From sequence record AP025670.1: a stretch of DNA of 64,000 bases. One strand, 5' to 3'. This document shows, one piece after another, positions 1-64,000 of this stretch. The notes beneath the pieces were generated by a model, which was given only the letters and a program-made list of their open reading frames with translations, was not told where the DNA came from and ran no database searches. A program made the translations under genes and the position numbers. This stretch comes from a plasmid. The first letter of the stretch is position 1. The number at the start of each line of letters is the position of its first letter.

Positions 1-170
1 AAAAAGCAGTTTCAATCCTTTGTGCTTGAAAGATTTTATCATCGGCCATCTCTGTATTACATGGTGTGTAATACTATACCGCGATATTACACGATGTGCA
101 ATACAGAGGTATATGGATAGTGGGGGGAGTTGATAAGAAACTTGAGGGGTCAGGGTAGATCGTAGCCTGC

Positions 171-195
171 AAAAGAAAAACCCGGCTTAGCCGGG
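171..195 (-). terminator. Rho-independent terminator hairpin (CCCGGC-tta-GCCGGG) with a T-run on the minus strand, downstream of the 213..542 gene
   Basis: GC stem-loop followed by an A-run on the plus strand (T-run on the minus strand) immediately 3' of the minus-strand ORF. Confidence 0.6.
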
Positions 196-212
196 CTCTA
201 TGGTGATCTTAC

Positions 213-542
213 TCAGCGGCACTTTCCACCTAAAATCTCAGTCCAAGATGCTCGACATTGCTGCCCGACATTACTGCCCGCAGTCATAATTGCTTCTTCC
301 ACCTCTTGAGGGCAAAGATATTTCTCACCTTCTTCACAGGATGTCTGGTAGGTTCCCGGCAGGTAGAACGTCACTTCAACACCTTGCTTAATCTCTTGCC
401 GAGCTCTCTCCACCAGCTCATTCACGCTATCACGGTCAAAACCCGGCATAGATGGCAACGGAACGTCGGAAGGTACTGCGTCAATCCATTCCAGTGCGTC
501 GATCAAAGCGGCCAGTGTTTCCTGATGAGTGGTCATGTTCAT
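213..542 (-). CDS. hypothetical protein (109 aa)
   Basis: Intact ORF with a terminator downstream; no family recognised from the sequence. Confidence 0.4.
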   Translation of the reverse strand: MNMTTHQETLAALIDALEWIDAVPSDVPLPSMPGFDRDSVNELVERARQEIKQGVEVTFYLPGTYQTSCEEGEKYLCPQEVEEAIMTAGSNVGQQCRASWTEILGGKCR

Positions 543-979
543 GCTCCTGTTAAGTTCGGCTAAAACACCTTATTCATACACTATATGAATAAGGTATCAT
601 GAACAAGAACGGTCACCAAGAGCCCGCCGAAACGAAAAACTGTTTTACACTGGTGTCCTGCCAGCCCATCAAGATCCCTTACACTGAATCCCTTTTCAGT
701 CCTGTACCTTGATCCTGAATGCGAAACTGCATAGGGGCATCAGCCGAAGCCGTTACCGGTACTACCGGTTCCTCAGAAAAGAAAAACCCGCGCAAGGCGG
801 GTATGATATAGATAGGCAACCGTGCTGCTGGTGGCTGGGGAGGGCGCAGTAAACCCCAGATCACTACACAAAAAAACCAGCACTAAGGCCAGTAACTCGG
901 AACATCTTTTCATTTATTTTTTTCGTTGAAGCTTTGCCACATGATAATCAACTTTCATCACAAGAGTACGGAAATGAAA

Positions 980-1222
980 TTACTCCCCGGAACGAGGCAA
1001 AAACCTAACGTTCTCACCTTCTTCTGACAGTAGCACGCTCACTACACCGCTTTCATCAAGCAGTAACGTTGCCGTGTCTTCTAAGCCATCATCTCTACGC
1101 ACCAGCACATTGACTCGGCCAAGCTCAGGCAACAGAACAATGATGCGAGAAAGACTACTAACCAGCGTCAGGTTCCTCGCAGCAAGAGCTTCACGAACTT
1201 TATCTATAACGCTTTGCGTCAC
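980..1222 (-). CDS. hypothetical protein (80 aa)
   Basis: ORF only; no recognisable motifs. Confidence 0.25.
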   Translation of the reverse strand: MTQSVIDKVREALAARNLTLVSSLSRIIVLLPELGRVNVLVRRDDGLEDTATLLLDESGVVSVLLSEEGENVRFLPRSGE

Positions 1223-2215
1223 CAGCTGATCTCCATTGCTTCGCGTCGAAACATCTCGACGTGAAAATTATGGCACAGTTTTCAGGCGCTGAATATTTGA
1301 ATGAAAATGACGGTTTTTTGATGAGAACGTGGATTGCGATTTTATGACCGAATTTAGGACGAAAAAAAAGGCCGATTAACGGCCTAAAACATTTAATCAC
1401 ATTGGGCTCGTTTTTTTAGAGACTCTCACTCTAAAAAACAGAACACGTACTATCAGTGAATTTGCAGCATCAGAAAGCAGGGTTATTACCACTTCGTAAA
1501 TTGTGCCGTCTCTTACTTCCCCCTCGACAGCAATCAATCCAAAAACAACCCACCTAACATTTTACAGCAAACATCGTAATAACCGAAAATACCACTACAA
1601 AAAGTACCACTATATCGAGCTTTTTTTATCGGACTGCCCTCCGGCAGTTTACTACGCCACACCACTTAACAGCGCTTGTAGTTAATTCAACTACACGGGA
1701 CGTAGATTATCATGAAGTGACTAAATGGTGAAATTTATTAATGAGTTTTATTGTAATGTGCTATCGAATGGGGGTTGCAACAGCGCGTGTAACAATATAA
1801 TTAAACTCAGGCCATCCGGCCAGTAATGGCTGTGTCATACTTTCGTTTAAGCTTTCGTGTCTTATTATCAAAAAAAACGGGCCAATTGTCCGGGAACAAC
1901 CACCCAGTGTCATAAACAAAAGTGTAAAGGGAAAGGCGGGGCATTTTCACAGCATACGCTCATGAAACCTGACACACTCGGCAACCTTACCATCCAGATC
2001 AGGATTCGCTACCGCCATGCGCTCACGAACTGAACGCGGGAAATGCCGTAGTACACTTACGCGGGTCGCTCCTATACCCCAAAACCATCCCTAACATGTC
2101 GCCTTCATTAATCTGGTTAAGTTATCAACACCATTCTTTATGACTGATAAACCTAACCGAGTAACCAAAGCTCCCAGTCGGCTAACTATCCCAACTGCAA
2201 TCAACTCATCATTAG

Positions 2216-2241
2216 AGAAAAAAAAACCGGCATAAGCCGGT
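2216..2241 (-). terminator. Rho-independent terminator (ACCGGC-ataa-GCCGGT plus A-run) 3' of the minus-strand membrane-protein operon
   Basis: Stem-loop and poly-A/T tract directly downstream of the ORF ending at 2263. Confidence 0.55.
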
Positions 2242-2262
2242 CTTGGAATATTTGATTAACCA

Positions 2263-2715
2263 TTATTTCAGATGAGGCGAGCTGCCAACATCTTCGGGGT
2301 TATACATAGAGTCCTCTTCTGCCTTATCTGCTGGTGGCTCTTCGATACCCAATCGACCGATCACAATCGAACGGCCAAGACTAAAAGACACGATGCCAGT
2401 AAGAACGACACTCATTACCCCAGAGAACGAAATTGGCTTTTCAAAGACATACGTTTGAGTATCACACATGATCAGAATGAATAGGGAGTATACGAGAAAT
2501 CCCTTTGGTGTCCTGATGACGCCCTGAGCACTCACCAATGGATACCGCATACCCAGAACGGTCATAACCACCAGCGCGATAAGGACAAACGTAATTGCAA
2601 AGCTCCCAGACTCAAGCGCCATGAACGAGGTCACGACCAAAAACAGAAACGAGATATTGAACCAGTACAGCGCCCCCGGTGCCTTGATTGGCAACCCAAA
2701 CATTCCATCATTCAT
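2263..2715 (-). CDS. integral membrane protein (about 4 TM helices, 150 aa)
   Basis: Hydrophobic segments; overlaps the next ORF start (operon). Confidence 0.45.
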   Translation of the reverse strand: MNDGMFGLPIKAPGALYWFNISFLFLVVTSFMALESGSFAITFVLIALVVMTVLGMRYPLVSAQGVIRTPKGFLVYSLFILIMCDTQTYVFEKPISFSGVMSVVLTGIVSFSLGRSIVIGRLGIEEPPADKAEEDSMYNPEDVGSSPHLK

Positions 2716-3041
2716 AGTACCCCCCCGGTACGACCTGATAGTAAATAAACACGATTTTCTACGAGTAACATCTTTACACCCACAACAGTAAAAAAGTCTG
2801 GATTCAGCACGAATACCGAATCACCGATAGCCCCACCAGCTGCCGCTAAGACTCGCCCATGCAGTATATCAAGATCACGTCGTTCCAGCCCTGAAACAAT
2901 GAACACCCCTGCATAGTTTTCACCAAACCACTTCAGGCAAAACCAACCAAGCAGAGCCCCCCTCAACAACCGAAGAACTCTAACTGCAAAAACCATTATG
3001 AAAAGCGAGGCGATAAGAGAGGGGATTAAGTAGGCTGGCAT
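2712..3041 (-). CDS. small membrane protein (109 aa)
   Basis: N-terminal TM helix; stop/start overlap with the neighbouring ORFs. Confidence 0.4.
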   Translation of the reverse strand: MPAYLIPSLIASLFIMVFAVRVLRLLRGALLGWFCLKWFGENYAGVFIVSGLERRDLDILHGRVLAAAGGAIGDSVFVLNPDFFTVVGVKMLLVENRVYLLSGRTGGVL

Positions 3042-3232
3042 GGCACCGCCTCTTTTTTGACAAGCGTCAGTCGGAAATTGAAAATAGGAACCTTGTTCTT
3101 GATGCTATATGTGATTTTAACATTGCGACCGTACCTGTTTCTCAGTTGCTGAGCATGAAGAAAAGCATTGCCCGGCTCATAGTTCCGCATCACTACATCA
3201 ATTAATCTCAAACCATCTTTCTGCTTCAACAT
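3026..3232 (-). CDS. hypothetical small protein (68 aa), first gene of a 3-gene minus-strand operon
   Basis: ORF overlapping the downstream gene start. Confidence 0.25.
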   Translation of the reverse strand: MLKQKDGLRLIDVVMRNYEPGNAFLHAQQLRNRYGRNVKITYSIKNKVPIFNFRLTLVKKEAVPCQPT

Positions 3233-3326
3233 AACCCCCCCGGCTGCTCTTGATAATAAGATAAATTATCCCACGCACTCCAAGGGGGTCGAATAGCTTG
3301 ACGCTTAATTATTACTCACATGCACA

Positions 3327-4298
3327 CTACAACACACTCGAAAGCCACTTGCTTTCACCCGCAGCGTTCCAGTTAAAATCCATTTTCATATCGATAGACT
3401 GCAAAACGTTTTCATCGAATTGATGTTCGTCTTGTGCTGTTATAATTACACGGACATTCTTCTTTATTGATTTTTTTAGAAATATGAGTAGGTATTCATT
3501 ATCCAAGCAATGCCCATCATCCAAAATAAGTGTCTTCTTTTTTTTGTGTGGATATTCATTAGACCAAAACAAGATAACTCTACGCCCAGAACCTTTTAAA
3601 TGCCCATGAGGCATTAGCTTTATAAAATGACATTCCCCTGGAGTTATTGCCTTCAAATATCCTGTACAGAAACTCTTTCCCGTTCCCGGCATCCCATAAA
3701 CCAGTACATGACCATTTGTATTAACCATTTGCTCTTTAAACAGTTTCGCCAACAAAAACATTTGGCTCAACTCTTCCGAACTAACCAATTTCAAATCGTT
3801 AAACTTCCCGTCAATTTCCTTGTCGTGATACACACCATCTCGAATCGTCTCCAACTCAACACGGATTACCGTTCCACGCGTGGAAAGACCAAGCATTATC
3901 AGATAACGGATTTTCTCACTGAAAGTCTCTAACTTACGCTTGCCTTCTACTGAGCACTCGACAACTTCCGGTACATCATTCGCTATTGCTCGTTCCAGCG
4001 CACGAGGTATTCGGATCTGATAGGCTCCCCCCCCTGATATCGTAATGGCCTCATCCTGTGACATTACCAGAGGATCTGTCAGTGAGTACCCCGGCGTATA
4101 CTTCATATCGATTATCGACTCTTCAAGCAAAGCCACAAGCTCTGCATTCCGCGTGCGCCCAGTCGATAAAGCTTCCGCATCCAGCCTAATGACCAAATCA
4201 TCAGGGATTCGGACGCTCTTTGTAAGGCACTGTTGCAAATAGTCGGTGGTGATAAACTTATCATCCCCTTTTGCTGATGGAGCTGCACATGAACCCAT
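3327..4298 (-). pseudogene. P-loop (Walker A GMPGTGKS) AAA-type ATPase, 5'-truncated by IS26. The first ~24 codons of the ORF are read from inside the IS26 left end
   Basis: Walker A motif VYGMPGTGKSF; ORF start lies inside the IS26 IRL (4226-4239), so the native N-terminus is missing. Confidence 0.6.
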
Positions 4299-5045
4299 TC
4301 AAAGGCCGGCATTTTCAGCGTGACATCATTCTGTGGGCCGTACGCTGGTACTGCAAATACGGCATCAGTTACCGTGAGCTGCAGGAGATGCTGGCTGAAC
4401 GCGGAGTGAATGTCGATCACTCCACGATTTACCGCTGGGTTCAGCGTTATGCGCCTGAAATGGAAAAACGGCTGCGCTGGTACTGGCGTAACCCTTCCGA
4501 TCTTTGCCCGTGGCACATGGATGAAACCTACGTGAAGGTCAATGGCCGCTGGGCGTATCTGTACCGGGCCGTCGACAGCCGGGGCCGCACTGTCGATTTT
4601 TATCTCTCCTCCCGTCGTAACAGCAAAGCTGCATACCGGTTTCTGGGTAAAATCCTCAACAACGTGAAGAAGTGGCAGATCCCGCGATTCATCAACACGG
4701 ATAAAGCGCCCGCCTATGGTCGCGCGCTTGCTCTGCTCAAACGCGAAGGCCGGTGCCCGTCTGACGTTGAACACCGACAGATTAAGTACCGGAACAACGT
4801 GATTGAATGCGATCATGGCAAACTGAAACGGATAATCGGCGCCACGCTGGGATTTAAATCCATGAAGACGGCTTACGCCACCATCAAAGGTATTGAGGTG
4901 ATGCGTGCACTACGCAAAGGCCAGGCCTCAGCATTTTATTATGGTGATCCCCTGGGCGAAATGCGCCTGGTAAGCAGAGTTTTTGAAATGTAAGGCCTTT
5001 GAATAAGACAAAAGGCTGCCTCATCGCTAACTTTGCAACAGTGCC
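4226..5045 (+). mobile_element. IS26: IS26 (820 bp) with 14-bp terminal inverted repeats GGCACTGTTGCAAA
   Basis: Exact 14-bp inverted repeats at 4226-4239 and 5032-5045 enclosing the Tnp26 ORF; the flanking 8 bp differ (no target-site duplication). Confidence 0.95.
4289..4993 (+). CDS. tnpA: IS26 transposase Tnp26 (234 aa from MNPFKGRHFQ...)
   Basis: Protein matches the IS6-family Tnp26 sequence (MNPFKGRHFQRDIILWAVRWYCKYGISYREL...). Confidence 0.95.
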   Translation: MNPFKGRHFQRDIILWAVRWYCKYGISYRELQEMLAERGVNVDHSTIYRWVQRYAPEMEKRLRWYWRNPSDLCPWHMDETYVKVNGRWAYLYRAVDSRGRTVDFYLSSRRNSKAAYRFLGKILNNVKKWQIPRFINTDKAPAYGRALALLKREGRCPSDVEHRQIKYRNNVIECDHGKLKRIIGATLGFKSMKTAYATIKGIEVMRALRKGQASAFYYGDPLGEMRLVSRVFEM

Positions 5046-5105
5046 TCTTATTTCTAGAAAACGTATGATTGTTGTTTTCCAATCAATTGATTATTGGAGT
5101 GATTT

Positions 5106-6332
5106 TTGAGTAGTTATTTTCGTTTTATGAGCCAAGAATGGCCGCTTTTAAGCTTTGGCTTTATTACTGTTTTTATCGGTAATATTGGCCAATCATTTTT
5201 TTTGAGTTGGTATGGCGCAGATATTCAACAATCACTTAACATTTCTGCTGAGGACTATGGTTTCATTTATGCCATTGCCACGTTGTGCAGTAGTGCCGTC
5301 ATTTTTATGGTTGGCGGCCTTGTTGACCGTTGGGCTTTGCATAAAGTGGTTATTGTCGTGTCATTTTTACTTTGTGTTTCCTGTTTATTAATGGCGAACA
5401 TTCAAACTGTGTGGATGTTATTTTTTGCATTTTGGGGACTGAGGCTCGCTGGACAAGGACTCTTTCCACATACCGCGCAAACAACCATGCTTCGAGTTTA
5501 CACTCACCAAAGGGGGAAAGCGCTTAGCCTTTCTGCTAGCGGAGTTGCCTTCGGTGAAATGGTGCTTCCCATAATTTTAATGACGACTATCGCTTTGCTT
5601 GGTTGGAGGTGGAGTTGGTTGATGTTGGCATTGATAGTCATGATTATTTATTTACCAATGGCTTTAACTTTATTAAAAAAGTCGAATACATCTGATAAGA
5701 AAAAACCTTTGGAACCCAAAAGCACAAAAACACAAGAGCAAGGGCGTAGAGATGTCGTGAAAGATTGGCGATTTTGGTCGATTATTCCTGCCGTTTTATC
5801 CGCTCCATTTATTGTGACGGCCGTATTTATTCAACAAAATTACTTACTGGAACAAAAGGGATGGCCTGCAAGTTTATTAGCGAGTAGTTTCGTTGCATAT
5901 GGTTTTTTACATTGGGCAAGTTCTATGGTCTCTGGCTCTTTGATTGATCGTTTTCAAGCTAAATCTTTATTACCATTTCTTCCATTACCTTTAATTGCCG
6001 GTTTATTAGTCTTAACGTTATTGGATAATTACTGGGCTGCACCTCTATTTATGTCCTTATTTGGTCTAGGCATTGGTAGTTCCAGTCCTGTTATTAGTGC
6101 ATTATGGGTAGAGATTTATGGGACTCAGCATATTGGAGCAATCCGCTCTATGGTGACCTCAATGATGATCTTTTCTACAGCAGCTGCCCCATGGATATTT
6201 GGGATATTTATTGAAAAAGGCTGGACAGCTTCCACTCTATTTGGTTTGTTTAGCGGCCTAACTATGATCGGATTATTACTTCTTATACCTGCTTATCAGT
6301 CCTTTAAAGATAAACAGTGTCATAGTGACTAA
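5106..6332 (+). CDS. MFS-type transporter (12 predicted TM helices, 408 aa), AT-rich codon usage
   Basis: Multiple hydrophobic helices and an MFS-like loop (GLRLAGQG). Not mrx (wrong GC content and sequence). Confidence 0.6.
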   Translation: MSSYFRFMSQEWPLLSFGFITVFIGNIGQSFFLSWYGADIQQSLNISAEDYGFIYAIATLCSSAVIFMVGGLVDRWALHKVVIVVSFLLCVSCLLMANIQTVWMLFFAFWGLRLAGQGLFPHTAQTTMLRVYTHQRGKALSLSASGVAFGEMVLPIILMTTIALLGWRWSWLMLALIVMIIYLPMALTLLKKSNTSDKKKPLEPKSTKTQEQGRRDVVKDWRFWSIIPAVLSAPFIVTAVFIQQNYLLEQKGWPASLLASSFVAYGFLHWASSMVSGSLIDRFQAKSLLPFLPLPLIAGLLVLTLLDNYWAAPLFMSLFGLGIGSSSPVISALWVEIYGTQHIGAIRSMVTSMMIFSTAAAPWIFGIFIEKGWTASTLFGLFSGLTMIGLLLLIPAYQSFKDKQCHSD

Positions 6333-6687
6333 AAGAGTGTTAAAGATTAATTCATCTAATGATGAAGTGAAAAACCGTTTCTTTTTTGTTCTTACCATAT
6401 AGACCTTTTGTGATATTCGTGTAACAATTCACACATTATTAATTTTAAAAGGATTGTAAGTTGCATATTACGCCGCCTTAGGCTACCCACCTCTTTCTTC
6501 AAAATTGTCACCATTTTGCGTGACTATTATGCCGTTTGCCGGCAGGTACCTTAGTACCATTTATTCTATTAATTTCATTAAATACAATTTCAAAGCAGCA
6601 TAGTGCGTTCACTAAATTATCTTAGGCTAAATCTGCCTATAGGATCTTGTGTGCATCGATGTCGCTTTCTTTTATGATAGGATTTTC

Positions 6688-8175
6688 ATGTTAGAAAAAA
6701 TAAAACTTGAATGGTTTTCGAATGTTCGTGGCGATTTGCTCGCGGGTATTGTTGTGGCTTTAGCTCTGATCCCAGAAGCTATTGCTTTTTCTATTATTGC
6801 AGGTGTTGACCCTAAAGTTGGTCTTTACGCTTCTTTTTGTATCACTTTCATTATCTCTATTGTGGGTGGCCGCCCCGGAATGATTTCGGCTGCAACGGGT
6901 GCGATGGCGTTACTTATGGTCACTTTGGTTAAAGACCACGGTTTAGAGTATTTGTTAGCGGCAACTATGTTAACAGGGGTATTCCAAATCATAGCCGGAT
7001 ATTTAAAACTCGGCAGCTTAATGCGTTTTGTATCACGCTCTGTCGTGACGGGGTTTGTTAATGCATTAGCAATTCTTATCTTTATGGCTCAATTGCCCGA
7101 GTTAACCAATGTAACTTGGCATGTTTACGCGATGACAGCAGCAGGGTTAGGAATTGTTTATTTATTCCCATATGTTCCTGCTATCGGTAAAGCGATCCCA
7201 TCTCCTTTGATTTGCATCATCGTTTTGACAATTGTAGCAAGCGTCTCTGGAATGGATATACGAACTGTTGGTGATATGGGGCAACTTCCCGATACGCTGC
7301 CTATTTTCTTATGGCCAGAAGTTCCACTTAATCTTGAAACTTTATTCATTATTTTACCTTATTCATTGGGCCTCGCTATGGTTGGTCTGTTGGAATCAAT
7401 GATGACCGCCACGATTGTGGATGACCTTACGGATACCAAAAGTAATCGTAATCAAGAGTGTAAGGGACAAGGTATTGCTAACATTGGTGCAGGCTTAATG
7501 GGCGGTATGGCTGGTTGTGCCATGATTGGCCAGTCAATTATTAATATTAAATCTGGCGGACGTGGACGATTATCCACCTTAAGCTCCGGTATTTATCTTA
7601 TCATCATGGTAGTTTTTCTAGATGAATGGCTTAAGCAAATCCCGATGGCAGCGTTAGTTGCAGTAATGATTATGGTAGCAATTGGTACCTTTTCTTGGAG
7701 TTCAATTAGAGATCTTAAAAAGCACCCATTATCAACAAATATTGTGATGATAACGACCGTTGTTGTGGTTGTGGCAACGCATAACTTAGCAATTGGTGTT
7801 TTTGTCGGGGTGTTATTAGCGACGTTATTCTTTGCCAATAAAATTGGTCGTTTTATGGTGGTAAAAACAGAGTCACCAGTAGATGCAAGCCGAACTTATC
7901 AAGTTATGGGACAAGTCTTTTTTGCATCATCAGAGCAATTTATTGAATCATTTGATTTTAAAGAGGTGGTGAATAAAGTTGTGATTGATCTCACTCATGC
8001 TCACTTTTGGGATATTACTTCAGTATCATCACTTGATAAGGTGGTGATTAAATTCCGACGCGAAGGAACAGATGTTGAAATTATTGGGATGAGTGAAGCA
8101 ACAGAAACCATCGTTGATAAGTTTGGTGTGCATAATGATCCTAAAGAAGTCGAAAAGCTCATGGCAGGCCACTAA
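6688..8175 (+). CDS. SulP-family anion (sulfate) transporter with a C-terminal STAS domain
   Basis: About 10-12 TM helices followed by a cytoplasmic STAS-like domain (…[12 protein letters not shown]…). The ORF is listed from 6649; a likelier start is MLEKIK at 6688. Confidence 0.7.
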
Positions 8176-8186
8176 GGAGAAAGTAA

Positions 8187-9037
8187 TGAATAACGTAATT
8201 ACCTGTATTGATGGCTCAATCTATGCTGATTCCACTTGCCGTGCTGGCATTTGGGCATCGAATAAATTGAATAAAAAATTGTTGTTGTTACACGCAATTG
8301 AGAAAACACCATCAACCCAAGCCGAAGATCTTAGTGGTGCTATTGGCTTAGGCGCTCGTTCATCTTTATTAACTGAAATGGCCAGTTTAGATGAACAAAA
8401 AAGCAAATTAGCCTTGGAGTTAGGTAAAGAGATGCTGGAACATGCTTCTCAATTAGCGCAAGCACAAGGTTGTCACACAATTGAAAAAATGCAACGACAT
8501 AGCGGTATCGTTGAAGCCATTTATGATCTGGAAGAAGAGGCTCGTTTAATTGTGATTGGACGCTCTGGTGAAAGCCATGGTGATAATTTCAATGTGGTGG
8601 GCTCTCACATTGAGCAAATTATTCGTCAAGTTCATACTCCTGTTGTTATTGCCAATAAAGAGTTTGCAGCCCCTAAAAGTTTTATGTTGGCTTATGATGG
8701 GCGTGAAACCGCAGATAAAGCGGTGAAAACTATTATTGAAGGAGGCTTACTTCATGGTTTGACATGTCATCTTGTCAGTGTGAAAAACAATCAACCTAAA
8801 CAACAAGAAAAGTTTCAGCAAACCGAAGCTATGCTGAAAGAGAATGGATTTGAAGTATGTTCGAGTTTATTGGAAGGCAATGTATTTAATTCATTGATGG
8901 AATATAAATCGAGTCATGATGTTGAAATGCTTGTGATGGGCGCATTTTCACGCTCTAAGCTGGCACAGGTTTTCCTTGGCAGTAATACACTTAAAATGAT
9001 GGAAAGTACTCAACTACCAATGGTAATTCTTCGCTAA
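8187..9037 (+). CDS. tandem-domain universal stress protein (UspA family)
   Basis: Two Usp-like halves (…LLLLHAIE… and …VLVMGAFSRSKL…). GGAGA RBS 8 nt upstream of the ATG at 8187, directly after the SulP stop. Confidence 0.7.
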
Positions 9038-9063
9038 GAAATTTTATTGGTTGTACTATTAGT

Positions 9064-9091
9064 CCAGCACAATTGAGTGCTGGTCTTTTTT
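9064..9091 (+). terminator. Rho-independent terminator after the usp gene (CCAGCAC-aattga-GTGCTGG-TCTTTTTT)
   Basis: Perfect 7-bp stem followed by a T-run. Confidence 0.7.
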
Positions 9092-9620
9092 GTCAAATTA
9101 AGTGTGATATACCTTATCCCTCCTTAATTCTGGTTCAGAAAATCTTTCCACAGAAGTTTCTGTGCGTTTATTGATGACTCAAGTATCAATGAACAACATG
9201 TAAAAATCCGAAGTGCAGTGACACTATTTGCCCCTCAATATCAAGAGTACTTGGTTAAAACGAAAAGGCTAACTCGCAACTCTTGGAATGATCCTGTAAT
9301 GGCTGCTCTATAAGTTACTGGGTATCAAATGTTTGAGTCTAGTACAGTGAAAGTTGCACGCAGGGTTCTCAAGAAGACGGCTTTTAATAACAAATGTCGT
9401 CCACCCGACAAAGTGAATTGTGTTGGTGCTGAGTGAAGATTGTACATTCGATCCCTCGGTACTAAACTTAGTACATCTTAGTAATCCAATTGGTAAAAAT
9501 TAGACATGTTGATGAATACTTACTATTAAAAATAGACAGCTGATTAAGCTCGGTGATTTTTTTAATATTAGATACTATCAACCTATGAAAGGTAATGGTT
9601 AATCGCTTACTTATCTATCT

Positions 9621-10688
9621 TTGACAGGAATTCTTAGCCAACTGTACGTACTTTATGCTGACATCAGCAACCGAGTCATGGACACACTATCTGATTTTGC
9701 CCCAAGAGTAGAAACGTATAGTATCGACGAGCAGTATCTAGATATGACCGGCATGTCTAGAAACTTTCCATTAGAAGATTACGGTCGCAAGATACAACAA
9801 CGAATTTTGCAGATAGCTCATGTACCGGTCGGTGTTGGTTTTGCTCAAACTAAAACACTGGCTAAACTGGCAAACCATGCTGCTAAAACATGGACCAAAA
9901 CAGGCGGTGTAGTCGATTTGAGTGCTACTTCACGCCAGAAACGGCTCATGTCCCTTGTGCCTGTTAATGAAGTATGGGGTGTGGGTAGAAAAATAAGTAA
10001 CCGGCTAAATGCTATGGGGATAGTTACAGCGCTTGATTTGGCTAGGGCTGAAACAACCATGATCCGTAAAACATTCGGTGTGGTTGTAGAACGCACTGTG
10101 AGAGAGCTGAACGGTGAATCTTGCATCGAGCTTGAAGAAGTAGCAAAAACTAAAGAGCAAATCATTTGTTCACGTTCATTTGGAAAAAAAATTGAGCTCT
10201 ATGAGCATATGCATCAGGCTATCTGCGAGTATTCAGAGAGAGCAGCAGAGAAACTTCGAGCTGAAAAACGAGTCTGTTCCTTTGTTTCTGTTTTTATCCA
10301 AACCAGCCATTACGCCAGCGGACCTCAATACTACAACCACCGTTCTGAACGGTTAGAATATCCAAGTGCTGATACAAGAGACATTATCAATGCAGCAGTG
10401 CGTCTGTTAAAGACCATCTGGAAATCGGGAGTTAAATATCACAAAGCTGGCATCATGCTCACTGATTTTTCTGATCCATCAGTTACTCAACTTAATTTAT
10501 TTTCTGATAGTAAACCCTACAAAGGAAGTGAACAATTGATGAAAACCTTGGACCAGATAAATAATCGAGGTGTTAGCAAAATATGGTTCGCTGGAAAGGG
10601 AATGGACACAAACTGGCGCATGAAGCGAGAAATGCTTTCACCGGCATACACTACGAGAATTTCAGATCTTCCCGTAGTGAAGATTTAG
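9621..10688 (+). pseudogene. 3' portion of a Y-family error-prone DNA polymerase gene (UmuC/RumB/MucB-like). It lacks about 70 N-terminal codons and has no umuD partner
   Basis: Aligns with UmuC from its …LYADMSNRV… region onward (QTKTLAKLANHAAK, …LSPAYTTRISDLPVVKI C-terminus). The 580 bp upstream are non-coding. Confidence 0.8.
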
Positions 10689-11039
10689 AGGAAATCCACC
10701 AGCGTATTCAGCAGGATTCACCGCAATCCTACAATTGCTTCAACCAGTATACCTAAATTGAGAACGTCTTTCGTTTAGAATTATATTCATATTTCTGAAC
10801 ATTATTAAGATAATGAAACAATCATTATCAATTTATGATTGTTGCGATATGTCATTGATATGATTATCTTTAACACTTTTACCCTCTGGAGTTGTTCGCC
10901 TTTAACTAATTGATAGCAATGCACATAAATCGAAATGATGCCGTTTTCCTTATGTAACTAAGGAAAATAGAAAATCCTGTGTGATAGCCTTACGTCGAAT
11001 AAAAATAATACCTAGTTACACAATGACAAGGCGAGGACT

Positions 11040-12086
11040 ATGAATACTAACGCAGCAATTTCAACGAATAGCAGTCAACAAAATTCGAATATGAGCAAGG
11101 TACTTCTCAATGACCTACCCTACCCTACTCTGAAGAAAAATACTGAAGCGCACAATATCTCAACATTACGCAAAATGTCTGATGCCTTTGAGGAAAAGGT
11201 GTGTTCGCGTGGTGATATTTATCGCGTTAACGTTGAGTTACTGTACGTACAGGAAGGTTTCAATCTTCGGGAGATTGATACTGAACATGCTGGACGAATC
11301 AAGAATTCGTATGTATCAGGTGTTTATGTTCCACCTATCGTTGTGAAAGTTATAACGGTTGATAATCTGCCACGCTTACAGATTATTGATGGACACCACA
11401 GATATTGCGCTCTACGCATGGCAATGGAAGAAGGATGCACGATTAAAGGCGTATACGTCACGGAGTTCTCAGGCAGTCAGCAACTTGAGATCGTCAATAT
11501 GCTGACATCTTCAGAAGGAAAACCTTTAGCTCCGTTAGAAAAAGCTGATGGTTTCCATCGTTTACTTAGTATGGGATGGGAAAAAAAGGAAATTGCACGA
11601 TATACGAACACAAGTGTTGTTACGATCAACAGATTATTACGCTTGTTCCGAGCAGATTACAGAATCACTGATCTTGTCAGAAAGAACCTGATTACTTCAG
11701 ATTTAGCCATAGAAATACTGCTTGAGTGTGAAGAAACTAATCAAGAGGCATATGATGTGATCATTGCAGGATTGCAGAAGGCGACTGACAGCGGCAAAAA
11801 TAAAGTCACACGGAAATTTGTACCTTCAGCGAAGAAAGTACCTTTTTCAAAAAAAGAAATACATTCCGTGTTTTCACAATTAAGTGAAATCCGCACAACA
11901 ATTCACGACAAAGTTGCTGATATTCAAGAAAATGATGAAACAGTGACTGTCGAAATGCCGGTAACAATTGTGACCCTGCTTAATGATGTTCTTCAGAAGT
12001 TTGCGAATGATGAATCCGCCGCATCTAATGATGATGAGAACGAACCGAGCAAAACCGAATCCAACACTGAAGCTATTCAGGCTTAA
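11040..12086 (+). CDS. ParB-like nuclease-domain protein (IIDGHHR motif) with a C-terminal acidic tail
   Basis: ParB/Srx fold signature …LQIIDGHHRYCAL… plus an HTH-like middle region. Confidence 0.6.
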   Translation: MNTNAAISTNSSQQNSNMSKVLLNDLPYPTLKKNTEAHNISTLRKMSDAFEEKVCSRGDIYRVNVELLYVQEGFNLREIDTEHAGRIKNSYVSGVYVPPIVVKVITVDNLPRLQIIDGHHRYCALRMAMEEGCTIKGVYVTEFSGSQQLEIVNMLTSSEGKPLAPLEKADGFHRLLSMGWEKKEIARYTNTSVVTINRLLRLFRADYRITDLVRKNLITSDLAIEILLECEETNQEAYDVIIAGLQKATDSGKNKVTRKFVPSAKKVPFSKKEIHSVFSQLSEIRTTIHDKVADIQENDETVTVEMPVTIVTLLNDVLQKFANDESAASNDDENEPSKTESNTEAIQA

Positions 12087-12088
12087 CT

Positions 12089-12433
12089 ATGGAATTACTT
12101 AACAAGGTGCAACTGATCGCACGATTAGGTTCGTCCCCGAAAGATAATCTGAAGTATTCAGAACGTAACGGTGAGGCAATGACCTACTTCTCTGTTGCAA
12201 TTAACCGGCATGACTCGAAAGGAAACCCGATAACAGATTGGTTTAACATTAGTGCATACGGAAAAATAGCAGAAATAGCAGCTAATTTTGGTCAGAAAGG
12301 ACAACTTGTTTACATCGAAGCAAGGCTACAACCGACTAATAATTCCTGTTCTATAATAATGAATTACCAGACAGGTGTGTTTAGAGTATTACCTAATAGT
12401 AAAAATACAAATGCAGGAGAGCAGAATGGCTAA
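12089..12433 (+). CDS. ssb: SSB-like OB-fold protein, short (114 aa) and lacking the usual acidic C-terminal tail. It may be decayed
   Basis: N-terminus MELLNKVQLIARLGSSPK…W…GKIAEIAANFGQKGQLVYIEARLQ resembles SSB. The C-terminus diverges and is overlapped by the next ORF. Confidence 0.5.
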   Translation: MELLNKVQLIARLGSSPKDNLKYSERNGEAMTYFSVAINRHDSKGNPITDWFNISAYGKIAEIAANFGQKGQLVYIEARLQPTNNSCSIIMNYQTGVFRVLPNSKNTNAGEQNG

Positions 12434-12848
12434 GGCAGACCAAATTTCAAATTGTAACGTTCAAAATCCTAATTATGTGATGGCAGAAATGAAACGAGAT
12501 CAAACAGTTCTAAACTATGCCCTATTTAAAGCGCGTGAGAAGCTACACGAGCTCAAACACCTAATGAATACGTCACAGTGCAGTGAAAGTGAAATTTTGC
12601 GCTATAACGGGGTTTTGGAGATGCTGGATAGCATATTTTCATCAGATGAAAAGGAACGTCAGAACTTATATCACTCTATGATCATGTCTGGTGTACAAAT
12701 CATGTCCGGTAAGTTAAGTGGTGAGAATAGACAAGCCGTATTAGAAGCAACGACACCAGATCAGTTGGATGAGGTTTTAAAAGCCTCGGAAAATGAGGTA
12801 TGGACTGAGTTGCAACTGCTATGTGAACAGCAGAACAACCTAAACTAA
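12427..12848 (+). CDS. hypothetical protein (about 140 aa)
   Basis: AGGAGAG RBS before the ATG at 12427 (the listed ORF starts earlier at 12375). Confidence 0.4.
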
Positions 12849-12857
12849 GAATCCAAA

Positions 12858-13250
12858 ATGAAACTGACAATATCCTTGCCTTTCATTCTGATAACTACGC
12901 TGATCTCAGTGCCAGCGTTGGGTAATAGTTATTCTGCAATGGAAGGGATTGAAGGACAGCGATATTCTGATTTAGAGAAATACAAAGCCAACTGTCCAGC
13001 TTGTATGAGTGTTGTACAAAACATTAAAGATATCCGCTATCGGGCATGTGCACAATCAGTCACGGCAGATGATGTGATAATTAGGGACCCATTATATGGC
13101 TATTTGAATAGTTTGAAATTCATGTTGAATGATGATGCTTATAAACAGGTATTGACAATCATTGGTCATGAGAAGGATTGTTCTAATAGTATGAATTGGC
13201 TAGAAAAGGCTAATTCAAAGATCGAGCCACAGCTAAACAAGACATATTGA
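12858..13250 (+). CDS. secreted hypothetical protein (signal peptide, 130 aa)
   Basis: N-terminal signal-like hydrophobic segment. Confidence 0.4.
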   Translation: MKLTISLPFILITTLISVPALGNSYSAMEGIEGQRYSDLEKYKANCPACMSVVQNIKDIRYRACAQSVTADDVIIRDPLYGYLNSLKFMLNDDAYKQVLTIIGHEKDCSNSMNWLEKANSKIEPQLNKTY

Positions 13251-13404
13251 CGGCTATGTGCTGCGCTTTGTACCTCTATTTTTCTGCCCTGCCAAAATGA
13301 CAGCCAAAAAAAAACGCCACAATGTGGCGTTATAACCCTAGTGTTGGTACTTATTATAATCATATAACGTATGGCAAAACTAATTATACACATAAACACC
13401 CATG

Positions 13405-13475
13405 TGTATATGTGTTAATGTGTATTTGTGTGTGATTCGTCACATATACACATATGTGTTAATGTGTGTACGCAC
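13405..13475. repeat. Iteron cluster 1: copies of TGTGTTAATGTGT
   Basis: Motif TGTGTTAATGTGT at 13411 and about 13456, with related TGTGTATATGTGT. Confidence 0.6.
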
Positions 13476-13591
13476 ATATAAAAATATTTTAGGCTTTATA
13501 GGTAATCAATCTAAAATCTAAGTGAAGAATTAAATCACAGGTACAATAATAAAAAGCAAAAACACTACCAGTTAAAGTAGAGGACCGGAGC

Positions 13592-13960
13592 ATGTTTGTT
13601 TTTAATGAAGAAACGTTCCAACGGAACCCCAGTAATCCATGTCCAGATAATGAATTCAATAGTGACGTGATTGATTTTATAAAGGAAATAAGAAAGTTTT
13701 ATCCTGAGTTAGAACATTGGAGCAATACCGGTGTACTGTTTGCTTGGGAAGGATATCTGCAAGATGTATACGCGGTCGGTTGGACTGAATTGGTACGCAA
13801 GAGAGAGAACGGCTTTCTCGCATACTGCTACATATCGCAGTTACGACCATGCTTTGATTTTGGTGGAACAGGGACATACAACACTGAAGTTTGGGATCTT
13901 GGAGAGCAAGAGCCGTGGAAAAAACAACTATTGCCAAAACTACCAGATTGGCTCGAATAA
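13592..13960 (+). CDS. hypothetical protein (122 aa)
   Basis: ORF only. Confidence 0.35.
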   Translation: MFVFNEETFQRNPSNPCPDNEFNSDVIDFIKEIRKFYPELEHWSNTGVLFAWEGYLQDVYAVGWTELVRKRENGFLAYCYISQLRPCFDFGGTGTYNTEVWDLGEQEPWKKQLLPKLPDWLE

Positions 13961-14057
13961 TTGAGCATGAGGCACTTTTGTTTTGAATGTTACCTAGTGA
14001 AATTGAGATAAAAGTACAATAAAAAGGGATGAAATATCATCCCTATAAAACCACTAC

Positions 14058-14285
14058 CTATTCATTTTCCTTTAGCCACTGATGAACATAATCTGATATT
14101 ACATCTTTCATTGTGGTGTTTCGTTTGACACATGCAGCTTTGAATCGAATTTGAGTATCTTCGTCAAGATCTACATTAATGCGTTTGGTTTTTGTACTTT
14201 TATCAAGAATTTTATCTAAGTCTCTGTTTTCACCGAATTTCATTTTCTGTGAATTTGCTGATTCGTTAACTTTTTTAAGTGCCAT
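14058..14285 (-). CDS. ParG-like ribbon-helix-helix centromere-binding protein (75 aa)
   Basis: Small basic protein directly downstream of the ParA gene; RHH-like C-terminal half. Confidence 0.5.
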   Translation of the reverse strand: MALKKVNESANSQKMKFGENRDLDKILDKSTKTKRINVDLDEDTQIRFKAACVKRNTTMKDVISDYVHQWLKENE

Positions 14286-14299
14286 AAAGTATCTCTTTT

Positions 14300-14385
14300 A
14301 ATTTCAAAACACATATGCGCTTATGTGTTTTAGCGCACACGTGTAGATACACGTTCGTGTTAATGTGTTAATGTGTGAATACACA
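14300..14385. repeat. Iteron cluster 2 (GTGTTAATGTGTTAATGTGTG) between the ParG and ParA genes
   Basis: Overlapping tandem copies of the same 13-mer. Confidence 0.6.
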
Positions 14386-15009
14386 TTATGACTCAAAAAT
14401 AGTCAAAATTTCTCTGGTTAGTATTTCTATCTCGCCTTTTGCATTTCCATCATTAGTTTCAAAAATACTCTTACCATCTAGAATAGATTTGATATAGCTC
14501 TGCCGTTGAGAAATAGCTGTTTTGAAAGAAGGCAAGCCAGTATCTTTGAGGTTGTCTTTTAATACTTGCAACATAGTTGTTTGGTCAATTTTACGAGTAA
14601 TCAGAAATCTAGCTTCTACTTTACGGCTGTATGCTTGAGCTTCGAGGACCGATGTAACACTACCGGCTGCGGAAAAATCAAGAGGGCTTGGCGAGACTGG
14701 AATTATAACTAGATCACTAACCATAACTGCTGCTGATGTAATGACAGAAAGTGAACCAGCTCCATCTACAATGACAAAATCATAATCACTTAGATCTTTA
14801 CGGATGCTATAAACGTCTTTCTCACTGGCGGCGGTGAAAACATCATAATCACAGTTCCCTTCTTTAGACCAGTTAGATAGGCTCATTTGAGGATCTGTAT
14901 CTACAACTGCTAATAAATAACCTGCTTTCTGCATAGCAGTAGCAACATTTATGACGGTGGTTGTTTTTCCAGAGCCGCCTTTCGGATTTAAAAAAGAAAT
15001 TACTTTCAC
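14386..15009 (-). CDS. parA: small ParA/ParF-type (type Ib) partition ATPase, 207 aa
   Basis: Deviant Walker A KGGSGKTT, and DTDPQ / VIVDGAG motifs. Confidence 0.8.
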   Translation of the reverse strand: MKVISFLNPKGGSGKTTTVINVATAMQKAGYLLAVVDTDPQMSLSNWSKEGNCDYDVFTAASEKDVYSIRKDLSDYDFVIVDGAGSLSVITSAAVMVSDLVIIPVSPSPLDFSAAGSVTSVLEAQAYSRKVEARFLITRKIDQTTMLQVLKDNLKDTGLPSFKTAISQRQSYIKSILDGKSIFETNDGNAKGEIEILTREILTIFES

Positions 15010-15054
15010 TGGAAAACCTCATATGTTTGTTTGTGTTTTTTTCATTATCTAAGG

Positions 15055-15235
15055 AAGCCAAAAAATAATCAATGTGTATTTGTGTTAATGTGTATTTAAG
15101 CAAAAACACATTAAATTATAAGAAAAACATACCTGACCTGTGAAATCAGTTAGTTACACACGCGATAATGTGTTTATGTGTTTATGTGTTTAGTCACATT
15201 AACACAATCAACAATGTTGATACATTTAAATTAGA
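15055..15235. repeat. Iteron cluster 3 upstream of parA (AATGTGTATTTGTGTTAATGTGT, AATGTGTTTATGTGTTTATGTGTTT, and the inverted copy CACATTAACACAAT)
   Basis: Same motif in both orientations; candidate centromere and promoter-operator of the par operon. Confidence 0.6.
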
Positions 15236-15278
15236 GTGCTACTATTAAAACTCGGACGTTGAATTGTAGAGGTGATAA

Positions 15279-15524
15279 ATGGCTCAGGTCACAGTAAAAA
15301 AATGGGGCAATAGCCCGTCTGTACGGCTTCCTGTTGCAATCATGCAAAAAGCGGCACTTAGCGTTGATGATACGGTTGAAATAGCGGTAGAAGAAGGTCG
15401 TATCATCATTACGCCAGTTAAAGCAGTAGAATACTCATTAGAAAATTTGTTAGCCGGTATCACGCCGGAGAATATTCATGAGAAAGTAGACTTCGGAGCT
15501 CGAACAGGTAAGGAATTAATTTAA
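15279..15524 (+). CDS. mazE: MazE/PemI-family antitoxin
   Basis: MAQVTVKKWGNSPSVRLP… SpoVT/AbrB swapped-hairpin N-terminus; 1-bp overlap with the toxin gene. Confidence 0.8.
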   Translation: MAQVTVKKWGNSPSVRLPVAIMQKAALSVDDTVEIAVEEGRIIITPVKAVEYSLENLLAGITPENIHEKVDFGARTGKELI

Positions 15525-15856
15525 TGGTATCTCGATACGTTCCTGATTCTGGCGATTTGATTTGGATTGACTTTGATCCAGTTGAAGGACATGAGCAGGG
15601 CGGTCATCGTCCAGCAGTTGTCCTCAGCCCATTTGCATACAATAATAAAGTAGGGCTCTTATTATGCGTACCATGTACAACTAAGGGCAAAGGCTATCCA
15701 TTTGAATGCGAACTCTCGAACGAAAGAGACAGCTACGCATTAGCGGATCAAGTTACATGTGTTGACTGGAGAGCTCGTAAGGTTACTAAAAAGGGCAAAG
15801 TGGAGGCATCAGAACTGGCAGAGATAAAAGCTAAAGCAAAGGCGTTAATAGGTTAG
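15524..15856 (+). CDS. mazF: MazF/PemK-family endoribonuclease toxin
   Basis: MVSRYVPDSGDLIWIDFDP…GHRPAVVLSP…LLCVPCTT…WRARKVTKKG closely parallels E. coli MazF. Confidence 0.85.
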   Translation: MVSRYVPDSGDLIWIDFDPVEGHEQGGHRPAVVLSPFAYNNKVGLLLCVPCTTKGKGYPFECELSNERDSYALADQVTCVDWRARKVTKKGKVEASELAEIKAKAKALIG

Positions 15857-15886
15857 ATATAATAATTATAAGGGTTATGGGATAGA

Positions 15887-16267
15887 ATGGAAAATGAAAC
15901 ACTACACACAGCAACAGGTAATCAAACTCCTTTAGATAATGCTATATCATCATTAAGCTCTATTTTAGATGTTATTTTCACAGTAAATGATTATGTTTTG
16001 TTTTTTATAATTTTAATAATGATTTTCGCTAAATCGAAATCAAGACTATTCAAATTGGCATTTGGTTATTCTGGTATATCAGTTGTATTTTTACTCTCTA
16101 GCTATTTTATCAGGGATGATTTACTGTTTGATATTAATAATACACCGCGATTCGGATTATTAATGATCAATATAGGCATGATTACAACAGCATTATATTT
16201 AATATACTGGCTTATCTATCTATTCAACGAAAGTGGTATGATTGATAGCAAAAAGAGTGAACCATAG
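15887..16267 (+). CDS. small integral membrane protein (126 aa)
   Basis: Three hydrophobic helices. Confidence 0.4.
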   Translation: MENETLHTATGNQTPLDNAISSLSSILDVIFTVNDYVLFFIILIMIFAKSKSRLFKLAFGYSGISVVFLLSSYFIRDDLLFDINNTPRFGLLMINIGMITTALYLIYWLIYLFNESGMIDSKKSEP

Positions 16268-16324
16268 CTAACCGAAAAAGGGTGCTTGTATCACCAATCC
16301 TTCGTAATCTATAAAAGAGAAAAT

Positions 16325-16342
16325 GTGGGGGTTTCCCCCCAC
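16325..16342 (-). terminator. Perfect palindrome GTGGGGG-TTT-CCCCCAC followed by a T-rich run on the minus strand (terminator of the hok-like gene)
   Basis: Seen directly 3' of the hok-like stop. Confidence 0.6.
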
Positions 16343-16352
16343 AAGAGCAACA

Positions 16353-16496
16353 TTACTTATCACAAGATAGCGTAGCTTGAACCACTGTGCCTCCGCTTGT
16401 GAAATTTAGTGAACATAAGCGATCACGCATTAACAATGAGAAGCACAGAACTGTGATGCACACAGCAATCAGCCCAATCAGGGCAAATTTGCTCAT
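16353..16496 (-). CDS. Hok/Gef-family type I toxin (47 aa: MSKFALIGLIAVCITVLCFSLLMRDRLCSLNFTSGGTVVQATLSCDK), absent from the ORF table
   Basis: Manual minus-strand translation. It has a single TM helix, the …ICIT… core, the R-x-x-LC motif and a polar tail, as in Hok/Gef/HokB. A GTGGGGGTTTCCCCCCAC hairpin follows the stop. Confidence 0.65.
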   Translation of the reverse strand: MSKFALIGLIAVCITVLCFSLLMRDRLCSLNFTSGGTVVQATLSCDK

Positions 16497-16860
16497 TTCT
16501 CTTGACTCCTTGAGTAAAAGGAGACAGAATCAAATTGCGAAGTTTGTAGACTGCCTCGAATTAAGGGTTATACCTGATTCGGGGCTTTCGTCTTTTTGGC
16601 TCGTATCAATGCTCGAACCAAAATGATTCAAGCACCCAAAACGATATTAGCAGATTATTATTAATTGCAATACTATTTATTATTAATAATATTTGTTTGT
16701 TTTTATGATATTTCTTTAAGTATTTTAATATAAATGGCTCATACTAACTTGAATTGAATAATATCAATTATATATTTAAATATTCTATGAAATCACCATA
16801 TATTAGTGGTGGGTATAATTTTATTTACACCCACATGTTATTAATACCTTTCAATAAACC

Positions 16861-17691
16861 TTAATAGCTACCTTTGTAGCAAGTAGAGATGAATTGTAAT
16901 TCTCCGTTATTAGATATTTTTGAGTGTAGCACATCAATGCTATATTTAATCATAAAATCTGAAATCTCTTTTGTACAAAAGCTATTCTTCCATTTAGATA
17001 TTCTTGATATGTTTTGTTCAAAAGCAAACGCATCAACATCTGCATTTTTAAGAGAGAGTAACTTTTTATCTGTGGTATCAAAATTTAGCATATAAGTATT
17101 AACCGGACTAGACATCGTTTGTGTAACACCAATATATTTAACATCCCACGCATTAGTTTTATTGAATGAATTGGTTATGTACTCATCTAGCCAGATGTTT
17201 ATCTTATCCATTTCATCCTTAGATGTTTCCTTCTTGTCAATAAAATCATTTCTACTAAATATATATGTTTTTAAGGTTTCTCCGTTAACAACATCTCTTA
17301 TAGTTAGCACATTGTTTGCCGTAGAGAAAAATATCTGTGGTTCAGACAGATCAGCACCATACCAACGAGCATTGGGTAAGTTTTCGTCAAAGAAACTTAG
17401 TCTGTTTGTTGACTCTTTTCTACACAGATATGAAAAGAGTTTACCATCTTGGCTTCTTATGTATCTAATTCTACTGATATTATTTGAAATTTCCGTCGAT
17501 TGCATTATATCTATATCACGATCATATATGGTAGATAATCCTGCTTTACAAATTTCTGATAGTGAAAATGACATTTGACTTTCAGCGGAAATCGCATTTT
17601 GGATATGTGTGATACTCAATGATAAGACTGCAAATAAAATTAATTTATTGGCTTTCACATTTTTTCCTTTATTTTTACTATAAATTAGCAC
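16861..17691 (-). CDS. secreted hypothetical protein (signal peptide, 276 aa)
   Basis: N-terminal signal-like segment KLILFAVLSLSITHIQNA. Confidence 0.4.
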   Translation of the reverse strand: MLIYSKNKGKNVKANKLILFAVLSLSITHIQNAISAESQMSFSLSEICKAGLSTIYDRDIDIMQSTEISNNISRIRYIRSQDGKLFSYLCRKESTNRLSFFDENLPNARWYGADLSEPQIFFSTANNVLTIRDVVNGETLKTYIFSRNDFIDKKETSKDEMDKINIWLDEYITNSFNKTNAWDVKYIGVTQTMSSPVNTYMLNFDTTDKKLLSLKNADVDAFAFEQNISRISKWKNSFCTKEISDFMIKYSIDVLHSKISNNGELQFISTCYKGSY

Positions 17692-18060
17692 TTATAGAAT
17701 TATAAAAATTTATAATTATAGCTACATGGTAGCTATTCAATTGATTCTGATATTACCAAAAAAAGGAAATCACTAATCAGTGTATTAAACCTACTTTCTA
17801 CCCACAAATTCATAATACAAGTTACATTATGGATTTTAATCATCAATAATGTGCAATATATCACCGAGTATTGTTATATTTGCAATAATATCTATGTTTT
17901 AACTTTTGGATGATAAATCCTTGTGTTACTCTTTACTCGGTTAAATATACGTTTAATGTAGTAACTTTTTTTATTTTATGATTTATGGTTAATGATGCTA
18001 TTTGATGCACCAGAATTCACCACAATTTTCACACCAATTTTCAGCACCAAGGAGGCACTG

Positions 18061-19017
18061 ATGGGAGAGTTAATTTTACGTGACACCGTAACAGATATTG
18101 TTGATGTAAATAACATGACGAAAAACACCAACAATCCAGCAACCAGCTACTTGCTACGGCTCCGTTCCAAACAAAGTCAAAAGACAATGCGATCCTGTCT
18201 AGTGTCAGTGGTGAAATTGTTTCGTGCTATGGACCCGTTTACTTTCGATTGGTCAATCATGGATCGAGATGCCGTTCAATTGGTACTTCAGAAATTAATA
18301 CTGGAGAAAAAGACCCCAAATAGTATCAACTTGATATTGAGTGCCATTAAAGGGGTGGCTGAAGAAGCCAGAGCATCACGAGTCATAGATAGTGATACAT
18401 ATCAGGATATTAGAAGCATACGCCGGATTCGTGGGAACCGTATTGGTCGAGGGCGTTCACTGAGTAGTAGTGAAATAACGCACATTTATCAGCATCTTGA
18501 TAGCATAAATACCGCAGTCTCGGTACGTGATGCAGCGATTGTATCATTAATGCTTGGCTGTGGTTTGCGCCGTGCTGAAGTCACTTTGTTGGATATGGAA
18601 GATATCAATTTTGATAATTACTCCATTAAAATCATGGGTAAAGGAAACAAAGAAAGAACTAACTTCATGCCAAGTGACACGCTCCGTCGTATTCGCTTAT
18701 GGATAGAAACTGTAAGAGGGGATCATACCGGTGCAGTTTTTACCCGCATACGTAAAAATGATGATGTAACTTGCGATAGAATAACAACCGATGGTTTACG
18801 GTATATTATTGATAAATTGGTGAAAGATTCAGACTCAGATTCATTTACACCGCATGATTGCCGACGAACCTATGCCACTAAGTTGTTAGAACTAGGTGAG
18901 GACCTACTTACTGTCAGAGAAGCTATGGGACACAGTAGTGTCGCTACTACACAGCGATATGATAAACGAGGTGTAACACGCTTAGAGGCTGCTGCACGTA
19001 ATCTGCAATATTATTAG
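18061..19017 (+). CDS. tyrosine site-specific recombinase/integrase (XerC/D-like fold)
   Basis: Catalytic signature …HDCRRTYAT… and …GHSSVATTQRYD…; AAGGAGG RBS before the ATG at 18061 (the ORF is listed from 17992). Confidence 0.8.
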   Translation: MGELILRDTVTDIVDVNNMTKNTNNPATSYLLRLRSKQSQKTMRSCLVSVVKLFRAMDPFTFDWSIMDRDAVQLVLQKLILEKKTPNSINLILSAIKGVAEEARASRVIDSDTYQDIRSIRRIRGNRIGRGRSLSSSEITHIYQHLDSINTAVSVRDAAIVSLMLGCGLRRAEVTLLDMEDINFDNYSIKIMGKGNKERTNFMPSDTLRRIRLWIETVRGDHTGAVFTRIRKNDDVTCDRITTDGLRYIIDKLVKDSDSDSFTPHDCRRTYATKLLELGEDLLTVREAMGHSSVATTQRYDKRGVTRLEAAARNLQYY

Positions 19018-19030
19018 AGATATAACACAA

Positions 19031-19870
19031 ATGAGATCACAATCGCATTTTGTAGAAACTGAAGCTATAAAGATAGTCCACAATCAGATACCCAGTAAAA
19101 ATTGGGTGTTACGTTCCATTGGTGAAAGAGATTACGGCTCAGATTTCATGATTGAGCTTTTTGATAATAAAGAATCAACTGGTGATTGTTTTTTTGTACA
19201 ATCCAAAGGCACTGAAAAAACATTTACAGAAGATGTAAAAATCAGCTTTCCTGTTAACACTATAAAATATGCAATGCTATTTAACGTACCATTTTTTTTG
19301 TTTTATACGTCTATCACTTCAAAGCAAACAAAATTTATTTGGTTACAAAAATATACTAACTTAGTGCTTAATGAAAAAAATTGGGAAGATAAAAAGTCAA
19401 TAACAATCTATTTTCCAGAAGAAAATGACCTCTCTAAAAATAGAGAAAAAATAATCAAATTACTTGCAAATAGCCGTGCAGTTAATGATTTTATATCATT
19501 TAAGCATACAATCGAAAATTTGAAATTTTGGGGTGAAATGGTCATATATAACAATGATTATTATCATGGCAGTAAATGCATAGAATTATGTCACAAAATC
19601 AATGACATGAAAAATGTAATTTTATATGCATCTGAACTATATGTTGATGATAGTTGCCCTTTTGAAATGAGAACTCAGTATCAGAAACTTAGAATTAATA
19701 AAATGATTTCCACATTTAATAAATTCATTAAATATAAAAAAACAACAAATAAAAAGATTAACTTTATTAAAAAACAATTTGAAATATTAGATTGCATTTG
19801 TAATGACATTATTTCTTCATCAGAATTAGAAAGATGGGGTTATGAGTCTGAAGCCTTAATTCCATTTTAA
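19031..19870 (+). CDS. DUF4365-like / PD-(D/E)xK nuclease-fold N-terminal domain protein (279 aa)
   Basis: …ETEAIKIV…NWVLRSIGERDYGSDFMIELF…GDCFFVQSKG… fits the D…D-x-(E)…(Q/E)xK restriction-endonuclease-like signature. Starts 14 bp after the integrase gene. Confidence 0.5.
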   Translation: MRSQSHFVETEAIKIVHNQIPSKNWVLRSIGERDYGSDFMIELFDNKESTGDCFFVQSKGTEKTFTEDVKISFPVNTIKYAMLFNVPFFLFYTSITSKQTKFIWLQKYTNLVLNEKNWEDKKSITIYFPEENDLSKNREKIIKLLANSRAVNDFISFKHTIENLKFWGEMVIYNNDYYHGSKCIELCHKINDMKNVILYASELYVDDSCPFEMRTQYQKLRINKMISTFNKFIKYKKTTNKKINFIKKQFEILDCICNDIISSSELERWGYESEALIPF

Positions 19871-19890
19871 TTTATTTTGAGATAATTATA

Positions 19891-20901
19891 ATGAGAAATT
19901 TAACCACATGGACTTGTTCCGAAATAACAAAGTTGATTGGGACTATTGACGAACCATTCTTCATTGAAAAAATATGCAAATTTACCGGACGTAGTGTAAA
20001 TGATGTCCTCTCTAAATTGTTGCACATGGGATTGTGTGAAATAAACTATAAGGATAATAAGATATCTACGGCTAGGAATACAAATTTAAACCATCTCATT
20101 CCTTATTCATCATTTATTCCTAAATTATTAGAACTTGGTTGGATATATGAGTTATTAAATAGGGAGGAATCTCTTAAAGCCCCCAAGTGGTGGGTAAATA
20201 ATGATCAGTTCCCTATAAGTAACACTATCGAATTGAATCGTAATGAAACAGTATGGGTTAATGAGGAAATTCATACAGTTATCTCCATGATACAAAACAA
20301 GATGAACCTAAGCTCAATCGCAAATAAAATACATAGAAATCAATCATCTATTACCGCAATGTTAATAGATCTTGGTATTTTAGAATGCATTGATAAACAA
20401 GAAATCTTTTTGTCTGAAGTTAATGAATTGAAACTTTCAAAGTATACATTTAATAATGCGCTTGTTCTTATTAATCATGGATGGGTTGTTACCAACAATA
20501 ATTTATCTGCGCCTAATTGGTGGCTTGAAAATAACAAGGATAATAAGAATGTTCATAATAGCCACTACGATGAAAGGAAAGAAATAACCGGTAATGATAG
20601 CAGACAATTGTATATGTTTATTAAATCAGAATTAGAGGGCATACTAAACACTATTCATGAAAATAAGCGTATCGAAGAATTGTCAGATGTAACGTATTTA
20701 GGTTATACACTTGCAGATTTAACGACCTACATTGGTATTACTTCAGTTAAGGTAGCAGGGCAGGTCACAAAGAACAATAAAACCCACATGAGCTATTTTA
20801 TGGATAAACCTTATAATATAAAGAAAATGTTGATTAACTTTGGTTGGAAAGTTTCAGATGATTCATTAGCAGCTCCTGAATGGTGGTCTAATGAAGAATA
20901 A
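19891..20901 (+). CDS. repeat protein with three HTH-like modules, each ending in GW…L(K/S/A)AP.WW
   Basis: Internal repeats …LGWIYELLNREESLKAPKWW…, …NHGWVVTNNNLSAPNWW…, …NFGWKVSDDSLAAPEWW…. Confidence 0.45.
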   Translation: MRNLTTWTCSEITKLIGTIDEPFFIEKICKFTGRSVNDVLSKLLHMGLCEINYKDNKISTARNTNLNHLIPYSSFIPKLLELGWIYELLNREESLKAPKWWVNNDQFPISNTIELNRNETVWVNEEIHTVISMIQNKMNLSSIANKIHRNQSSITAMLIDLGILECIDKQEIFLSEVNELKLSKYTFNNALVLINHGWVVTNNNLSAPNWWLENNKDNKNVHNSHYDERKEITGNDSRQLYMFIKSELEGILNTIHENKRIEELSDVTYLGYTLADLTTYIGITSVKVAGQVTKNNKTHMSYFMDKPYNIKKMLINFGWKVSDDSLAAPEWWSNEE

Positions 20902-21313
20902 ATACATCTCTTTCATTCAAATTATTTTTTTTACCGTTGCTTGTGTATATCCAGCGTATTTATTAATACGCAGAAAAAACATAATTGATATTTCCATGTT
21001 AATATTTATTGTATTAATTGCAGTAATTGGAGATTTTATTGAGTGCATAACATTAATTGAATTATCTAAGATGTTAGCATCATTCTTTCTTATTGCAATT
21101 TATGTGAATTGCTACCGCAGCTATTTTAAGTACTCTAAAAGTAATATTGATTTAATTAGTTTTAAAGCAGTAGATAATAAGATGGGGTATCTTGTTTTTT
21201 CCAGTGAAACTATATGTTATTTCTTGCCTTTAAAAATAAGTAGCCACTTTAATATGTTATGGTTTTATGGATATTTGAAAGCCATAACCATGCACCTTCA
21301 AAATAGAAAGTGA
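20891..21313 (+). CDS. small multi-pass membrane protein (140 aa), overlapping the previous gene
   Basis: Three to four hydrophobic helices; start overlaps the upstream stop. Confidence 0.4.
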   Translation: MKNKYISFIQIIFFTVACVYPAYLLIRRKNIIDISMLIFIVLIAVIGDFIECITLIELSKMLASFFLIAIYVNCYRSYFKYSKSNIDLISFKAVDNKMGYLVFSSETICYFLPLKISSHFNMLWFYGYLKAITMHLQNRK

Positions 21314-21393
21314 TACTTTTAAGACTGTTTACTAAGAAAAAAGATACCATATAACGGGTACATTGCCTTTTTAATTTCTGAAGGCTGAAGCTC

Positions 21394-22143
21394 ATGAACT
21401 TCATAAGTACCCTTATTCTTGCACTTATCCTACGAATTCTTTACCTCATATATCGAAAACGTAAGCCTAGTTTTTATACTGTTAGCTTGGTAATAATATC
21501 AGTTATTGTGTGGTCCGTTAAATCCTACCTATTGGACTATTACATTATCCCAACATCCTCTATGGCACCGACATTAAAAGCCGGTGATCTCATTTTTGCA
21601 AAGCCGGTTGACACGCAAAAAGAGCAATTGATGCGTGGAGATATCGTGATTTTCCGAGCTCCTGCATTCCCTTCATTCATTTATGTAAAACGCATAATCG
21701 GATTGGCTGGCGATACTATCACTTATGCCGATGATAAGTCAGTCCAGATCAACGGAAGGATGATCGGGCAGCTAAACCATCATAATGACCATACGAGTAC
21801 CTATCAGGCGCTTCAGGAACGTAATGCGCAACAATATGAGTACGTCATTGATAACCGTAAACCATTCGTTAAGCCAATTTATACACAATGGGTAATCCCT
21901 GATGGATATGTTTTTGTTCTTGGCGATAACAGGGATCACTCATGGGATTCACGGTTTTTTGAAAATGCAGTTGGAACTCCAAGGCATTTGCGAGGGCTTG
22001 TTAAAAAGGAACTTTTGATAAGCCGGTATTTAGCCACGGCTTTTACACTTGAGTTTATGAAAAGCGATTTTGATATAGGGGAGAATAGCTTAAAAGTAAT
22101 TTCTGAAGCTCAAACGGCAGAGGGGAATGATGGGGATAAATAG
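21394..22143 (+). CDS. signal peptidase I (S26 family; LepB/TrhF-like)
   Basis: N-terminal TM helix, catalytic-Ser box …SSMAPTLKAGDLIF… and the conserved …GDNRDHSWDSRFF… box. Confidence 0.8.
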   Translation: MNFISTLILALILRILYLIYRKRKPSFYTVSLVIISVIVWSVKSYLLDYYIIPTSSMAPTLKAGDLIFAKPVDTQKEQLMRGDIVIFRAPAFPSFIYVKRIIGLAGDTITYADDKSVQINGRMIGQLNHHNDHTSTYQALQERNAQQYEYVIDNRKPFVKPIYTQWVIPDGYVFVLGDNRDHSWDSRFFENAVGTPRHLRGLVKKELLISRYLATAFTLEFMKSDFDIGENSLKVISEAQTAEGNDGDK

Positions 22144-22480
22144 AAGCTGTATCGCATTAGTTTGCTTTTTCTTGTCATCTTGTGGTTCTACCACAGGGGC
22201 GATCACTACACACGAGCATCTTGTGACGCAAGCCACACAAGATAAGCATGTCAGTTCAGGTGGCTTCGACAGAGTAGCTGATACCTATGTACTGGCAAGA
22301 GAGATTACTGGTCTTGAATCCAACGAAATAAAGCAACTCTATGAGGTGAAGGGGAGTGACAACACATTAATAAAAATTGATATGGCATCTATACCATGCT
22401 CGATATTGCTTAAAAAGAACACAAGTCAAAGTAGTGAGATTTGGCTTATAACTGATATGGGTTGCAATGAATATTTATAA
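22127..22480 (+). CDS. small lipoprotein (lipobox LSSC)
   Basis: Signal peptide ending …FFLSSCGS; overlaps the upstream gene. Confidence 0.5.
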   Translation: MMGINRSCIALVCFFLSSCGSTTGAITTHEHLVTQATQDKHVSSGGFDRVADTYVLAREITGLESNEIKQLYEVKGSDNTLIKIDMASIPCSILLKKNTSQSSEIWLITDMGCNEYL

Positions 22481-23036
22481 AATCTCAGTAATCAGCTCCC
22501 TTTTATTTTCTTCTTTGTCATACAGCAAACCTATTTTTATAGGAGATTCACTTACCTATGAGATAGCTAAAGGGTACAGCACAATCCAAGCTGTTGATGC
22601 TCGATACAAAGTAGGTAGCGGATTATCCACAAAGAATATCCTTGATTGGCAGAGATACGCAGAGCAATTCAGTTTTGAAGAATACGATACCGTTTATGTG
22701 ATTCTCGGTACTAACGACCATGTTCAAATATCAGAAAAAGAAAAGTACACCTCTAAAGTTCGGCATTTTATCCAAACCATAAAAGCCAGAAACCAAAATG
22801 TAATCTGGTTACTTCCTCCAACCCTTAAAGACACCGCCAAAAACAGACTATTAGATAACACTCGGCAAGCCATAATGACGGCTTCGCAGATAGAGGGGAT
22901 CACCACCGTAGATACACGAACGGTTCTTGGTGAAACATACAAGGATGTCATAGATGGGACAACAGTTCGCACAAAGGATGGAATACATATCACTCCAAAC
23001 GGAGCCTTACTTACCGTGACACAGCTACTATTTTAG
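22467..23036 (+). CDS. secreted SGNH/GDSL hydrolase
   Basis: Signal peptide, GDSL block …IFIGDSLTYE… and C-terminal …DGIHITPNG… (DxxH). Confidence 0.65.
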   Translation: MNIYKISVISSLLFSSLSYSKPIFIGDSLTYEIAKGYSTIQAVDARYKVGSGLSTKNILDWQRYAEQFSFEEYDTVYVILGTNDHVQISEKEKYTSKVRHFIQTIKARNQNVIWLLPPTLKDTAKNRLLDNTRQAIMTASQIEGITTVDTRTVLGETYKDVIDGTTVRTKDGIHITPNGALLTVTQLLF

Positions 23037-23053
23037 TAAATTGGAATGTTGTA

Positions 23054-23989
23054 ATGAGAAGAAAGCGTAGATTTAAGAAACGAAATCCCTATGTAACTAA
23101 TATGAATATTGCATTTATATTCTATATGACCACTCTGGTATTTCTTAGATTTGATTCTATTGCGAGAGTTTTAACTTTAGTAATACCTTTATTTGCTGTT
23201 TATATATTGTCACCTAGCAGCAAAATATTGAGGTTACACAAGAGAAAGAAACCTGAATGGGCTTCAGTGGGAATCAAAAGAAATGCCCCTCTATTAAACC
23301 CTCAAGTTGCATTAGTGATAATTGCTGTTACCACAATAACTGTATTTTTTCTTCGTTATGACCATGTAATAACAACGAAAATCATACAACTGATATGGGG
23401 AGATATAAAAACAGCATATGCTGATATTTTCGGGAAAAGCAGTGCGAATAAATTATTCTCTCTGAGGAATATCCCAGTTTGTACATATTATACATTCCAT
23501 ATATTACGTTCATGCGTTGCATTTCTGCTCGTGGCTTATTCAGCAAGTGTCTATTTTCGTTATAAACAACAAACTATGTTTAAAAAGGTACTTTTTAATG
23601 CCACCTATCATGAAGATGCATTGCAATTTATCCGAGAATTATCATGGCGAGAATTTGAGGAATTTATAAGAGAGTTATTCAACAGCCTTGGGTACAGAGC
23701 TACTGTCACTAATTATGGTCCAGATGGTGGGAAAGATATCATTATGGAACGTGATGGAATCAAAGTTTTCGCTCAATGCAAACACTGGAAATCTGACAAT
23801 GTAGGTGTTGCTATCGCCCGTGAAATGGTTGGTGTACTAGAAGCAGAACCCGAATTTAAGCATGTATTTCTAGTCACATCAGGTAAGTTTTCTAACGATG
23901 CAGTTCTATACAGTCACAGAACATCTGACCGTCTGACACTCATGGACGGAAAAATGATAGCCGATAAATTATTGCTGTTAAGAAAGTAA
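23054..23989 (+). CDS. membrane-anchored Mrr-cat (restriction-endonuclease-like, PD-(D/E)xK) protein
   Basis: Four N-terminal TM helices, then …FEEFIRELFNSLGY…YGPDGGKDIIMERDGIKVFAQCKHW…, which fits the Mrr catalytic-domain pattern (DGG-D … QCK). Confidence 0.6.
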   Translation: MRRKRRFKKRNPYVTNMNIAFIFYMTTLVFLRFDSIARVLTLVIPLFAVYILSPSSKILRLHKRKKPEWASVGIKRNAPLLNPQVALVIIAVTTITVFFLRYDHVITTKIIQLIWGDIKTAYADIFGKSSANKLFSLRNIPVCTYYTFHILRSCVAFLLVAYSASVYFRYKQQTMFKKVLFNATYHEDALQFIRELSWREFEEFIRELFNSLGYRATVTNYGPDGGKDIIMERDGIKVFAQCKHWKSDNVGVAIAREMVGVLEAEPEFKHVFLVTSGKFSNDAVLYSHRTSDRLTLMDGKMIADKLLLLRK

Positions 23990-24078
23990 TCCGCTTTTAG
24001 AACCTTTGCGCCCTATTCGTAGGGCGTAATTCTATAACATATATCAGATACACGTAACACAGATTATTGAGGCTCAAA

Positions 24079-25041
24079 ATGACGGATGTTTCTTCCAATG
24101 CAAAAAAAAATGAAAGTAAAAAAGGACTTGGTTTTCTTCTGAATAAAAAATCCATGATTGCAGTTGCAGTTGCAGCAGGTGCAATAGCAGTATTTGTTTT
24201 ACTCAAACCAGCAACAGACACGACAGAAATTGATGTTAATTATTATAGTGACGTTGAAACCTCTATTCCTGTTTTTAACAATCCCAAAGAGGCAGAACCA
24301 GAATCGAACAGTGCCGAGAACGTAACTAAAACCGATTCTCCGGCATCAGAGGTTAAATCCGACTCTGTTACAGGAGATGTTGCTAAGACGCTCTCAGAAG
24401 CAGAACAGGAGCATTCTGACGTAACAGAAACACAGAATCCATCAGATAGCGAACAAAGCATTAATGGCATGCTTGAGCATGTTAGCGAAGCTGCTACTTC
24501 AGTAGTGGAACACACTCAGGCATTAAGTACAAACTTTACAGGTCAACCACCTGCACCGGCAGCTCAGGAGCTCAGTGATGTGTATTACAGCAATCAGGCT
24601 CCAACACAGCAACAAGACTTTAAAAACGTATTTGATGCAGCATTGGAAGAAAGAAACAAACGCCTTGAAAATGACCAAAACCTCGACTATGTAGGGAAGC
24701 AATTAACGATCCCATACGCGCCAAATTCACAAACTAAAGTCTATCTCTACCGTAATTTTGCAGTGAAAATTTTCCTACCTGCACAATCCGAAGCCGTTAA
24801 AGAGCTCAATTACTTCATCAATGGCTCAGACCATGACGATCATTTCGACATCAAATTATTACCAAATAACATTTTGCTCTTATCGAAAAAGCCAAGTTCT
24901 GAAGTGTGGGGCGGCACAGACTTATTCATCACTCATGGTAAACAAAATTATACATTTATATTACTTAGTGCGAAAAACCCTGATGAAAGAACTGATTCTA
25001 TTCATTATGAAAAAGTAAGCGCAAACACAACCAATAAGTGA
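24079..25041 (+). CDS. acidic Ser/Thr/Glu-rich single-pass membrane protein with a conserved C-terminal beta-rich domain
   Basis: One TM helix after a basic N-terminus, a long low-complexity acidic linker and a structured C-terminal about 130 aa. Confidence 0.4.
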   Translation: MTDVSSNAKKNESKKGLGFLLNKKSMIAVAVAAGAIAVFVLLKPATDTTEIDVNYYSDVETSIPVFNNPKEAEPESNSAENVTKTDSPASEVKSDSVTGDVAKTLSEAEQEHSDVTETQNPSDSEQSINGMLEHVSEAATSVVEHTQALSTNFTGQPPAPAAQELSDVYYSNQAPTQQQDFKNVFDAALEERNKRLENDQNLDYVGKQLTIPYAPNSQTKVYLYRNFAVKIFLPAQSEAVKELNYFINGSDHDDHFDIKLLPNNILLLSKKPSSEVWGGTDLFITHGKQNYTFILLSAKNPDERTDSIHYEKVSANTTNK

Positions 25042-25098
25042 TCGTTAACTCTCCAAAACTACCTTACAGCCCCTTTTTGGGGCTTTTTTGGATTCAAA

Positions 25099-25656
25099 AT
25101 GGAAAAATACACGAGTCTGAGAACAATAGCTGACGATATTCAGATGTACCCATATTCATATCTATTATGCCGACAATTATTAAAAAAGGGATACATCGAG
25201 GGCGAGGCTGTGATTGGTATCTATAAGCAAGAACTGGTCCACACTCCGGAGACAGATTTAGCTTACACAAACAGCATTTTGCAATACTCATGGATCGAGA
25301 CAAAGGCTCATACCGTCATAGACCCTTTAATTGATTTTCGCGACGGAAACCGAGAAATTAACCTAATCGAGAGAGACAAAACACCAAATTACCATGCAGG
25401 CGTAAATCCCTTGAAAATTACGAAGGAATTACTTCCAGAACATCGTTGCTCTGATGAAGTGTTTACACTAATGAGAGGGGCTGAATCAGAGGCTATGAGG
25501 CGAATTTTAGGTTTAGAACAAAACCCCAATGGGATCACAATGACTGAAGCGGCTTACATAGCAAATTATCATACGTGTGATTACTTAGGATATGATAGGA
25601 TTATTTTGAATTTTTTTATTAAACACAAATTAACACCAATCATAATAAACGAATAG
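25099..25656 (+). CDS. hypothetical protein (185 aa)
   Basis: ORF only. Confidence 0.35.
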   Translation: MEKYTSLRTIADDIQMYPYSYLLCRQLLKKGYIEGEAVIGIYKQELVHTPETDLAYTNSILQYSWIETKAHTVIDPLIDFRDGNREINLIERDKTPNYHAGVNPLKITKELLPEHRCSDEVFTLMRGAESEAMRRILGLEQNPNGITMTEAAYIANYHTCDYLGYDRIILNFFIKHKLTPIIINE

Positions 25657-25704
25657 TCGCTGCTTTATTCAAGAGTGAAACATAAACCATATAAGAGATA
25701 AATT

Positions 25705-26019
25705 ATGCCAGATTTAGAATATTACTTACTTTCCCCTGCTTCACACAAAGGTGTAGAAAACGAACATGCAAACTCAGGTAGAATGTTAGACCGATATTTG
25801 AATACTAATGGTCGCTGGAGTGCATTTCCACCCAAGAAGAATATTAGCTTATTATATTGGAGCTCAAGAGAGGAAATATTAAAAGCCGCAGAAATAGCAA
25901 TCAATTCAGGGCGAGATGTGCATATTTGCAAAATATCAACAAATGGAAAAGTAAACCAAGATAGAATGATTAATTACAACGAAAATCATTTACCCTGCCT
26001 AACAGGATATATAAAGTAA
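25705..26019 (+). CDS. hypothetical protein (104 aa)
   Basis: ORF only. Confidence 0.3.
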   Translation: MPDLEYYLLSPASHKGVENEHANSGRMLDRYLNTNGRWSAFPPKKNISLLYWSSREEILKAAEIAINSGRDVHICKISTNGKVNQDRMINYNENHLPCLTGYIK

Positions 26020-26034
26020 CTACTAGCAAAATTA

Positions 26035-26065
26035 AATGCAGATATGTGGAATATATCTGCATTTA
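26035..26065. terminator. Bidirectional terminator hairpin (AAATGCAGATAT-gtggaat-ATATCTGCATTT) between convergent genes
   Basis: 12-bp perfect stem with flanking A/T runs. Confidence 0.6.
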
Positions 26066-26070
26066 TTTGT

Positions 26071-26508
26071 TTATTTTATAAATTTAAATTTATGCTCATC
26101 TGATTTAGAACAATGTTTTTTATCACAAAACTCTCTTTCTTTGTTTATAAACTCACCTAGATATGTGTAAAATCCATCCGGTTCTTCATTTACAGATTTT
26201 TTTAATTTTTCGTATGCCTCTTGGTTCATCGGCGTATACTTCAATAGCAATTGGTCTAAGTATTCAATTTTATTACTTGCTATTTTTCTGCCAAATACTC
26301 TATATGCTATATATCCAGCTAACAATGATAGAAATAATGATAGCCACAGATTAAATTCAGCTTTCAAAGGTAGAAAAAAAATTAATAAGAAAAATATCAA
26401 GGCTGCGGGTCCATACGATGCTTTTGCCAATTCTCGGTTTACTGTCATTTCATCTAGTTCATAGCATCGTTGAATTTGGTTAAGACTGGTTCTATTTTTC
26501 TTTGACAT
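26071..26508 (-). CDS. small membrane protein (2 TM helices) encoded downstream of the UvrD-like helicase
   Basis: Hydrophobic hairpin …PAALIFFLLIFFLPL…WLSLFLSLLAGYIAY…. Confidence 0.4.
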   Translation of the reverse strand: MSKKNRTSLNQIQRCYELDEMTVNRELAKASYGPAALIFFLLIFFLPLKAEFNLWLSLFLSLLAGYIAYRVFGRKIASNKIEYLDQLLLKYTPMNQEAYEKLKKSVNEEPDGFYTYLGEFINKEREFCDKKHCSKSDEHKFKFIK

Positions 26509-26565
26509 ACTAAATCCTCTTACTGCTGATAGTATTATATTAATTACTATTAATGAAAAAGTTGG

Positions 26566-28101
26566 TTAGATTTGTGTTGTACTATTTAAAAAAATGTGTA
26601 GTTCTTCCGGAGTTACTATTGGAATGTTTCTTTTTTTGTCTTTTCTATATTTTATTAATGAAATTATTTCCATAATTACCATTGATACCGATAGAGCTTT
26701 CGTAGCTCTGGTTACTGCAACGTATAACAAATTTAATTCATCATTAATAAATATTAGATTCTGTTTTTGTTTTGGTGTTTTCTCAATATATTCAACTAAT
26801 GAAACATAATCATCATCAATCTCAATATATTCCCATTCAAGTCCTTTCGATGAATGTGCAGTTACAAGCGTTAAATCAGCATCATTGTAATTATTAACTG
26901 CTGCTTCTTTAATTTTATCAACCAGCTCTAGAATATCAGGCTCATTTTCAATTAGGTGTATCGTCCTTTTCAACGTATTGTCGCCTGAGTTCTCTGCAAC
27001 GCTTACAACCCGATCCCAATTTGGATAGTCGTATAAAAATGCTTTTCTCTTAATCATTTTAGTATTGCCGATATACAGATAGTAAAAATCAGCAATATCG
27101 TCTAAAGCATACCTATCAATACCACCTACGAAGAACACTTTTTTACCGTTTCTTCCAGCGTCAATTGCATTGATCAACACAGATAGATTGGTGCGTGAAA
27201 TCACAGTTCTAGGGAAGATATTCTTGATTTCAGCTTTATTTATGAGCTTATCAGTAATACCGGTCGTTTTAAGGCTTACAGTCTCCCCTTTTAACATCAG
27301 TATGGCATTTGCGATAGCTGCTACACATCGTCCAAACCGATATGACGTAGTTAGACGCAATATCTGAGCTCCATCACGTACAGAGGCATCTAGGGCATCA
27401 TTTGCCCCACGCCAGCGGTTGATCATCTGGTGCGTATCACCTACAAAGATTCGTTTGCATTCACATTTATCTAGCATTGCCTTCGTTACTAAGTTGGCAT
27501 CCTGTGCTTCATCAAACAAAATGATATCGAACCATGTATGTAGGGGAGGGGCTACTAACTGAAAATATTTTATGTAAAAGTCAGGGGGAGCAGGGAAGTC
27601 ACTGTTAGGGTCAGCTTGTAATTCAAAAATGAGTTTTGCATTTTCTAATGCGCATTTCCTAACATTTTCAGCATGTTTTTTACCATTCCCTGTGTTCTCT
27701 GTTGGAACGTGATGTATCTGTAACGAATAATCAGCAGACCTATAATAATTATTTAGAGTCTCGATTATGAGAAATTGCAATTGAACAGATGTAATATTTA
27801 GTAGCCGAGCCACATCGAACCCATTGAAATTAAACTTCATTTTGTACTTCAATTTTTTCAAATACCGATATGCCATTGCATGAGTGGTGATCACTTTGGT
27901 ATTAGAAGGAAATTTTTGTGATGCTTCTATCTGTATGCCTTTGTTGTAAGCTAAGTACAAAATACGTTTATCCGGATTACGCTTTGCCAATTGAGTCAAT
28001 ATGAACGTTTTGCCTGAACCTGCATAAGCCTGACAGCAAATATACTTTTCTTCAGAGGCTAAAATGGCTTCTTGTTCTTGAGATAAGATTATCTTTGACA
28101 T
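26566..28101 (-). CDS. UvrD/Rep-like superfamily 1 DNA helicase (short form, 511 aa)
   Basis: Walker A …AYAGSGKTF…, …RILYLAYN…, …FVGDTHQMINRWRGA… and C-terminal …LVTAHSSKGLEWEYIEI…. Confidence 0.75.
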   Translation of the reverse strand: MSKIILSQEQEAILASEEKYICCQAYAGSGKTFILTQLAKRNPDKRILYLAYNKGIQIEASQKFPSNTKVITTHAMAYRYLKKLKYKMKFNFNGFDVARLLNITSVQLQFLIIETLNNYYRSADYSLQIHHVPTENTGNGKKHAENVRKCALENAKLIFELQADPNSDFPAPPDFYIKYFQLVAPPLHTWFDIILFDEAQDANLVTKAMLDKCECKRIFVGDTHQMINRWRGANDALDASVRDGAQILRLTTSYRFGRCVAAIANAILMLKGETVSLKTTGITDKLINKAEIKNIFPRTVISRTNLSVLINAIDAGRNGKKVFFVGGIDRYALDDIADFYYLYIGNTKMIKRKAFLYDYPNWDRVVSVAENSGDNTLKRTIHLIENEPDILELVDKIKEAAVNNYNDADLTLVTAHSSKGLEWEYIEIDDDYVSLVEYIEKTPKQKQNLIFINDELNLLYVAVTRATKALSVSMVIMEIISLIKYRKDKKRNIPIVTPEELHIFLNSTTQI

Positions 28102-28304
28102 GAAAATGCCTTTATATCATTATGTTACAGTTAACATAACATAATTGCGTAATGGTTTTTAGCGAAAGGGAATGTAATCCTTCCCCAAAGATTACTGTCT
28201 ATTGTTTTTGTGCCCCGCAGATCCTATGCTGATATCCAAGTGGGGTTATGGATACACAAGAGAGTATCCGGATGGTGATTTTAATATCCATTAATATTAC
28301 TCAG

Positions 28305-28338
28305 ATAAAAAAAGCCGTATTCTCATACGGCTTTTCTT
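28305..28338 (-). terminator. Hairpin GCCGTAT-tctc-ATACGGC flanked by A- and T-runs, 3' of the pilin-like gene
   Basis: Stem-loop plus a poly-A on the plus strand (poly-T on the minus strand). Confidence 0.55.
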
Positions 28339-28355
28339 TGAGTTGCTGCTTTCTA

Positions 28356-28715
28356 CTACAATATCGGTAATGCCGTTGTTACTGCAACAGATGAAGTCAT
28401 GATACCGTTGATGATATCCGGAGCATAGTACAGACCAATTGCCGCACCAACCGCCACTGCAAAGGTCATTAACGACTGACGAACAACCGCCGCAGCAATA
28501 CCAACAACTACAATCAGCCCCACTAACACACGACCTAATGACCCCTGCATATATGCAGTAATTTGCATCCATACTTCTTTGAAACCGGACTGTTCGGTTC
28601 CTTTGCCATAGGCAAACATAACTGCCAGTGCCGCTACACATAACACTGCGAAAACCACGAAAAGCACTTTTTTGGTATCAATTTTCGGCATGGCACATGT
28701 TTTTACTAATTGCAT
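28356..28715 (-). CDS. conjugative pilin-like protein (TraA/TrbC/VirB2-like topology)
   Basis: Leader peptide (MQLVKTCAMPKIDTKKVLFVVFAVLCVAALAVMFAYG), a hydrophilic segment, then two hydrophobic helices; adjacent to a DsbA/C-like gene. Confidence 0.4.
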   Translation of the reverse strand: MQLVKTCAMPKIDTKKVLFVVFAVLCVAALAVMFAYGKGTEQSGFKEVWMQITAYMQGSLGRVLVGLIVVVGIAAAVVRQSLMTFAVAVGAAIGLYYAPDIINGIMTSSVAVTTALPIL

Positions 28716-28828
28716 ATCTAACCCTTCTATATTTACAGTATTAAAATGACAGCAAACTACTATCAACGTGGATTTTACATTTACTAATTAATATTTATCT
28801 TTTATAAGGTTACTAAAACGAATTGGTT

Positions 28829-29635
28829 TTATTGTGATTTTTTCATCATAGCTTCGATGGTGTTTACAAACATATCCATTGGTACAGCACCTTCTATCAC
28901 ACGTTTTTCTCCAGTTTTATTATCAACTATTACCGTTGTAGGTGTGCCTGAAACACCAAGAGAACGGCTTTCTGCCTTGTCTTTATCTAAAGTTAACTTT
29001 ACAGAGTCAGTTTTAAGACATGTGTTATACGCAACAGGGTCTAACTCAAACATTCCGATCATATCTGCGGTAGCAAAATCAAATTCATGATTCCCCCACA
29101 TTGAAATGATCTTCCAGTGATTGTCAGTGTTTTGAGCACCAGCACAGAGCATTTTCACGGCATAATCAGTAGCATTTGGCTCGTGGAATGGTAGAGGGCT
29201 GTTTTTCCATTTCCAATTGACTAAACCACCATTCGCCTTATCAACTAGTGTTTTAGGAGTAGATGCGAAACGTTGGCAATATGGACATTGGAAATCCATG
29301 TATGTTACAAGTGAAAATCTCGCATTCTCATTGCCATAAGTTAGTGTGTTGGAATCAAGCTGGACTTGGGAAAGATTGAGATTTGGTTCTTCAGGTTGAG
29401 CTTCAGGCTGTTGGACCGGCTCAGTATTTTCAGACAGAGACAAAATTTTGCTTAAAGACTGGTTTACACCAGCACTTTCTGTTTTTGTAGCATTTTGAAT
29501 AGTAATTGACGAAGCCAATAGTATATTAGTTTGCTTTAGCTCACTTGTGGTTAAATAGGTACTGGTTATTCCTACGCCAACTATTGTAGTTAAAAGTGCA
29601 ATCACTGATTTTTGATACGTTGATAATTTATTCAT
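28829..29635 (-). CDS. periplasmic thiol:disulfide oxidoreductase (DsbA/DsbC/TrbB-like; CPYC active site)
   Basis: Signal-anchor and thioredoxin motif …DFQCPYCQRF…. Confidence 0.7.
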   Translation of the reverse strand: MNKLSTYQKSVIALLTTIVGVGITSTYLTTSELKQTNILLASSITIQNATKTESAGVNQSLSKILSLSENTEPVQQPEAQPEEPNLNLSQVQLDSNTLTYGNENARFSLVTYMDFQCPYCQRFASTPKTLVDKANGGLVNWKWKNSPLPFHEPNATDYAVKMLCAGAQNTDNHWKIISMWGNHEFDFATADMIGMFELDPVAYNTCLKTDSVKLTLDKDKAESRSLGVSGTPTTVIVDNKTGEKRVIEGAVPMDMFVNTIEAMMKKSQ

Positions 29636-29651
29636 AATGAAAAATACCTTT

Positions 29652-30293
29652 CTACTTTATTGCAGGTGATGGTTCGTTTTGGTTATCAATATAGATTTTC
29701 ATTCGATAGTTTTTGAGAGAGTCAGGCTCTCCATTTTGTAAAATAACTAATTCTTCATTAGTTAATTTATACTCTGGATCAGAACAGTATTTTTCTTTGA
29801 TACGAATATATTCATTCCGAGATTTTTTATTCTCAGGCGTTTCCTTCAGAAAATAATTTCGTGAATTTTCACCACAGAACGATGGTAATTCAGGTTTGGT
29901 ATAAACGTTCGATGAACTACTGCGAGCTAAACTACTTATTAACAGGTCTGTATGAAAGCTACGGTCCACAGGAATATGTTTTTTACCTTGGTCGTAGATC
30001 TCGTATGGTGATGCAATTACGTGCCTGTAACCTTGCTGTCGCAATGATGCGCCACCTCTATTCGTATCTTTCCAATTTTCGCGATATGTATAGTCAGCAG
30101 GATAAGTAGCCGTTACTGCTTTTCGAGCAATTTGCTTATCAATTACGTCATTCGCTGTACCGCCATAACCCGATTCAATGCTAATTGTGGATGTTTTTAC
30201 ATAATTTCCACACCCAAATATGGGCTTATCTGCGCTACTACAACCTGATAAGGATGTTGCAAGCAGACAACAAAATATAAATGACTTTTTCAT
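29652..30293 (-). CDS. lipoprotein (lipobox LSGC), possibly a TraV-like T4SS component
   Basis: MKKSFIFCCLLATSLSGCSS signal. The TraV-like assignment rests on context only. Confidence 0.45.
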   Translation of the reverse strand: MKKSFIFCCLLATSLSGCSSADKPIFGCGNYVKTSTISIESGYGGTANDVIDKQIARKAVTATYPADYTYRENWKDTNRGGASLRQQGYRHVIASPYEIYDQGKKHIPVDRSFHTDLLISSLARSSSSNVYTKPELPSFCGENSRNYFLKETPENKKSRNEYIRIKEKYCSDPEYKLTNEELVILQNGEPDSLKNYRMKIYIDNQNEPSPAIK

Positions 30294-30314
30294 CTAAGTT
30301 CCTCACTGAAGATC

Positions 30315-32825
30315 GTGGTGAGTATGAACTATTTAGGTGCAGTTTTTCCCGATATAACAATGCAAAACGGTTCTAATTATGAAATTGCAAATTTAAAAAC
30401 AGGTAACATTGTTGCATCAAATAATCTTAAAAATTTAGAGAAGCAGGTTCGCCGAATGTTTATAAACTGGTTAAAATCCATACTGAAATCAGGGAAAGAT
30501 CCCTTCTCAGTAGATGTGTCAACATCGCCAGATATGCAGGAATCACAGCATTCCATACTTCAAAAAGGTGAGATTGAAATTCCGGATGATATTAAATCTC
30601 AAATAGAAACATTCAAAATGCCGATTGGATATCCGCCAAAAATTGAAGGATATCCTGCAAGAATCAGCGGAAAACAATTGCTGATTAAAACCCAAGCGGA
30701 AATGATCACAAAAATCAAAAGAGAAATGCAAATCGGTGAGCTATTTGATGAATTGGTCATGCCACTACTATGTAATACTGCTGATTTTATACACTTACTA
30801 CCGGCTTCTGAAGCACATCACCACAGAGCTCAAGGAGGGCTTTTACGACACAGTTTAGAAGTCTGTTACATCGCAGTTAAGCACACAAAGACCACTGACT
30901 TTGATAGCAATGAAACCCCTGAAGAACGGTCTGCTAACGCTTTGAAATGGCGTCTTGCAGTGGCTGTAACAGCATTACTGCACGACATTGGTAAACCAGT
31001 GTCTGACTATGAAATTTGGGATCAGACTGGTGTATATCAGTGGAAACCGAGTGGAAAAAACCTGTTTCATTGGGCTGTTGAACACGATATAGAAAGATAT
31101 TTTTTACAGTGGAACAAGAAAAGGCATAACAATCATAGAATTATAGCACCTTCGCTTATTGAAAAAATTGTTCCTGCGAAAGTGATAGAACTACTTCAGC
31201 AAAATAGTAAAAACCTATATTTCAAAGTTATAGAGGCAATTTCTAACAGCGATAACATGGAACTGGCGGATAAAAAAACAATCAATGGCAATCAGTTGTT
31301 TAATATTCTGTTACTCGCAGACCGAGCCTCTGTTGCAAATGACCTTAAATTGACATCAGGTGATGCGATACGCGCTGCCGGTTCTGGTGTATCAACTATT
31401 CAGCGTCTGGTTGATACTATGCGCCAATTTATATCATCAGGTCGTTGGACCCCAAACGTTCCTCCTAGTCCGATTTGGTCAACGCCAGATGGGGTCTACA
31501 TTATTTGGGCTAGTGCCGCTGAAGAATTATGCAAAGAGATAAAAAACCTTGGAATTTTTATCCCACAATCAGCAGATAGTTTAGGTGAGATACTATTAGC
31601 TCATGATGTAATCATTGAAGCGCCAAGAGGTTCACTCTATTGGAAGATTGCACCAAAAAAGTTACTCAAATCAGCGTCGTTTATAAAAGATCCAGACACG
31701 TTCTTTTACTGCGTGAAATTAGCTTCAGACGAATTACTATTTGGCGAAAATATAAAGCCAACACATGCATCTGTTTATGTCAAAAACGAAACGAGTTGGG
31801 TTAGTTTTGAACCAAAAACAGGAACTAATGTAGAAATCACAGGTGAAAAAACTGAACCAACTATCGTAAACAATGATTTTAAGCATCAACCGATTGATAT
31901 TGTAGATAAAATAATAAATGATACACCTCCAGAATCTGATAATGTAACTAGCATAATGGAAACGCTTGAAGAACTAGCCATTATCGAGCCGGTATGTAAT
32001 GAACAAGCCGTTGAAGTACCTGAAGTTCAAGTTATAGCAGCATGTGATCTCAAGATACAGGGTGGTGATACACTGCCAGTAGGCAATCCTGCTTCTGAGA
32101 TAACCCATAAACACAGCCTAGGGTTAAAAGAACGGATTATTGCCATGAGTAAACCGTCAGTAGCACTACCAATGAAATCACTGACTGATATACCAGTAGC
32201 TACTCAATTATCTGAGCAGAAATCATTGTTTGCAGACGTGAAACTTGATGACACCGACTCCGTAGAGATTACAACTCAAAAGGGTATGCATAGTGATATC
32301 TATATTACAGCTGATCTTCATATCAGAGAGGCTTTTGAAATATATCTATTAGGGCTTTCAAAAAAACAGTTAATTAGCAACATAAATCAAAATCACTTAC
32401 TGGTTGATGATAAACTCGAAATACCCTCGGCATGGAAAGCCAGAAGCCCTCAAGCATCGCGTTCTAAAGATGATGAAGCGCTGGTGCTTTTAAGATCAAA
32501 TTTCTATCTTGTTTTGAAAAAAGAATTACTCATTGATGTATTTATCATCACTGGATTTTCTGAAATTGAACAAATGTTAAATCCAGTCATTCCTGACTTA
32601 GCAACTTCATTAATTGAAGATGTCATATTTTCTATTCACAATGAAAACGACATTTCAGAAAACCAATTTAAAACGATTCAATATATAGAGTTGAGTCGGA
32701 CAGAACTTATTGAAATATCTGCTAAGTTGGGGGTGTCTCAAACGACATTCAAACAAATCATGGCTGTTAGGTTTGAAAGCTACAACAGCCATTTTGGACT
32801 TCAATTTATGCGAGAAAAACAATGA
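30315..32825 (+). CDS. traI: MOBH-family conjugative relaxase (TraI of the SXT/IncC/R27 type) with an HD-hydrolase motif
   Basis: …SEAHHHRAQGGLLRHSLEV… followed by …ALLHDIGKP… (histidine triad plus HD), as in MobH relaxases. The start codon is uncertain (GTG 30315, ATG 30324 or later) because the divergent gene begins at 30293. Confidence 0.6.
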   Translation: MVSMNYLGAVFPDITMQNGSNYEIANLKTGNIVASNNLKNLEKQVRRMFINWLKSILKSGKDPFSVDVSTSPDMQESQHSILQKGEIEIPDDIKSQIETFKMPIGYPPKIEGYPARISGKQLLIKTQAEMITKIKREMQIGELFDELVMPLLCNTADFIHLLPASEAHHHRAQGGLLRHSLEVCYIAVKHTKTTDFDSNETPEERSANALKWRLAVAVTALLHDIGKPVSDYEIWDQTGVYQWKPSGKNLFHWAVEHDIERYFLQWNKKRHNNHRIIAPSLIEKIVPAKVIELLQQNSKNLYFKVIEAISNSDNMELADKKTINGNQLFNILLLADRASVANDLKLTSGDAIRAAGSGVSTIQRLVDTMRQFISSGRWTPNVPPSPIWSTPDGVYIIWASAAEELCKEIKNLGIFIPQSADSLGEILLAHDVIIEAPRGSLYWKIAPKKLLKSASFIKDPDTFFYCVKLASDELLFGENIKPTHASVYVKNETSWVSFEPKTGTNVEITGEKTEPTIVNNDFKHQPIDIVDKIINDTPPESDNVTSIMETLEELAIIEPVCNEQAVEVPEVQVIAACDLKIQGGDTLPVGNPASEITHKHSLGLKERIIAMSKPSVALPMKSLTDIPVATQLSEQKSLFADVKLDDTDSVEITTQKGMHSDIYITADLHIREAFEIYLLGLSKKQLISNINQNHLLVDDKLEIPSAWKARSPQASRSKDDEALVLLRSNFYLVLKKELLIDVFIITGFSEIEQMLNPVIPDLATSLIEDVIFSIHNENDISENQFKTIQYIELSRTELIEISAKLGVSQTTFKQIMAVRFESYNSHFGLQFMREKQ

Positions 32826-34735
32826 GTGATTGGAAACATTTAATGCCATTTCGTACTAACTACGAGATGTATGAAGTTTGTGGTTGGGGAACCGGTGTAT
32901 TAGCTACGGTCGGTGTTGGTACATATCTATCAATGCCTCTAACTGCTACGCTATCTGCTGCTGCGATACAAAGCATTTTCGCTATGAAATCATTGCCAAA
33001 TGCAATTAAAATTGCAGTCTTGCATAAAAACCTAAAAACCAGACCGGCTCCTACGTTTACTTCAGCCTATGATGTTGTCAAAGAAATGATGAACAATCGC
33101 GACACGACATTGATAGGTAAAGGCTTTACATGGCGGCATGAGCATGGACAACGGGCATATGAAATTTTAAAAAGTGGTGTTGCTGACAGGTTTTTACCTA
33201 ATGATCATGAAAGCATGGGGCACGGTTGGATTCATAAATTAGGGAATTCAAATGAGTGGATCAGCGTACCTGACGACTTAATGACGCTACATACGTCATT
33301 AACTGGTACTACGGGTTCCGGTAAAACGACTCTTTACAAATTACTTATTCTGCAAGCTGCTTTAAAACGGCAACCTCTTATTCTAATTGACCCTAAAAAT
33401 GATGAGGAACTTGCTGATTATATGTACAAGTGCATGAAACTAATGGAACGAGAAGATGATTTTTATTATCTTTCCATTGCACACTTGGATAAATCCAACC
33501 GGATTTCACCAATATCAAATTATTCCAACTCAACTGAAGTAGCCAGCCGTATTATTTCCGTTATCCAGAAGGCTGATAACACAACTGATCCATTTATTTC
33601 ATTTGCGACAATGACGTTGACAACTATTGTGCAGTTGATGAATTTCGCAAACGTAAAGCCTACTCTTGTAAATATAAAAGCACAGCTTGGTACTAATTTG
33701 GGTAATTTTGCTGAATTACTTGTTAAAGCAATCGACAAATTAGGATATGAGCTATTTCCTGATGTATACGACTCACTTCTTGATCGTAGACTAGAACATC
33801 AATCAATGACTAGAACGACAGGAACTATCGAGAACCATGCCGGAATAAGAATCACTATCTATCTGAATGATATTGCAAAAATTAAGGAATATACATTCAT
33901 TAAAAGTGGAATTGACCTATTTCAGCATAATCGTGAACATTTCCAAAAGATGATATTAACGGCACTACCTGTATTAAGCATGTTAACTAGTGATGGGTTA
34001 GATGAAGTATTGTCACCGTCCAGTGAGAATATTGATGATGAAAGAGTCATTACTAATATGAAAGATATCATCAATACAAACGGGATGATGTATTTAGGGC
34101 TTAATTCTCTTGCTGATGGTGATAAAGGAAACGCTGTTGGCTCAATATTTCTAAGCGATATCACTGCTGTTGCGGCTGATATTTATAACTATGCAAAACC
34201 GCGCGGTGAAAAGAAACGCGATACAAATATTCTTATTGATGAAGCTGCTGAAGTTATCAACGATCAGGTTATTCGGCTTCAAAATAAAGGGAGAGGGGCA
34301 GGGTTTAAGTTATTCATTGCCTCACAGTCTACCACTGACTACGTTGCTACCCTTGGCTCTGAAGCGAAAAAAGAACAAGTTAGTATAAATGCGAACCATA
34401 ACATTGCATTACGGACTATCAATATTCAAGGTCAAAAAGATTTAATAGAAAGAATACCAACTACAAATTTCAAGTACATCCAAAGAGGGCATGGTACGAG
34501 TTCGGGGGAAGATCCAGAAAAAATCACCGGAAGTATTGGTGAGCGATTGATGGAGGTTGAGAGTGAGTTATTTCCTCCACAACTATTAGGAAACCTCCCA
34601 AATCTAGAGTTTTGCGCTATTTTAAAAGCGGGGAATATATGTAAAGGTCAAATTCCAATTGTACAATTACCAACCAGCGAAAAAGAAGTATTAAAGTTAA
34701 AGATGCTAATCAAAGAATTTAATAAGGCACGTTAA
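32822..34735 (+). CDS. traD: type IV coupling protein (TraD/VirD4 family)
   Basis: Two N-terminal TM helices, Walker A …LTGTTGSGKTT… and Walker B …ILIDEAAE…; overlaps the relaxase stop. Confidence 0.65.
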   Translation: MSDWKHLMPFRTNYEMYEVCGWGTGVLATVGVGTYLSMPLTATLSAAAIQSIFAMKSLPNAIKIAVLHKNLKTRPAPTFTSAYDVVKEMMNNRDTTLIGKGFTWRHEHGQRAYEILKSGVADRFLPNDHESMGHGWIHKLGNSNEWISVPDDLMTLHTSLTGTTGSGKTTLYKLLILQAALKRQPLILIDPKNDEELADYMYKCMKLMEREDDFYYLSIAHLDKSNRISPISNYSNSTEVASRIISVIQKADNTTDPFISFATMTLTTIVQLMNFANVKPTLVNIKAQLGTNLGNFAELLVKAIDKLGYELFPDVYDSLLDRRLEHQSMTRTTGTIENHAGIRITIYLNDIAKIKEYTFIKSGIDLFQHNREHFQKMILTALPVLSMLTSDGLDEVLSPSSENIDDERVITNMKDIINTNGMMYLGLNSLADGDKGNAVGSIFLSDITAVAADIYNYAKPRGEKKRDTNILIDEAAEVINDQVIRLQNKGRGAGFKLFIASQSTTDYVATLGSEAKKEQVSINANHNIALRTINIQGQKDLIERIPTTNFKYIQRGHGTSSGEDPEKITGSIGERLMEVESELFPPQLLGNLPNLEFCAILKAGNICKGQIPIVQLPTSEKEVLKLKMLIKEFNKAR

Positions 34736-35086
34736 ATGGATAATATTGTCCCAGAGTATGAGTTTAGATCCAATGCAAGCGACATATATTTTGCTCGTTT
34801 TCTTCTCCAGTGGAATATTTGTAGCCGTCAGATCATATTGATGCTTCTATCTATGAAGGACACTGAATTTGAAACCATTTTCTGTGACTACTTCAACGAA
34901 CAAATTGAGAAATATTATCAAAGAAAAAAAACTGATTTGAAGATTTCAGATTGGGACAATCTAGCAATAGTCATTTCAAAATCCATAATTTTTCTTTCAA
35001 AGTTAAATAACACTTCGCCTTTAGATGAATATCACAAGTATAAATTCCCTGAAAGGTTAGATAATAGCGTTATTTCCAGTTTCTAA
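34736..35086 (+). CDS. hypothetical protein (116 aa) translationally coupled to the coupling-protein gene
   Basis: ATG overlaps the upstream TAA. Confidence 0.35.
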   Translation: MDNIVPEYEFRSNASDIYFARFLLQWNICSRQIILMLLSMKDTEFETIFCDYFNEQIEKYYQRKKTDLKISDWDNLAIVISKSIIFLSKLNNTSPLDEYHKYKFPERLDNSVISSF

Positions 35087-35097
35087 AGAGGTTATTA

Positions 35098-35295
35098 ATG
35101 TCAGCCGATACACAATCTAACGGTAGCTCAATTAAAAAACTGTTACTTACGGTAACAGTTTTACTCATTATCATGTCATTGTTTATCCCTGCTGAATGGT
35201 ATAAATCAAACATGGTTAGCGAGTTAAAAATGGGCGAATTGATTACTGGTTCAAGTTTGATTCCTTGGACTCTTCAGAATACAGACAGCAAATAA
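35098..35295 (+). CDS. small membrane protein whose 3' end is fused into the ISEcp1 fragment. It is probably truncated by the element
   Basis: GAGG RBS and a TM helix; the last about 15 codons are read from ISEcp1-derived DNA. Confidence 0.35.
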   Translation: MSADTQSNGSSIKKLLLTVTVLLIIMSLFIPAEWYKSNMVSELKMGELITGSSLIPWTLQNTDSK

Positions 35296-35624
35296 AGACC
35301 TTTCGTTTGAAGTATGTATTTCTTGCAGCAAAAATAATCAAAACCGCAAGATATGTAATCATGAAGTTGTCGGAAAACTATCCGTACAAGGGAGTGTATG
35401 AAAAATGTCTGGTATAATAAGAATATCATCAATAAAATTGAGTGTTGCTCTGTGGATAACTTGCAGAGTTTATTAAGTATCATTGCAGCAAAGATGAAAT
35501 CAATGATTTATCAAAAATGATTGAAAGGTGGTTGTAAATAATGTTACAATGTGTGAGAAGCAGTCTAAATTCTTCGTGAAATAGTGATTTTTGAAGCTAA
35601 TAAAAAACACACGTGGAATTTAGG
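35250..35624 (+). mobile_element. ISEcp1: 3' fragment of ISEcp1 (last about 46 codons of tnpA, promoter, and IRR ACGTGGAATTTAGG at 35611-35624)
   Basis: tnpA tail …EYRQQIKTFRLKYVFLAAKIIKTARYVIMKLSENYPYKGVYEKCLV*, the promoter-bearing tail GATTGAAAGGTGGTTGTAAATAATGTTACAATG and the exact IRR match my recollection of ISEcp1. No full tnpA is present. Confidence 0.85.
35521..35550 (+). promoter_or_regulatory. ISEcp1 outward promoter (-35 TTGAAA 35521-35526; -10 TACAAT 35545-35550) driving blaCTX-M
   Basis: Consensus-like hexamers inside the ISEcp1 tail, about 125 bp upstream of the bla ATG. Confidence 0.7.
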
Positions 35625-35673
35625 TTCAATGAATACTTGAAGGCCAAGGGATAATACTAATAGAGGATTTTTA

Positions 35674-36549
35674 ATGATGACTCAGAGCATTCGCCGCTCA
35701 ATGTTAACGGTGATGGCGACGCTACCCCTGCTATTTAGCAGCGCAACGCTGCATGCGCAGGCGAACAGCGTGCAACAGCAGCTGGAAGCCCTGGAGAAAA
35801 GTTCGGGAGGTCGGCTTGGCGTTGCGCTGATTAACACCGCCGATAATTCGCAGATTCTCTACCGTGCCGATGAACGTTTTGCGATGTGCAGTACCAGTAA
35901 GGTGATGGCGGTCGCGGCGGTGCTTAAACAGAGCGAGAGCGATAAGCACCTGCTAAATCAGCGCGTTGAAATCAAGAAGAGCGACCTGGTTAACTACAAT
36001 CCCATTGCGGAGAAACACGTTAACGGCACGATGACGCTGGCTGAGCTTGGCGCAGCGGCGCTGCAGTATAGCGACAATACTGCCATGAATAAGCTGATTG
36101 CCCATCTGGGTGGTCCCGATAAAGTGACGGCGTTTGCTCGCTCGTTGGGTGATGAGACCTTCCGTCTGGACAGAACCGAGCCCACGCTCAATACCGCCAT
36201 TCCAGGCGACCCGCGTGATACCACCACGCCGCTCGCGATGGCGCAGACCCTGAAAAATCTGACGCTGGGTAAAGCGCTGGCGGAAACTCAGCGGGCACAG
36301 TTGGTGACGTGGCTTAAGGGCAATACTACCGGTAGCGCGAGCATTCGGGCGGGTCTGCCGAAATCATGGGTAGTGGGCGATAAAACCGGCAGCGGAGATT
36401 ATGGCACCACCAACGATATCGCGGTTATCTGGCCGGAAAACCACGCACCGCTGGTTCTGGTGACCTACTTTACCCAACCGGAGCAGAAGGCGGAAAGCCG
36501 TCGGGATATTCTGGCTGCGGCGGCGAAAATCGTAACCCACGGTTTCTGA
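35674..36549 (+). CDS. blaCTX-M-2: class A extended-spectrum beta-lactamase, CTX-M-2 group (KLUA-type)
   Basis: [28 protein letters not shown]… N-terminus and full-length match to the CTX-M-2 lineage; STSK, SDN and KTG motifs; a GC-rich ORF inside AT-rich DNA. Confidence 0.9.
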
Positions 36550-36555
36550 TGCAAT

Positions 36556-36582
36556 AAATGGAGCGAGGTATCGCTCCATTTA
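36556..36582 (+). terminator. Terminator hairpin AAATGGAGCGA-ggta-TCGCTCCATTT after blaCTX-M-2
   Basis: 11-bp perfect stem plus a T. Confidence 0.65.
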
Positions 36583-36784
36583 CGTTAAAAATGTGCTCCT
36601 GAACTTCAGTCTTGTCTTGCAACGAACCCTCATCTCTTTCTATCATTCCGCTCTTTTTTCTGGACCAAATATCTTAGCTTCAGGAAGGTAATAGATAACA
36701 ATTTCTTATGTAAACTATTTTATTTTAAATAATGTTTAAGGCATTTAATTATTAGGTTGTTTGTTTTTATTGTAATTATCTGAT

Positions 36785-37435
36785 TTACACTTGCAGTATT
36801 CCTATAGTAAACAACGACCACGGAGATTTATCAGGACTATACAGCCAACTTGCAGATTTTAAACGGGCGCTTGCAATATCACGTCTGGTTATGAAGTAAA
36901 TCAAGTGAGTATCGTCATGCAGAAGGTAGTCAACATACACCCCCCTGAAATTACCTCTTTCACCGATTGAGCCTTTGTCGAATTGGTCTATAAGAATATT
37001 TCCAACATCAGCAAAAGGGTCATAGTGATGTGTTGGTGGTGTCCGTCTGCCATTGAACTCAAATTTATCTTTTTCAAAAACTAAATCTATAATTAAGTTT
37101 TTGCACATTTGAGCTTCAATAGCCATTTTAATTAAACCCAAATACGAGACATCAAGAATAACACGCTCATCTCTGGGTACTAAGTATGCTAATTTTTGAG
37201 CAGGGTCTAACGTTAGTGACGTTGTTGCAAGCTGTAAAAAAGCAGTTTTAAAACTAGCGGGATTATTAATAGCAATCGCCATTAGTTTTTTGTTGTTATC
37301 AATCTGATTCTTAGCAAAAATTGCTTCATTAAAATACGATGTTTCACTAAGAGAGTTCTCAGTAAATTTCGGTTTTAAACTTGCGATTATGTTAGAAACA
37401 GCTTTGCTACCTTGAACTATATTCGATGATGACAT
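36785..37435 (-). CDS. RecT/Bet-like single-strand annealing protein (216 aa)
   Basis: …KLAYLVPRDERVILDVSYLGLIKMAIE… resembles the RecT-family core; assignment tentative. Confidence 0.4.
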   Translation of the reverse strand: MSSSNIVQGSKAVSNIIASLKPKFTENSLSETSYFNEAIFAKNQIDNNKKLMAIAINNPASFKTAFLQLATTSLTLDPAQKLAYLVPRDERVILDVSYLGLIKMAIEAQMCKNLIIDLVFEKDKFEFNGRRTPPTHHYDPFADVGNILIDQFDKGSIGERGNFRGVYVDYLLHDDTHLIYFITRRDIASARLKSASWLYSPDKSPWSLFTIGILQV

Positions 37436-37512
37436 ATATAAGATACCTATTTAAGAAACAAAAAAACCGCATATAGCGGCTATTGTTTGAATTGGAATTG
37501 ATGAATATTAGT

Positions 37513-38010
37513 TCAAATAGATTTTTTACTATTTAATGAACTTAATAATTGGCTTTTTAACAAAAGCTGATTATTATCATATTTATTTTCTTCCAATTTT
37601 TTATTTGATTCATCAAGCGAATTTCTGGATTTATTAAAGTTTAATATATCCGTTAACTCTCTGATGCGTTCTAAACTTCTAACGCGCTGTTGTCTTGCTT
37701 CCTCATCTATTTCAATCTCTGATTTTGTTTGGTAAGTATTAACGCCATTGATTGATAATATAAATGGAAGAATATAGAATCTTTCTTTAACAATATTGTT
37801 AATTACAGATTCTTTTAATTTAACTTCACCCTTTGCAAATATCGTATCATTGCTTTTAGCATTTGATAATATCTCTGCAAGTTTGGTGTCCTTACAAACT
37901 ATATGAAAGTAAGCACTTTGATCTTCAAGCATAACATCATAGACTATTTTGTCTTTTACTTGAGTCGAGCGAATAATATTTATTTTACCTGAGAATGATA
38001 ATTCACACAT
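37513..38010 (-). CDS. hypothetical protein (165 aa), possibly an OB-fold partner of the annealing protein
   Basis: ORF with a coiled-coil C-terminus. Confidence 0.3.
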   Translation of the reverse strand: MCELSFSGKINIIRSTQVKDKIVYDVMLEDQSAYFHIVCKDTKLAEILSNAKSNDTIFAKGEVKLKESVINNIVKERFYILPFILSINGVNTYQTKSEIEIDEEARQQRVRSLERIRELTDILNFNKSRNSLDESNKKLEENKYDNNQLLLKSQLLSSLNSKKSI

Positions 38011-38140
38011 ATTTTCACCTATTTATTAAATAAGAGACACATAATTAAAACTATGAGCTCAGAGTTTTTGAATAAAGTATATTCAATGATTGAATATATT
38101 TTATTAGGGCGTAGAAAAGCCTTGACTGTTAAGCGTGATG

Positions 38141-38869
38141 CTAAACAGTTGTGATTAACCAGAAAGATCTCCGTTTGGGAGATGCCAGTTTCTCACTACC
38201 GAGTCGGTTTCCTGACTCATCAATTATACGGGCATATTCAACAACTTCTTCACGCTCTTTTTTGAGTGTGATGAAATCACCTTTCTGCACCGTTGAGTTA
38301 GCAATTGCATCTGCCAGACCTAAACCCCAAATGATATCTTCATCAATACGAACGTAATAGGACCGTCTGTTTTGAGGTTTGAACTGGTAGTGCGCTACTC
38401 CGAAATCACGTAAAATACCGTGGTATTCTTTGTGAGAGCCCTTTCGACAGTCGTTAGAAGATGAAAGCTGTGCTTCATTTCTATCCAATCTATCGCTATT
38501 TAAGGCGCAAATTTCCGGATAATTATTGCTTGAGTCGTCTTTTTGCTCACAATCGTGTGCAATCATTAACTCGTGTGAAGTTGGAACTTCAGCGTTTGGA
38601 TATAGGTTCACATCATCGGCATTGCGAAAATGTGCCTTTCGTCTATTAAGCTGATCTCTATTGCGTTTATTCAGATACAAAATCATGAAGATAGTTGTAC
38701 TGATAGCAATCGAAACCAGATTTTTAGTGCTAAAACTTTCTACGTTTGGTAGTGATCCATCCCACAAAAACACAAGCGCAAACATTATTGAAGCGTATGC
38801 AACCGTGAATTTATAGTTCAGGCAGGCGTGAACAAGCACACCAATCACTAGTATTGATATGATTAACAT
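38141..38869 (-). CDS. membrane-anchored hypothetical protein (242 aa)
   Basis: Two N-terminal TM helices and a soluble C-terminal domain. Confidence 0.35.
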   Translation of the reverse strand: MLIISILVIGVLVHACLNYKFTVAYASIMFALVFLWDGSLPNVESFSTKNLVSIAISTTIFMILYLNKRNRDQLNRRKAHFRNADDVNLYPNAEVPTSHELMIAHDCEQKDDSSNNYPEICALNSDRLDRNEAQLSSSNDCRKGSHKEYHGILRDFGVAHYQFKPQNRRSYYVRIDEDIIWGLGLADAIANSTVQKGDFITLKKEREEVVEYARIIDESGNRLGSEKLASPKRRSFWLITTV

Positions 38870-39155
38870 ATAATTTACCTTCGTAAACTTGGGTATTATT
38901 GGAGAGTTTAAAGCCGTTAGTAGTAAAAACTACTTCGGGGGAGAGAGGGATTATTGAGATCTCTCTGAATTGAACTATGAGTTAACATAGCTAGATGTAG
39001 TGTCAATCAGACACTTGTAACAGAACCATTTTGTTTCAAAAATAATAAGAATGCAAGTCCCTTTTTTGATTACAACTTTTATTGCTATCATGAAAAGTTC
39101 TTTTTTATTGGTACGTATAATGAAGGTCTTTGAAACCGGTTTTGGAGAAAACATG

Positions 39156-39815
39156 AGTCAGGATAAAGAAGTTGTCGATTCAGTAACTACACGAAAAACA
39201 AGACGGAAAAAAGTAACTTCTGTACCGTCGTCTGAATACCAAATGCATTTAGATACCACTATTGCGATTGATGCCTATCATCAACGGTTCTTTGTAGCAA
39301 GCCAAGCCGCCTATTTGTTGGAACAGCGCCTTGAACGCTGTCTTATGCATCGAGACAAAATTATGCGTGATCGAGCTGCTGCTATCATGAAGTCACTCAA
39401 TCAGGCAGTTGATAGTAATTTTTCTGATATAGAAAACTATAAGCAGACATTGGCACAGGTCATAGCTGAAGTAGAGGCTGAACGGGGTACTAAATATGAG
39501 TTATTGAGTTACTCTACTCCCCGCGATATGACGATTGAAAACCGTACCTATCTGGCTACACGAATGTGCAGTGGTTTAGAAACACTGGATCTCATAATCA
39601 AGTACCTTGATGTTTGCCGACATTACTCGTTAGTACCATTGGCTGAAATACTGGAAACTCAAATCACTGCCGATAAGCGTATTCGCGGTATATTTAGTAC
39701 GATTATTCGTCATGGCGAAACAATGAAGCGTTTAGAAATCGATCATTCGATAAATGCAAAAAATGCTAAAAATGAATTAAATAATAATGACAGCACTGGT
39801 GCTGAAGATAAATAA
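39156..39815 (+). CDS. hypothetical protein (about 220 aa from MSQDKE; the ORF is listed from 39051)
   Basis: ORF; the GGAGAAAAC RBS-like sequence precedes 39156. Confidence 0.35.
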   Translation, partial: SQDKEVVDSVTTRKTRRKKVTSVPSSEYQMHLDTTIAIDAYHQRFFVASQAAYLLEQRLERCLMHRDKIMRDRAAAIMKSLNQAVDSNFSDIENYKQTLAQVIAEVEAERGTKYELLSYSTPRDMTIENRTYLATRMCSGLETLDLIIKYLDVCRHYSLVPLAEILETQITADKRIRGIFSTIIRHGETMKRLEIDHSINAKNAKNELNNNDSTGAEDK

Positions 39816-39840
39816 TTTTTCTGTAAACTAAATGTATAAA

Positions 39841-39862
39841 GGTGGTCAGCTACGTGACCACC
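39841..39862. terminator. Bidirectional terminator GGTGGTCA-gctacg-TGACCACC between convergent genes
   Basis: 8-bp perfect stem. Confidence 0.55.
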
Positions 39863-39879
39863 TAGTTAATATTTTAAAT

Positions 39880-40515
39880 TTATAATTCATTACTATTTGG
39901 TGGAATAACTGTAAATTCTTTATCTTTTGCATTCGATTCTAGCAACATTATCTTTTCTCTCAACCTATAAATTTCAATATCTATTTTATATTGTTTATGT
40001 GCCTTTCTGTTAAGAATTGAGGGTTTTTTAGGCTCGGTATCTAAATTATAAATTGGATGTAGATACCAGTCTTTATTTCTAACCACAGTAGGGGATGGAT
40101 TCCAGTCTACACCTTGAAAAATAAGCCCGCGAGTATTCGGATATACGACTGATTGCCAATGATTTAGTGTGCTAAATGTTGATATGTTATTTGGGTCATA
40201 TTTTACTTCATCTGAAGTTATCAAGTGAAAAATACTATTTTCAAATTCTGGCGGGGGGAGGGGCTGATCAAATGTGTTACCAAATGCTAATTTATGAATC
40301 CCTTTAAACTTGAATATAAGTCGTATTTGCGCGTTTGTTTCGTAATCTTCTATTTTATCCTTTATGTGAAAATTAGCATGTCTGCCTACATCTTTATTAC
40401 TATAAATATTTTCACTTTCTAAAATTGATATGGCTGATTTAATAGATGTCCAATGATATAACTTTTCAAATAAGTTTATTTTAATTTCAGGAACAGCATA
40501 AATTTTAGTTATCAT
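39880..40515 (-). CDS. hypothetical protein (211 aa)
   Basis: ORF only. Confidence 0.35.
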   Translation of the reverse strand: MITKIYAVPEIKINLFEKLYHWTSIKSAISILESENIYSNKDVGRHANFHIKDKIEDYETNAQIRLIFKFKGIHKLAFGNTFDQPLPPPEFENSIFHLITSDEVKYDPNNISTFSTLNHWQSVVYPNTRGLIFQGVDWNPSPTVVRNKDWYLHPIYNLDTEPKKPSILNRKAHKQYKIDIEIYRLREKIMLLESNAKDKEFTVIPPNSNEL

Positions 40516-40661
40516 ATTACCCTTATTTTACGTAATGTACTCTCTGTTAAAGAGTACATTACATGCTTTTAAAGTATGATTCTACAACAATCCATCCACT
40601 GAAAGATCATATACGTACTTTCTTGTCCTGATCCCGTAGGGTATCTGAATGAGCCCCCCTG

Positions 40662-41481
40662 GGCACTGTTGCAAAGTTAGCGATGAGGCAGCCTTTTGTC
40701 TTATTCAAAGGCCTTACATTTCAAAAACTCTGCTTACCAGGCGCATTTCGCCCAGGGGATCACCATAATAAAATGCTGAGGCCTGGCCTTTGCGTAGTGC
40801 ACGCATCACCTCAATACCTTTGATGGTGGCGTAAGCCGTCTTCATGGATTTAAATCCCAGCGTGGCGCCGATTATCCGTTTCAGTTTGCCATGATCGCAT
40901 TCAATCACGTTGTTCCGGTACTTAATCTGTCGGTGTTCAACGTCAGACGGGCACCGGCCTTCGCGTTTGAGCAGAGCAAGCGCGCGACCATAGGCGGGCG
41001 CTTTATCCGTGTTGATGAATCGCGGGATCTGCCACTTCTTCACGTTGTTGAGGATTTTACCCAGAAACCGGTATGCAGCTTTGCTGTTACGACGGGAGGA
41101 GAGATAAAAATCGACAGTGCGGCCCCGGCTGTCGACGGCCCGGTACAGATACGCCCAGCGGCCATTGACCTTCACGTAGGTTTCATCCATGTGCCACGGG
41201 CAAAGATCGGAAGGGTTACGCCAGTACCAGCGCAGCCGTTTTTCCATTTCAGGCGCATAACGCTGAACCCAGCGGTAAATCGTGGAGTGATCGACATTCA
41301 CTCCGCGTTCAGCCAGCATCTCCTGCAGCTCACGGTAACTGATGCCGTATTTGCAGTACCAGCGTACGGCCCACAGAATGATGTCACGCTGAAAATGCCG
41401 GCCTTTGAATGGGTTCATGTGCAGCTCCATCAGCAAAAGGGGATGATAAGTTTATCACCACCGACTATTTGCAACAGTGCC
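40662..41481 (-). mobile_element. IS26: IS26, second copy, inverted relative to the first
   Basis: Identical 820 bp with inverted repeats at 40662-40675 and 41468-41481; the flanking 8-mers differ (no target-site duplication). Confidence 0.95.
40714..41418 (-). CDS. tnpA: IS26 transposase Tnp26
   Basis: Protein identical to the first copy. Confidence 0.95.
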   Translation of the reverse strand: MNPFKGRHFQRDIILWAVRWYCKYGISYRELQEMLAERGVNVDHSTIYRWVQRYAPEMEKRLRWYWRNPSDLCPWHMDETYVKVNGRWAYLYRAVDSRGRTVDFYLSSRRNSKAAYRFLGKILNNVKKWQIPRFINTDKAPAYGRALALLKREGRCPSDVEHRQIKYRNNVIECDHGKLKRIIGATLGFKSMKTAYATIKGIEVMRALRKGQASAFYYGDPLGEMRLVSRVFEM

Positions 41482-44594
<3,113 letters not shown>

Positions 44595-44659
44595 CAGAAA
44601 GAGGGCGGTACATTCGGTGAATGTGCCGCCCTTTTTCTGGTGCTGGGGGAATACCCCCG

Positions 44660-45082
44660 CTAGTCGTACTGCTCTTCCATCCAGGCCTCGACGATGAGCT
44701 GGGCGGAGACGCCATCCACGCTGCCCTTGTCCAGGGCCTTGTAGCCGCCACGCTCGAACAGGCGGGCGCGTGCGTCCGTGGTGGTGAGCCGTTCGTCCTT
44801 GAATTCCACTGGCTTGCCGAAGCGGCCGTGCAGGCGGTTGCCAAACTTGCGGGCCCGCACCGTGATCTCCTGATCCGTGCCGTCCATGTTCAGCGGCAAT
44901 CCCACCACCAGCAGGTCCGGCTGCCACTCCTTGAGCAATTTCTCTATCTCGTCCCAGTTGGGGATGCCGTCGTTGGCCTTGAGGGAACGAAGGGGGCGGG
45001 CGCTGCCGGTGATCTCCTGGCCGATGGCGACACCTATGCTCTTGGTGCCGTAATCAAAGCCCATGATGCTGCGTGATGACAT
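44660..45082 (-). CDS. yqgF: YqgF/RuvC-like Holliday-junction resolvase (Aeromonas chromosomal passenger)
   Basis: …[16 protein letters not shown]… DxGxKxIGxA motif. Confidence 0.8.
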
Positions 45083-45141
45083 GGGGTTCCTTACAACGGA
45101 ATGAGTAAAAGGGGCCCTTGGGGCCCGCTTGGTACAAGGCT

Positions 45142-45297
45142 AGCTATGCCCCACCTGGCTGGAGAGGTGCAGGGGATTGACGCCTATGCTGATGGCGACA
45201 ATGGCCTGCGGCCAGCGTTGGCGGTGCATCAAGGTATCAAACCGCATCAGCTATGCCCCACCTGGCTGGAGAGATGCAGGGGATTGACGCCTATGCT
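45142..45297. repeat. 49-bp direct repeat (AGCTATGCCCCACCTGGCTGGAGAG[G/A]TGCAGGGGATTGACGCCTATGCT) at 45142-45190 and 45249-45297
   Basis: Two copies 107 bp apart with one mismatch. The second copy is the 3' end of yqgE and the first lies in the yqgE-yqgF spacer. Confidence 0.8.
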
Positions 45298-45801
45298 CGC
45301 GGCGGCCTGTTGCCAGCGCAGGTGGATGGGGGTGTCGAAGACCAGTTTGGGATTGGGCGGGATCACCAGCCAGGCGCCATCCGCCAGCTCCTGCTCCAGC
45401 TGCCCTGCGCTCCAGCCGGCGTAGCCGAGGGCCACCAGCCAGTGGTCCGGGGCTTGGTCGGTGCCCAGGGTCTCGAGGATGTCCTTGGAGGTGGTGACCA
45501 TCATCTCGTCGCTCACCTGCAAGGTGGAGTTGAAGCCCGGGCGGAAGCTGTGCAGCACGAAGCCGCGATCCCCGTGCACCGGGCCGCCCTGCAGCACCGG
45601 CTGCTTCATCTCGGCCGTATCGGGGGGGCTCAGCTTGAGCTTGGTCAGCATGGTGTCCAGGGACATGTCGACCGGAATGTTGACCACCAGGCCCATGGCG
45701 CCTTCGCTGCTGTGCTCGCACAGGTAGACCAGGGAGCGCTGGAAATAGGCGTCCGTGAGGCTCGGCATGGCGAGCAGGAAGTGATTTTGCAATGTCTGCA
45801 T
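45247..45801 (-). CDS. yqgE: YqgE/AlgH-family (UPF0301) protein
   Basis: MQTLQNHFLLAMPSLTDAYFQRSLVYLCEH… parallels E. coli YqgE. The longer listed ORF start is upstream out-of-frame read-through. Confidence 0.75.
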   Translation of the reverse strand: MQTLQNHFLLAMPSLTDAYFQRSLVYLCEHSSEGAMGLVVNIPVDMSLDTMLTKLKLSPPDTAEMKQPVLQGGPVHGDRGFVLHSFRPGFNSTLQVSDEMMVTTSKDILETLGTDQAPDHWLVALGYAGWSAGQLEQELADGAWLVIPPNPKLVFDTPIHLRWQQAAASIGVNPLHLSSQVGHS

Positions 45802-46042
45802 AGAGTGCATAGGACTAATAGTGCAAAGGTAGTTGGGGTGATTATGGCAGTTAGGGGCGGCAGGCAAAACCGCTTTTTGCGACCGGGGAAGGCGGTGGAT
45901 CGCCTCGGCGCAAGGGGATGAACGGGGCCTTTGAAGACCCCGGTCGGTTTTATTTACCCAGTCGGCCAAACTATCAGGTCAAGTCTGCTTTTATTATTTT
46001 TAAGCGTGCATAATAAGCCCTACACAAATTGGGAGATATATC

Positions 46043-46390
46043 ATGAAAGGCTGGCTTTTTCTTGTTATCGCAATAGTTGGCGAAGTAATCGCAACATCCG
46101 CATTAAAATCTAGCGAGGGCTTTACTAAGCTTGCCCCTTCCGCCGTTGTCATAATCGGTTATGGCATCGCATTTTATTTTCTTTCTCTGGTTCTGAAATC
46201 CATCCCTGTCGGTGTTGCTTATGCAGTCTGGTCGGGACTCGGCGTCGTCATAATTACAGCCATTGCCTGGTTGCTTCATGGGCAAAAGCTTGATGCGTGG
46301 GGCTTTGTAGGTATGGGGCTCATAATTGCTGCCTTTTTGCTCGCCCGATCCCCATCGTGGAAGTCGCTGCGGAGGCCGACGCCATGGTGA
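46043..46390 (+). CDS. qacEdelta1: QacEdelta1 truncated SMR efflux protein (3'-conserved segment)
   Basis: [41 protein letters not shown]… 115 aa; overlaps the sul1 start. Confidence 0.95.
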
Positions 46391-47223
46391 CGGTGTTCGG
46401 CATTCTGAATCTCACCGAGGACTCCTTCTTCGATGAGAGCCGGCGGCTAGACCCCGCCGGCGCTGTCACCGCGGCGATCGAAATGCTGCGAGTCGGATCA
46501 GACGTCGTGGATGTCGGACCGGCCGCCAGCCATCCGGACGCGAGGCCTGTATCGCCGGCCGATGAGATCAGACGTATTGCGCCGCTCTTAGACGCCCTGT
46601 CCGATCAGATGCACCGTGTTTCAATCGACAGCTTCCAACCGGAAACCCAGCGCTATGCGCTCAAGCGCGGCGTGGGCTACCTGAACGATATCCAAGGATT
46701 TCCTGACCCTGCGCTCTATCCCGATATTGCTGAGGCGGACTGCAGGCTGGTGGTTATGCACTCAGCGCAGCGGGATGGCATCGCCACCCGCACCGGTCAC
46801 CTTCGACCCGAAGACGCGCTCGACGAGATTGTGCGGTTCTTCGAGGCGCGGGTTTCCGCCTTGCGACGGAGCGGGGTCGCTGCCGACCGGCTCATCCTCG
46901 ATCCGGGGATGGGATTTTTCTTGAGCCCCGCACCGGAAACATCGCTGCACGTGCTGTCGAACCTTCAAAAGCTGAAGTCGGCGTTGGGGCTTCCGCTATT
47001 GGTCTCGGTGTCGCGGAAATCCTTCTTGGGCGCCACCGTTGGCCTTCCTGTAAAGGATCTGGGTCCAGCGAGCCTTGCGGCGGAACTTCACGCGATCGGC
47101 AATGGCGCTGACTACGTCCGCACCCACGCGCCTGGAGATCTGCGAAGCGCAATCACCTTCTCGGAAACCCTCGCGAAATTTCGCAGTCGCGACGCCAGAG
47201 ACCGAGGGTTAGATCATGCCTAG
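46384..47223 (+). CDS. sul1: sulfonamide-resistant dihydropteroate synthase Sul1
   Basis: [28 protein letters not shown]… 279 aa; ATG overlaps the qacEdelta1 end as in the 3'-CS. Confidence 0.95.
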
Positions 47224-47350
47224 CATTCACCTTCCGGCCGCCCGCTAGCGGACCCTGGTCAGGTTCCGCGAAGGTGGGCGCAGACATGCTGGGCTCGTCA
47301 GGATCAAACTGCACTATGAGGCGGCGGTTCATACCGCGCCAGGGGAGCGA

Positions 47351-47851
47351 ATGGACAGCGAGGAGCCTCCGAACGTTCGGGTCGCCTGCTCGGGTGATAT
47401 CGACGAGGTTGTGCGGCTGATGCACGACGCTGCGGCGTGGATGTCCGCCAAGGGAACGCCCGCCTGGGACGTCGCGCGGATCGACCGGACATTCGCGGAG
47501 ACCTTCGTCCTGAGATCCGAGCTCCTAGTCGCGAGTTGCAGCGACGGCATCGTCGGCTGTTGCACCTTGTCGGCCGAGGATCCCGAGTTCTGGCCCGACG
47601 CCCTCAAGGGGGAGGCCGCATATCTGCACAAGCTCGCGGTGCGACGGACACATGCGGGCCGGGGTGTCAGCTCCGCGCTGATCGAGGCTTGCCGCCATGC
47701 CGCGCGAACGCAGGGGTGCGCCAAGCTGCGGCTCGACTGCCACCCGAACCTGCGTGGCCTATACGAGCGGCTCGGATTCACCCACGTCGACACTTTCAAT
47801 CCCGGCTGGGATCCAACCTTCATCGCAGAACGCCTAGAACTCGAAATCTAA
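47351..47851 (+). CDS. orf5 GNAT-family acetyltransferase of the class 1 integron 3'-CS
   Basis: 166-aa GNAT-like ORF in the canonical position after sul1. Confidence 0.8.
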   Translation: MDSEEPPNVRVACSGDIDEVVRLMHDAAAWMSAKGTPAWDVARIDRTFAETFVLRSELLVASCSDGIVGCCTLSAEDPEFWPDALKGEAAYLHKLAVRRTHAGRGVSSALIEACRHAARTQGCAKLRLDCHPNLRGLYERLGFTHVDTFNPGWDPTFIAERLELEI

Positions 47852-48385
47852 CGTCCGTTCGGGCATCGAGGTCCATGTCGGGGTGGGACGGGCCCGTGGC
47901 TTCAAGATCACTTGCAGTCCGACCGCGATGTCTTGGTTGCGCGAGAGGTTGTCGATATCCTCCACTTCCATCATCAACCCTGGATAATGCCGCCGCCGTC
48001 ATCGCCGCCGACGCCCGTGCCGGGCTTTTCGGGCCTGTCAGGCTTGCTCGGCCTTCAGCCTGCCTGGGCGAGATCTCCGGCGGACGGATTAACGGCGGAG
48101 CTTCGCCGCCTTTCGTGCGTGTGAAGGCCGAAGATAGTTCTCTCAAAAACATCCGTTTATGAGAGATACCAAAGCCGACAGTCTGCCGAAGGTTGAAGGT
48201 CTCTCAAAACTGCCTCTCGCTTCCGATCTCTCACCGATCTACGTTTCTAAGTGTTTTGAGAGGAGAACAGCATGTTGGTGGGGTACGCCAGGGTTTCGAC
48301 ACGTGATCAAACCCACGCTGTTGATTTGCACCCAAATTTGACCCGGGATTTGCATTGAATTTTGACCCACCCCTTGTTGTCAGAA

Positions 48386-49171
48386 TTATGTCTCGATTTT
48401 CAGTTTGCGGGTCTGTTTTTCCTCCTGCTTATTCTGAGTTGAACTGTGTTTGAAGCGGTAACTTTCATTGCCGGTTTCCAGGATGTGGCAGTGGTGGGTT
48501 AGTCGGTCCAACAACGCTGTTGTCATCTTTTCATCGCCAAACACTCGGCTCCATTCCGAGAAGCTCAAGTTGGTGGTCAGTATCACGCTGGTTTTTTCGT
48601 ACAGCTTTGAGAGCAGGTGAAACAGCAGTGCCCCACCGGTTTGGCTAAAAGGCAAATATCCCAGCTCATCCAGAATCACCAAATCGGCATACAACAGACG
48701 GTTTGCGATTTGTCCCTGACGCCCAGATGATTTCTCTTGCTCCAGTGCATTGACCAAATCCACGGTGGAGAAGAAACGCACCCGTCGGTTCAAGTGCATC
48801 ACTGCTTGTGTACCAATGGCTGTGGCCAGGTGAGTCTTGCCTGTGCCTGGCCCACCAATCAGCACCACGTTCTGGGCTTGTTCCATGAAGTCGCACCGGT
48901 GCAATTGTTTGACCGTGGCCTCATTAACCAGGCTTTGACTGAAGTCAAAGCCCACCAAGTCCCGATACACGGGGAACTTGGCCACCCGCAATTGATAGTT
49001 CACCGAACGTACTTCACGCTCTGCCACTTCAGCTTTAATCAAGCTGTCCAGCATGGGCAAGGCTTGATTAAATGCTGGTGAATTCTGATTGCCCAACTCC
49101 TCAATGGCGTGTGCCATGCCAAAGAGTTTCAAGGATTTGAGGATTCTCACATGGCCTTCATGCTGCATCAT
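48386..49171 (-). CDS. istB: IS21-family helper ATPase IstB
   Basis: Walker [12 protein letters not shown] and Walker B ILDELGY. Confidence 0.85.
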
Positions 49172-50681
49172 GGGCTCTCCTTAAACTGTCATAGCGGTTC
49201 ACGTTGGCCTGTGGTTCCAATGTCAGCCTTAACCCCTTGGGAATTGGAATCGGTTTGGGTGGAGGTTCTTCGGTCAAACGTCCCAACAGATTAAGCACAT
49301 GCTCCTTCGATGGCTTGCCACACTCCAATGCCAATTCCACAGCACTGAGTACCGCACCTTCATCGTGGTGCAATACAAGGGCCAGAATTTCCACCATGTC
49401 ACGGTCACCGCCGGGGCGTTGCAGCAAGATGGATTGAAGCTTCTTGAACGCGGGTGGCAATTCAGCAAATGGCGCACCATTGCGCAACGCCCCAGGTTTC
49501 TTCTGAAGCACAGACAAGTAATGGTGCCAGTCGTATTGTGTGTGGCCACGCCGAGCGTGGCCACTGCCAAACAATCTTGGATGCTCGGCAATGTGTTGGC
49601 CTTCGGCAGCCATCACCAGCTTGTCTGCATAAATCCGAAGGCTGATGGCCCTGTTGGCGTAACTGGCAGGAACGCTGTAGCGATTGCCCTCGTGGTGAAC
49701 AAGGCAGGTTGAAGTGACTCGCTTGGTTTGCTCCACGAATGCATCAAAGGCATTGGGTAGCGCCATCAACTCGCCTTGTTCATCGGCAAAGGCCTCTTGC
49801 ACGGTTTGGTCCAATTCGGGGTGGCGCAGCTCAGACCACAGCGCTTTGCAGCGATGCTCAAGCCACACATTCAAATCAGCAAGGCTTTGAAAGTCTGGTG
49901 CCCCTTGCCACAGGCGTTGGCGGGAATCCTGCACGTTCTTCTCAATCTGGCCTTTCTCCCAACCCGATGCTGGATTACAGAACTGCGCATCAAACAGGTA
50001 GTGGCTGACCATGGCAGTGAACCGCTGATTGACCCTGCGCTCTTTGCCACGCCCCACCGAATCCACAGCGGTCTTCATGTTGTCGTAGATGCCGCGCTTG
50101 GGAATGCCACCGAAGATTTGAAAGGCATGCCAGTGGGCATCAAACAGCATTTCATGTTTTTGCTGGTAGTAAGCCCGAAGCACAAAGGCCCGGCTGTGGG
50201 CCAACTTAAACTGGGCAATCTGAAGTTTGACCTGTTTGCCCGCTATGCGGGCAAAGTCCTCACTCCAATCGAATTGGAAGGCTTCGCCACAAGCAAAGCG
50301 CAAGGGGATGAAACAACCCTTGCCCGAGGTTTGCGCCTTGAACTGTTCGGAATCTTTCCACTGTCGGGCAAAGGCACACACTCGGTCATAAGACCCGGTA
50401 AAGCCCAAAGCGACCAAATCCCGGTACATGCTGCGCAGGTTTCTGCGCAGCTTCTTTGTCTTTTTGTGCTCGGTGGAGAGCCACTGCCTTAACTTGGGCT
50501 CAAAAGGACTTAACTTGCCAACGCTGTCTCGCGCTGGGTACTGCGGTTCAACCACCTTGCTTTGCAAATACTTGCGAACGGTGTTCCTGGACAGGCCGCT
50601 TCGTCGGGCTATTTCCCGAATCGACGCACCATCGCGAAAATGCCAGCGTCGAATTGCGCTCAATATCGCCACGTTTATCAC
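49158..50681 (-). CDS. istA: IS21-family transposase IstA
   Basis: HTH N-terminus and DDE core; overlaps the istB start. Confidence 0.85.
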
Positions 50682-50782
50682 TCCTTGATTTCTCCCGCCA
50701 TATCCAGACGGGAAACAGTGTCATACGTGGGTCAAATTTCGACGCAAATCTTTACCCTAAGTGGGTCAATTTTAGATGCAAC

Positions 50783-51652
50783 TCAACAGGCCATGCTGAG
50801 TGTGCGATGGTTGATCGCTTCCTCGCCGCTCTCCACGGCGACGATGGCCGCCGCCATCAGCAAGTGCGCCAGTTCCCCTATGGTGCCCTCGCTGCGTGTG
50901 AGCAGGTAGCGAGCCATGTCCAGCGTGGCAATTGGGGAAGGCCGGCGCAGCGGGAGCGAAGCGGCGAAGCTGGCCAGCAGTGAGCAGCAATCGTCGTTGG
51001 CCTCCCATACCGGCAGCATCATCGGCTCGAAGCGATTTTCCAACTGGTCATCGGAGCGGATGGCTAGGTAGGCGTCGCGCGTGCCTACCCCAACCAACGG
51101 GATGCGCAGTTCGTTGCCGAGGAAGCGCAGCAGGTTGAGGAATTCCCGGCGGTTGACGCTGTTGCCGGCCAGCACGTTGTGCAGCTCGTCGATCACCAGC
51201 ATGCGCACGCCGACCTTGCGCAGCAGTGCCAGAGCCAGTTGCTCCATTTCCGGCAACCGTGGGCGTGGGCGCAGCGGCGCGCCCATCGCGGCGAGCAGCG
51301 CGACGTAGAAGCGGATCACGGACGGCTCGGACGGCATCTGCACGACCAACACCGGGATGTACTCCTGGTCGGCGTCGGAGCTGGCCGGGTGGGTGCGGCG
51401 GAACTTCTCGACGATCATCGACTTGCCATTGTTGGTCGGGCCAACCAGCAGCAGGTTGGGCATGCGTTGCTTGTTTGGCCACGCATAAAGGGCTTCCAGC
51501 CGGTTCAGCGCCTCGACTGCGCGCGGATAGCCGATCCAGCGGTCGGCGCGAAGGCGCTGGATGCGCTCGTCCGCCGGAAGACGGGCCAAGCCCTGGGCCG
51601 CCGGCAGCAGGTGGGACAGGTCGATGATGGGATATTCGTCCACGGCTACCAC
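50783..51652 (-). pseudogene. tniB: tniB (Tn402 transposition ATPase), 3'-truncated at the IS21-family element (tniBdelta)
   Basis: 289 aa versus about 302 aa expected. Walker A GPTNNGKS. The gene ends exactly at the IS boundary. Confidence 0.75.
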
Positions 51653-53325
51653 TCCTCAATCTGGTCGAACGGTTTGGCGGGTGGCAAGTTGTCTGCCTGC
51701 GGGTCGGCAATATCCGTATCCGGCGGAACGGGCTTGTCCGGCCGAGCTGATGTCTTGAGGTGCTGGCGGCGATCCGCGTCACGCCGCGCCTTGCGTGTGG
51801 CCTTCTGCGCGCTGGTCACAATCTCACGCATCTGGCCGATCATGCGGAACAGCGCCGACTCATCCACCTGTTCGCGCCCTTGCTGCCGCAGTTTCGCCAG
51901 CGCCTGCCGTTGTTCCCAGAGGGTGACAGCCGGATGCGACAAGGTACGGTAGGGAATTTCCAGGTAATGCTGTCCCTCCGGTTCCAGGACCCAGATACGG
52001 CTGATGTCGCGCGGATCGCGCCGGATCAGAAAGGACGGCCAGCGTTCACGCCGCGCAATCCACGGCTTGAGCGCATCGGCGTAGTAGTGGATGTGGTCGA
52101 TGACAAAGCCGGTGCGGGTCAGCGTGCGCCGGAGGATCGGCAGAAAATCGACCAGGAACGAAGTAGCGCGTGTGACGACGGCCGGTACGCCGACACGCGC
52201 CACGGCCTCGGCCCAGCGCGCGGCCGGCGGTTGGAGCAGGCCGTTGTGCACCGAACCGTGGTAGGTGCCGACCGCCAATGTGAGCCAGCGCTCTAGCTCG
52301 CGCAGCGTCAGGGCGGCCTTGTTTTCGGAATCGTAGTCGCCGCGCTGGTCAGGGTTGGAGAAGGTCGTTCCCGGCAGTTCGTCGTGAATCATCTGCATCG
52401 CCGTGCCGATGATCCGTTCCACGATGCCGCCATAGTGCGGCTGTCCCAGCGGGCGATAGTCCAGCCGGATGCCATGCTGCTCGCAACCCCGGCGCAGGGC
52501 CTCGCTCTTGAACTCGGCCGCGTTGTCTAGGTAGAGCAGCAAGGGCTTGCCGCTCATCTGCCAATCCATTTCCACGTTCAGTCCTTCCAGCCAAGGGCGC
52601 TTGTCGCAGGCGACATGCACGAGGCACAGGCCAACCGAAACGGCAGACGGCGCTTCCAGCGTGACGACCATGCCGAGCACGCAGCGGGTGAACACGTCGA
52701 TGGCGAGGGTCAGGTACGGGCGGCCAATAGGTTGCCGGTCGCGGTCATCGACCACGATCAGGTCGATGACCGTATGGTCTATCTGCACCTGCTCCAGCGG
52801 CGCGGTCACGGCAGGAGGCTCGCCGCCCACACCTTGTAGGTCACGAGCGGCATCCTGGCCTTCCCGCCGGCGGATGACCTTGCGCGGGTCAAGGCTAGCG
52901 ATCCGTAAGGCCACGGTATTGCGCGCCGGCACTCGCAGTTTTTGAGCCTTGCACACCTGAGTGACTTCGCGGTGAAAGGCCGCTAGGCTGCGCTTCTGCT
53001 TGGTCAGGAACCGCTTTTGCAGTAGCTCGTGGATGACGCGCTCGACCGGTTCCGGCAAGCGCCCCTTACCTTTACCTCCACCGGACTGGCCGGGCACCAG
53101 ATCCGTCACGAGGCCGCTGCCTTGCCGGGCACGCCGGATCAGAACGTATACCTGGCGCCGAGACAAGCCCAGCGCCTGAGCCGCCATATCGGCCGCTTCG
53201 TGCCCGACCGTCTCCGACTGCGCCAACGGACTGATGATCTCCGCACGACGGCGCGCACGCTCCCAAGCCTCATCAGGCAGAGTGGCCACGCCTTGTTCTG
53301 GAATCCGTGGGGTGTCCGTCGCCAT
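51646..53325 (-). CDS. tniA: TniA transposase (Tn402/Tn5053 family DDE)
   Basis: 559 aa from MATDTPRIPEQGV…; overlaps the tniB start. Confidence 0.9.
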   Translation of the reverse strand: MATDTPRIPEQGVATLPDEAWERARRRAEIISPLAQSETVGHEAADMAAQALGLSRRQVYVLIRRARQGSGLVTDLVPGQSGGGKGKGRLPEPVERVIHELLQKRFLTKQKRSLAAFHREVTQVCKAQKLRVPARNTVALRIASLDPRKVIRRREGQDAARDLQGVGGEPPAVTAPLEQVQIDHTVIDLIVVDDRDRQPIGRPYLTLAIDVFTRCVLGMVVTLEAPSAVSVGLCLVHVACDKRPWLEGLNVEMDWQMSGKPLLLYLDNAAEFKSEALRRGCEQHGIRLDYRPLGQPHYGGIVERIIGTAMQMIHDELPGTTFSNPDQRGDYDSENKAALTLRELERWLTLAVGTYHGSVHNGLLQPPAARWAEAVARVGVPAVVTRATSFLVDFLPILRRTLTRTGFVIDHIHYYADALKPWIARRERWPSFLIRRDPRDISRIWVLEPEGQHYLEIPYRTLSHPAVTLWEQRQALAKLRQQGREQVDESALFRMIGQMREIVTSAQKATRKARRDADRRQHLKTSARPDKPVPPDTDIADPQADNLPPAKPFDQIEEW

Positions 53326-53441
53326 GCTCACCTCGCTTTGGTGCACACGAGTATTGAGCATAGTCGAGATTGGTGCAGATCACTTCTGATATTGAACTGT
53401 CAGGAGCTGGCTGCACAACAGCCATTACGCCCAATCAACTG

Positions 53442-53466
53442 GTGCAGTCGTCTTCTGAAAATGACA
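53442..53466. repeat. IRt, the 25-bp terminal inverted repeat of the class 1 integron / Tn402 tni module
   Basis: GTGCAGTCGTCTTCTGAAAATGACA, about 115 bp beyond the tniA start. Confidence 0.8.
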
Positions 53467-53506
53467 TCGTTTGCACATGGCATCTGACATCAAGTTAGGG
53501 TATGCC

Positions 53507-54496
53507 TCAGTCTGACAGTGATGAGTCGCAGGCGTTCGGATCGGCATCGGTTTCGCTCCCGGTCTTGGCGCGCGCCTGGAAGCGCTGATAGCACTCCAGC
53601 CCGCAGAAGTGCTCGACGTATTCCGCGCCTTCCGGGGTGAAGGCGGCATCGAGCGGGATTTCCTTGCAGCACACGCAGCAACTGGTGGCAGTCGGATCAT
53701 TTGCATTCATGGTGGCACCCCTCCATTGACTGACGAAGACGGCGAATGCCGCCGCCGGCATCGGCTTGGCGAACAGGAAGCCTTGTCCTGTGTCGCAGTC
53801 CGCTTGTCGCAACAAATCAAGACTCGCCGATGTTTCCACGCCTTCGGCCACTACTTCCATGCCAAGCCCATGCGCAAGCTGAATCACGGTGCGCACGATG
53901 GTCTGGTCGCGGTGGTCGTTGGCGAGTCCGGCGACAAACGATTGGTCGATCTTGAGCGTGCTGATGGGGCAGCATTTCAGGTGTTGCAGGCAGGAATAGC
54001 CGGTGCCGAAGTCGTCGGCGGCGAAGCGCACACCGATCTGTCGCAAAGCTTCCAGGGCGGGGAAGATCGCCGGATCACCGAACGCAACCGATTCGGTCAG
54101 CTCAATTTCAAGATACGCGGCGGGCAACCCGGCATCGGCCAGCACGCCCTTTACCCACTTGTCGAAATCTGGCCCCACTTGGCTCGCCGAAACATTGACG
54201 GCCAGCCGGAACGGTTGCCATGCCAGCACCCGCCAGTCGCGCATTTGACGGCAGGCTGCGCCCAGCACCCATGCGCCGATTTCCGGCATCAGGCCGGACG
54301 ATTCGATCACGGGCAGGAACTGGCCCGGCGGCAACAGTCCGAGCGTCGGATGACGCCAGCGCAACAGGGCTTCCGCGCCGACAATCTGCTCACTGCGCAA
54401 ATCGACAATCGGCTGGTAGTGCAGCTCAAGCTGCCCGCGCTCGACCGCCTGCGCCAGTTGCGCCACTGTCCATTCAATTGGCTGGGAAGCGCTCAT
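53507..54496 (-). CDS. urf2: urf2-type EAL-domain protein of the Tn21 mer module
   Basis: EAL signature …GAEALLRW…; starts MSASQPIEW overlapping the merE stop. The longer listed ORF is out-of-frame read-through. Confidence 0.7.
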
Positions 54497-54729
54497 GATC
54501 GACCTCTGAAGGCCCGCAGCAGCCGCGTCACAGACAGGACAAACAAGCCGGTCAGCGTGAGGGCTGCAATACCCCAGTGCTCGCCGATGAACGCGCCGGC
54601 CGTCGTGCCGGCCAGCACAATGGCGAGAATCGGCAAATGACAGGGACAGGTGAGCACCGCCAGCGCACCCCACAGGTAGCCGGTGAACGGCTTGTGTGTC
54701 TCGGCCGGCATGCGCTCGGGGCTGTTCAT
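54493..54729 (-). CDS. merE: MerE mercury transporter
   Basis: 78 aa, [39 protein letters not shown]…. Confidence 0.9.
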
Positions 54730-55091
54730 GGCAAACTCTCCGCATGCTGTGCCGGCGCGGTCGGCATGGCGGCCAACTGCACTTCCAGATTGGCCAACGC
54801 TTCGCGCCGGCGTTCGACGAACTGACGCAGCACAGCAAGCTGCGCGGCAGTTTCATCGCAGTTCGCCGCATCCAGCGCCCGGCACAGCCGCGCCAATGCG
54901 CCGAGGCCGATGCCCGCCTCGAAGGCGGCCCGCACGAAGCACAGTCGCTGCAAGGCGGCGTCATCGAACAGGCCGTAGCCACCCGTGGTGCAGGCGACTG
55001 GCCGCAGCAATCCGCGCAGCAGGTAGTCGCGCACGATATGCACGCTCACCCCGGCATCAAGGGCCAGCCGGGACACCGTGTAGGCGTTCAT
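54726..55091 (-). CDS. merD: MerD co-regulator
   Basis: 121 aa from [29 protein letters not shown] (MerR-like HTH). Confidence 0.9.
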
Positions 55092-55202
55092 CGAACACCT
55101 CCTTTTGGTCGGTTCACGGCAATGCATATACCGTTTCGCCGAGTTCAATCCGCGCGCTGCGAATCCGATGCCGGTGCCGTAGAACATTGGGTCGATATCC
55201 GA

Positions 55203-55841
55203 TCACGGTGTCCTAGATGACATGGTCTGCAACAGATGTCGATTAAACTCCTGGCCCAAGCCGAAAGCCTCGTGGACACTGACGATCGCCAATCCTTCCA
55301 ATCCTTGATGCTTGGAGGCCCAGTCTTCCGCCGTCGGGACAGATGCAAAGAAATGTACATGGCAACAGAAGGACTGACGAACGTCGGCTGCTTCCTGCGG
55401 CAATACCAAGGACACCGCCATGCCGGCAGGTTCGACAGCCTGTATCTCGCTGGGTGAAACCGTGAGTGAAACGGGTGCTCCGGTTGCAGCGCAATGCGAT
55501 GAGACGCGAGCTGTACGGCCGATCAGCGCCGGAAATATCAAGGTGTCCAGCGCGCACCAGGCATACAGACGGCGGTCGTCAATTTCAAAGACATACGAAG
55601 TCTCGCGCAAGGTGAGGCCGTAGCCGATGATGTTCCCATCTTTGTCATATTCGGTACTGGTGGCCTGTTCGAGTACGGCGGCCACTCGCTCAGCGGGCCA
55701 GTCGAGAATCCCGGCAAGTGTCGTTCGTGAAACCGGACGCCCCTTGGCGAGTTCCCGCAGTAGCGGGACCAAGAGATCCGCAGTACCATTGGTACGATTG
55801 ACCGAAGTGAGACGTTCTAAAATATATGGGGCGAGCTTCAT
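55203..55841 (-). CDS. merB: MerB organomercurial lyase (broad-spectrum mer)
   Basis: 212 aa from [11 protein letters not shown]…, lying between merA and merD. Confidence 0.85.
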
Positions 55842-55855
55842 GGTTCCATCTCCTT

Positions 55856-57604
<1,749 letters not shown>

Positions 57605-57612
57605 TCAGTGCC

Positions 57613-57888
57613 TCACTTCTTGACGCTGGACGGATAGCCCGCGTCTTCGGTGGCCTTGGTCAGCTTCTGCACGCTGGTCTTGGCATCATCGAAGGTGACA
57701 ACCGCTTCGCGTGTCTCGAAGGTCACGTTAACTTTGCTGACGCCTTCGACCTTGGAAATCGCCTTCTTAACGGTGATCGGACAAGCGGAGCAGGTCATGC
57801 CCGGTACGGACAGCGTGACGGTCTGGGTGGCGGCCCACACGGGGGCAACAACGGCAGCGATGGCGAGAGAGGCAAACAGTTTTTTCAT
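57613..57888 (-). CDS. merP: MerP periplasmic mercury-binding protein
   Basis: 91 aa with GMTCSAC. Confidence 0.95.
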   Translation of the reverse strand: MKKLFASLAIAAVVAPVWAATQTVTLSVPGMTCSACPITVKKAISKVEGVSKVNVTFETREAVVTFDDAKTSVQKLTKATEDAGYPSSVKK

Positions 57889-57903
57889 GATGAACTCCTG
57901 TGA

Positions 57904-58254
57904 TTAATAGAAAAATGGCATGACGTAGGGAAATCCGAGCGCGACCAGAACCAGCGCGGCCACGACCCAGAAAATGAGCTTGTAAGTAGCGCGCACTTGG
58001 GGAATCGCACACACATCCCCTGGTTTGCAGGCTTGCGCCGGTCGGTAGATGCGCCGCCAGGCGAAAAACAGCGCCACCAACGCCGCGCCGATGAAGATCG
58101 GGCGATAAGGTTCCAACACCGTCAAGTTGCCGATCCAAGCGCCGCTGAACCCCAGGGCGATCAGAACCAGCGGCCCCAGGCAGCAAGCCGAGGCGAGGAT
58201 GGCGGCTAGCCCGCCAGTGAAGAGCGCCCCGCGCCCGTTTTGAGGTTCAGACAT
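57904..58254 (-). CDS. merT: MerT mercury transport protein
   Basis: 116 aa; the CC pair in TM1. No merC lies between merP and merA. Confidence 0.95.
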
Positions 58255-58297
58255 ACGCTTGTCCTTTCAAATCTGGATTGGATAGCTTAAGCTTACT

Positions 58298-58315
58298 TCC
58301 GTACCAATGTACGGA
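58298..58315. promoter_or_regulatory. mer operator dyad TCCGTAC-caat-GTACGGA in the divergent merR/merT promoter region
   Basis: Canonical MerR-binding palindrome between merT (-) and merR (+). Confidence 0.8.
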
Positions 58316-58325
58316 GTCAAGCGAT

Positions 58326-58760
58326 ATGGAAAAAAATTTGGAGAATCTGACTATTGGCGTTTTCGCCAAGGCGGCCGGGGTCAACGTGGAAACAATCCGG
58401 TTCTATCAGCGCAAGGGCTTGTTGCCGGAGCCGGACAAGCCCTATGGCAGCATCCGCCGCTATGGCGAGGCGGATGTGACGCGGGTGCGCTTCGTGAAAT
58501 CAGCCCAGCGGCTCGGATTCAGCCTCGACGAGATCGCAGAGCTGCTGAGGCTGGATGACGGCACCCACTGCGAGGAAGCCAGCAGCCTGGCCGAGCACAA
58601 GCTTCAGGACGTGCGCGAAAAAATGACCGACCTGGCGCGCATGGAAACCGTGCTATCCGAACTTGTGTTCGCCTGCCATGCGCGGCAAGGGAACGTTTCT
58701 TGCCCGCTGATTGCTTCGCTGCAAGGGGAGAAAGAGCCGCGTGGTGCCGACGCGGTGTAG
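58326..58760 (+). CDS. merR: MerR regulator
   Basis: 144 aa from [33 protein letters not shown]; C-terminal Cys residues. Confidence 0.9.
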
Positions 58761-58783
58761 CCGAGGGTAGTTACGCCTTAGCG

Positions 58784-60120
58784 TGCTTTATTTAATGAGA
58801 TGGTCACTCCCTCCTTCCCAGTACTATGCTGAGGACAGGCTTTCATTCGGAGAACCATCATGGAAAACATTGCGCTTATTGGTATCGATCTGGGTAAGAA
58901 CTCTTTCCATATTCATTGTCAGGATCATCGTGGGAAGGCCGTTTACCGTAAAAAATTCACCCGACCAAAGCTAATCGAATTTCTGGCGACATGCCCGGCA
59001 ACAACCATCGCGATGGAAGCCTGTGGCGGTTCTCACTTTATGGCACGCAAGCTGGCAGAGTTAGGGCATTTTCCAAAGCTGATATCACCGCAATTTGTCC
59101 GCCCATTCGTTAAAAGCAACAAAAATGACTTCGTTGATGCTGAAGCTATCTGTGAAGCAGCATCACGTCCATCTATGCGTTTCGTGCAGCCCAGAACCGA
59201 ATCTCAGCAGGCAATGCGAGCTCTGCATCGTGTCCGTGAATCCCTGGTTCAGGATAAGGTGAAAACAACTAATCAGATGCATGCTTTTCTGCTGGAATTT
59301 GGTATCAGCGTTCCGCGAGGTGCTGCCGTTATTAGTCGACTGAGTACCCTTCTTGAGGACAGTAGTTTGCCTCTTTATCTCAGCCAGTTACTGCTGAAAT
59401 TACAACAGCATTATCACTATCTTGTTGAGCAGATTAAAGATCTGGAATCTCAGTTGAAACGAAAGTTGGACGAAGATGAGGTTGGACAGCGCTTGCTGAG
59501 TATTCCCTGCGTTGGAACGCTGACTGCCAGTACTATTTCAACTGAGATTGGCGACGGGAAGCAGTACGCCAGCAGCCGTGACTTTGCGGCGGCAACAGGG
59601 CTGGTACCCCGACAGTACAGCACGGGAGGTCGGACGACATTGTTAGGGATTAGCAAGCGGGGCAACAAAAAGATCCGAACTTTGTTGGTTCAGTGTGCCA
59701 GGGTATTCATACAAAAACTGGAACACCAGTCTGGCAAGTTGGCCGACTGGGTCAGGGAGTTGTTGTGTCGGAAAAGCAACTTTGTCGTCACCTGTGCTCT
59801 GGCAAACAAGCTGGCCAGAATAGCCTGGGCACTGACGGCGCGACAGCAAACTTACGAAGCATAAAGGCAGAAATACACCAGTTTAAACAATCATTCATCT
59901 GGTTTTGCGAATACTGATATTGATGATACTAACGGCCCACCGGCCTGTTGAGGAACCTGTAAAACGGAAAGGCTCATTGAAGCCGTATATTTTCTGGAGG
60001 TTCATCAGGCGCGGAACTCATCGAGGCGCGGGAATAAAATCCCATTCAGACGCCGGATAGATTCAAGCAAGCCAACTTGTCGTCAAAATCGGTGTTGCAA
60101 AAACGGGAGTGACCATAGAT
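58784..60120 (+). mobile_element. IS4321: IS4321/IS5075-like IS110-family element inserted at the Tn21-family terminal repeat (its characteristic target)
   Basis: About 1.34 kb insert with a 334-aa DEDD transposase and no inverted repeats, at the canonical position inside the 38-bp repeat. Confidence 0.75.
58860..59864 (+). CDS. IS110-family transposase (334 aa)
   Basis: MENIALIGIDLGKNSFHIH… RuvC-like DEDD N-terminus. Confidence 0.85.
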   Translation: MENIALIGIDLGKNSFHIHCQDHRGKAVYRKKFTRPKLIEFLATCPATTIAMEACGGSHFMARKLAELGHFPKLISPQFVRPFVKSNKNDFVDAEAICEAASRPSMRFVQPRTESQQAMRALHRVRESLVQDKVKTTNQMHAFLLEFGISVPRGAAVISRLSTLLEDSSLPLYLSQLLLKLQQHYHYLVEQIKDLESQLKRKLDEDEVGQRLLSIPCVGTLTASTISTEIGDGKQYASSRDFAAATGLVPRQYSTGGRTTLLGISKRGNKKIRTLLVQCARVFIQKLEHQSGKLADWVRELLCRKSNFVVTCALANKLARIAWALTARQQTYEA

Positions 60121-60250
60121 TCCGTTTTCTGAGACGACCCCGAAATAGTCCCAACACCACAAACTTAGACCATCATGCAAAGTGGGGTATAAAGGGTGCC
60201 AGCCCCACCCCCGCAGTCCCCCTCGGCCACATTTCTGGCTTGCCCCGCGC

Positions 60251-60302
60251 TTTTCTTCTTTCTCTCTTTTTCTCTCTTTTTCTCTCTTTTTCTCTCTCTT
60301 TC
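60251..60302. repeat. 10-bp tandem repeat (TCTCTCTTTT)x3 perfect, plus degenerate flanking copies
   Basis: Seen at 60261-60290, with partial copies on either side. Confidence 0.8.
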
Positions 60303-60455
60303 TCAATCTAATCTCACACGCGAAGGTCAAACAGGACACCCGCCGACGCGAAGCGGAGGCGTATTCTTGCCCCTCCCCCTCGTTGCATGATGGTCTAAAG
60401 CTGTCTACTATGTAACCAATGATCTGTTAGAACAAACCCACACATAGGCGGCAAC

Positions 60456-61331
60456 ATGGCTAAAAACTTCATATCAGAACAATTCTCGGCCATGTGCCGC
60501 GACTTAACGAACCTGTCCTCCCTTATCAAACGACTACCGCCACGGTACGCAAAAGTTGCGGCCATCCCTCCTACCAGAAAAGGAATGGAGAACGAGCCCG
60601 TCAACAAGATTGTCGTAACTGAACAAACTGGCCGCGAAGCTCTTGAACTGGCAGCGCACAGCTACAGAGATCTTCACATCAACCCAGACTATTCGCAGAA
60701 GTCTGCCAGGCGCACCGTGGGGGTACTCTGGTTCTCCCCTTCCAGGATTGGTGTAGCTGACGAAATTGCGGCGACGGTTGAACGCATCAACGCGGCCAAA
60801 GCTGGTATCGAGGAGTTCATTATCTCGACGTACCCCACCAGGCAAGAAAGGTTTGAAGCACTTCGAGCGGACTGTCCTGGCGTCATGACTCTCCACCTTT
60901 ACAGACAAATTCGGTGCTATACCAATGGCGACATCGACTCTATCCGCTTCACCTGGCAACGGAAGGACTCCTTGAAGAAGCCCGTAAAAGAGGAGCTTTT
61001 GCAACGCATCAGAGAGGAGCTGGAGCGTTCTGGGCCAGACTATCAACTTCCCCTGGAGCAGCTTATCCAGAAGATCGCCAGCACCCCGGAGCCTTATCTC
61101 CGGGAACGAAGGGAAGTAAAGGTTCAGCCAGTGGCAAACGTCATGGCCGCAGGGGTACTCAAAACCGTTACCGCGCCAATGCCTCTGATCGTGCTCCAGG
61201 ATAAGGAGGTTCAGCTCAAATTGCTTCGTAGCTTTGACGCCTCAGAACAACGCAAAACCCGATCTGATAAAGCGGCATCGGAAATCCTTGGCACCTTCGG
61301 TGGAGTCACCATCGAATCCTTCCCTGGATGA
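60456..61331 (+). CDS. tus: Tus-family replication-terminus binding protein homologue (291 aa)
   Basis: Blocks …NKIVVTEQTGREALELAAHSYRDL…RRTVGVLWF…, …CPGVMTLHLYRQI…IRFTWQRK… and …VKVQPVANV… parallel E. coli Tus. Confidence 0.75.
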   Translation: MAKNFISEQFSAMCRDLTNLSSLIKRLPPRYAKVAAIPPTRKGMENEPVNKIVVTEQTGREALELAAHSYRDLHINPDYSQKSARRTVGVLWFSPSRIGVADEIAATVERINAAKAGIEEFIISTYPTRQERFEALRADCPGVMTLHLYRQIRCYTNGDIDSIRFTWQRKDSLKKPVKEELLQRIREELERSGPDYQLPLEQLIQKIASTPEPYLRERREVKVQPVANVMAAGVLKTVTAPMPLIVLQDKEVQLKLLRSFDASEQRKTRSDKAASEILGTFGGVTIESFPG

Positions 61332-61483
61332 ACCAGCGTGACCACGTAACAAGGCTCTTCCGCAGGCGGAAGGGCTTTGTACCACCCAAACAATTCCAAT
61401 CGACAGCAGTATGATATATAATTATGATAATTACCGTATTACCGTAATTATCATAAACATTACAAATTGAAAGGAACGTTCTC

Positions 61484-62524
61484 ATGGCAAGAAAATTGGT
61501 TGAGTTTGACGATGTAGCGGCTGCGGCCCAGAAGCTCAAGGACGCCGGTAAACGCCCAACGGTCATCGCTATCAGAGACATCATTGGCAAGGGGAGCTTT
61601 ACCACCATTTCAACGTATCTCAAACAGTGGTCAGAGGAACACTCCCTCGATGAGGAGCCGGTAGAGGTAGTCCTTCCAGAATCGGTTATGAGTGATGCTG
61701 AGCTCTTCCTACAGAAGATCTATACGGTAGCCAAAGCAAGCGCCGATGAGCAGCTTGAGCGCGAGCGTGAACTGCTACGACAGAAAGAGCTTGAGTACCA
61801 GGAAGATATGCAGCAAGCCGTGGACATGGCAAATGATGCCACCGAACGGGCTGAACTACTGGAAGAACAACTTGAAGCTCTCACCAACAAAAAAACAGAG
61901 CTCGATGCGGCCCTTGGTAAGGCAGAAAACTCGCTATCCCTCAAGTCTGCGGAGCTAGAACGCTCACTGGCTGACATTGATAAGTTGGAAAAGCGGATCG
62001 TTGAGTTGGAAGGCAAGCTGGAGGCGAAAGCCGCAGATCTGACCCGAGCACAGGATCACCTGGAGCAAGCTGAAAGCGAAAATCGCTCTTTGAGCCAAAA
62101 ATTGGCAACTACAGAGGGTGAGTTGGAGGTGCAAAAAGGCAAGAGTATAGAGCAGACAGAAAAGCTCCGAGCCGCTCAGGAACAAAATACATCGTTGAAA
62201 GAGCAGCTCGAAAATGTACAGGCCAAACTGGCCCAATCACAGGACTCCCTTGCCACAGCCAAAGCTCATGGCGAATCCGCTGAACGAGAGTGCCAGCGCC
62301 TATCTGGAGAGGTAGAAAAGCTGGACGCCAAATTATCCAGCGCCGAAGCAGAAGCTCGCGCTCTTGTTCAAGACAAAGGCATGATGGCTGGTCAGTTGCA
62401 GGAAAAAGACCAGCAGGCCAAGAGCCTCGAACAAAGACTCAATGATGCACTGACCAAAATTTCTGGGTTGGAGCAAGAGCTAGTTAAAGCTGGTAAGGGA
62501 GGGAAAAAGAAAGAGGAAAACTGA
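61484..62524 (+). CDS. kfrA: KfrA-like long coiled-coil DNA-binding protein
   Basis: N-terminal …FDDVAAAAQKLKDAGKRPTVIAIRDIIGKGSFTTISTYLKQW… followed by about 250 aa of heptad-rich coiled coil. Confidence 0.7.
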   Translation: MARKLVEFDDVAAAAQKLKDAGKRPTVIAIRDIIGKGSFTTISTYLKQWSEEHSLDEEPVEVVLPESVMSDAELFLQKIYTVAKASADEQLERERELLRQKELEYQEDMQQAVDMANDATERAELLEEQLEALTNKKTELDAALGKAENSLSLKSAELERSLADIDKLEKRIVELEGKLEAKAADLTRAQDHLEQAESENRSLSQKLATTEGELEVQKGKSIEQTEKLRAAQEQNTSLKEQLENVQAKLAQSQDSLATAKAHGESAERECQRLSGEVEKLDAKLSSAEAEARALVQDKGMMAGQLQEKDQQAKSLEQRLNDALTKISGLEQELVKAGKGGKKKEEN

Positions 62525-62802
62525 TGGCGCGAAAGGCTAAATATTCAGAAGAGTGGCGACACAGAGCTGCGGCTCTTCAAACCAAGATTGAGGAGGCTAT
62601 GACACTAGCCGCCTCATCTATTGGCGACTATCGCTGGTTACACCGTCTCCATAGTTGGGTTACGGAGGTGGCTCAAGGTAAAGCCCCAGACTGGTGGACA
62701 GATCTGGATTGTGAAGTATCCCTCCCCCGAGAAGAAAAGCGGATCAGCACGTTCCTCTCGACACAAAAGAAGCGCATCACTCTCCAGATGTGTTTGTCGT
62801 AG
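62524..62802 (+). CDS. hypothetical protein (92 aa) translationally coupled to kfrA
   Basis: ATG overlaps the kfrA stop (TGATGG). Confidence 0.4.
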   Translation: MARKAKYSEEWRHRAAALQTKIEEAMTLAASSIGDYRWLHRLHSWVTEVAQGKAPDWWTDLDCEVSLPREEKRISTFLSTQKKRITLQMCLS

Positions 62803-62810
62803 GGGGCCTC

Positions 62811-64000
62811 ATGAAACAACTTCCTCCTGACACACCAGAACAATCACTGATCACTCAGTACAAAGGGCCTCGCCTTGTCGTTAAGGCCTACGCTGGAACG
62901 GGTAAAACCACGACACTGGTGAAGTACGCCCACAACAACCTCGATTCACGTATCCTCTACTTGGCATACAACCGGGCTATCCGCGATGAGGCAAGAGAAA
63001 AGTTTCCTGCAAACGTAGACTGCAAAACGTCCCACCAGCTTGCCTACGCCACTATAGGACGGGGCTACCAGCACAAGCTCTCCGGCAACCTAAGGCTCAC
63101 CGATATTGCCCAAGCGGTGAATACCAAGAACTGGACGTTTGCCAAAGATATTCTCGATACGCTCAACGCCTTTATGTGCAGTGCAGACATGCGGATTCTT
63201 TATACGCATTTTGCTCGCGCCGATACGGGTAAAGTGCTTACGTCCAAACAGGAGAGATACCAAATCCAGGTAGTCGAAGGTGCTGAGCTCATATGGAAAC
63301 GGATGACAAACGTTCAAGATCCGTTCCCGACCGTACACGACTGCTACCTCAAACAGTATCAGCTCGGGATGCCGAATCTGTCTCGCCGGTACACCACCAT
63401 TCTTTTTGATGAGGCACAAGACGCTAACCCCGTAACAAGTAGCATCGTCCTACAGCAGAACTGCAAGGTAATCCTGGTTGGAGATCGCCACCAGCAGATC
63501 TATAGGTTCAGAGGCGCAAACAACGCCCTTGATAGCAAAGAGCTCATGAACGCCGACCAACTCTATCTCACTCATAGCTTCCGCTTTGGCCCTAACGTTT
63601 CCCTGGTGGCAAACGCCCTTCTTGAACTCAAAGGTGAAACACGACCTGTTGTTGGCCGGGGACCAGCAGATCAGGTAGTCATGTTTTTACCAGGTGATGT
63701 GGGCCATCGCGCAATACTTCACCGAACCGTCATGGGGGTTATAGAGACGGCGCTCTCTGCGACCGAATCCGGAGCGAAGGTTTTCTGGGTCGGTGGAATC
63801 GACGCTTACCAGATCAATGAGCTCCAGGATTTGTACTGGTTTTCGATGGCAGAGCCAGACCGGGTAAAGAATAAGAAACTGCTTGATGAGTATGAAGACT
63901 ACTTCGAGTATCAAGAAGTAGCGAAGGCGACCAAAGACCCTGAGATGATGAGGGCTGTCAAGATCATCAACAGCTACGATGAAATCCCTGAACGACTCAC
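62811..64000 (+). CDS. UvrD-like SF1 helicase, 5' part (runs off the window end). It is a paralogue of the 26566..28101 helicase
   Basis: …VVKAYAGTGKTTTLV…RILYLAYNRAIRDEAREKFP… and …VGDRHQQIYRFRGA…; no stop before 64000. Confidence 0.7.
   Translation, partial: MKQLPPDTPEQSLITQYKGPRLVVKAYAGTGKTTTLVKYAHNNLDSRILYLAYNRAIRDEAREKFPANVDCKTSHQLAYATIGRGYQHKLSGNLRLTDIAQAVNTKNWTFAKDILDTLNAFMCSADMRILYTHFARADTGKVLTSKQERYQIQVVEGAELIWKRMTNVQDPFPTVHDCYLKQYQLGMPNLSRRYTTILFDEAQDANPVTSSIVLQQNCKVILVGDRHQQIYRFRGANNALDSKELMNADQLYLTHSFRFGPNVSLVANALLELKGETRPVVGRGPADQVVMFLPGDVGHRAILHRTVMGVIETALSATESGAKVFWVGGIDAYQINELQDLYWFSMAEPDRVKNKKLLDEYEDYFEYQEVAKATKDPEMMRAVKIINSYDEIPERL

Follow-up and report, generated by a model that had tools for sequence, protein, structure and literature searches.

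Plasmid R1's hok/sok locus is the archetype of a family of type I toxin-antitoxin (post-segregational killing) modules, and the systems that come closest to the locus described below are srnB/srnC of F, pndA/pndB of the IncI, IncK and IncB plasmids (e.g. R483), and the chromosomal HokA and HokB of E. coli. The elements by which the messengers are described (tac, fbi, ucb, dcb and others) are used here as defined in PMC9841398, where the metastable structure of the nascent hok mRNA is described as well. In the R1-type locus taken for comparison (L011), the stop codon is followed after some 10 nt by a GC stem-loop with UUUU and, some 30 nt further on, by fbi (AAGCGCC) with UUU; disruption of the R1 stem-loop abolishes toxicity (PMC9841398). 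As to the toxins, two cysteines form a disulfide that is essential for the toxicity of HokB; some hok mRNAs gain a Cys by A-to-I editing, whereas HokA hard-codes both (preprint 10.1101/2025.08.07.668861). The same preprint states that the prediction of Mok is not trivial, and it reports hok on 32% (15/46) of the surveyed Proteus plasmids. For hok/sok specifically on Proteus or Providencia plasmids, nothing specific was found in the literature, this general Hok survey being the only source that lists Proteus plasmids (10.1101/2025.08.07.668861).

A locus of this kind occupies the region from about 16275 to 16649 of the window, i.e. the whole stretch of 64,000 nucleotides of plasmid DNA (AP025670.1) that was analysed. 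Among the type I toxin-antitoxin (post-segregational killing) systems of the hok/sok family it is very probably a canonical member, belonging to the SrnB/PndA subgroup, and, judged from its sequence, a typical and apparently intact one on a known plasmid backbone. Support comes from the family membership of both the toxin and the leader RNA, from RNA pairings that are conserved and covary, and from purifying selection on the open reading frame. A first-pass annotation of the same DNA had placed a Hok/Gef locus at 16300-16640; this interval holds the toxin and Sok, but leaves the fbi element outside. The individual features are, in window coordinates:

16644-16649, minus strand: predicted -10 hexamer of the hok promoter (TAATAT), read from the sequence; it lies 6 nt upstream of G 16637, the predicted +1
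16275-16637, minus strand: predicted full-length hok mRNA, about 363 nt; 5' end from position 1 of the Rfam model and a conserved GGG, 3' end placed by fbi and the U-run
16629-16637, minus strand: tac element GGGUGCUUG, with which the mRNA begins, pairing alternatively with fbi, the local partner or ucb
16609-16617, minus strand: tac partner in the 5' local hairpin, from covariation the counterpart of the metastable hairpin of the nascent mRNA
16581-16587, minus strand: ucb, the mok anti-SD (AAGCCCC), from the tac/ucb pairing and in agreement with the Rfam consensus structure
16554-16557, minus strand: conserved mok Shine-Dalgarno (SD) sequence GAGG, pairing with ucb or dcb
16521-16525, minus strand: dcb (GUCUC), open-form partner of the mok SD, from the pairing count
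16506-16523, minus strand: hok SD AAGGAG (16511-16506), sequestered by CUCCUU (16523-16518), from RNAalifold
16423-16533, minus strand: mok-equivalent overlapping frame, 36 codons from TTG 16533 (a putative start), open from 16560
16353-16496, minus strand: hok toxin CDS, 47 aa, ATG start, TAA stop (Pfam PF01848; RefSeq WP_071547955.1)
16324-16343, minus strand: GC-rich stem-loop UGUGGGGG-GAAA-CCCCCACA, followed by T-rich TTTTCTCTTT; perfect 8-bp stem with 6 GC pairs, 4-nt loop
16280-16288, minus strand: fbi element CAAGCACCC, the complement of tac, with UUUUU directly behind it (16279-16275), from covariation and the minimum free energy (MFE) fold
16502-16530, plus strand: predicted Sok promoter, a promoter-like site with TTGACT (16502), 17 nt and CAGAAT (16530)
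16537-16597, plus strand: predicted Sok antisense RNA, about 61 nt, inside the RF01794 match, its ends deduced

The minus-strand ORF of 47 codons, which the first-pass annotation had read as a Hok/Gef toxin, is present with its ATG start and with exactly the translation given there. As ways of checking that reading, alignment to the Hok/Gef family, a comparison with the Rfam hok/sok models and a search for mRNA fold-back elements had been named, and each of these speaks in its favour. The peptide scores 35.7 bits (E = 6.4e-9) against Pfam HOK_GEF, which has a gathering cutoff of 22 bits, with residues 5-45 aligned to profile positions 2-42 of 42. The leader (16486-16637, minus strand) aligns to the full Rfam sok model RF01794 (positions 1-157) with 74.8 bits (cutoff 59 bits; E = 9e-15 for the whole window), the sole Rfam match at gathering score within the 64 kb, and the tac/fbi and related elements are present and covary. 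The two E-values place the feature well beyond chance. RF01794 as built represents the leader of the hok mRNA, beginning at +1 and reaching the AUG of the toxin, and the match lies on the toxin strand; the antisense RNA proper lies on the opposite strand, inside the matched interval. The same model recognizes eight fetched relatives (all but a truncated copy) and the R1-type locus at 75-133 bits, with 95 bits for the SrnB-type, 133 bits for the PndA-type and 87 bits for the R1-type locus. The relatives comprise loci of about 94%, 91%, 77% and 68% DNA identity, plus an SrnB-type locus from an IncF plasmid, next to repA (L008), and a PndA-type locus from an IncK plasmid (L010).

Within the family, SrnB is the closest characterised toxin, with 64% identity over the whole peptide, followed by the PndA-type toxin (43%) and R1 Hok (26%), which has 52 aa and a longer N-terminus. 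The scores against the NCBIfam HokA equivalog NF007290 (35 bits, cutoff 89) and the Hok subfamily NF007279 (28.6 bits, cutoff 73) are both below cutoff, so the peptide is placed in the broader Hok/Gef family only, with no assignment to HokA and no named E. coli Hok as ortholog. From HokA it differs further in being plasmid-borne and overall most like SrnB. The peptide has a single N-terminal transmembrane helix: the strongly hydrophobic residues 4-22 give the highest 19-residue Kyte-Doolittle mean, 2.8, as against about 0-0.6 for the polar C-terminal tail. Arg 24, Leu 27 and Cys 28 of the R-x-x-L-C motif are invariant in all seven aligned toxins, among them the SrnB-type, the PndA-type and R1 Hok. 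Relative to its homologs the ORF shows dN/dS values of 0.02-0.10, at dS from 0.5 up to saturation, and is therefore under strong purifying selection.

A further feature of the toxin is its second, C-terminal cysteine. Cys 45 is encoded by TGT in the clade of the window, unlike in R1, and relatives carry a Tyr in the codon context TAC-G; the SrnB-type toxin has this Tyr codon, and the PndA-type also has Tyr, not Cys, at the C-terminal position. With Cys 28 and Cys 45, the peptide thus has two hard-coded cysteines, as does HokA, at the positions of the disulfide described for HokB, and on the evidence of its codons the toxin is of the hard-coded-cysteine form.

The pairings of the messenger were assessed on an alignment of nine full mRNAs; its two most divergent members, the SrnB-type and the PndA-type, contribute the majority of the compensatory changes. 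The end-pairing of tac with fbi (16637-16629 with 16288-16280) is found in 96.3% of the cells, with three compensatory pairs, as compared with 35-58% for slid controls, and the local tac hairpin in 93.8%, again with three compensatory pairs (slid controls 21-44%). The PndA-type locus supplies compensatory changes for both of these stems; tac and fbi of the SrnB-type locus differ from those of the window at two positions, both compensated. The tac/ucb stem of the open form is paired in 100% of the cells with two compensatory pairs, and mok SD/dcb in 88.9% with one; across the pairings, slid controls gave 21-68%. Position 7 of tac shows compensatory change with each of its three partners, and positions 4 and 6 covary with two of them apiece. 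Such coupled covariation, as read from the alignment, is the pattern reported for hok mRNAs. RNAalifold applied to the same alignment also shows the tac/fbi end-pairing, as well as ucb with the mok SD in the closed form (columns 54-61 with 83-90, with compensatory changes) and the hok SD hairpin (columns 125-130 with 137-142), in which one pair has four compensatory changes. In line with this, the MFE fold of 16640-16270 (-132.1 kcal/mol, z = -7.03) has its 5' and 3' ends paired.

On the other hand, the MFE structure of the predicted truncated mRNA (16637-16322, 316 nt) does not contain the tac/ucb stem, tac pairing instead with a segment of the coding region. At 316 nt this prediction was treated as uninformative, and the covariation counts and the Rfam consensus were relied upon instead. 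In mRNA length and in the order of its elements (tac, local hairpin, ucb, mok SD, dcb, hok SD hairpin, 3' stem-loop, fbi) the locus resembles the SrnB-type one, and the PndA-type locus has the same elements. A -10-like hexamer lies at equal distance from the GGG start in all ten loci compared; it was found by eye and by conservation. The generic promoter scan missed the hok promoter, which indicates that the -35 is weak or non-canonical.

At the 3' end, the first-pass annotation had quoted a perfect palindrome (an 18-mer, located at 16325-16342) as the terminator. The palindrome is there, and forms the core of a stem-loop (16324-16343) that starts nine nt past the hok TAA stop and is conserved, with a compensatory change from UA to CG at columns 318/336 of the RNAalifold alignment; its role as the final terminator does not agree with its position and with the comparison to R1. 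The fbi element lies beyond the palindrome, so the full-length transcript must read through it. The 3' layout is the same as that of the R1-type locus, and by this analogy the palindrome is best read as the structure in which the truncated, active form of the hok mRNA is predicted to end, a protective stem-loop as in R1, which may also terminate a fraction of the transcripts. A match of the Dianthovirus 3' UTR model of Rfam over the palindrome (14.7 bits against a cutoff of 100, E = 0.83) was discarded as a chance hit.

The Sok-like antisense RNA had been expected within 16497-16640, and both the predicted Sok promoter and the predicted RNA fall inside this region. The promoter is kept in eight of nine relatives as TTGACT or TTGACC, 17 nt, and CAGAAT, CACAAT or TACAAT; the SrnB-type version (TTGACC, 17 nt, TACAAT) matches that of the window. 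The predicted RNA folds with -26.4 kcal/mol (z = -3.98) into a single-stranded 5' tail, a long hairpin and a U-run, and is complementary to the leader over the region from ucb to the mok SD. Its 5' tail complements a UUCG-bearing segment of the leader that lies, in the Rfam consensus, in the loop of the mok SD/dcb hairpin; by inference, this complementarity would fit the recognition mode of R1.

The regulatory logic and the layout correspond to those of R1 hok/sok, from which the following mechanism is transferred; toxicity, transcript ends, 3' processing, Sok expression and plasmid stabilisation would all, by homology, conform to it. The messenger, stable and about 363 nt long (from 16637 to about 16275), would be made in a closed form, in which the 5' tac pairs with the 3' fbi and ucb holds the mok SD. 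Slow trimming from the 3' side up to the GC stem-loop (16343-16324) would remove fbi, whereupon tac could pair with ucb, such that the mok SD is freed and the target loop exposed. As long as a cell keeps the plasmid, the short-lived Sok RNA (plus strand, 16537-16597, about 61 nt) would bind to the trimmed mRNA and lead to its decay. In plasmid-free segregants, by contrast, Sok would be lost, the leader frame would be translated, the hok SD hairpin would open, and the 47-aa Hok would damage the inner membrane. Against the identity of the locus as a hok/sok post-segregational killing module stand the spacing of 20 nt between GAGG and the first TTG (see below), the truncated-mRNA fold that lacks the tac/ucb stem, the sub-cutoff NCBIfam scores, and a covariation analysis that draws on nine sequences.

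The genetic surroundings are those of a maintenance region. Positions 10000-24000 of the window are 100% identical to the Providencia rettgeri plasmid p.BML2526 (NZ_LC507075.1), a conjugative plasmid of type MOBH/MPF_F, where the identical CDS is annotated as 'Hok/Gef family protein' (WP_071547955.1). Its neighbours there are ParG, a ParF-like ATPase, MazE/MazF, two hypothetical proteins (one of them a membrane protein of 126 aa) and an integrase. The plasmid backbone is an AT-rich, conjugative one of Proteus/Providencia, and the locus lies within its maintenance region. It had been described as unannotated, which is correct insofar as the ORF falls below the 60-aa cutoff of the ORF list, but not with respect to RefSeq, where this very CDS carries an accession. 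The locus is therefore already known and ordinary, with its toxin gene annotated in public databases; in the one related RefSeq record that was checked, the CDS alone is annotated, without the Sok RNA or the mRNA elements. Toxins this small are hidden by ORF-length cutoffs and are properly searched for by combining Pfam with Rfam. The 500-bp locus occurs in 148 plasmid records, mostly from Providencia and Proteus, with at least 99% identity in 22 of them and at least 90% identity in 68, the latter covering five genera. Together with mazEF and the partition system, it would help to explain the stable persistence of such multidrug-resistance conjugative plasmids in Proteus, Providencia and Morganella; beyond annotation its importance is little.

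A functional hok/sok locus may of course have been selected for a role other than post-segregational killing, such as phage exclusion of the abortive-infection type or the modulation of stress and persistence. R1 hok/sok reportedly excludes phage T4, and a link to persistence exists for the chromosomal hokB; with mazEF and a partition system directly adjoining on the same plasmid, a killing function would moreover be redundant. The position of the locus within the plasmid maintenance cluster points the other way, and the sequence holds nothing that would separate a phage or stress role from post-segregational killing. Such a role is considered improbable, and post-segregational killing is retained as the predicted function of the module.

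Besides the second cysteine, the locus departs from the described systems in the start of its leader frame. The mok SD GAGG is found in eight of nine aligned mRNAs, the ninth having AAGGG, and in every relative the mok frame continues past the hok ATG without a stop. In SrnB- and PndA-type loci an ATG follows 5-10 nt after the SD: in the SrnB-type the distance is 5 nt and the leader frame runs in frame into the toxin, whereas in the PndA-type the ATG lies 10 nt after AAGGG and opens a leader ORF of about 68 codons. In R1, mok starts at an ATG (ATATG) about 8 nt after GAGG. In contrast, the window and its three relatives L002, L003 and L004 lack any ATG, GTG or near-cognate codon at a distance of 5-13 nt downstream of GAGG, and the leader frame of the window, which unlike that of the SrnB-type is shifted by +1 relative to hok, has as its first ATG, GTG or TTG the codon TTG 16533, 20 nt downstream of GAGG and 4 nt past the point where the predicted Sok duplex ends. 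The mok leader that the first-pass annotation had expected within 16497-16640 is thus represented by an open overlapping frame, but not by a canonical start beside its SD. As a candidate for a mok-like leader, a 33-aa minus-strand ORF in the hok frame (16530-16631) was also considered and rejected, because no SD precedes its TTG, which is 6 nt away from the predicted 5' end of the mRNA, and its UGA stop lies upstream of hok.

One might speculate that in this clade of plasmids from Morganellaceae (the window and L002-L004) Hok is translated without a classical Mok, the 'mok SD' acting only as an RNA-structural and Sok-target element and translation starting either directly at the hok SD or at the unusually distant TTG 16533. 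With a second cysteine that is hard-coded, and for which no Tyr-to-Cys editing would be needed, the locus would then be a streamlined hok/sok variant, an idea that we regard as tentative and rather unlikely. The absent canonical mok start and the hard-coded Cys 45 are small variations, and natural comparisons for specialists in type I toxin-antitoxin systems.

The same lack of a usable mok start next to GAGG in these four loci could also be taken to mean that the locus is a translationally silent or decaying relic, from which Hok is never made and by which the plasmid is no longer stabilised. Decay does occur in the family: one relative (L005) has a frameshifted hok behind an intact leader, and another (L009) is truncated beside IS26. 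A silent relic is, however, difficult to reconcile with the strong purifying selection that still acts on the hok ORF, with a mok frame that has stayed open across the hok ATG in every member of the clade, with pairings and a Sok promoter that are all intact, and with the retention of the locus at high identity across the 68 plasmid records mentioned above. Little credence is therefore given to this explanation, and the module appears intact.

The remaining explanation takes the plus-strand ORF of 79 aa (16387-16626) for the true gene and the Hok-like ORF for a coincidence, and is very improbable. In its favour, no other ORF of the interval exceeds 60 aa. Its sole family match is below cutoff (Phostensin_N, 15.8 against 23 bits), the antisense stop-free stretch shrinks to 44-54 aa in L004-L006, RefSeq does not annotate it, and the significant Pfam and Rfam matches are on the opposite strand. 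Its dismissal as a mis-call in the first-pass annotation was well founded.

Finally, the locus had been said to sit in a GC-rich islet. In 200-nt windows, its GC content is 0.405-0.43 over 16200-16599, versus 0.27 at 15900-16199 and 0.22-0.23 at 16600-16899, and it is indeed richer than its immediate flanks, but not richer than the neighbour genes (mazEF, the ParF-like ATPase and the integrase, 0.39-0.455) or the mean of the whole window (0.45). Accordingly, there is no distinctive islet, rather a structured coding locus between AT-rich spacers. The high average of the window stems from the mer/integron resistance island further along.

The 47-aa Hok/Gef toxin encoded at 16353-16496 on the minus strand carries a cysteine at codon 45 (TGT, window 16362-16364; columns ~295-300 of the alignment of nine full hok mRNAs), as do the relative loci L002, L003 and L004, whereas L005-L007 and the SrnB-type (IncF) and PndA-type (IncK) loci have a tyrosine at the same C-terminal position, encoded by TAC and followed by G. 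The Hok protein of R1 likewise has a tyrosine at the C-terminal position matching Cys 45 of the window. A general survey of Hok toxins, a preprint, has described the recoding of Tyr to Cys at this C-terminal position in some hok mRNAs by TadA A-to-I editing, with the position forming part of a disulfide that is essential for HokB toxicity (10.1101/2025.08.07.668861). The window thus represents the hard-coded two-cysteine form.

A second feature of the locus concerns the start of mok. In the region 5-13 nt 3' of the conserved mok SD (GAGG, 16557-16554, minus strand), neither a canonical nor a near-cognate start codon was found (window 16533-16560); the earliest in-frame start after the SD is a TTG at 16533 on the minus strand, at a distance of 20 nt and located 4 nt past the predicted Sok duplex. 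The nearby mok start is also absent from L002-L004, in contrast to the SrnB-type and PndA-type loci, which differ in this respect. The match to Rfam RF01794 ('sok antitoxin') at 16486-16637, spanning +1 through the AUG of the toxin, lies on the toxin mRNA strand and not on the antisense strand, and the same holds for all relatives and the R1-type locus. Annotation derived from RF01794 could assign 'Sok' to the wrong strand, with a length ~2.5 times too great.

Two of the relatives are altered. The hok ORF of L005 (NZ_OU659126.1, Providencia alcalifaciens plasmid 2, locus 448-600), which is without annotation in the record, carries a frameshift caused by the loss of 1 nt at alignment column 206; its leader scores 106 bits on the Rfam sok model and retains the tac/fbi pairing of the mRNA ends, and the locus looks like a recently inactivated hok copy. 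In L009 (NZ_CP145629.1, locus 384-635) an SrnB-like toxin, shortened to 44 aa, is directly adjoined by an IS26 transposase, and the Rfam search returned no leader match; the regulatory leader seems to have been removed by IS insertion.

Immediately upstream of the hok locus, a plasmid maintenance cluster occupies 14058-15856 of the window and is followed by a hypothetical ORF:

14058-14285, minus strand, ParG (maintenance cluster)
14386-15009, minus strand, ParF-like AAA ATPase (maintenance cluster)
15279-15524, plus strand, MazE-like protein (maintenance cluster)
15524-15856, plus strand, MazF (maintenance cluster)
15887-16267, plus strand, ORF of 126 aa, annotated solely as hypothetical protein

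Together with hok, the cluster brings two toxin-antitoxin systems and one partition system within 2.5 kb. The 126-aa ORF is very AT-rich (27% GC), contains hydrophobic stretches and is convergent with the hok locus, with ~8 nt separating its stop codon from the 3' terminus predicted for full-length hok mRNA. Farther along, a resistance island of higher GC content (36000-60000) comprises a mer operon, a class 1 integron/tni module, IS1326 and IS5075/IS4321-type elements, and is common to thousands of Enterobacterales plasmids; it accounts for the overall GC content of 45% in the window despite the AT-rich backbone.

Follow-up and report, generated by a model that had tools for sequence, protein, structure and literature searches.

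A stand-alone DUF4365 gene, a candidate nuclease defence, among the backbone genes of a pPrY2001-type MOBH plasmid

ORF1, a gene for a predicted nuclease-type protein that lies directly behind a tyrosine recombinase gene on a conjugative plasmid, is on balance probably an accessory gene, a candidate single-gene nuclease defence lodged among backbone genes, and not part of a three-component system. The trio of ORF1, ORF2 and ORF3 does not appear to be one system because the ORF1 and ORF2 families occur apart elsewhere. ORF1 is a member of a widespread stand-alone family of proteins of ~280 aa, and ORF2 is a backbone protein specific to MOBH plasmids.

Results

The plasmid and its gene array

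The window, by which we mean the whole stretch of 64,000 nucleotides analysed here (AP025670.1), is 100% identical to the MOBH/MPF_F plasmid pIB_NDM_1 of P. mirabilis, and the plasmid is a conjugative MOBH/MPF_F plasmid of the pPrY2001 type. Its tra genes are located elsewhere, away from ORF1-ORF3, which lie in a plasmid maintenance region adjoined by MazEF, Hok and ParFG. In the literature on pPrY2001-like plasmids the backbone is described in terms of replication, transfer and maintenance modules only, and ORF1-ORF3 are not mentioned.

All three genes are on the + strand, directly 3' of a Phage_integrase gene that ends at 19017. The first-pass annotation of this DNA had described three packed, co-directional genes after a tyrosine recombinase, and both the open reading frames and the Pfam Phage_integrase match agree with that description. 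It had given the spacings as 14, 21 and -10 bp; the packing is indeed close, and each exact value is off by one (13 nt between the integrase gene and ORF1, 20 nt between ORF1 and ORF2, and an 11-nt overlap of ORF2 and ORF3). The features referred to below are as follows.

18061..19017, + strand: Xer-like tyrosine recombinase ('site-specific integrase'; Pfam Phage_integrase 5.1e-30)
19031..19870, + strand: ORF1, predicted stand-alone DUF4365 PD-(D/E)xK nuclease-type protein, 279 aa, with a helical C-terminal domain
19031..19454, + strand: predicted N-terminal nuclease-type domain of ORF1, aa 1 to ~141, with DxGxD…QxK at D34, G36, D38, Q57 and K59
19455..19855, + strand: predicted C-terminal helical domain of ORF1, a cassette-like replaced segment, allele-specific
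19891..20901, + strand: ORF2, 336 aa, three tandem modules
19903..20193, + strand: ORF2 repeat 1, ~aa 5-101; GW at 83-84, APKWW at 97-101
20245..20523, + strand: ORF2 repeat 2, ~aa 119-211; GW at 197-198, APNWW at 207-211
20596..20886, + strand: ORF2 repeat 3, ~aa 236-332; GW at 318-319, APEWW at 328-332
20891..21313, + strand: ORF3, small membrane protein of 140 aa, its start overlapping the end of ORF2 by 11 nt
21394..23989, + strand: context block overall, lepB through Mrr
21394-22143, + strand: S26 signal peptidase (lepB; Pfam)
22127-22480, + strand: small lipoprotein-like ORF of the context block
22467-23036, + strand: GDSL/DUF459 esterase (Pfam)
23054-23989, + strand: TM-anchored Mrr_cat endonuclease (Pfam)

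ORF1-ORF3 are part of a longer co-directional array (17992-26019), and no terminator-like site was found on its + strand upstream of 25068. The array thus runs on for ~5 kb without a terminator, which makes 'three genes' an arbitrary cut. The context block is 96-99% identical across pPrY2001-like plasmids, and an equivalent block (TM protein-lepB-…-Mrr) is present in IncT and other MOBH plasmids. Relative to lepB, synonymous divergence is raised in the integrase gene, ORF2 and ORF3, which suggests that the whole 4.5-kb stretch, beyond ORF1 itself, has a separate history.

The first-pass annotation had gone on to read the integrase-linked trio as one defence system, composed of a nuclease effector, a repeat-protein sensor and a membrane effector. 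The tight co-directional packing and the ORF2/ORF3 overlap are in keeping with such a system, as are the gene order, which is kept in the pPrY2001-like plasmids examined and in a Photorhabdus relative (40-56% aa identity), and the faster evolution of all three genes than of the flanking lepB, GDSL and Mrr. We nevertheless regard it as quite improbable. The trio was confined to pPrY2001-like plasmids and a single syntenic plasmid contig of Photorhabdus; that is, there was no co-occurrence outside one backbone, the finding that the annotation had itself named as speaking against its proposal. In a survey of one genome per species (21 loci, 8 kb neighbourhoods; a plasmid collection was also searched), 18 of the 21 genomic loci of the ORF1 family lacked ORF2, ORF3 and this integrase within 8 kb. 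Conversely, ORF2 homologues on other MOBH plasmids are without ORF1 and the integrase, and ORF1 is broken in several lineages in which ORF2 stays intact and under purifying selection. The PADLOC models of defence proteins do not support a multi-gene system either, as they matched neither ORF2 nor ORF3 at E ≤ 0.1, and the array continues past the trio. Wherever the genes are present in pPrY2001-like plasmids, they keep the order int-ORF1-ORF2-ORF3 and their tight spacing without exception, and a lineage-specific functional link may exist.

ORF1 has an intact DUF4365 motif

The N-terminus of ORF1, noticed earlier as restriction-endonuclease-like and typical of DUF4365, matched that family in Pfam: DUF4365 (PF14280) covered aa 10-141 with E 1.2e-15 and 58.2 bits, against a cut-off of 24.3, and the DxGxD…QxK motif is intact (ERDYGSD…FVQSKG). 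The same model matched 17 of 17 ORF1-family members, and E32, R33, D34, Y35, G36, D38, Q57, K59 and G60 are invariant in an alignment of 17 relatives from several phyla. By these sequence criteria ORF1 is a protein of the DUF4365 PD-(D/E)xK type. The relatives are ~271-300 aa long, except for one of 329 aa in Xenorhabdus, where the ORF was called from its first start. The C-terminal half had been described as lysine-rich and unrecognisable. It can be aligned end to end with relatives of several phyla, and lysine makes up 11% of each half of this AT-rich gene's product, so that lysine richness is non-specific.

PADLOC models matched ORF1 at the domain level only, the best match being to Aga_REase (8.6e-7, aa 3-90, for a model of 429 positions). 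Searching Pfam and PADLOC, as the annotation had proposed, thus recovered ORF1 through DUF4365 and this domain, and gave no PADLOC match for ORF2 and ORF3.

The AF2 models were mediocre (mean pLDDT 65-66), and that of ORF1 had pLDDT <50 over aa 1-51, which includes the DxGxD part of the motif. In a Foldseek search with the ORF1 model, SPARDA DREN-APAZ chains came top (probability 1.00, E 2e-3 to 2e-2), followed by archaeal Hjc resolvases (E 0.05-0.4); no match reached E ≤ 1e-3. The C-terminal domain was modelled as all-helical, with pLDDT up to ~90, and gave no Pfam match and no meaningful PDB match. Sequence searches with ORF1 and ORF2 against solved structures likewise gave nothing meaningful, and a profile of the ORF1 family found no nuclease among them, its sole match being a designed helical bundle.

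Relatives of ORF1 lie alone among defence genes

No conserved partner gene was found at the loci of ORF1 relatives elsewhere. Because intact relatives stand alone, they must be self-regulated. Their neighbours include a BsuBI/PstI REase, HerA, a Schlafen-like helicase, PIN_12 and HEPN_Apea, and seven of the ten larger neighbours scanned matched PADLOC models. The matches at E ≤ 1e-100 were to PDC-S06, LmuB, dGTPase, type IIG R-M, HamB and HerA, and a further one, to PDC-S41/Nhi, was at 1e-16 to 1e-19. In this small sample (~15 loci), Hachiman, Lamassu, HerA, dGTPase and restriction-modification genes are among those near ORF1 relatives. The link to defence islands made in the first-pass annotation thus holds for ORF1, whose relatives lie among known defence genes, and fails for a three-gene architecture. 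On viral contigs, ORF1 relatives were present at two loci only and the ORF2 family was not found, which indicates that neither is a phage gene family.

The C-terminal domain of ORF1 differs between plasmids as a cassette

ORF1 is only 39-50% identical between plasmids that share 94-99% identity in lepB, GDSL and Mrr. Between plasmid lineages its DNA can be aligned up to 19452-19454, and then, across 19455..19855, there is no detectable DNA similarity, even though the flanks are 79-96% identical; the boundaries were the same in three comparisons. This break coincides with the C-terminal domain of the protein. The N-terminal domains of the plasmid alleles share 59-69% aa identity, and the C-terminal domain of the window allele shares 20-25% with those of the other two plasmid classes. 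In all, there are three allele classes on plasmids (21-47% identical in this domain, in backbones that are 95-99% identical) and one Photorhabdus class, and aa identity in the C-terminal domain ranges from 21 to 51% across all classes, that of Photorhabdus included. NZ_CP072987 and NZ_CP139432 carry the counterparts of the window cassette.

ORF1 was found frameshifted, 5'-truncated or interrupted by an IS, in at least three independent events within the sample. Where it is disrupted, ORF2 is intact throughout, and so is ORF3 except on the Photorhabdus contig. Some plasmids that lack a functional ORF1 are still typed conjugative, and some of these lack the integrase gene at this position too.

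Allele classes this deep in near-identical backbones would fit frequency-dependent selection, and frequent inactivation would fit a costly toxin. ORF1 might then be a toxin, acting in addiction or in competition between plasmids or strains and held in check by a repressor or antidote, either ORF2 or another neighbour; the allele classes would be incompatibility or immunity types instead of anti-phage specificities. Its location in the maintenance region, where MazEF, Hok and ParFG lie close by, would suit this role, and the motif that ORF1 has in common with EAT16, another DUF4365 protein, is what makes the latter toxic in E. coli. We consider this explanation unlikely, since relatives of ORF1 elsewhere have no conserved partner and so regulate themselves, ORF2, at 87-94% identity across the three ORF1 classes, does not co-vary with the ORF1 alleles, and ORF2 is also found without ORF1.

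The upstream recombinase

The recombinase reading frame is open from 17992, and its likely start is the ATG at 18061, after AAGGAGG at 18049-18055; the protein is annotated in RefSeq as 317 aa in sister plasmids. It matched the NCBIfam XerC, XerD and XerA models, in every case under the cut-off. As its scores lie under the XerC and XerD equivalog cut-offs, we refer to it as Xer-like, and as neither XerC nor XerD. Most simply, it would be the plasmid's own site-specific recombinase, serving for instance in multimer resolution. A 29-bp palindrome at 17824-17852 was considered as its core site and rejected, being missing from half of the sister plasmids that bear the integrase gene. We also rejected an integration site at a tRNA gene: there are no tRNA genes within the window, and the integrase gene lies in the plasmid backbone and not at the edge of an island.

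Tyrosine recombinases resolve their own Holliday intermediates. This weighs against the idea that ORF1 is a structure-specific, Hjc-like nuclease that aids the Xer-like recombinase in multimer resolution or site-specific recombination, an idea suggested by the start of ORF1 always being 13-15 nt behind the recombinase gene in pPrY2001-like plasmids and by the archaeal Hjc resolvases that follow SPARDA in the Foldseek results. A tyrosine recombinase was present within 8 kb at only ~2 of 18 unrelated loci of ORF1 relatives. ORF1 is moreover dispensable in plasmids still typed conjugative, in which the integrase gene is sometimes absent as well, and a swappable C-terminal domain (21-47% identity between otherwise near-identical plasmids) would be surprising in a housekeeping factor for resolution. 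We therefore judge a role of this kind to be very unlikely.

Comparison of ORF1 with known DUF4365 systems

Divona, a DUF4365-containing cassette in the chromosomal integron of Vibrio cholerae, has anti-phage activity; it protected against a vibriophage once it had been relocated to first place in the integron, and in E. coli Divona is often near integrases (bioRxiv 10.1101/2024.07.02.601686). Divona and ORF1 are each small, with an N-terminal DUF4365 domain fused to an unrelated C-terminal domain, and both lie on mobile or variable DNA. They differ in that the C-terminal domain of Divona is, by description, crr6 (PF08847), which matched none of 17 ORF1-family members at E ≤ 1, although the Divona assignment may use more sensitive profiles. 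Membership of ORF1 in Divona was rejected on the ground that crr6 was not detected, Divona being compared by description only. A search of E. coli genomes with ORF1 DNA found plasmid alleles only, and a motif-based genome scan found no relative of ORF1 in V. cholerae.

DUF4365 acts as a DNase effector in short-pAgo systems (PMC10810196), and SPARDA is a non-specific nuclease that is inactive until its assembly is triggered (PMC12205087). The DREN domain of SPARDA is a DUF4365 domain and gave both the best structural match to the ORF1 model and the best PADLOC domain match. SPARDA, however, has an Argonaute and an APAZ region, whereas there is no Argonaute gene at the ORF1 locus and no APAZ in ORF1, whose C-terminal half is a helical bundle unrelated to SPARDA and which stands alone in unrelated genomes. 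Membership in SPARDA or other short-pAgo systems was rejected, as the neighbours are the integrase gene, ORF2, ORF3 and lepB and the PADLOC match is confined to aa 3-90.

EAT16 is a Photorhabdus eCIS-associated toxin, and mutants of its DxGxD…QxK motif lose toxicity (PMC11297309). ORF1 shares with it an N-terminal DUF4365 domain with this motif (D34, G36, D38, Q57 and K59 in ORF1). EAT16, in contrast, is the secreted cargo of a contractile injection system, and the ORF1 locus has no eCIS genes. On our reading ORF1 is a candidate nuclease defence, similar to Divona and to the DREN domain of SPARDA, with what may be a swappable sensor domain.

ORF2 is a three-repeat protein of MOBH plasmids

Each module of ORF2 is predicted to consist of a tri-helical HTH and a beta-hairpin, with a GW…L-x-x-P-x-WW motif; the HTH part of repeat 3 was modelled at low confidence. 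Three HTH-like repeats had been recognised earlier, each ending in a supposedly invariant L-x-AP-x-WW after GW. The repeats stand, and the alanine is not invariant: in homologues at 20-24% identity it is the G-W…L-x-x-P-x-W-W core that is invariant in all three repeats.

The window protein matched nothing near a cut-off in Pfam. A Citrobacter homologue scored 27.3 bits against Myb_DNA-binding, as a summed score only, and ORF2 itself matched phrog_323, 'transcriptional regulator', over aa 120-185 (3e-8). The profile matches of ORF2 are to multi-HTH proteins, and repeat 2 is the region matched by these and by phrog_323. Multi-HTH proteins of the Myb/SANT, GcrA and sigma-70 region 4 kinds match the first ~45 residues of each repeat weakly and consistently; unlike them, the ORF2 family of MOBH plasmids has the GW…L-x-x-P-x-WW beta-hairpin extension and a fixed number of three repeats. 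This family is confined to MOBH plasmids of Enterobacterales, and distant homologues on other MOBH plasmids keep the three repeats among unrelated neighbours, with no adjacent DUF4365 gene or integrase. ORF2 is predicted to be a DNA-binding protein with three Myb/GcrA-like HTH modules and a tryptophan-rich hairpin, its most likely role being to regulate or organise the DNA of the plasmid.

ORF3 is a small membrane protein upstream of lepB

ORF3 is, as the first reading had it, a small membrane protein: hydropathy places ~3 TM segments within its first 75 aa, followed by a C-terminal part of 65 aa. It ends 80 nt upstream of lepB and has no annotation in the RefSeq gene tables that were checked. 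Tblastn gave a near-full-length match in 65 plasmid records (75-100% identity), the 140-aa ORF was intact in 6 of 6 plasmid alleles examined, and dN/dS was 0.23-0.25 at dS 0.47-0.51. This purifying selection and the intact plasmid alleles indicate that ORF3 is a real gene. The Photorhabdus relative has 40% aa identity.

A TM protein of 139-144 aa also lies directly upstream of lepB in IncT and other MOBH plasmids. The IncT protein has the same position, similar size and same topology as ORF3; a collinear BLASTP match between them had E 0.97 and hhalign gave a probability of 1%, so that homology is non-significant and the likeness is a positional analogy only. ORF3 may be a small protein of the inner membrane, its gene opening onto the conserved block that encodes signal peptidase, GDSL esterase and membrane-anchored Mrr.

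The SXT/R391 and IncA/IncC elements, which are related, encode Eex proteins of ~140 aa that reside in the inner membrane. ORF3, with its N-terminal TM segments and soluble tail in 140 aa, could by this comparison be an Eex/TraS-like entry-exclusion determinant, with ORF2 as a conjugation regulator and both genes in transfer control. That the allele groups of ORF3 (100, 92 and 75% identity) diverge more than the neighbouring lepB would agree with this. In SXT and IncC elements, however, eex adjoins traG, and ORF3 is far from traG; homology to the IncT protein in the same position is, moreover, non-significant. We find transfer control by ORF2 and ORF3 highly unlikely.

Discussion

We favour a self-contained role for ORF1, in which one gene provides a nuclease-based defence or anti-invader module. 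The N-terminal DUF4365 domain of ORF1 would be a DNA-degrading effector, as in the DREN domain of SPARDA, in EAT16 and in Divona, and its C-terminal helical domain may keep the nuclease inactive until it senses a trigger, probably through control of oligomerisation. The C-terminal domain would pass from plasmid to plasmid as a cassette, which is expected of a module that triggers or inhibitors put under diversifying pressure.

A broader proposal, which we put forward tentatively and hold to be possible rather than probable, joins two ideas. Proteins of ~280 aa with a DUF4365 domain and a helical tail would constitute an unnamed, phylum-spanning class of single-protein immune nuclease with a cassette-exchanged, trigger-specific sensor, of which at least three specificities would be under balancing selection on NDM plasmids of the pPrY2001 type. 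Independently, ORF2 would represent a new, MOBH-restricted class of DNA-binding protein in which each of three Myb-like HTH modules is capped by a GW…PxWW hairpin.

No new multi-component defence architecture emerges from the locus. Should ORF1 prove to be an autonomous nuclease defence, it would be a compact system of one gene whose sensor domain is modular by nature, and the precise boundaries of the cassette make domain swaps straightforward. NDM-1 and cfr plasmids, which are of clinical importance in Proteus, Providencia and Morganella, would then carry a diversifying immunity locus, which may shape the range of phages or plasmids accepted by their hosts. In MOBH plasmids (pPrY2001-like plasmids, IncT and their relatives), ORF2 and the lepB-GDSL-Mrr block are conserved parts of the backbone, and their role would help to explain how this group of plasmids is maintained or transferred.

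A gene array that continues beyond the three genes

As the first-pass annotation had it, three tightly spaced co-directional genes follow a tyrosine recombinase gene, int; the ORF calls and a Phage_integrase match bear this out. The packing is as tight as claimed, but the exact gaps are not 14, 21 and −10 bp: 13 nt separate int from ORF1, 20 nt separate ORF1 from ORF2, and ORF2 and ORF3 overlap by 11 nt.

Features of the array
to 19017, plus strand: int; Phage_integrase domain, 5.1e-30
19031–19870, plus strand: ORF1, directly 3' of int
19891–20901, plus strand: ORF2, between ORF1 and ORF3
20891–21313, plus strand: ORF3, its start overlapping the end of ORF2
21394–23036, plus strand: block of S26 signal peptidase (lepB, 249 aa), lipoprotein-like 117-aa ORF and GDSL/DUF459 esterase
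23054–23989, plus strand: TM-Mrr_cat protein, 311 aa; Pfam Mrr_cat 5.4e-23, PADLOC candidate PDC-S02 1.6e-12

The trio is not, as had been proposed, a delimited operon. The array of co-directional genes continues past ORF3 through the signal peptidase, the small lipoprotein-like ORF, the esterase, the membrane-anchored Mrr_cat endonuclease and three more ORFs, and no terminator-like site was found along it ahead of 25068 or 26033.

The int product is Xer-like, scoring under the XerC and XerD equivalog cut-offs. Its ORF opens at 17992, and a perfect AAGGAGG (18049–18055) lies ahead of an ATG at 18061 that is probably the real start; the likely 318-aa product matches the 317-aa RefSeq annotation in sister plasmids, the pIB_NDM_1 annotation being shorter (262 aa).

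The host plasmid family

The 3.6 kb around the locus is 100% identical in plasmids of Proteus mirabilis (pIB_NDM_1), Providencia rettgeri, Proteus penneri and Morganella morganii, and matches 69 further plasmids of Morganellaceae and E. coli at lower identity. The majority of matching plasmids are typed as conjugative, the closest records having a MOBH relaxase, MPF_F and rep_cluster_1506, and the family is the 'pPrY2001-like' group of NDM-1 and cfr plasmids. The literature on this group describes a backbone of replication, transfer and maintenance modules and does not mention the genes of the ORF1–ORF3 region. ParF/ParG-type partition genes, MazEF and hok lie upstream of the locus; the tra operons lie away from it and include a small signal peptidase gene of their own, placed between traC and trbC. 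No tRNA gene was found within the window. GC content steps from about 0.37 up to 0.55–0.65 over 41000–59000, presumably where the plasmid carries its acquired resistance genes.

The segment from hok to int (16717–17886) holds a 276-aa minus-strand ORF (16861–17691), in place of which other plasmid lineages have unrelated small ORFs. Because some plasmids have a Tn7-like TnsA/TnsB module here, or the resistance genes dfrA1 or lnu(F), we regard the segment as an insertion hot spot. An imperfect palindrome upstream of int, ACATTATGGAT-N7-ATCAATAATGT (17824–17852), has an Xer-core-like layout; it was rejected as such a site, being present only where the adjacent 276-aa ORF segment is shared and missing from other sister plasmids that keep int.

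ORF1 belongs to a family of stand-alone predicted nucleases

The proposal that ORF1 is a DUF4365/PD-(D/E)xK protein agrees with its Pfam DUF4365 match (1.2e-15, aa 10–141, over the gathering score) and its DxGxD…QxK motif, which is included among the invariant residues of the family alignment (E32, R33, D34, Y35, G36, D38, Q57, K59 and G60). The AF2 model is moderate (mean pLDDT 66.5; poor at aa 1–51, good across much of the helical C-terminal half), and sequence searches against solved structures gave no meaningful match. The PD-(D/E)xK assignment is thus well supported by sequence, but only loosely by the model. Foldseek ranked SPARDA DREN-APAZ chains (nuclease domain of a short-Argonaute system) best (probability 1.00, E 2e-3 to 2e-2), with archaeal Hjc resolvases next; PADLOC gave a domain-level match only, to Argonaute-associated REase models.

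Scanning one genome per species with the motif as guide yielded 21 loci with ORF1 relatives, typically 271–300 aa and alignable end to end with ORF1, in Gamma-, Beta- and Alphaproteobacteria, Bacteroidota, Verrucomicrobiota and Desulfobacterota. Conserved co-occurrence of the three genes does not hold: ORF2, ORF3 and int accompany the relative at three loci, which share the one plasmid backbone and come from Proteus and Providencia, and are absent within 8 kb at the other 18. This distribution is at odds with a lineage-specific three-gene system, and with ORF1 as an Hjc-like accessory of the recombinase, a reading that the Hjc matches might bring to mind; it leaves both unlikely.

Adjoining the relatives are, among others, a BsuBI/PstI restriction enzyme, HerA, a Schlafen-like helicase, PIN_12 and HEPN_Apea. 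PADLOC matched seven of the 10 larger neighbours scanned: PDC-S06, Lamassu LmuB, a dGTPase defence protein, a type IIG R-M enzyme, Hachiman HamB and HerA at E ≤ 1e-100, and a PDC-S41/Nhi-like neighbour at 1e-16 to 1e-19. Elsewhere, then, the family is stand-alone in defence-island-like surroundings; it is rare among viral contigs (two loci). In one Nitrospirales and one Myxococcales MAG, DUF4365 forms the N-terminus of much longer proteins of 662 and 674 aa (L039, 7869–9857; L040, 7941–9965), and the ORF1-type nuclease head is therefore also joined to C-terminal modules of other, larger kinds.

Among experimentally validated systems the closest analogue by published description is Divona, an integron cassette of Vibrio cholerae in which DUF4365 is said to be combined with a crr6 domain (bioRxiv 10.1101/2024.07.02.601686); none of 17 ORF1-family members matches crr6 at E ≤ 1. 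In EAT16, a Photorhabdus DUF4365 toxin, toxicity needs each of three of the four conserved DxGxD…QxK residues individually (PMC11297309). ORF1 as an addiction or competition toxin is at odds with the distribution data and is the less likely reading.

ORF1 is the variable point of the backbone

Protein identity to sister plasmids is 94–99% for lepB, GDSL and Mrr, 86–99% for int, 87–94% for ORF2 and 75–92% for ORF3, and only 39–50% for ORF1. In three independent comparisons DNA similarity is lost at 19452–19454 and returns at 19856–19859, coinciding exactly with the ORF1 C-terminal domain, the final four codons staying conserved. Between alleles the N-terminal domain is 59–69% identical and the C-terminal domain 20–25%, with three C-terminal classes in the sample and a fourth in Photorhabdus. 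Synonymous divergence is saturated in ORF1, 0.3–0.9 in int, 0.1–0.3 in ORF2 and 0.07–0.5 in ORF3, against only 0.07–0.10 in lepB, and we therefore infer that the stretch of ∼4.5 kb has a history, older or recombinant, with ORF1 at its centre.

One plasmid carries a mosaic ORF1 with a frameshift at the junction (aa 1–55 96% identical to the window allele, the remainder 40%), and the Photorhabdus relative is also frameshifted; the 5' end is missing in plasmids that lack int and have resistance genes upstream, and IS30 interrupts the gene in one of them. ORF2 is intact in all these cases, as is ORF3 except on the Photorhabdus contig, where it is split. An immunity or competition determinant would be expected to look like this: a dispensable predicted nuclease gene, often lost, with one domain falling into deep allele classes.

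ORF2 and ORF3 are backbone genes of MOBH plasmids

ORF2 has the three repeats with GW/WW endings already described. Its family is very small: a word-indexed search gave 14 clusters, all from this plasmid family except one Photorhabdus protein (51% identity), and a profile search run exhaustively over 1.84 billion representatives gave just five at E ≤ 1e-30. With tblastn against plasmids, 131 more records emerged, encoding proteins of 385–434 aa, 20–24% identical, on large MOBH plasmids of Citrobacter, Klebsiella, Enterobacter, Providencia, Proteus and Moellerella. These keep three repeats, each with an invariant G-W…L-x-x-P-x-W-W, and adjoin a small protein with weak transglutaminase-like matches, a 62–63-aa TM peptide and a TelA-like gene; neither an integrase nor a DUF4365 gene lay beside them at the neighbourhoods inspected.

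On the Citrobacter and Providencia MOBH plasmids a 132–139-aa protein with weak transglutaminase-core matches and a conserved GHYWCE stretch is always upstream of the homologue (L010, 8478–8876; L011, 8407–8826), and the single-TM peptide is downstream. The three may form a conserved trio there, unrelated to DUF4365.

Weaker matches from the exhaustive search cover only the first ∼50 residues of a repeat, in multi-module Myb, GcrA, sigma-70-region-4 or HTH_38 proteins, and phrog_323 ('transcriptional regulator') matches aa 120–185 at 3e-8. The AF2 model (pLDDT 65; about 80 across repeats 1–2) gives each repeat three helices, a beta-hairpin, a helix and a second hairpin bearing GW…PxWW. On the HTH-module matches, this fold and the plasmid distribution, ORF2 is probably a triple-HTH backbone protein specific to MOBH plasmids and predicted to bind DNA; its earlier description as sensor-like finds no support.

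ORF3 carries no annotation in the RefSeq gene tables examined. That it is nonetheless a real gene is shown by a 140-aa frame left intact in each of the six plasmid alleles examined, by near-full-length tblastn matches in 65 plasmid records (75–100% identity), by a dN/dS of 0.23–0.25 at dS ∼0.5 and by a recognisable Photorhabdus counterpart (40% identity). Hydropathy gives ∼3 N-terminal TM segments and then a 65-residue tail, in line with the small membrane protein proposed. On IncT and other MOBH plasmids a 139–144-aa TM protein lies directly upstream of, and overlaps, the equivalent lepB, which heads a block closing with a homologous membrane-anchored Mrr-type endonuclease (26% identity, E 1e-24). 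Homology between ORF3 and this TM protein was not demonstrable, so the link is positional only. A role for ORF3 in entry exclusion, which its membrane location might suggest, is at odds with the distribution data and is unlikely.

The peptidase block is 94–99% conserved across pPrY2001-like plasmids and has equivalents on IncT plasmids. Its S26 peptidase is the plasmid's second; since the tra operon has a separate 171-aa peptidase of its own, the block is not pilin-processing. The 311-aa protein that follows, in which a C-terminal Mrr_cat domain comes after about four N-terminal TM segments, resembles in architecture the 'Epona' anti-phage cassette (Mrr_cat plus a holin-like TM domain).

Of the defence-island reading of the trio, then, the defence flavour holds for ORF1, through its relatives' neighbourhoods, and not for ORF2 or ORF3. 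ORF1 is most probably a self-contained predicted-nuclease module from a widespread and unnamed family, of the same general kind as Divona, the SPARDA DREN effector and EAT16, with a C-terminal domain that is most probably exchangeable and putatively regulatory or sensory. ORF2 and ORF3 belong to the MOBH plasmid backbone, the former probably a DNA binder and the latter probably an inner-membrane partner of the peptidase block that follows it. ORF1 is a candidate variant of an already known kind of nuclease defence, and the ORF2 family is a plasmid protein family not characterised before.

Follow-up and report, generated by a model that had tools for sequence, protein, structure and literature searches.

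What brings a type I signal peptidase together with a lipoprotein, a secreted SGNH enzyme, a membrane-anchored nuclease and an acidic membrane protein is the question raised by positions 21394 to 25041 of the 64,000-nucleotide stretch of plasmid DNA analysed here (record AP025670.1; hereafter the window). A sequence-only reading had taken these five genes for an envelope operon, possibly devoted to defence or abortive infection, and knew of no described system with this composition. Our analysis points instead, with a probability of about 70%, to the pPrY2001-lineage version of the accessory conjugation cluster typified by orf184-orf192 of Rts1, an IncT plasmid of Proteus whose genes have been deleted one by one (Murata, Gotoh and Hayashi 2024, DNA Res 31:dsae002, PMC10838148). 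The orthologous Rts1 cluster had already been dissected gene by gene. The features of the region are the following.

20891..21313, + strand: small membrane ORF of 140 aa with two transmembrane (TM) segments, at the position of Rts1 orf184
21394..22143, + strand: LepB-like S26 signal peptidase, orthologue of Orf185 (Pfam and NCBIfam profiles, BLASTP)
22127..22480, + strand: small lipoprotein of 117 aa, homologue of Orf187 (lipobox, BLASTP)
22467..23036, + strand: secreted SGNH enzyme of the PatB/DUF459 family, 189 aa, an insertion specific to the pPrY2001 lineage
23054..23989, + strand: four-TM protein of 311 aa with a cytoplasmic Mrr_cat nuclease domain, orthologue of Orf189
24079..25041, + strand: membrane-anchored acidic protein of 320 aa with a C-terminal VirB9/TraK-like beta-sandwich, homologue of Orf191
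25068..25084, + strand: intrinsic terminator after the Orf191 homologue (AGCCCC-TTTTT-GGGGCT, then TTTTTT)
25099..25656, + strand: cytoplasmic protein of 185 aa, homologue of Orf192, outside the five-gene region and within the conserved cluster

The ORFs had been correctly delimited (5 of 5 in the ORF listing of the window, all on the + strand), as had their junctions: the peptidase and lipoprotein ORFs overlap by 17 nt (22127/22143) and the lipoprotein and SGNH ORFs by 14 nt (22467/22480), a 17-nt gap separates the SGNH and Mrr ORFs (23036/23054), and the Mrr ORF ends at 23989, ahead of an acidic-protein ORF starting with ATG at 24079 (alternative TTG start at 24067). Likewise, the domain calls were borne out by profile searches, with Peptidase_S26 (Pfam) at 2.6e-36, DUF459/GDSL at 6.9e-22 and Mrr_cat (PF04471) at 5.4e-23 (residues 193-304, 81.7 bits vs a gathering score of 21). 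The single transcript proposed from these junctions is favoured by the tight spacing, and its 3' end is plausible in view of the strong terminator after the fifth ORF and of a Rts1 hairpin at the equivalent position, between orf191 and orf192 (L003 9372-9389). Promoter-like sites are no more frequent in the region than expected by chance, so that the transcript is deduced from gene spacing only. The conserved unit exceeds five genes, since it includes the upstream two-TM ORF and the downstream Orf192 homologue.

Over the region, identity to the conjugative MOBH/MPF_F plasmid pIB_NDM_1 is 100%, and the plasmid family is that of the pPrY2001-like plasmids, which are conjugative, of the MOBH/MPF_F type, and occur in Proteus and Providencia. 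Sixty-six related plasmids match the region, with at least 80% coverage in 53 of the 66, and purifying selection acts on each of the five genes (dN/dS 0.04-0.59 vs two related plasmids). The window also holds traA (28356-28691, - strand), mobH (30315-32825) and traD (32822-34735), in agreement with the annotation of pIB_NDM_1; just upstream of these genes, the cluster is part of the backbone of IncT-related MOBH plasmids with an F-type T4SS. Indeed, gene order is kept beside traA, UvrD-like, DsbA, mobH and traD genes in Rts1, pKPC_CAV1321-244 (hereafter pCAV1321-244), pArsFIN8 (Arsenophonus), pPROV162-1 and the C. amalonaticus Y19 plasmid, and BLASTP against Rts1 gives 3e-57 for Orf185 (38% identity), 4e-7 for Orf187, 6e-33 for Orf189, 2.5e-15 for Orf191 and 1e-25 for Orf192. 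Furthermore, the genus spread in tblastn is near-identical for the peptidase, the Mrr protein and the Orf191 homologue (60-61 matches in Providencia, 58-65 in Citrobacter, 26-30 in Proteus, 19 in Klebsiella, 13 in Escherichia and 10 in Moellerella). The co-occurrence of the S26 peptidase with the TM-Mrr protein, suggested by the earlier reading as a check, is found as synteny in at least six plasmid lineages. The cognate traL-to-traU operon is absent from the window, where the backbone is interrupted within traJ at 35250, and the cluster may therefore be an orphan here.

It is highly improbable that the five genes are unrelated cargo, adjacent and co-directional by chance. The SGNH gene was clearly acquired separately, and the chance-level promoter-like sites and the varying GC content of the wider region would agree with such an assembly, but the overlapping stop and start codons of neighbouring genes speak against it and synteny contradicts it: four of the five genes and the downstream gene are ordered alike in six lineages, at 26-47% protein identity.

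What the conserved genes do is best known from Rts1. Compared with wild type, conjugation was 0.00097 for delta-185, which was defective in mating-pair formation, <0.0001 for delta-186, 0.056 for delta-191, i.e. an about 18-fold contribution of Orf191 to transfer, 0.018 for delta-192 and 0.00065 for delta-191-192, so that Orf185, Orf191 and Orf192 are required for efficient conjugation (PMC10838148). The values for delta-184, delta-187 and delta-188-190 were 0.45, 0.35 and 0.38, respectively: orf184 is dispensable, as are the lipoprotein and the Mrr block in E. coli-to-E. coli matings (PMC10838148). Mobilisation assays placed 185, 186 and 191 in mating-pair formation, and not 192 (PMC10838148); on these genetics, the Orf192 homologue would act in support of a transfer step distinct from mating-pair formation. 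This homologue (dN/dS 0.11) also has relatives in Arsenophonus (2e-61) and pCAV1321-244 (2e-29), with Cys24-Arg25, Tyr63, Trp65, Asp75-Pro76 and His115 invariant, and gave no match in Pfam or PDB. The functional data all come from Rts1 proteins that are 26-38% identical to those of the window. A homologue of Orf186, whose place would be directly after the peptidase gene, occurs in the Y19 plasmid, pPROV162-1, pCAV1321-244 and Arsenophonus, but was undetected by tblastn and a three-sequence HMM in the window and in pIB_NDM_1 22181-99278 (best E 0.16); as Orf186 is essential in Rts1, the cluster cannot work here exactly as it does there.

On sequence criteria, the peptidase is a type I signal peptidase (S26A, LepB) that is intact, anchored in the membrane and of the Ser/Lys kind. 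It displays the membrane anchor (two N-terminal TM segments by hydropathy), the catalytic Ser and Lys and the conserved boxes B-E of these enzymes, the Ser56 box IPTSSMAPTL, the Lys99 box YVKRIIGLAGD and the GDNRDHSWDSR box being readable; it scores 118.8 bits with NCBIfam sigpep_I_bact (TIGR02227, cutoff 47) and has a dN/dS of 0.09-0.13. The earlier reading had seen in it a dedicated plasmid enzyme comparable to TrhF, and had allowed, against its own view, that it might prove to be the TrhF of the neighbouring T4SS. A plasmid function is upheld by the delta-185 phenotype of Rts1, and a link with mating-pair formation comes close to the latter possibility, but a TraF/TrhF-type identity was rejected (TIGR02771, TraF_Ti, 28.2 bits vs a cutoff of 100.25); a separate small S26 gene (171 aa), located between traC and trbC/traW in the pIB_NDM_1 tra operon, fills that role. 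The LepB-like peptidase may rather provide plasmid-supplied processing of one or several T4SS components that are exported, the most plausible being the TraA propilin with its Sec-type leader, the need for it in mating-pair formation being that of the Rts1 orthologue only. Upstream of it, the ORF at 20891-21313 encodes two TM segments, has a dN/dS of 0.22-0.50 and stays intact and free of internal stops in a copy of only 84% identity; its annotation is absent in pIB_NDM_1 and partial in p06-1619-1. In Rts1, pCAV1321-244, pPROV162-1, the C. amalonaticus plasmid and Arsenophonus, lepB is immediately preceded by a membrane ORF of ~140 aa; sequence similarity to the ORFs of these five lineages was not detected.

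At the other end of the five-gene region, the acidic protein has one TM segment and 46 D+E vs 28 K+R, and fold prediction gives its C-terminal domain as a VirB9/TraK-type beta-sandwich. Sub-threshold matches to Pfam CagX occur in 12 of 15 relatives (best 2.5e-6), spanning only profile positions 6-104 of 198; Rts1 Orf191 reaches 22.9 bits (threshold 34.2), and the window protein gives no CagX hit in Pfam and no profile similarity with the plasmid's own TraK. The family is tiny, with 14 clusters among 1.84 billion representatives. The protein would be anchored in the inner membrane and, by means of a long disordered acidic linker spanning the periplasm, present a beta-sandwich that probably docks on, or helps to assemble, the TraK/TraV/TraB outer-membrane core complex.

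Two further members are the lipoprotein and the Mrr protein. The former carries the lipobox L-S-S-C19, and six lineages share Cys19, Pro90-Cys91, Trp106 and Cys113 without variation; besides Orf187, BLASTP retrieves relatives in Arsenophonus (3e-20) and pCAV1321-244 (9e-6), while no match was found in Pfam, NCBIfam, PADLOC or PDB. In RefSeq it is truncated to 85 aa in pIB_NDM_1 and has the 117-aa form in p06-1619-1. The Mrr protein shows three hydropathy segments over threshold and a weaker one, four being seen in its orthologues, and is similar over its full length to proteins of Arsenophonus (43%, 1e-92) and Rts1 (Orf189, 26%). Its residues E202, D224, D228, Q241 and K243 are invariant in four lineages, and its dN/dS of 0.04-0.07 is the lowest in the cluster. 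The PADLOC profile PDC-S02 matches it at 1.6e-12 over the nuclease domain only (residues 192-303; profile positions 192-303 of 334), and the domain also matches ZorD and type IV REase profiles.

An anti-phage or anti-plasmid (abortive-infection) operon, in which the Mrr protein would be the effector and the envelope proteins would serve in sensing or maturation, would account for these profile matches, for the invariant catalytic residues under the strongest purifying selection of the cluster, and for a DUF4365 nuclease-like gene found upstream in a low-GC stretch; the Mrr gene, moreover, being dispensable for Rts1 conjugation, must be kept for another reason. We nevertheless consider this framing of the whole operon unlikely. 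PDC-S02 is only a candidate class, a published test of which was not found in the literature, none of the other four proteins (0/4) matches any defence model, three cluster members have direct conjugation phenotypes in Rts1, and the cluster, instead of moving from one defence island to another, keeps a fixed position within the conjugation backbone of six lineages, so that defence could fit at most the Mrr gene alone. Within an accessory conjugation cluster, the absence of a conjugation phenotype for the lipoprotein and Mrr genes of Rts1 suggests that a part of it may serve a non-transfer function. The disulfide-type lipoprotein and the membrane-tethered nuclease probably have a conditional function, as they are conserved under purifying selection, yet their Rts1 orthologues are dispensable in matings between E. 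coli strains; our best guess is that the nuclease might act at the membrane and cleave DNA that is foreign or modified.

The SGNH enzyme is a member of the PatB (DUF459) family of peptidoglycan O-acetyltransferases, in line with the cell-wall activity that had been suggested for it. Its DUF459-type domain contains the Ser-Asp-His triad and the block III Asn, and its score with the NCBIfam PatB equivalog is below cutoff (26.8 bits, cutoff 580). Its gene proved not to be a conserved partner of the others: it was inserted in the pPrY2001 lineage and is almost restricted to Morganellaceae plasmids. The clusters of Rts1, pCAV1321-244, pPROV162-1, the C. amalonaticus plasmid and Arsenophonus lack it, and many other plasmid types carry it in unrelated contexts. 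Its homologues occur almost exclusively on Providencia, Proteus, Morganella and Moellerella plasmids and in Photorhabdus/Xenorhabdus. These hosts are listed among bacteria with O-acetylated peptidoglycan (PMC6174289). No patA or ape1 lies adjacent to the gene and no MBOAT gene is present in the cluster. In block II, PatB has Ser or Asn (KQST/KQNT), a substitution for which a bias towards transfer rather than hydrolysis has been proposed (bioRxiv 10.1101/2024.09.17.613324), and most relatives of the SGNH enzyme have Ser (family consensus ESTGL), whereas the window copy has Gly (KVGSGL, aligned to CjPatB KQNTGL), so that both esterase and transferase are possible. The enzyme may add or remove peptidoglycan O-acetyl groups, perhaps as an adaptation to O-acetylating Morganellaceae hosts.

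A PatB-like enzyme of this host range, carried by many plasmid types in many contexts, could also indicate a host-envelope module in which the peptidase, the lipoprotein and the enzyme remodel peptidoglycan O-acetylation, e.g. for resistance to lysozyme or lytic enzymes, the adjacency to tra genes being accidental. This is quite unlikely, as it fits the SGNH gene only: the remaining genes stay together in the five lineages lacking it, and the orthologues of the peptidase and of the Orf191 homologue are mating-pair-formation genes by experiment.

Several known systems can be compared with the cluster. Compared with Mrr, type IV restriction endonucleases and the candidate class PDC-S02, the Mrr protein has the Mrr_cat PD-(D/E)XK core, its D...D...QxK signature being intact, but the N-terminal DNA-binding domain of Mrr is replaced by four TM helices (residues 1-185, no domain match), and its gene has a fixed position in the conjugation backbone. 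By sequence and structure, the SGNH enzyme is closest to PatB of N. gonorrhoeae and C. jejuni, with which it shares the triad, the block III Asn and a hydrophobic residue preceding the His (DGIH); it has only about 170 mature residues, and a cleavable-type signal peptide replaces the TM helix and 82-residue linker of PatB. Unlike VirB9 and TraK, the acidic protein is single-domain, without the second (VirB7-binding) domain, and an acidic linker of ~160 residues joins its domain to the inner-membrane anchor; the plasmid family encodes its own canonical TraK besides. The peptidase resembles RP4 TraF, SXT TrhF and R27 TrhP in its S26 fold and plasmid location, and such peptidases are needed for mating-pair formation, as is that of the Rts1-type cluster according to Rts1 genetics; it differs from them by its housekeeping-type score, two TM anchors and Ser/Lys dyad. 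With Rts1, the likeness extends to the order and orientation of the LepB-like peptidase, lipoprotein, TM-Mrr, Orf191-type and Orf192-type genes, to the position upstream of traA/mobH/traD and to the terminator after the Orf191-type gene. The window differs in having neither Orf186, Orf188 (a four-TM protein) nor the ParB-like Orf190, in the PatB-like gene inserted after the lipoprotein gene, and in a Mrr protein without the C-terminal topoisomerase-type zinc ribbon of Orf189 (Zn_ribbon_Top1, 1e-11). The cluster is a variant of an already known accessory mating-pair-formation cluster, to which the present analysis adds the VirB9/TraK fold of the C-terminal domain of the acidic protein and the PatB-family assignment of the SGNH enzyme.

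The five ORFs all lie on the + strand with ends that overlap or nearly abut, as the sequence-only reading had described:

21394-22143, + strand, ORF1, signal peptidase
22127-22480, + strand, ORF2, lipoprotein
22467-23036, + strand, ORF3, SGNH protein
23054-23989, + strand, ORF4, transmembrane Mrr protein (TM-Mrr)
24079-25041, + strand, ORF5, acidic protein
25068-25084, + strand, strong intrinsic terminator, 27 nt past the end of ORF5

The domain calls of that reading are confirmed by Pfam for ORF1 (Peptidase_S26, 2.6e-36), ORF3 (DUF459/GDSL, 6.9e-22) and ORF4 (Mrr_cat, 5.4e-23), and ORF2 and ORF5 belong to no Pfam family. All five genes are under purifying selection when compared with two related plasmids, with dN/dS values of 0.09-0.13 (ORF1), 0.18-0.27 (ORF2), 0.59 (ORF3), 0.04-0.07 (ORF4) and 0.21 (ORF5). 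Promoter-like sites are not enriched in the region (43 found vs 48.6 expected), so that only the gene spacing points to co-transcription. RefSeq calls disagree among identical or near-identical plasmids at 22127-22480, 23054-23989 and 20891-21313. Indeed, in pIB_NDM_1, a pPrY2001-like plasmid, the lipoprotein is cut to 85 aa and loses its lipobox, the start of the Mrr protein is placed 16 codons late and a 140-aa ORF upstream (20891-21313) is left uncalled; the annotation of the related plasmid p06-1619-1 carries the long forms. The lipoprotein, this upstream ORF and the Orf192 homologue described below have no match in PADLOC, NCBIfam or Pfam.

These genes belong together and form one lineage's variant of an accessory conjugation cluster that was already known, and not a new envelope or defence system. 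The earlier remark that no system of this composition had been described does not hold, as the counterpart on the IncT Proteus plasmid Rts1, orf184-orf192, has been dissected gene by gene (PMC10838148). In BLASTP comparisons, ORF1 matches Orf185 (38%, 3e-57), ORF2 matches Orf187 (4e-7), ORF4 matches Orf189 (26% over 300 residues, 6e-33), ORF5 matches Orf191 (34% across the C-terminal 109 residues, 2.5e-15) and the product of 25099-25656, beyond the terminator, matches Orf192 (32%, 1e-25). Five other lineages were inspected, namely Rts1, pKPC_CAV1321-244, pArsFIN8 (Arsenophonus), pPROV162-1 and a Citrobacter amalonaticus plasmid. All five share the order small membrane ORF, lepB, ~200-aa protein, ~110-aa lipoprotein, (4-TM protein), TM-Mrr "restriction endonuclease", (ParB in Rts1), 290-450-aa protein and 190-230-aa protein, and in each the cluster adjoins traA, a UvrD-like gene, dsbA, mobH and traD. 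The SGNH protein has a counterpart in none of the five; tblastn and small HMMs detected no homologue of the ~200-aa Orf186 family in the window or the rest of the pIB_NDM_1 backbone, and none of Orf184. The peptidase and TM-Mrr, whose co-occurrence had been put forward for checking, do cluster together, both by tblastn of 72,556 plasmids and in the inspected lineages. ORF1, ORF4 and ORF5 have a near-identical genus distribution, with matches within a few kb of each other in each record inspected, a broad picture drawn from tblastn of PLSDB and six inspected lineages. A profile search of genome contigs with a two-sequence alignment of the Orf191 family returned four close loci only.

Every gene of Rts1 was deleted by Murata, Gotoh and Hayashi (DNA Res 2024), who measured E. 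coli-to-E. coli transfer (PMC10838148). Relative to wild type, efficiency was 0.45 without orf184, 0.35 without orf187 and 0.38 without orf188-190; it fell to 0.00097 without orf185 (lepB), <0.0001 without orf186, 0.056 without orf191, 0.018 without orf192 and 0.00065 without orf191-192, and mobilisation assays placed orf185, orf186 and orf191 in mating-pair formation and orf192 outside it (PMC10838148). The authors stress that Rts1 requires two peptidases, Orf185 and the TraF-type Orf215, state that the substrate of Orf185 is not known, report no homology for Orf186, Orf191 and Orf192, and do not include pPrY2001-like plasmids among the relatives they list (PMC10838148). The earlier idea of a signal peptidase private to the plasmid agrees with the effect of the orf185 deletion.

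ORF1 matches the model of housekeeping-type signal peptidase I (TIGR02227) with 118.8 bits, and its 28.2 bits with the conjugative TraF model stay below the cutoff of 100.25. Two TM anchors are present, as are the Ser56 and Lys99 boxes. A separate small S26 peptidase is encoded in the tra operon of pIB_NDM_1, between traC and trbC. TraA carries a Sec-type leader with the end ...FAYG/KG and would be the obvious candidate substrate of ORF1. The lipoprotein has the lipobox LSSC19, and its lipobox Cys, Pro-Cys91, Trp106 and Cys113 are invariant across six lineages; no fold or family could be assigned, and a profile search of PDB sequences gave nothing credible.

In ORF5, acidic residues are in excess and there is a single TM segment. 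Its family is tiny (14 clusters among 1.84 billion representatives), and a second and a third protein database yielded few matches, mostly fragments. Twelve of 15 members give sub-threshold matches to Pfam CagX, in its N-terminal half; Rts1 Orf191 is among them (8.4e-5). A recent duplication of the plasmid's own TraK is ruled out by the negative hhalign comparison of TraK with the Orf191 C-terminal profile. A membrane-tethered VirB9-like module is consistent with the mating-pair-formation phenotype of the orf191 deletion. As for the Orf192 family, Cys24-Arg25, Tyr63-x-Trp65, Asp75-Pro76 and His115 are invariant across six lineages and, by eye, resemble a Cys/His/Asp hydrolase signature; a transglutaminase-like protein is a candidate reading, likewise made by eye. 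Pfam and a profile search of PDB sequences gave no match and nothing credible, respectively.

The SGNH protein belongs to DUF459, the PatB family of Gram-negative peptidoglycan O-acetyltransferases (PMC9487903), and its best PDB sequence matches are the PatB proteins of C. jejuni and N. gonorrhoeae (3.4e-6 to 4e-3). An Ape1-type esterase, considered first, was downgraded because PatB is closer by sequence and structure; block II holds a Gly in the window copy and a Ser in most of its relatives, and this Gly would keep esterase activity possible. The homologues are almost all plasmid-borne, in Providencia (68), Proteus (64), Morganella (11) and Moellerella (10), and span several backbone types, including an IncX-like plasmid. 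All four genera figure in a published list of bacteria whose peptidoglycan is O-acetylated, which keeps lytic transglycosylases from acting; E. coli does not occur in the portion of the list that was consulted (PMC6174289). IncT plasmids carry the homologue as a stand-alone gene, among the WP_0110397xx proteins that precede the orf184 region (WP_011039774 onward); if accessions follow gene order, it would lie within orf7-orf158, a block whose deletion from Rts1 leaves E. coli mating intact (PMC10838148). Taken together, the host range, the O-acetylation list and the IncT placement therefore argue for a host-adaptation insert and not a core member of the cluster.

TM-Mrr is the most constrained gene of the cluster (dN/dS 0.04-0.07), and its Rts1 orthologue is without mating phenotype. 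The PD-(D/E)XK residues E202, D224, D228, Q241 and K243 are invariant, the N-terminus is basic and the hydrophobic segments match the four TM helices of orthologues; the positive-inside rule, applied by eye, would place the nuclease domain in the cytoplasm. PADLOC matches are confined to this domain. The versions of Rts1 (5970-7043 of the inspected segment) and pCAV1321-244 (7197-8276 of its segment) carry a topoisomerase-type C4 zinc ribbon at the C-terminus (Zn_ribbon_Top1, 1e-11), absent from those of the window and Arsenophonus, and this addition supports DNA as the ligand. Our best guess is a conditional function in DNA surveillance. A more elaborate proposal, which we hold to be improbable, joins two ideas: TM-Mrr as a DNA gatekeeper coupled to conjugation, and the PatB-like enzyme as tuning wall O-acetylation for the type IV secretion system (T4SS). 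TM-Mrr would be positioned at the inner membrane close to the T4SS, where it would cleave foreign DNA that comes in by way of the mating or pilus apparatus or next to it, for instance genomes of pilus-specific phages or competing plasmids; the PatB-like enzyme would adjust O-acetylation so that the T4SS lytic transglycosylase could open the O-acetylated wall of Morganellaceae. The gatekeeper role may be suggested by a gene that is conserved, under very strong purifying selection and located next to those for the pilin and the T4SS accessories, although mating does not require it. To our knowledge, neither idea has been described for F-type systems.

Across the cluster region, the sequence matches pIB_NDM_1 of Proteus mirabilis with 100% identity and shares 95-100% identity with ~60 pPrY2001-like plasmids from Proteus, Providencia, Moellerella, Morganella and E. 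coli capture strains, which type as MOBH/MPF_F and are mostly conjugative. On its 3' side follow the UvrD-like helicase, the pilin gene traA, a DsbA-like gene, mobH and traD. The window is collinear with the pIB_NDM_1 backbone over 5046-35250 only, and the break falls within the traJ (DUF4400) gene; therefore, the cognate traL-to-traU mating-pair-formation operon is absent from the window, and in this mosaic plasmid the cluster may have been orphaned. Past 35250 come blaCTX-M-2, an inverted fragment from recT to the end of traU (36805-40661), IS26, ISCR1, a class 1 integron, a mer operon and IncC backbone. Plasmid p.BML2526 (NZ_LC507075.1) matches piecewise only, with 32559-43366 aligned to its 103000-113807 and 45965-64000 to its ~174057-192082 (qacEdelta1-sul1, IS1326, tni, mer operon, IncC tus-like and DNA-binding genes), which indicates a related, differently arranged pPrY2001/IncC hybrid as the source. 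A guessed SetCD/AcaCD-like motif, GCCSAAA, has six scattered backbone matches, none informative, and revealed no regulatory link.

Several neighbouring segments were also observed. Between an integrase gene and the cluster, a low-GC stretch (19031-20901; 27-31% vs ~37-40% in the cluster) codes for two proteins, one of the DUF4365 type (Pfam 1.2e-15; PADLOC Aga_REase-type, 8.6e-7) and the other 336 aa long, in which each of three repeats ends A-P-x-W-W; both genes are missing in the Arsenophonus counterpart, and they may thus form a small defence-like insertion. Past the Orf192 homologue, the variable segment 25705-26508 holds a 104-aa ORF and, on the opposite strand, a 145-aa ORF, with a bidirectional terminator between them (26033-26065); the related plasmids NZ_CP072987.1 and NZ_KX832929.1 have a 358-aa hypothetical gene in its place. 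The UvrD-like helicase (26566-28101, - strand) gives PADLOC GajB-type matches down to 1.4e-17, keeps its position beside traA in 6/6 plasmid lineages and is more likely a backbone gene than part of a Gabija system. Its Rts1 counterpart is probably orf193, whose deletion left efficiency at 0.93 (Supplementary Table S1, PMC10838148), a positional mapping (right after orf192) since the annotation table does not carry the orf numbers of the paper.

NDM-1 and other carbapenemases are spread in Proteus and Providencia by pPrY2001-like plasmids, and knowledge of their complete set of conjugation genes is therefore of practical use. IncT-type systems depend on a second peptidase of the LepB-like kind together with several orphan proteins, with no hint as to their mode of action (PMC10838148). 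The leads from the present work are a membrane-tethered VirB9/TraK-like protein in the Orf191 family, a second plasmid family that still conjugates with a cluster devoid of the "essential" Orf186, an Mrr nuclease as the most constrained gene despite the absent mating phenotype, and a PatB-family enzyme confined to hosts whose peptidoglycan is O-acetylated. Current understanding is not overturned; a poorly understood accessory module gains a refined annotation, and the scope for discovery is modest, chiefly in the Mrr nuclease and the PatB-like enzyme. Compared with Rts1, the cluster described here is devoid of Orf186, Orf188 and ParB, carries a shorter Mrr protein and has gained the PatB-like enzyme.

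Follow-up and report, generated by a model that had tools for sequence, protein, structure and literature searches.

The closest described relatives of the locus considered here are the pPrY2001-like plasmids of Proteus and Providencia, among them pPrY2001, pHFK418-NDM, pPp47 and pPv1-49741 (hereafter pPv1). Their backbone runs to about 70 kb, and of the intact members pHFK418-NDM transfers at 1.5e-2 (PMC6737455), while MOB-suite types pPv1-49741 as conjugative. The genes that come after traD in pPv1 are dtrJ, traL, traE, traK, traB, traV, dsbC, traC, a gene for an S26 peptidase, traW and traU, in that order; further on, the intact relatives carry traF, traH, traG, traN and an AcaCD-like activator. 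More distant are a Xenorhabdus sp. TH1 replicon (CP147735.1) and a metagenome contig, both with a gene order from helicase to traC identical to that of this plasmid type. Beyond them lie the IncC (IncA/C2) and SXT/R391 systems.

Our window is a stretch of 64,000 nucleotides from a plasmid (AP025670.1), which is almost certainly pNR1418-1 (AP025670) of Providencia rettgeri NR1418. The published account of pNR1418-1 agrees with the window in the CTX-M-253 allele and in where MOX-1 lies, a MOX-type gene being found here 6.9 kb downstream (PMC9431670), and shows no difference from it as far as the two can be compared. A complete sibling is p.BML2526 (NZ_LC507075.1, 204.8 kb); it and pNR1418-1 are both IMP-70/CTX-M plasmids of P. 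rettgeri from Osaka. Positions 70442-113807 of p.BML2526 correspond to window 1-43366 with one mismatch, and window 45965-64000 matches its sul1-mer-IncC region. The sibling differs in carrying the CTX-M-2 allele and in having no MOX-1 segment. pNR1418-1 also carries an IncT replicon (PMC9431670), and the roughly 26 kb of its 172.7 kb that are not represented in p.BML2526 may include more of an IncT (Rts1-like) backbone.

Within the window, the DNA from 26.5 to 35.25 kb very probably represents the proximal portion of a transfer region from a pPrY2001-like conjugative plasmid (MOBH, MPF-F, SXT/IncC-related), captured in a mosaic IncC/IncT resistance plasmid and stripped of its T4SS genes by rearrangements linked to an ISEcp1-blaCTX-M-2-type unit and to IS26. 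Positions 28000-35250 are 100% identical to pPv1-49741 and three other Proteus/Providencia plasmids. Identity between window and pPv1 is 99.86% over 17.4 kb and 99.86-100% over 21 kb, compared with the >96% backbone identity by which pPrY2001-like plasmids are recognized; across the group, the backbone is 99.9-100% identical over window 10.7-35.25 and 36.8-40.66 kb. The proteins are also the same, namely MobH (there called rlx), TraD (cpl), TraA, ParFG, MazEF and Ssb (PMC6737455), and the block runs on without a break into maintenance genes of the pPrY2001 type (parB, ssb, parFG, mazEF and hok) in a multi-replicon plasmid. What differs is completeness. Of the ~70-kb backbone only some 30 kb is here, set within the IncC/IncT mosaic, and p.BML2526 retains only pPv1 6696-33179 and 44947-48803. 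The repA/iteron region, the T4SS genes ('tiv' in PMC6737455), traF, traH, traG, traN and the FlhC-like activator are absent, and neither the window nor p.BML2526 contains anything that matches the rep region of pPv1 (73.4-76.7 kb). With repA and the iterons absent, the block is a captured fragment and not a member plasmid of the group.

The transfer fragment is made up of two divergent units, lipoprotein-dsb-traA with a UvrD-like helicase gene adjacent, and mobH-traD-orf116-dtrJ'. Every open reading frame named in the sequence-only reading was found where that reading had placed it. The rightward unit begins with mobH (30315..32825, plus strand), whose longest open reading frame encodes 836 residues. 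In HMM searches the protein scores 308 bits against NF041494 (cut-off 200) and 227 bits against PF07514 (cut-off 23.9; E = 3e-67). It has the HD-domain metal-binding residues, with HHH at residues 168-170 and LLHDIGKP at 221-228 unchanged in all six sequences when it is aligned with five homologues, and it shares its RefSeq protein accession with MobH of pPv1. By these features it is a MOBH (MobH/TraI_2) relaxase, as had been proposed from the letters, with predicted nicking activity. Doubt had also been voiced about where the gene starts, and rightly so: besides the GTG at 30315, only 21 bp from the lipoprotein ATG, there are the RefSeq (PGAP pipeline) start at 30324 and further in-frame ATGs at 30360 and 30456.

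The traD gene (32822..34735, plus strand) overlaps the mobH stop (ATGA) and encodes a type IV coupling protein of 637 residues. It belongs with the SXT TraD subfamily (TIGR03743 SXT_TraD, 462 bits against a cut-off of 366; PF12696) and has a Walker A motif, GTTGSGKT, at residue 162. At the N terminus residues ~20-55 are moderately hydrophobic, with no 19-residue window above a Kyte-Doolittle mean of 1.6. Directly after the traD stop comes a conserved protein of 116 residues (34736..35086, plus strand), 38-40% identical and in the same position in the relatives, with no family match in Pfam or NCBIfam. Then comes what is left of dtrJ (35098..35250, plus strand), 51 of 219 codons. Its 51 N-terminal residues are identical to those of the pPv1 DUF4400 protein; past residue 51 the two diverge, and homology to pPv1 stops at 35250. 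Full-length orthologues in the relatives match PF14348 DtrJ-like. With dtrJ (DUF4400/TraJ-like) cut after codon 51, the DNA-processing set is itself incomplete.

On the minus strand, the unit nearest mobH opens with a lipoprotein gene (29652..30293; 213 residues, lipobox LSGC) and continues with a gene for a DsbA-like thioredoxin-fold protein (Thioredoxin_4; 28829..29635; 268 residues; PF13462 E = 1e-13, PF01323 E = 4e-11; CPYC at residue 117), whose position is syntenic in the distant relatives. The pilin gene traA follows (28356..28766), with NF041281 TraA_gammapb at 96.3 bits (cut-off 50) and a weak PF04956 match. Its longest open reading frame gives 136 residues and the RefSeq (PGAP pipeline) start at 28715 gives 119; the protein has two hydrophobic segments and is annotated as traA in p.BML2526. 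Just 3' of traA is a terminator-like hairpin (28307..28338, minus strand) with 14-nt arms, 93% complementary, flanked by A/T runs. The UvrD-like helicase gene (26566..28101, minus strand; 511 residues; PF00580, PF13361, PF13538) adjoins traA directly, as in pPv1. The Xenorhabdus and metagenome relatives also have a UvrD-type helicase gene on that side of traA, but separated from it by one or two small open reading frames.

The lipoprotein had been taken for TraV-like. It is not TraV: it matches neither PF09676 nor the NCBIfam TraV model, BLASTP against pPv1 TraV gives E = 0.66, and the true traV lies elsewhere, between traB and dsbC/traC (pPv1 38098-38610), with an equivalent place in the relatives. 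Nor does any family in Pfam or NCBIfam match it at E <= 0.01. The protein is specific to the clade, with homologues in only six clusters among 5.8 billion proteins and 57-63% identity in the relatives whose relaxase is 41-42% identical; an AlphaFold2 model built from a four-sequence alignment has a mean pLDDT of 43.6.

The right boundary is a set of sharp breakpoints, at 35250/35251, 36804/36805 and 40661/40662. Immediately past dtrJ lies a 374-bp 3' remnant of ISEcp1 (35251..35624, plus strand), ending in its right inverted repeat, ACGTGGAATTTAGG, at 35611-35624; E. coli matches spanning window 35249-36000 are annotated as ISEcp1 plus CTX-M-2, and a truncated ISEcp1 upstream of blaCTX-M-253 has been reported (PMC9431670). 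The gene blaCTX-M-253 itself (35674..36549, plus strand) is CTX-M-2 with Ala80Val (PMC9431670). The sole mismatch against p.BML2526, one in 35,367 bp, falls at 35912 in codon 80, Val for Ala, and gives this allele. Exact matches to the CTX-M-253 protein comprised one 5.4-kb short-read contig with the same junction and otherwise unrelated contexts. Next is an inverted piece of pPrY2001-type backbone (36805..40661, minus strand), 100% identical to pPv1 48803->44947 in reverse orientation, which holds the 5' part of recT, four small open reading frames and the last 30 codons of traU (40572-40661; TraU residues 322-351). Abutting the traU remnant is an IS26 of 820 bp with terminal inverted repeats (40662..41481, minus strand), annotated as such in p.BML2526; a search for 8-bp target duplications found no matching 8-mers between the window's two IS26 copies. 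In the outcome dtrJ is cut at codon 51, a 3.9-kb backbone piece is inverted and traU is reduced to 30 codons.

How much is gone was measured by tblastn with 18 transfer-region proteins of an intact relative plus IncC TraF, TraH and TraG. In the window these matched nothing but DtrJ residues 1-51, the final 30 residues of TraU and a paralogous thioredoxin; TraL, E, K, B, V, C, W, N, F, H and G found nothing there, so that of the complete MPF-F set (traL, E, K, B, V, C, W, U, N, F, H, G) the window keeps only the 30 traU codons, bearing out the earlier statement that T4SS core genes are missing. A complete T4SS just outside the window would have made this an intact element. The fully sequenced sibling has none: across the whole of p.BML2526 tblastn found, besides the remnant, only IncC TraF, TraH and TraG, whose genes begin 433 bp beyond the position matching the window's right end. 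An S26 peptidase gene at 21394 had been counted with the transfer set, mistakenly. It sits in an islet of integrase, DUF4365 and Mrr-like genes and is 23% identical to the tra-linked S26, the copy between traC and traW in pPv1, which is the deleted one.

The sequence-only reading saw an SXT/IncC-like MOBH/MPF-F module that had lost its T4SS, and HMMs and pPv1 gene order agree; relaxase, coupling protein, pilin, CPYC oxidoreductase and LSGC lipoprotein are all present, with MobH, SXT-type TraD and TraA above curated cut-offs. Its word 'decayed' survives only in part. The T4SS is lost, but not by long decay, because 28000-35250 is 100% identical to intact pPv1-49741 and the junctions with the truncated ISEcp1-blaCTX-M unit and IS26 are sharp; the loss is a recent rearrangement in a single Japanese plasmid lineage. 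Since no secretion channel is encoded, we infer that the plasmid is not self-transmissible. Beside gene identities, junctions and missing genes that can be observed directly stands a published failure to conjugate: the NR1418 bla genes did not move to E. coli J53, the one recipient used, by filter mating (PMC9431670). One negative mating with one recipient is insufficient alone as proof of inability to transfer, and the authors, who say that pNR1418-1 'has tra genes' but give no list, left the non-transfer open, suggesting a possible role for recipient compatibility (PMC9431670).

Could the remnant nevertheless be a working mobilization module, with MobH and TraD acting on a retained cognate oriT and a pPrY2001-like or other MPF-F helper in the same cell supplying the T4SS that moves the plasmid? 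This would be the helper-hijacking idea of the sequence-only reading, applied to a plasmid instead of an IME. We consider it unlikely. Its appeal lies in the intact mobH, traD, orf116, traA, dsb and lipoprotein reading frames, identical to those of plasmids typed as conjugative; in a related IMP-70 IncA/C plasmid from the same survey, reported in a second species, P. stuartii, by a review that gives no conjugation data for BML2526 (PMC11250026); and in the DNA between the lipoprotein gene and mobH. There, among relatives 97-98% identical, 30285-30421 (137 nt) has one substitution and the 125 nt that follow have ~17, a pattern that a cis-acting site would be expected to give. Alignment with the relatives' intergenic DNA places a divergent control region at 30294..30455, overlapping the uncertain 5' end of mobH; in the Xenorhabdus and metagenome relatives, intergenic DNA aligns with its first ~50 bp (to ~30335), and mobH starts ~110-170 nt downstream of the aligned block. 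The spacing of the conserved block 5' of the lipoprotein gene differs between relatives. A joint reading, which we regard as unlikely, would make the conserved ~140 bp (30294-30430) that separate the lipoprotein gene from the conserved part of mobH the oriT and control region of pPrY2001-type plasmids, the mosaic plasmid, with intact MobH and TraD next to this site, thereby mobilizable by a co-resident pPrY2001-like helper, and the clade-restricted lipoprotein, which is more conserved than the relaxase, a new essential transfer or exclusion component of a MOBH subgroup. Against mobilization, the intact reading frames are expected without any selection because of the 100% identity to intact plasmids, and dtrJ, the DUF4400/TraJ-like partner gene that comes after traD in every relative, is truncated. 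Also missing are the AcaCD-like activator genes of the pPrY2001 type. For plasmids of this type no oriT is known, and in the best-studied relatives, IncA/C, it is located upstream of mobI and not next to the relaxase gene (PMC5587640); neither a MobI homologue (phmmer) nor IncC-oriT-like DNA (blastn-short with the IncC oriT region) was found in the window or pPv1. A search for an oriT-like inverted repeat near mobH or after orf116 had been suggested; scans near 30300-30700 and 35100-35160 gave only short repeats, no better than chance. Promoter-like sites at 28.1-28.4, 30.15-30.7 and 35.0-35.3 kb were fewer than in shuffles, the traA terminator hairpin being the sole convincing feature of the repeat, promoter and terminator scans, and a Pfam scan of ten hypothetical backbone proteins found no family that would suggest a relaxosome accessory.

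A chimeric conjugation system, in which pPrY2001-type MobH, TraD and TraA join IncC TraF, TraH, TraG, AcaCD, MobI and oriT, with further tra genes in the remaining ~26 kb of pNR1418-1, might conjugate under some conditions, and IncC traF, traH, traG, acaCD-like genes and mobI do lie in p.BML2526 just past the window's right end; pNR1418-1, for its part, has the IncT replicon and that ~26 kb outside the comparison (PMC9431670). We think it very unlikely. The 204.8-kb sibling has no TraL, E, K, B, V, C, W or N homologues and only the 30-codon TraU remnant, a full MPF-F set is, judged by sizes, unlikely to fit in ~26 kb, the mating gave no transfer (PMC9431670), and TraF, TraH and TraG of pPv1 and IncC are only 27-36% identical, which makes mixed assemblies doubtful. 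Still less probable, to the point of being scarcely credible, is insertion into the plasmid of an IME equipped with its own integrase, a suggestion in keeping with a region AT-rich relative to the resistance region and with a tyrosine-recombinase-type integrase gene at 17992-19017. In pPv1 and other pPrY2001-like plasmids that integrase, the module and the maintenance genes to their left belong to a single colinear backbone, low G+C is common to that whole Proteus/Providencia backbone (PMC6737455), and the right boundary is an ISEcp1 junction inside dtrJ, not an att site. We return, then, to a captured fragment in which intact mobH, traD and traA are probably recent passengers, not a selected mobilization device.

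Truncation of a transfer region by IS-associated events is of a kind already known, real but ordinary. The present case gives a concrete genetic reason for the non-transfer of the NR1418 bla genes, a lineage without secretion-channel genes, and means that MOB-suite labels p.BML2526 'conjugative / MPF_F' on the strength of an incomplete gene set. It also shows that a transfer region can be put out of action by ISEcp1-blaCTX-M insertion combined with IS26 activity, with the relaxase, coupling protein and pilin genes left intact. Practical value is small, and knowledge of MOBH systems is unchanged.

Among known systems, the Xenorhabdus and metagenome relatives, unlike the window, are intact through traC and have a longer intergenic region before mobH (147-415 bp). 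Compared with IncC and SXT/R391, identity of the relaxase to other MobH proteins is at most 36-37%, in the catalytic domain only; traA, the dsb gene and a unique lipoprotein gene are divergent from mobH here, instead of traA following traV; and no MobI homologue was detected. Yet the family likeness is plain. In common with IncC (IncA/C2) and SXT/R391 are the HD-domain MOBH relaxase, the SXT-type TraD, a DUF4400/TraJ-like gene after traD, the F-type pilin and Dsb proteins and, in the intact relatives, the S26 peptidase between traC and traW and an FlhDC-like activator.

The transfer genes at 28356-35086 are what remains of a known conjugative backbone, truncated recently and in association with IS elements, in a published mosaic resistance plasmid, which makes the module ordinary and already known. 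Its DNA, together with the flanks (28000-35250), is 100% identical in Proteus and Providencia plasmids of 90-140 kb; one pPrY2001-like plasmid, pHFK418-NDM, conjugates at 1.5e-2 (PMC6737455). The sequence-only reading had the genes right. All its open reading frames were where it had placed them, every motif it quoted was found in the predicted proteins, and the profile check it proposed matched MOBH, T4CP and TraA models above curated cut-offs. MobH (30315-32825, + strand) scores 308 bits against NF041494 (cut-off 200), with PF07514 at E = 3e-67, HHH at 168 and LLHDIGKP at 221. The SXT-type coupling protein TraD (32822-34735, +) has a Walker A motif and scores 462 bits against TIGR03743 (cut-off 366). 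On the minus strand lie the gammaproteobacterial TraA pilin (28356-28766; NF041281, 96 bits, cut-off 50), a thioredoxin-fold, DsbA-like protein with CPYC at 117 (28829-29635; PF13462, PF01323) and a 213-aa protein with the lipobox LSGC. The stop codon of mobH and the start of traD overlap, and orf116, the next frame, comes directly after traD, so that these three genes are translationally coupled. The product of orf116 (34736-35086, +), 116 aa and without a family, has 38-40% identity to proteins at the same position in two distant relatives, a Xenorhabdus replicon and a metagenome contig.

What has been lost is best seen against pPv1-49741 (pPv1), an intact pPrY2001-like plasmid. There a leftward unit of lipoprotein, dsb, traA and helicase genes diverges from mobH, which is followed by traD, orf116, a DUF4400 gene (labelled DtrJ-like, PF14348, in the Xenorhabdus and metagenome relatives), a hypothetical gene, trx, traL, traE, traK, traB, traV, dsbC, traC, another hypothetical gene, an S26 peptidase gene, traW/trbC and traU; beyond lie recT, exo, traF, traH, traG, traN and an FlhC-type activator. 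When all transfer-region proteins of the intact relative were run by tblastn against the window, there were only three matches: 51 residues at the N-terminus of DtrJ, the C-terminal 30 of TraU and a thioredoxin paralogue. Together with the profile and motif evidence this confirms the observation, including the absence of T4SS core genes. Homology to pPv1 runs up to 35250, ending in codon 51 of dtrJ, where the final 374 bp of ISEcp1 take over (35251-35624, terminating in the right inverted repeat, IRR). Then come blaCTX-M-253 (35674-36549), the downstream tail of its unit (36550-36804), an inverted piece of backbone (36805-40661, pPv1 48803 to 44947) holding the 5' part of recT, four small ORFs and the last 30 codons of traU, and IS26 (40662-41481). 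Neither pPv1 33180-44946, the remainder of dtrJ through traU, nor 48804-77079, with traF, traH, traG, traN, the activator and rep, has a counterpart in the window or in its sibling plasmid p.BML2526. The window's two IS26 copies have no target duplication in common that would give away the exact order of events. The term relic, then, holds for the loss of the T4SS; it fails for old decay, as no sequence decay is seen against the intact plasmids. Nor does an IME fit, the block being colinear with plasmid maintenance genes.

That sibling, p.BML2526 (NZ_LC507075.1) of Providencia rettgeri, is the one PLSDB record to match 28000-36000 over its full length. By local BLAST, window 1-43366 corresponds to its 70442-113807, and 45965-64000 matches its sul1-mer-IncC region. 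The dtrJ/ISEcp1-CTX-M junction occurs among PLSDB records in p.BML2526 only, and additionally in one Japanese short-read contig. Over 8000-43366 the two plasmids differ by a single mismatch, at 35912, which turns CTX-M codon 80 from Ala to Val. This change defines CTX-M-253, described from pNR1418-1 (AP025670) of P. rettgeri NR1418, a 172.7-kb plasmid with IncC and IncT replicons, a truncated ISEcp1 upstream of blaCTX-M-253 and blaMOX-1 6.9 kb downstream (PMC9431670). In the window a MOX-type AmpC frame lies at 43425-44594, behind ISCR1. On this combined evidence the window is almost certainly pNR1418-1. The exact CTX-M-253 protein is also encoded in unrelated contexts (L012, L014 and L015), so the allele is not unique to NR1418 and Ala80Val by itself does not identify the plasmid; in L012, on an IncFII-RepA/trb-type contig, and in L014 the place of ISEcp1 is taken by a transposase gene of full length. 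The mosaic opens (1-10726) with Rts1-like genes with HigBA, IS26, then MFS, SulP, universal stress protein and umuC genes; after the pPrY2001 fragment it continues with IS26, ISCR1-blaMOX and qacEdelta1-sul1, and it runs out to 64000 through IS1326/tni, a mer operon, IS5075 and IncC backbone.

Might the missing genes lie elsewhere on the replicon? IncC plasmids carry their tra genes in the order traI-traD-traLEKBVA-traC-traWUN. We read through the entire p.BML2526 record and searched it by tblastn for transfer proteins. Besides the remnant it has only IncC-type traF, traH and traG, starting 433 bp past the position that matches the window's right end, and IncC mobI and acaCD-like genes; the traI-to-traWUN region is absent, with IS26 at the break. 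No channel-forming component is encoded anywhere on that plasmid, by tblastn or annotation. PLSDB/MOB-suite types it as 'conjugative, MOBH, MPF_F'. With TraF, TraH, TraG, relaxase, coupling protein and pilin as its whole tra content, that typing over-calls its conjugative ability. Filter mating failed to transfer the bla genes of NR1418, which had to be moved by transformation; the paper remarks that the plasmid 'has tra genes' and does not settle on a cause (PMC9431670). The simplest explanation is that the T4SS core is missing, with the proviso that some 26 kb of pNR1418-1 have no counterpart in p.BML2526. That the fragment can still be mobilised, as had been suggested, we consider improbable, because no cognate oriT was identified, dtrJ is truncated and the activator is lost. 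The window was compared for inverted repeats, MobI and IncC oriT: both places proposed for an oriT-like inverted repeat hold only short repeats, and neither a MobI homologue nor IncC-oriT-like DNA was detected. The oriT of IncA/C plasmids sits upstream of mobI and is not close to the relaxase gene (PMC5587640).

The earlier doubt over the relaxase start was justified on domain, conservation and alignment evidence. By HMM the MobH domain starts at about residue 112; at the protein level, the distant relatives show clear conservation from about residue 57 onwards, and it is plausible from about residue 38. The first ~50 bp past the lipoprotein start codon, which contain the mobH ATG of the RefSeq (PGAP) annotation at 30324, align with intergenic DNA in those relatives, whose mobH genes start some 110-170 nt downstream of the block. 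Between plasmids 97-98% identical, 30285-30421 has 1 substitution against ~17 in the following 125 nt, which suggests a cis-acting role; the stretch is probably a control region, with for example divergent promoters, overlapping or replacing the annotated mobH N-terminus. The start lies between 30315 and 30456, with 30324, 30360 and 30456 as candidates, and sequence alone narrows it no further.

The S26 peptidase at 21394 had been counted with the transfer genes. It does not belong there: it is 23% identical to the tra-linked copy, which was deleted, its neighbours are integrase, DUF4365 nuclease-like and Mrr-like nuclease genes, and the Xenorhabdus relative has no counterpart beside the module. 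Its islet (17992-23989), also in the pPv1 backbone, holds the integrase, the DUF4365 gene (a weak match to an Aga-type nuclease model), ORFs without assigned function, the S26 signal peptidase, a GDSL lipase and the Mrr-like type IV restriction nuclease, and is possibly defence-related. A UvrD-like helicase gene adjoins traA (26566-28101, -), and an IncC one, close to the window's right end, lies just upstream of traF (p.BML2526 190893-192404), so that such a gene beside tra genes is common to pPrY2001-type and IncC transfer regions. Its product may act as a helicase in the conjugation of MOBH systems; no helicase-domain family appears among the HMM matches of the MobH relaxase.

The 213-aa lipoprotein (29652-30293, -) is not TraV-like: no HMM matches it, it does not resemble the true TraV of this plasmid type, and pPv1 has traV in the usual tra position. 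Its family forms 6 clusters among 5.8 billion proteins, clade-restricted and without a Pfam or NCBIfam model. The lipoprotein is an orphan, conserved as part of this transfer region. The counterparts in the Xenorhabdus replicon (L008 9173-9853) and the metagenome contig (L010 3137-3793) show 57-63% identity, against 41-42% for the relaxases. At L010 3794-4100 the lipoprotein 5' end plus conserved upstream block apparently occurs as a tandem pair, which accounts for that contig's longer (415-bp) intergenic region. Both relatives, with relaxases 41-42% identical to the window's MobH, keep the gene order of pPv1, and an order kept at such a distance marks the divergent lipoprotein-dsb-traA unit as a genuine conserved part of the transfer region.
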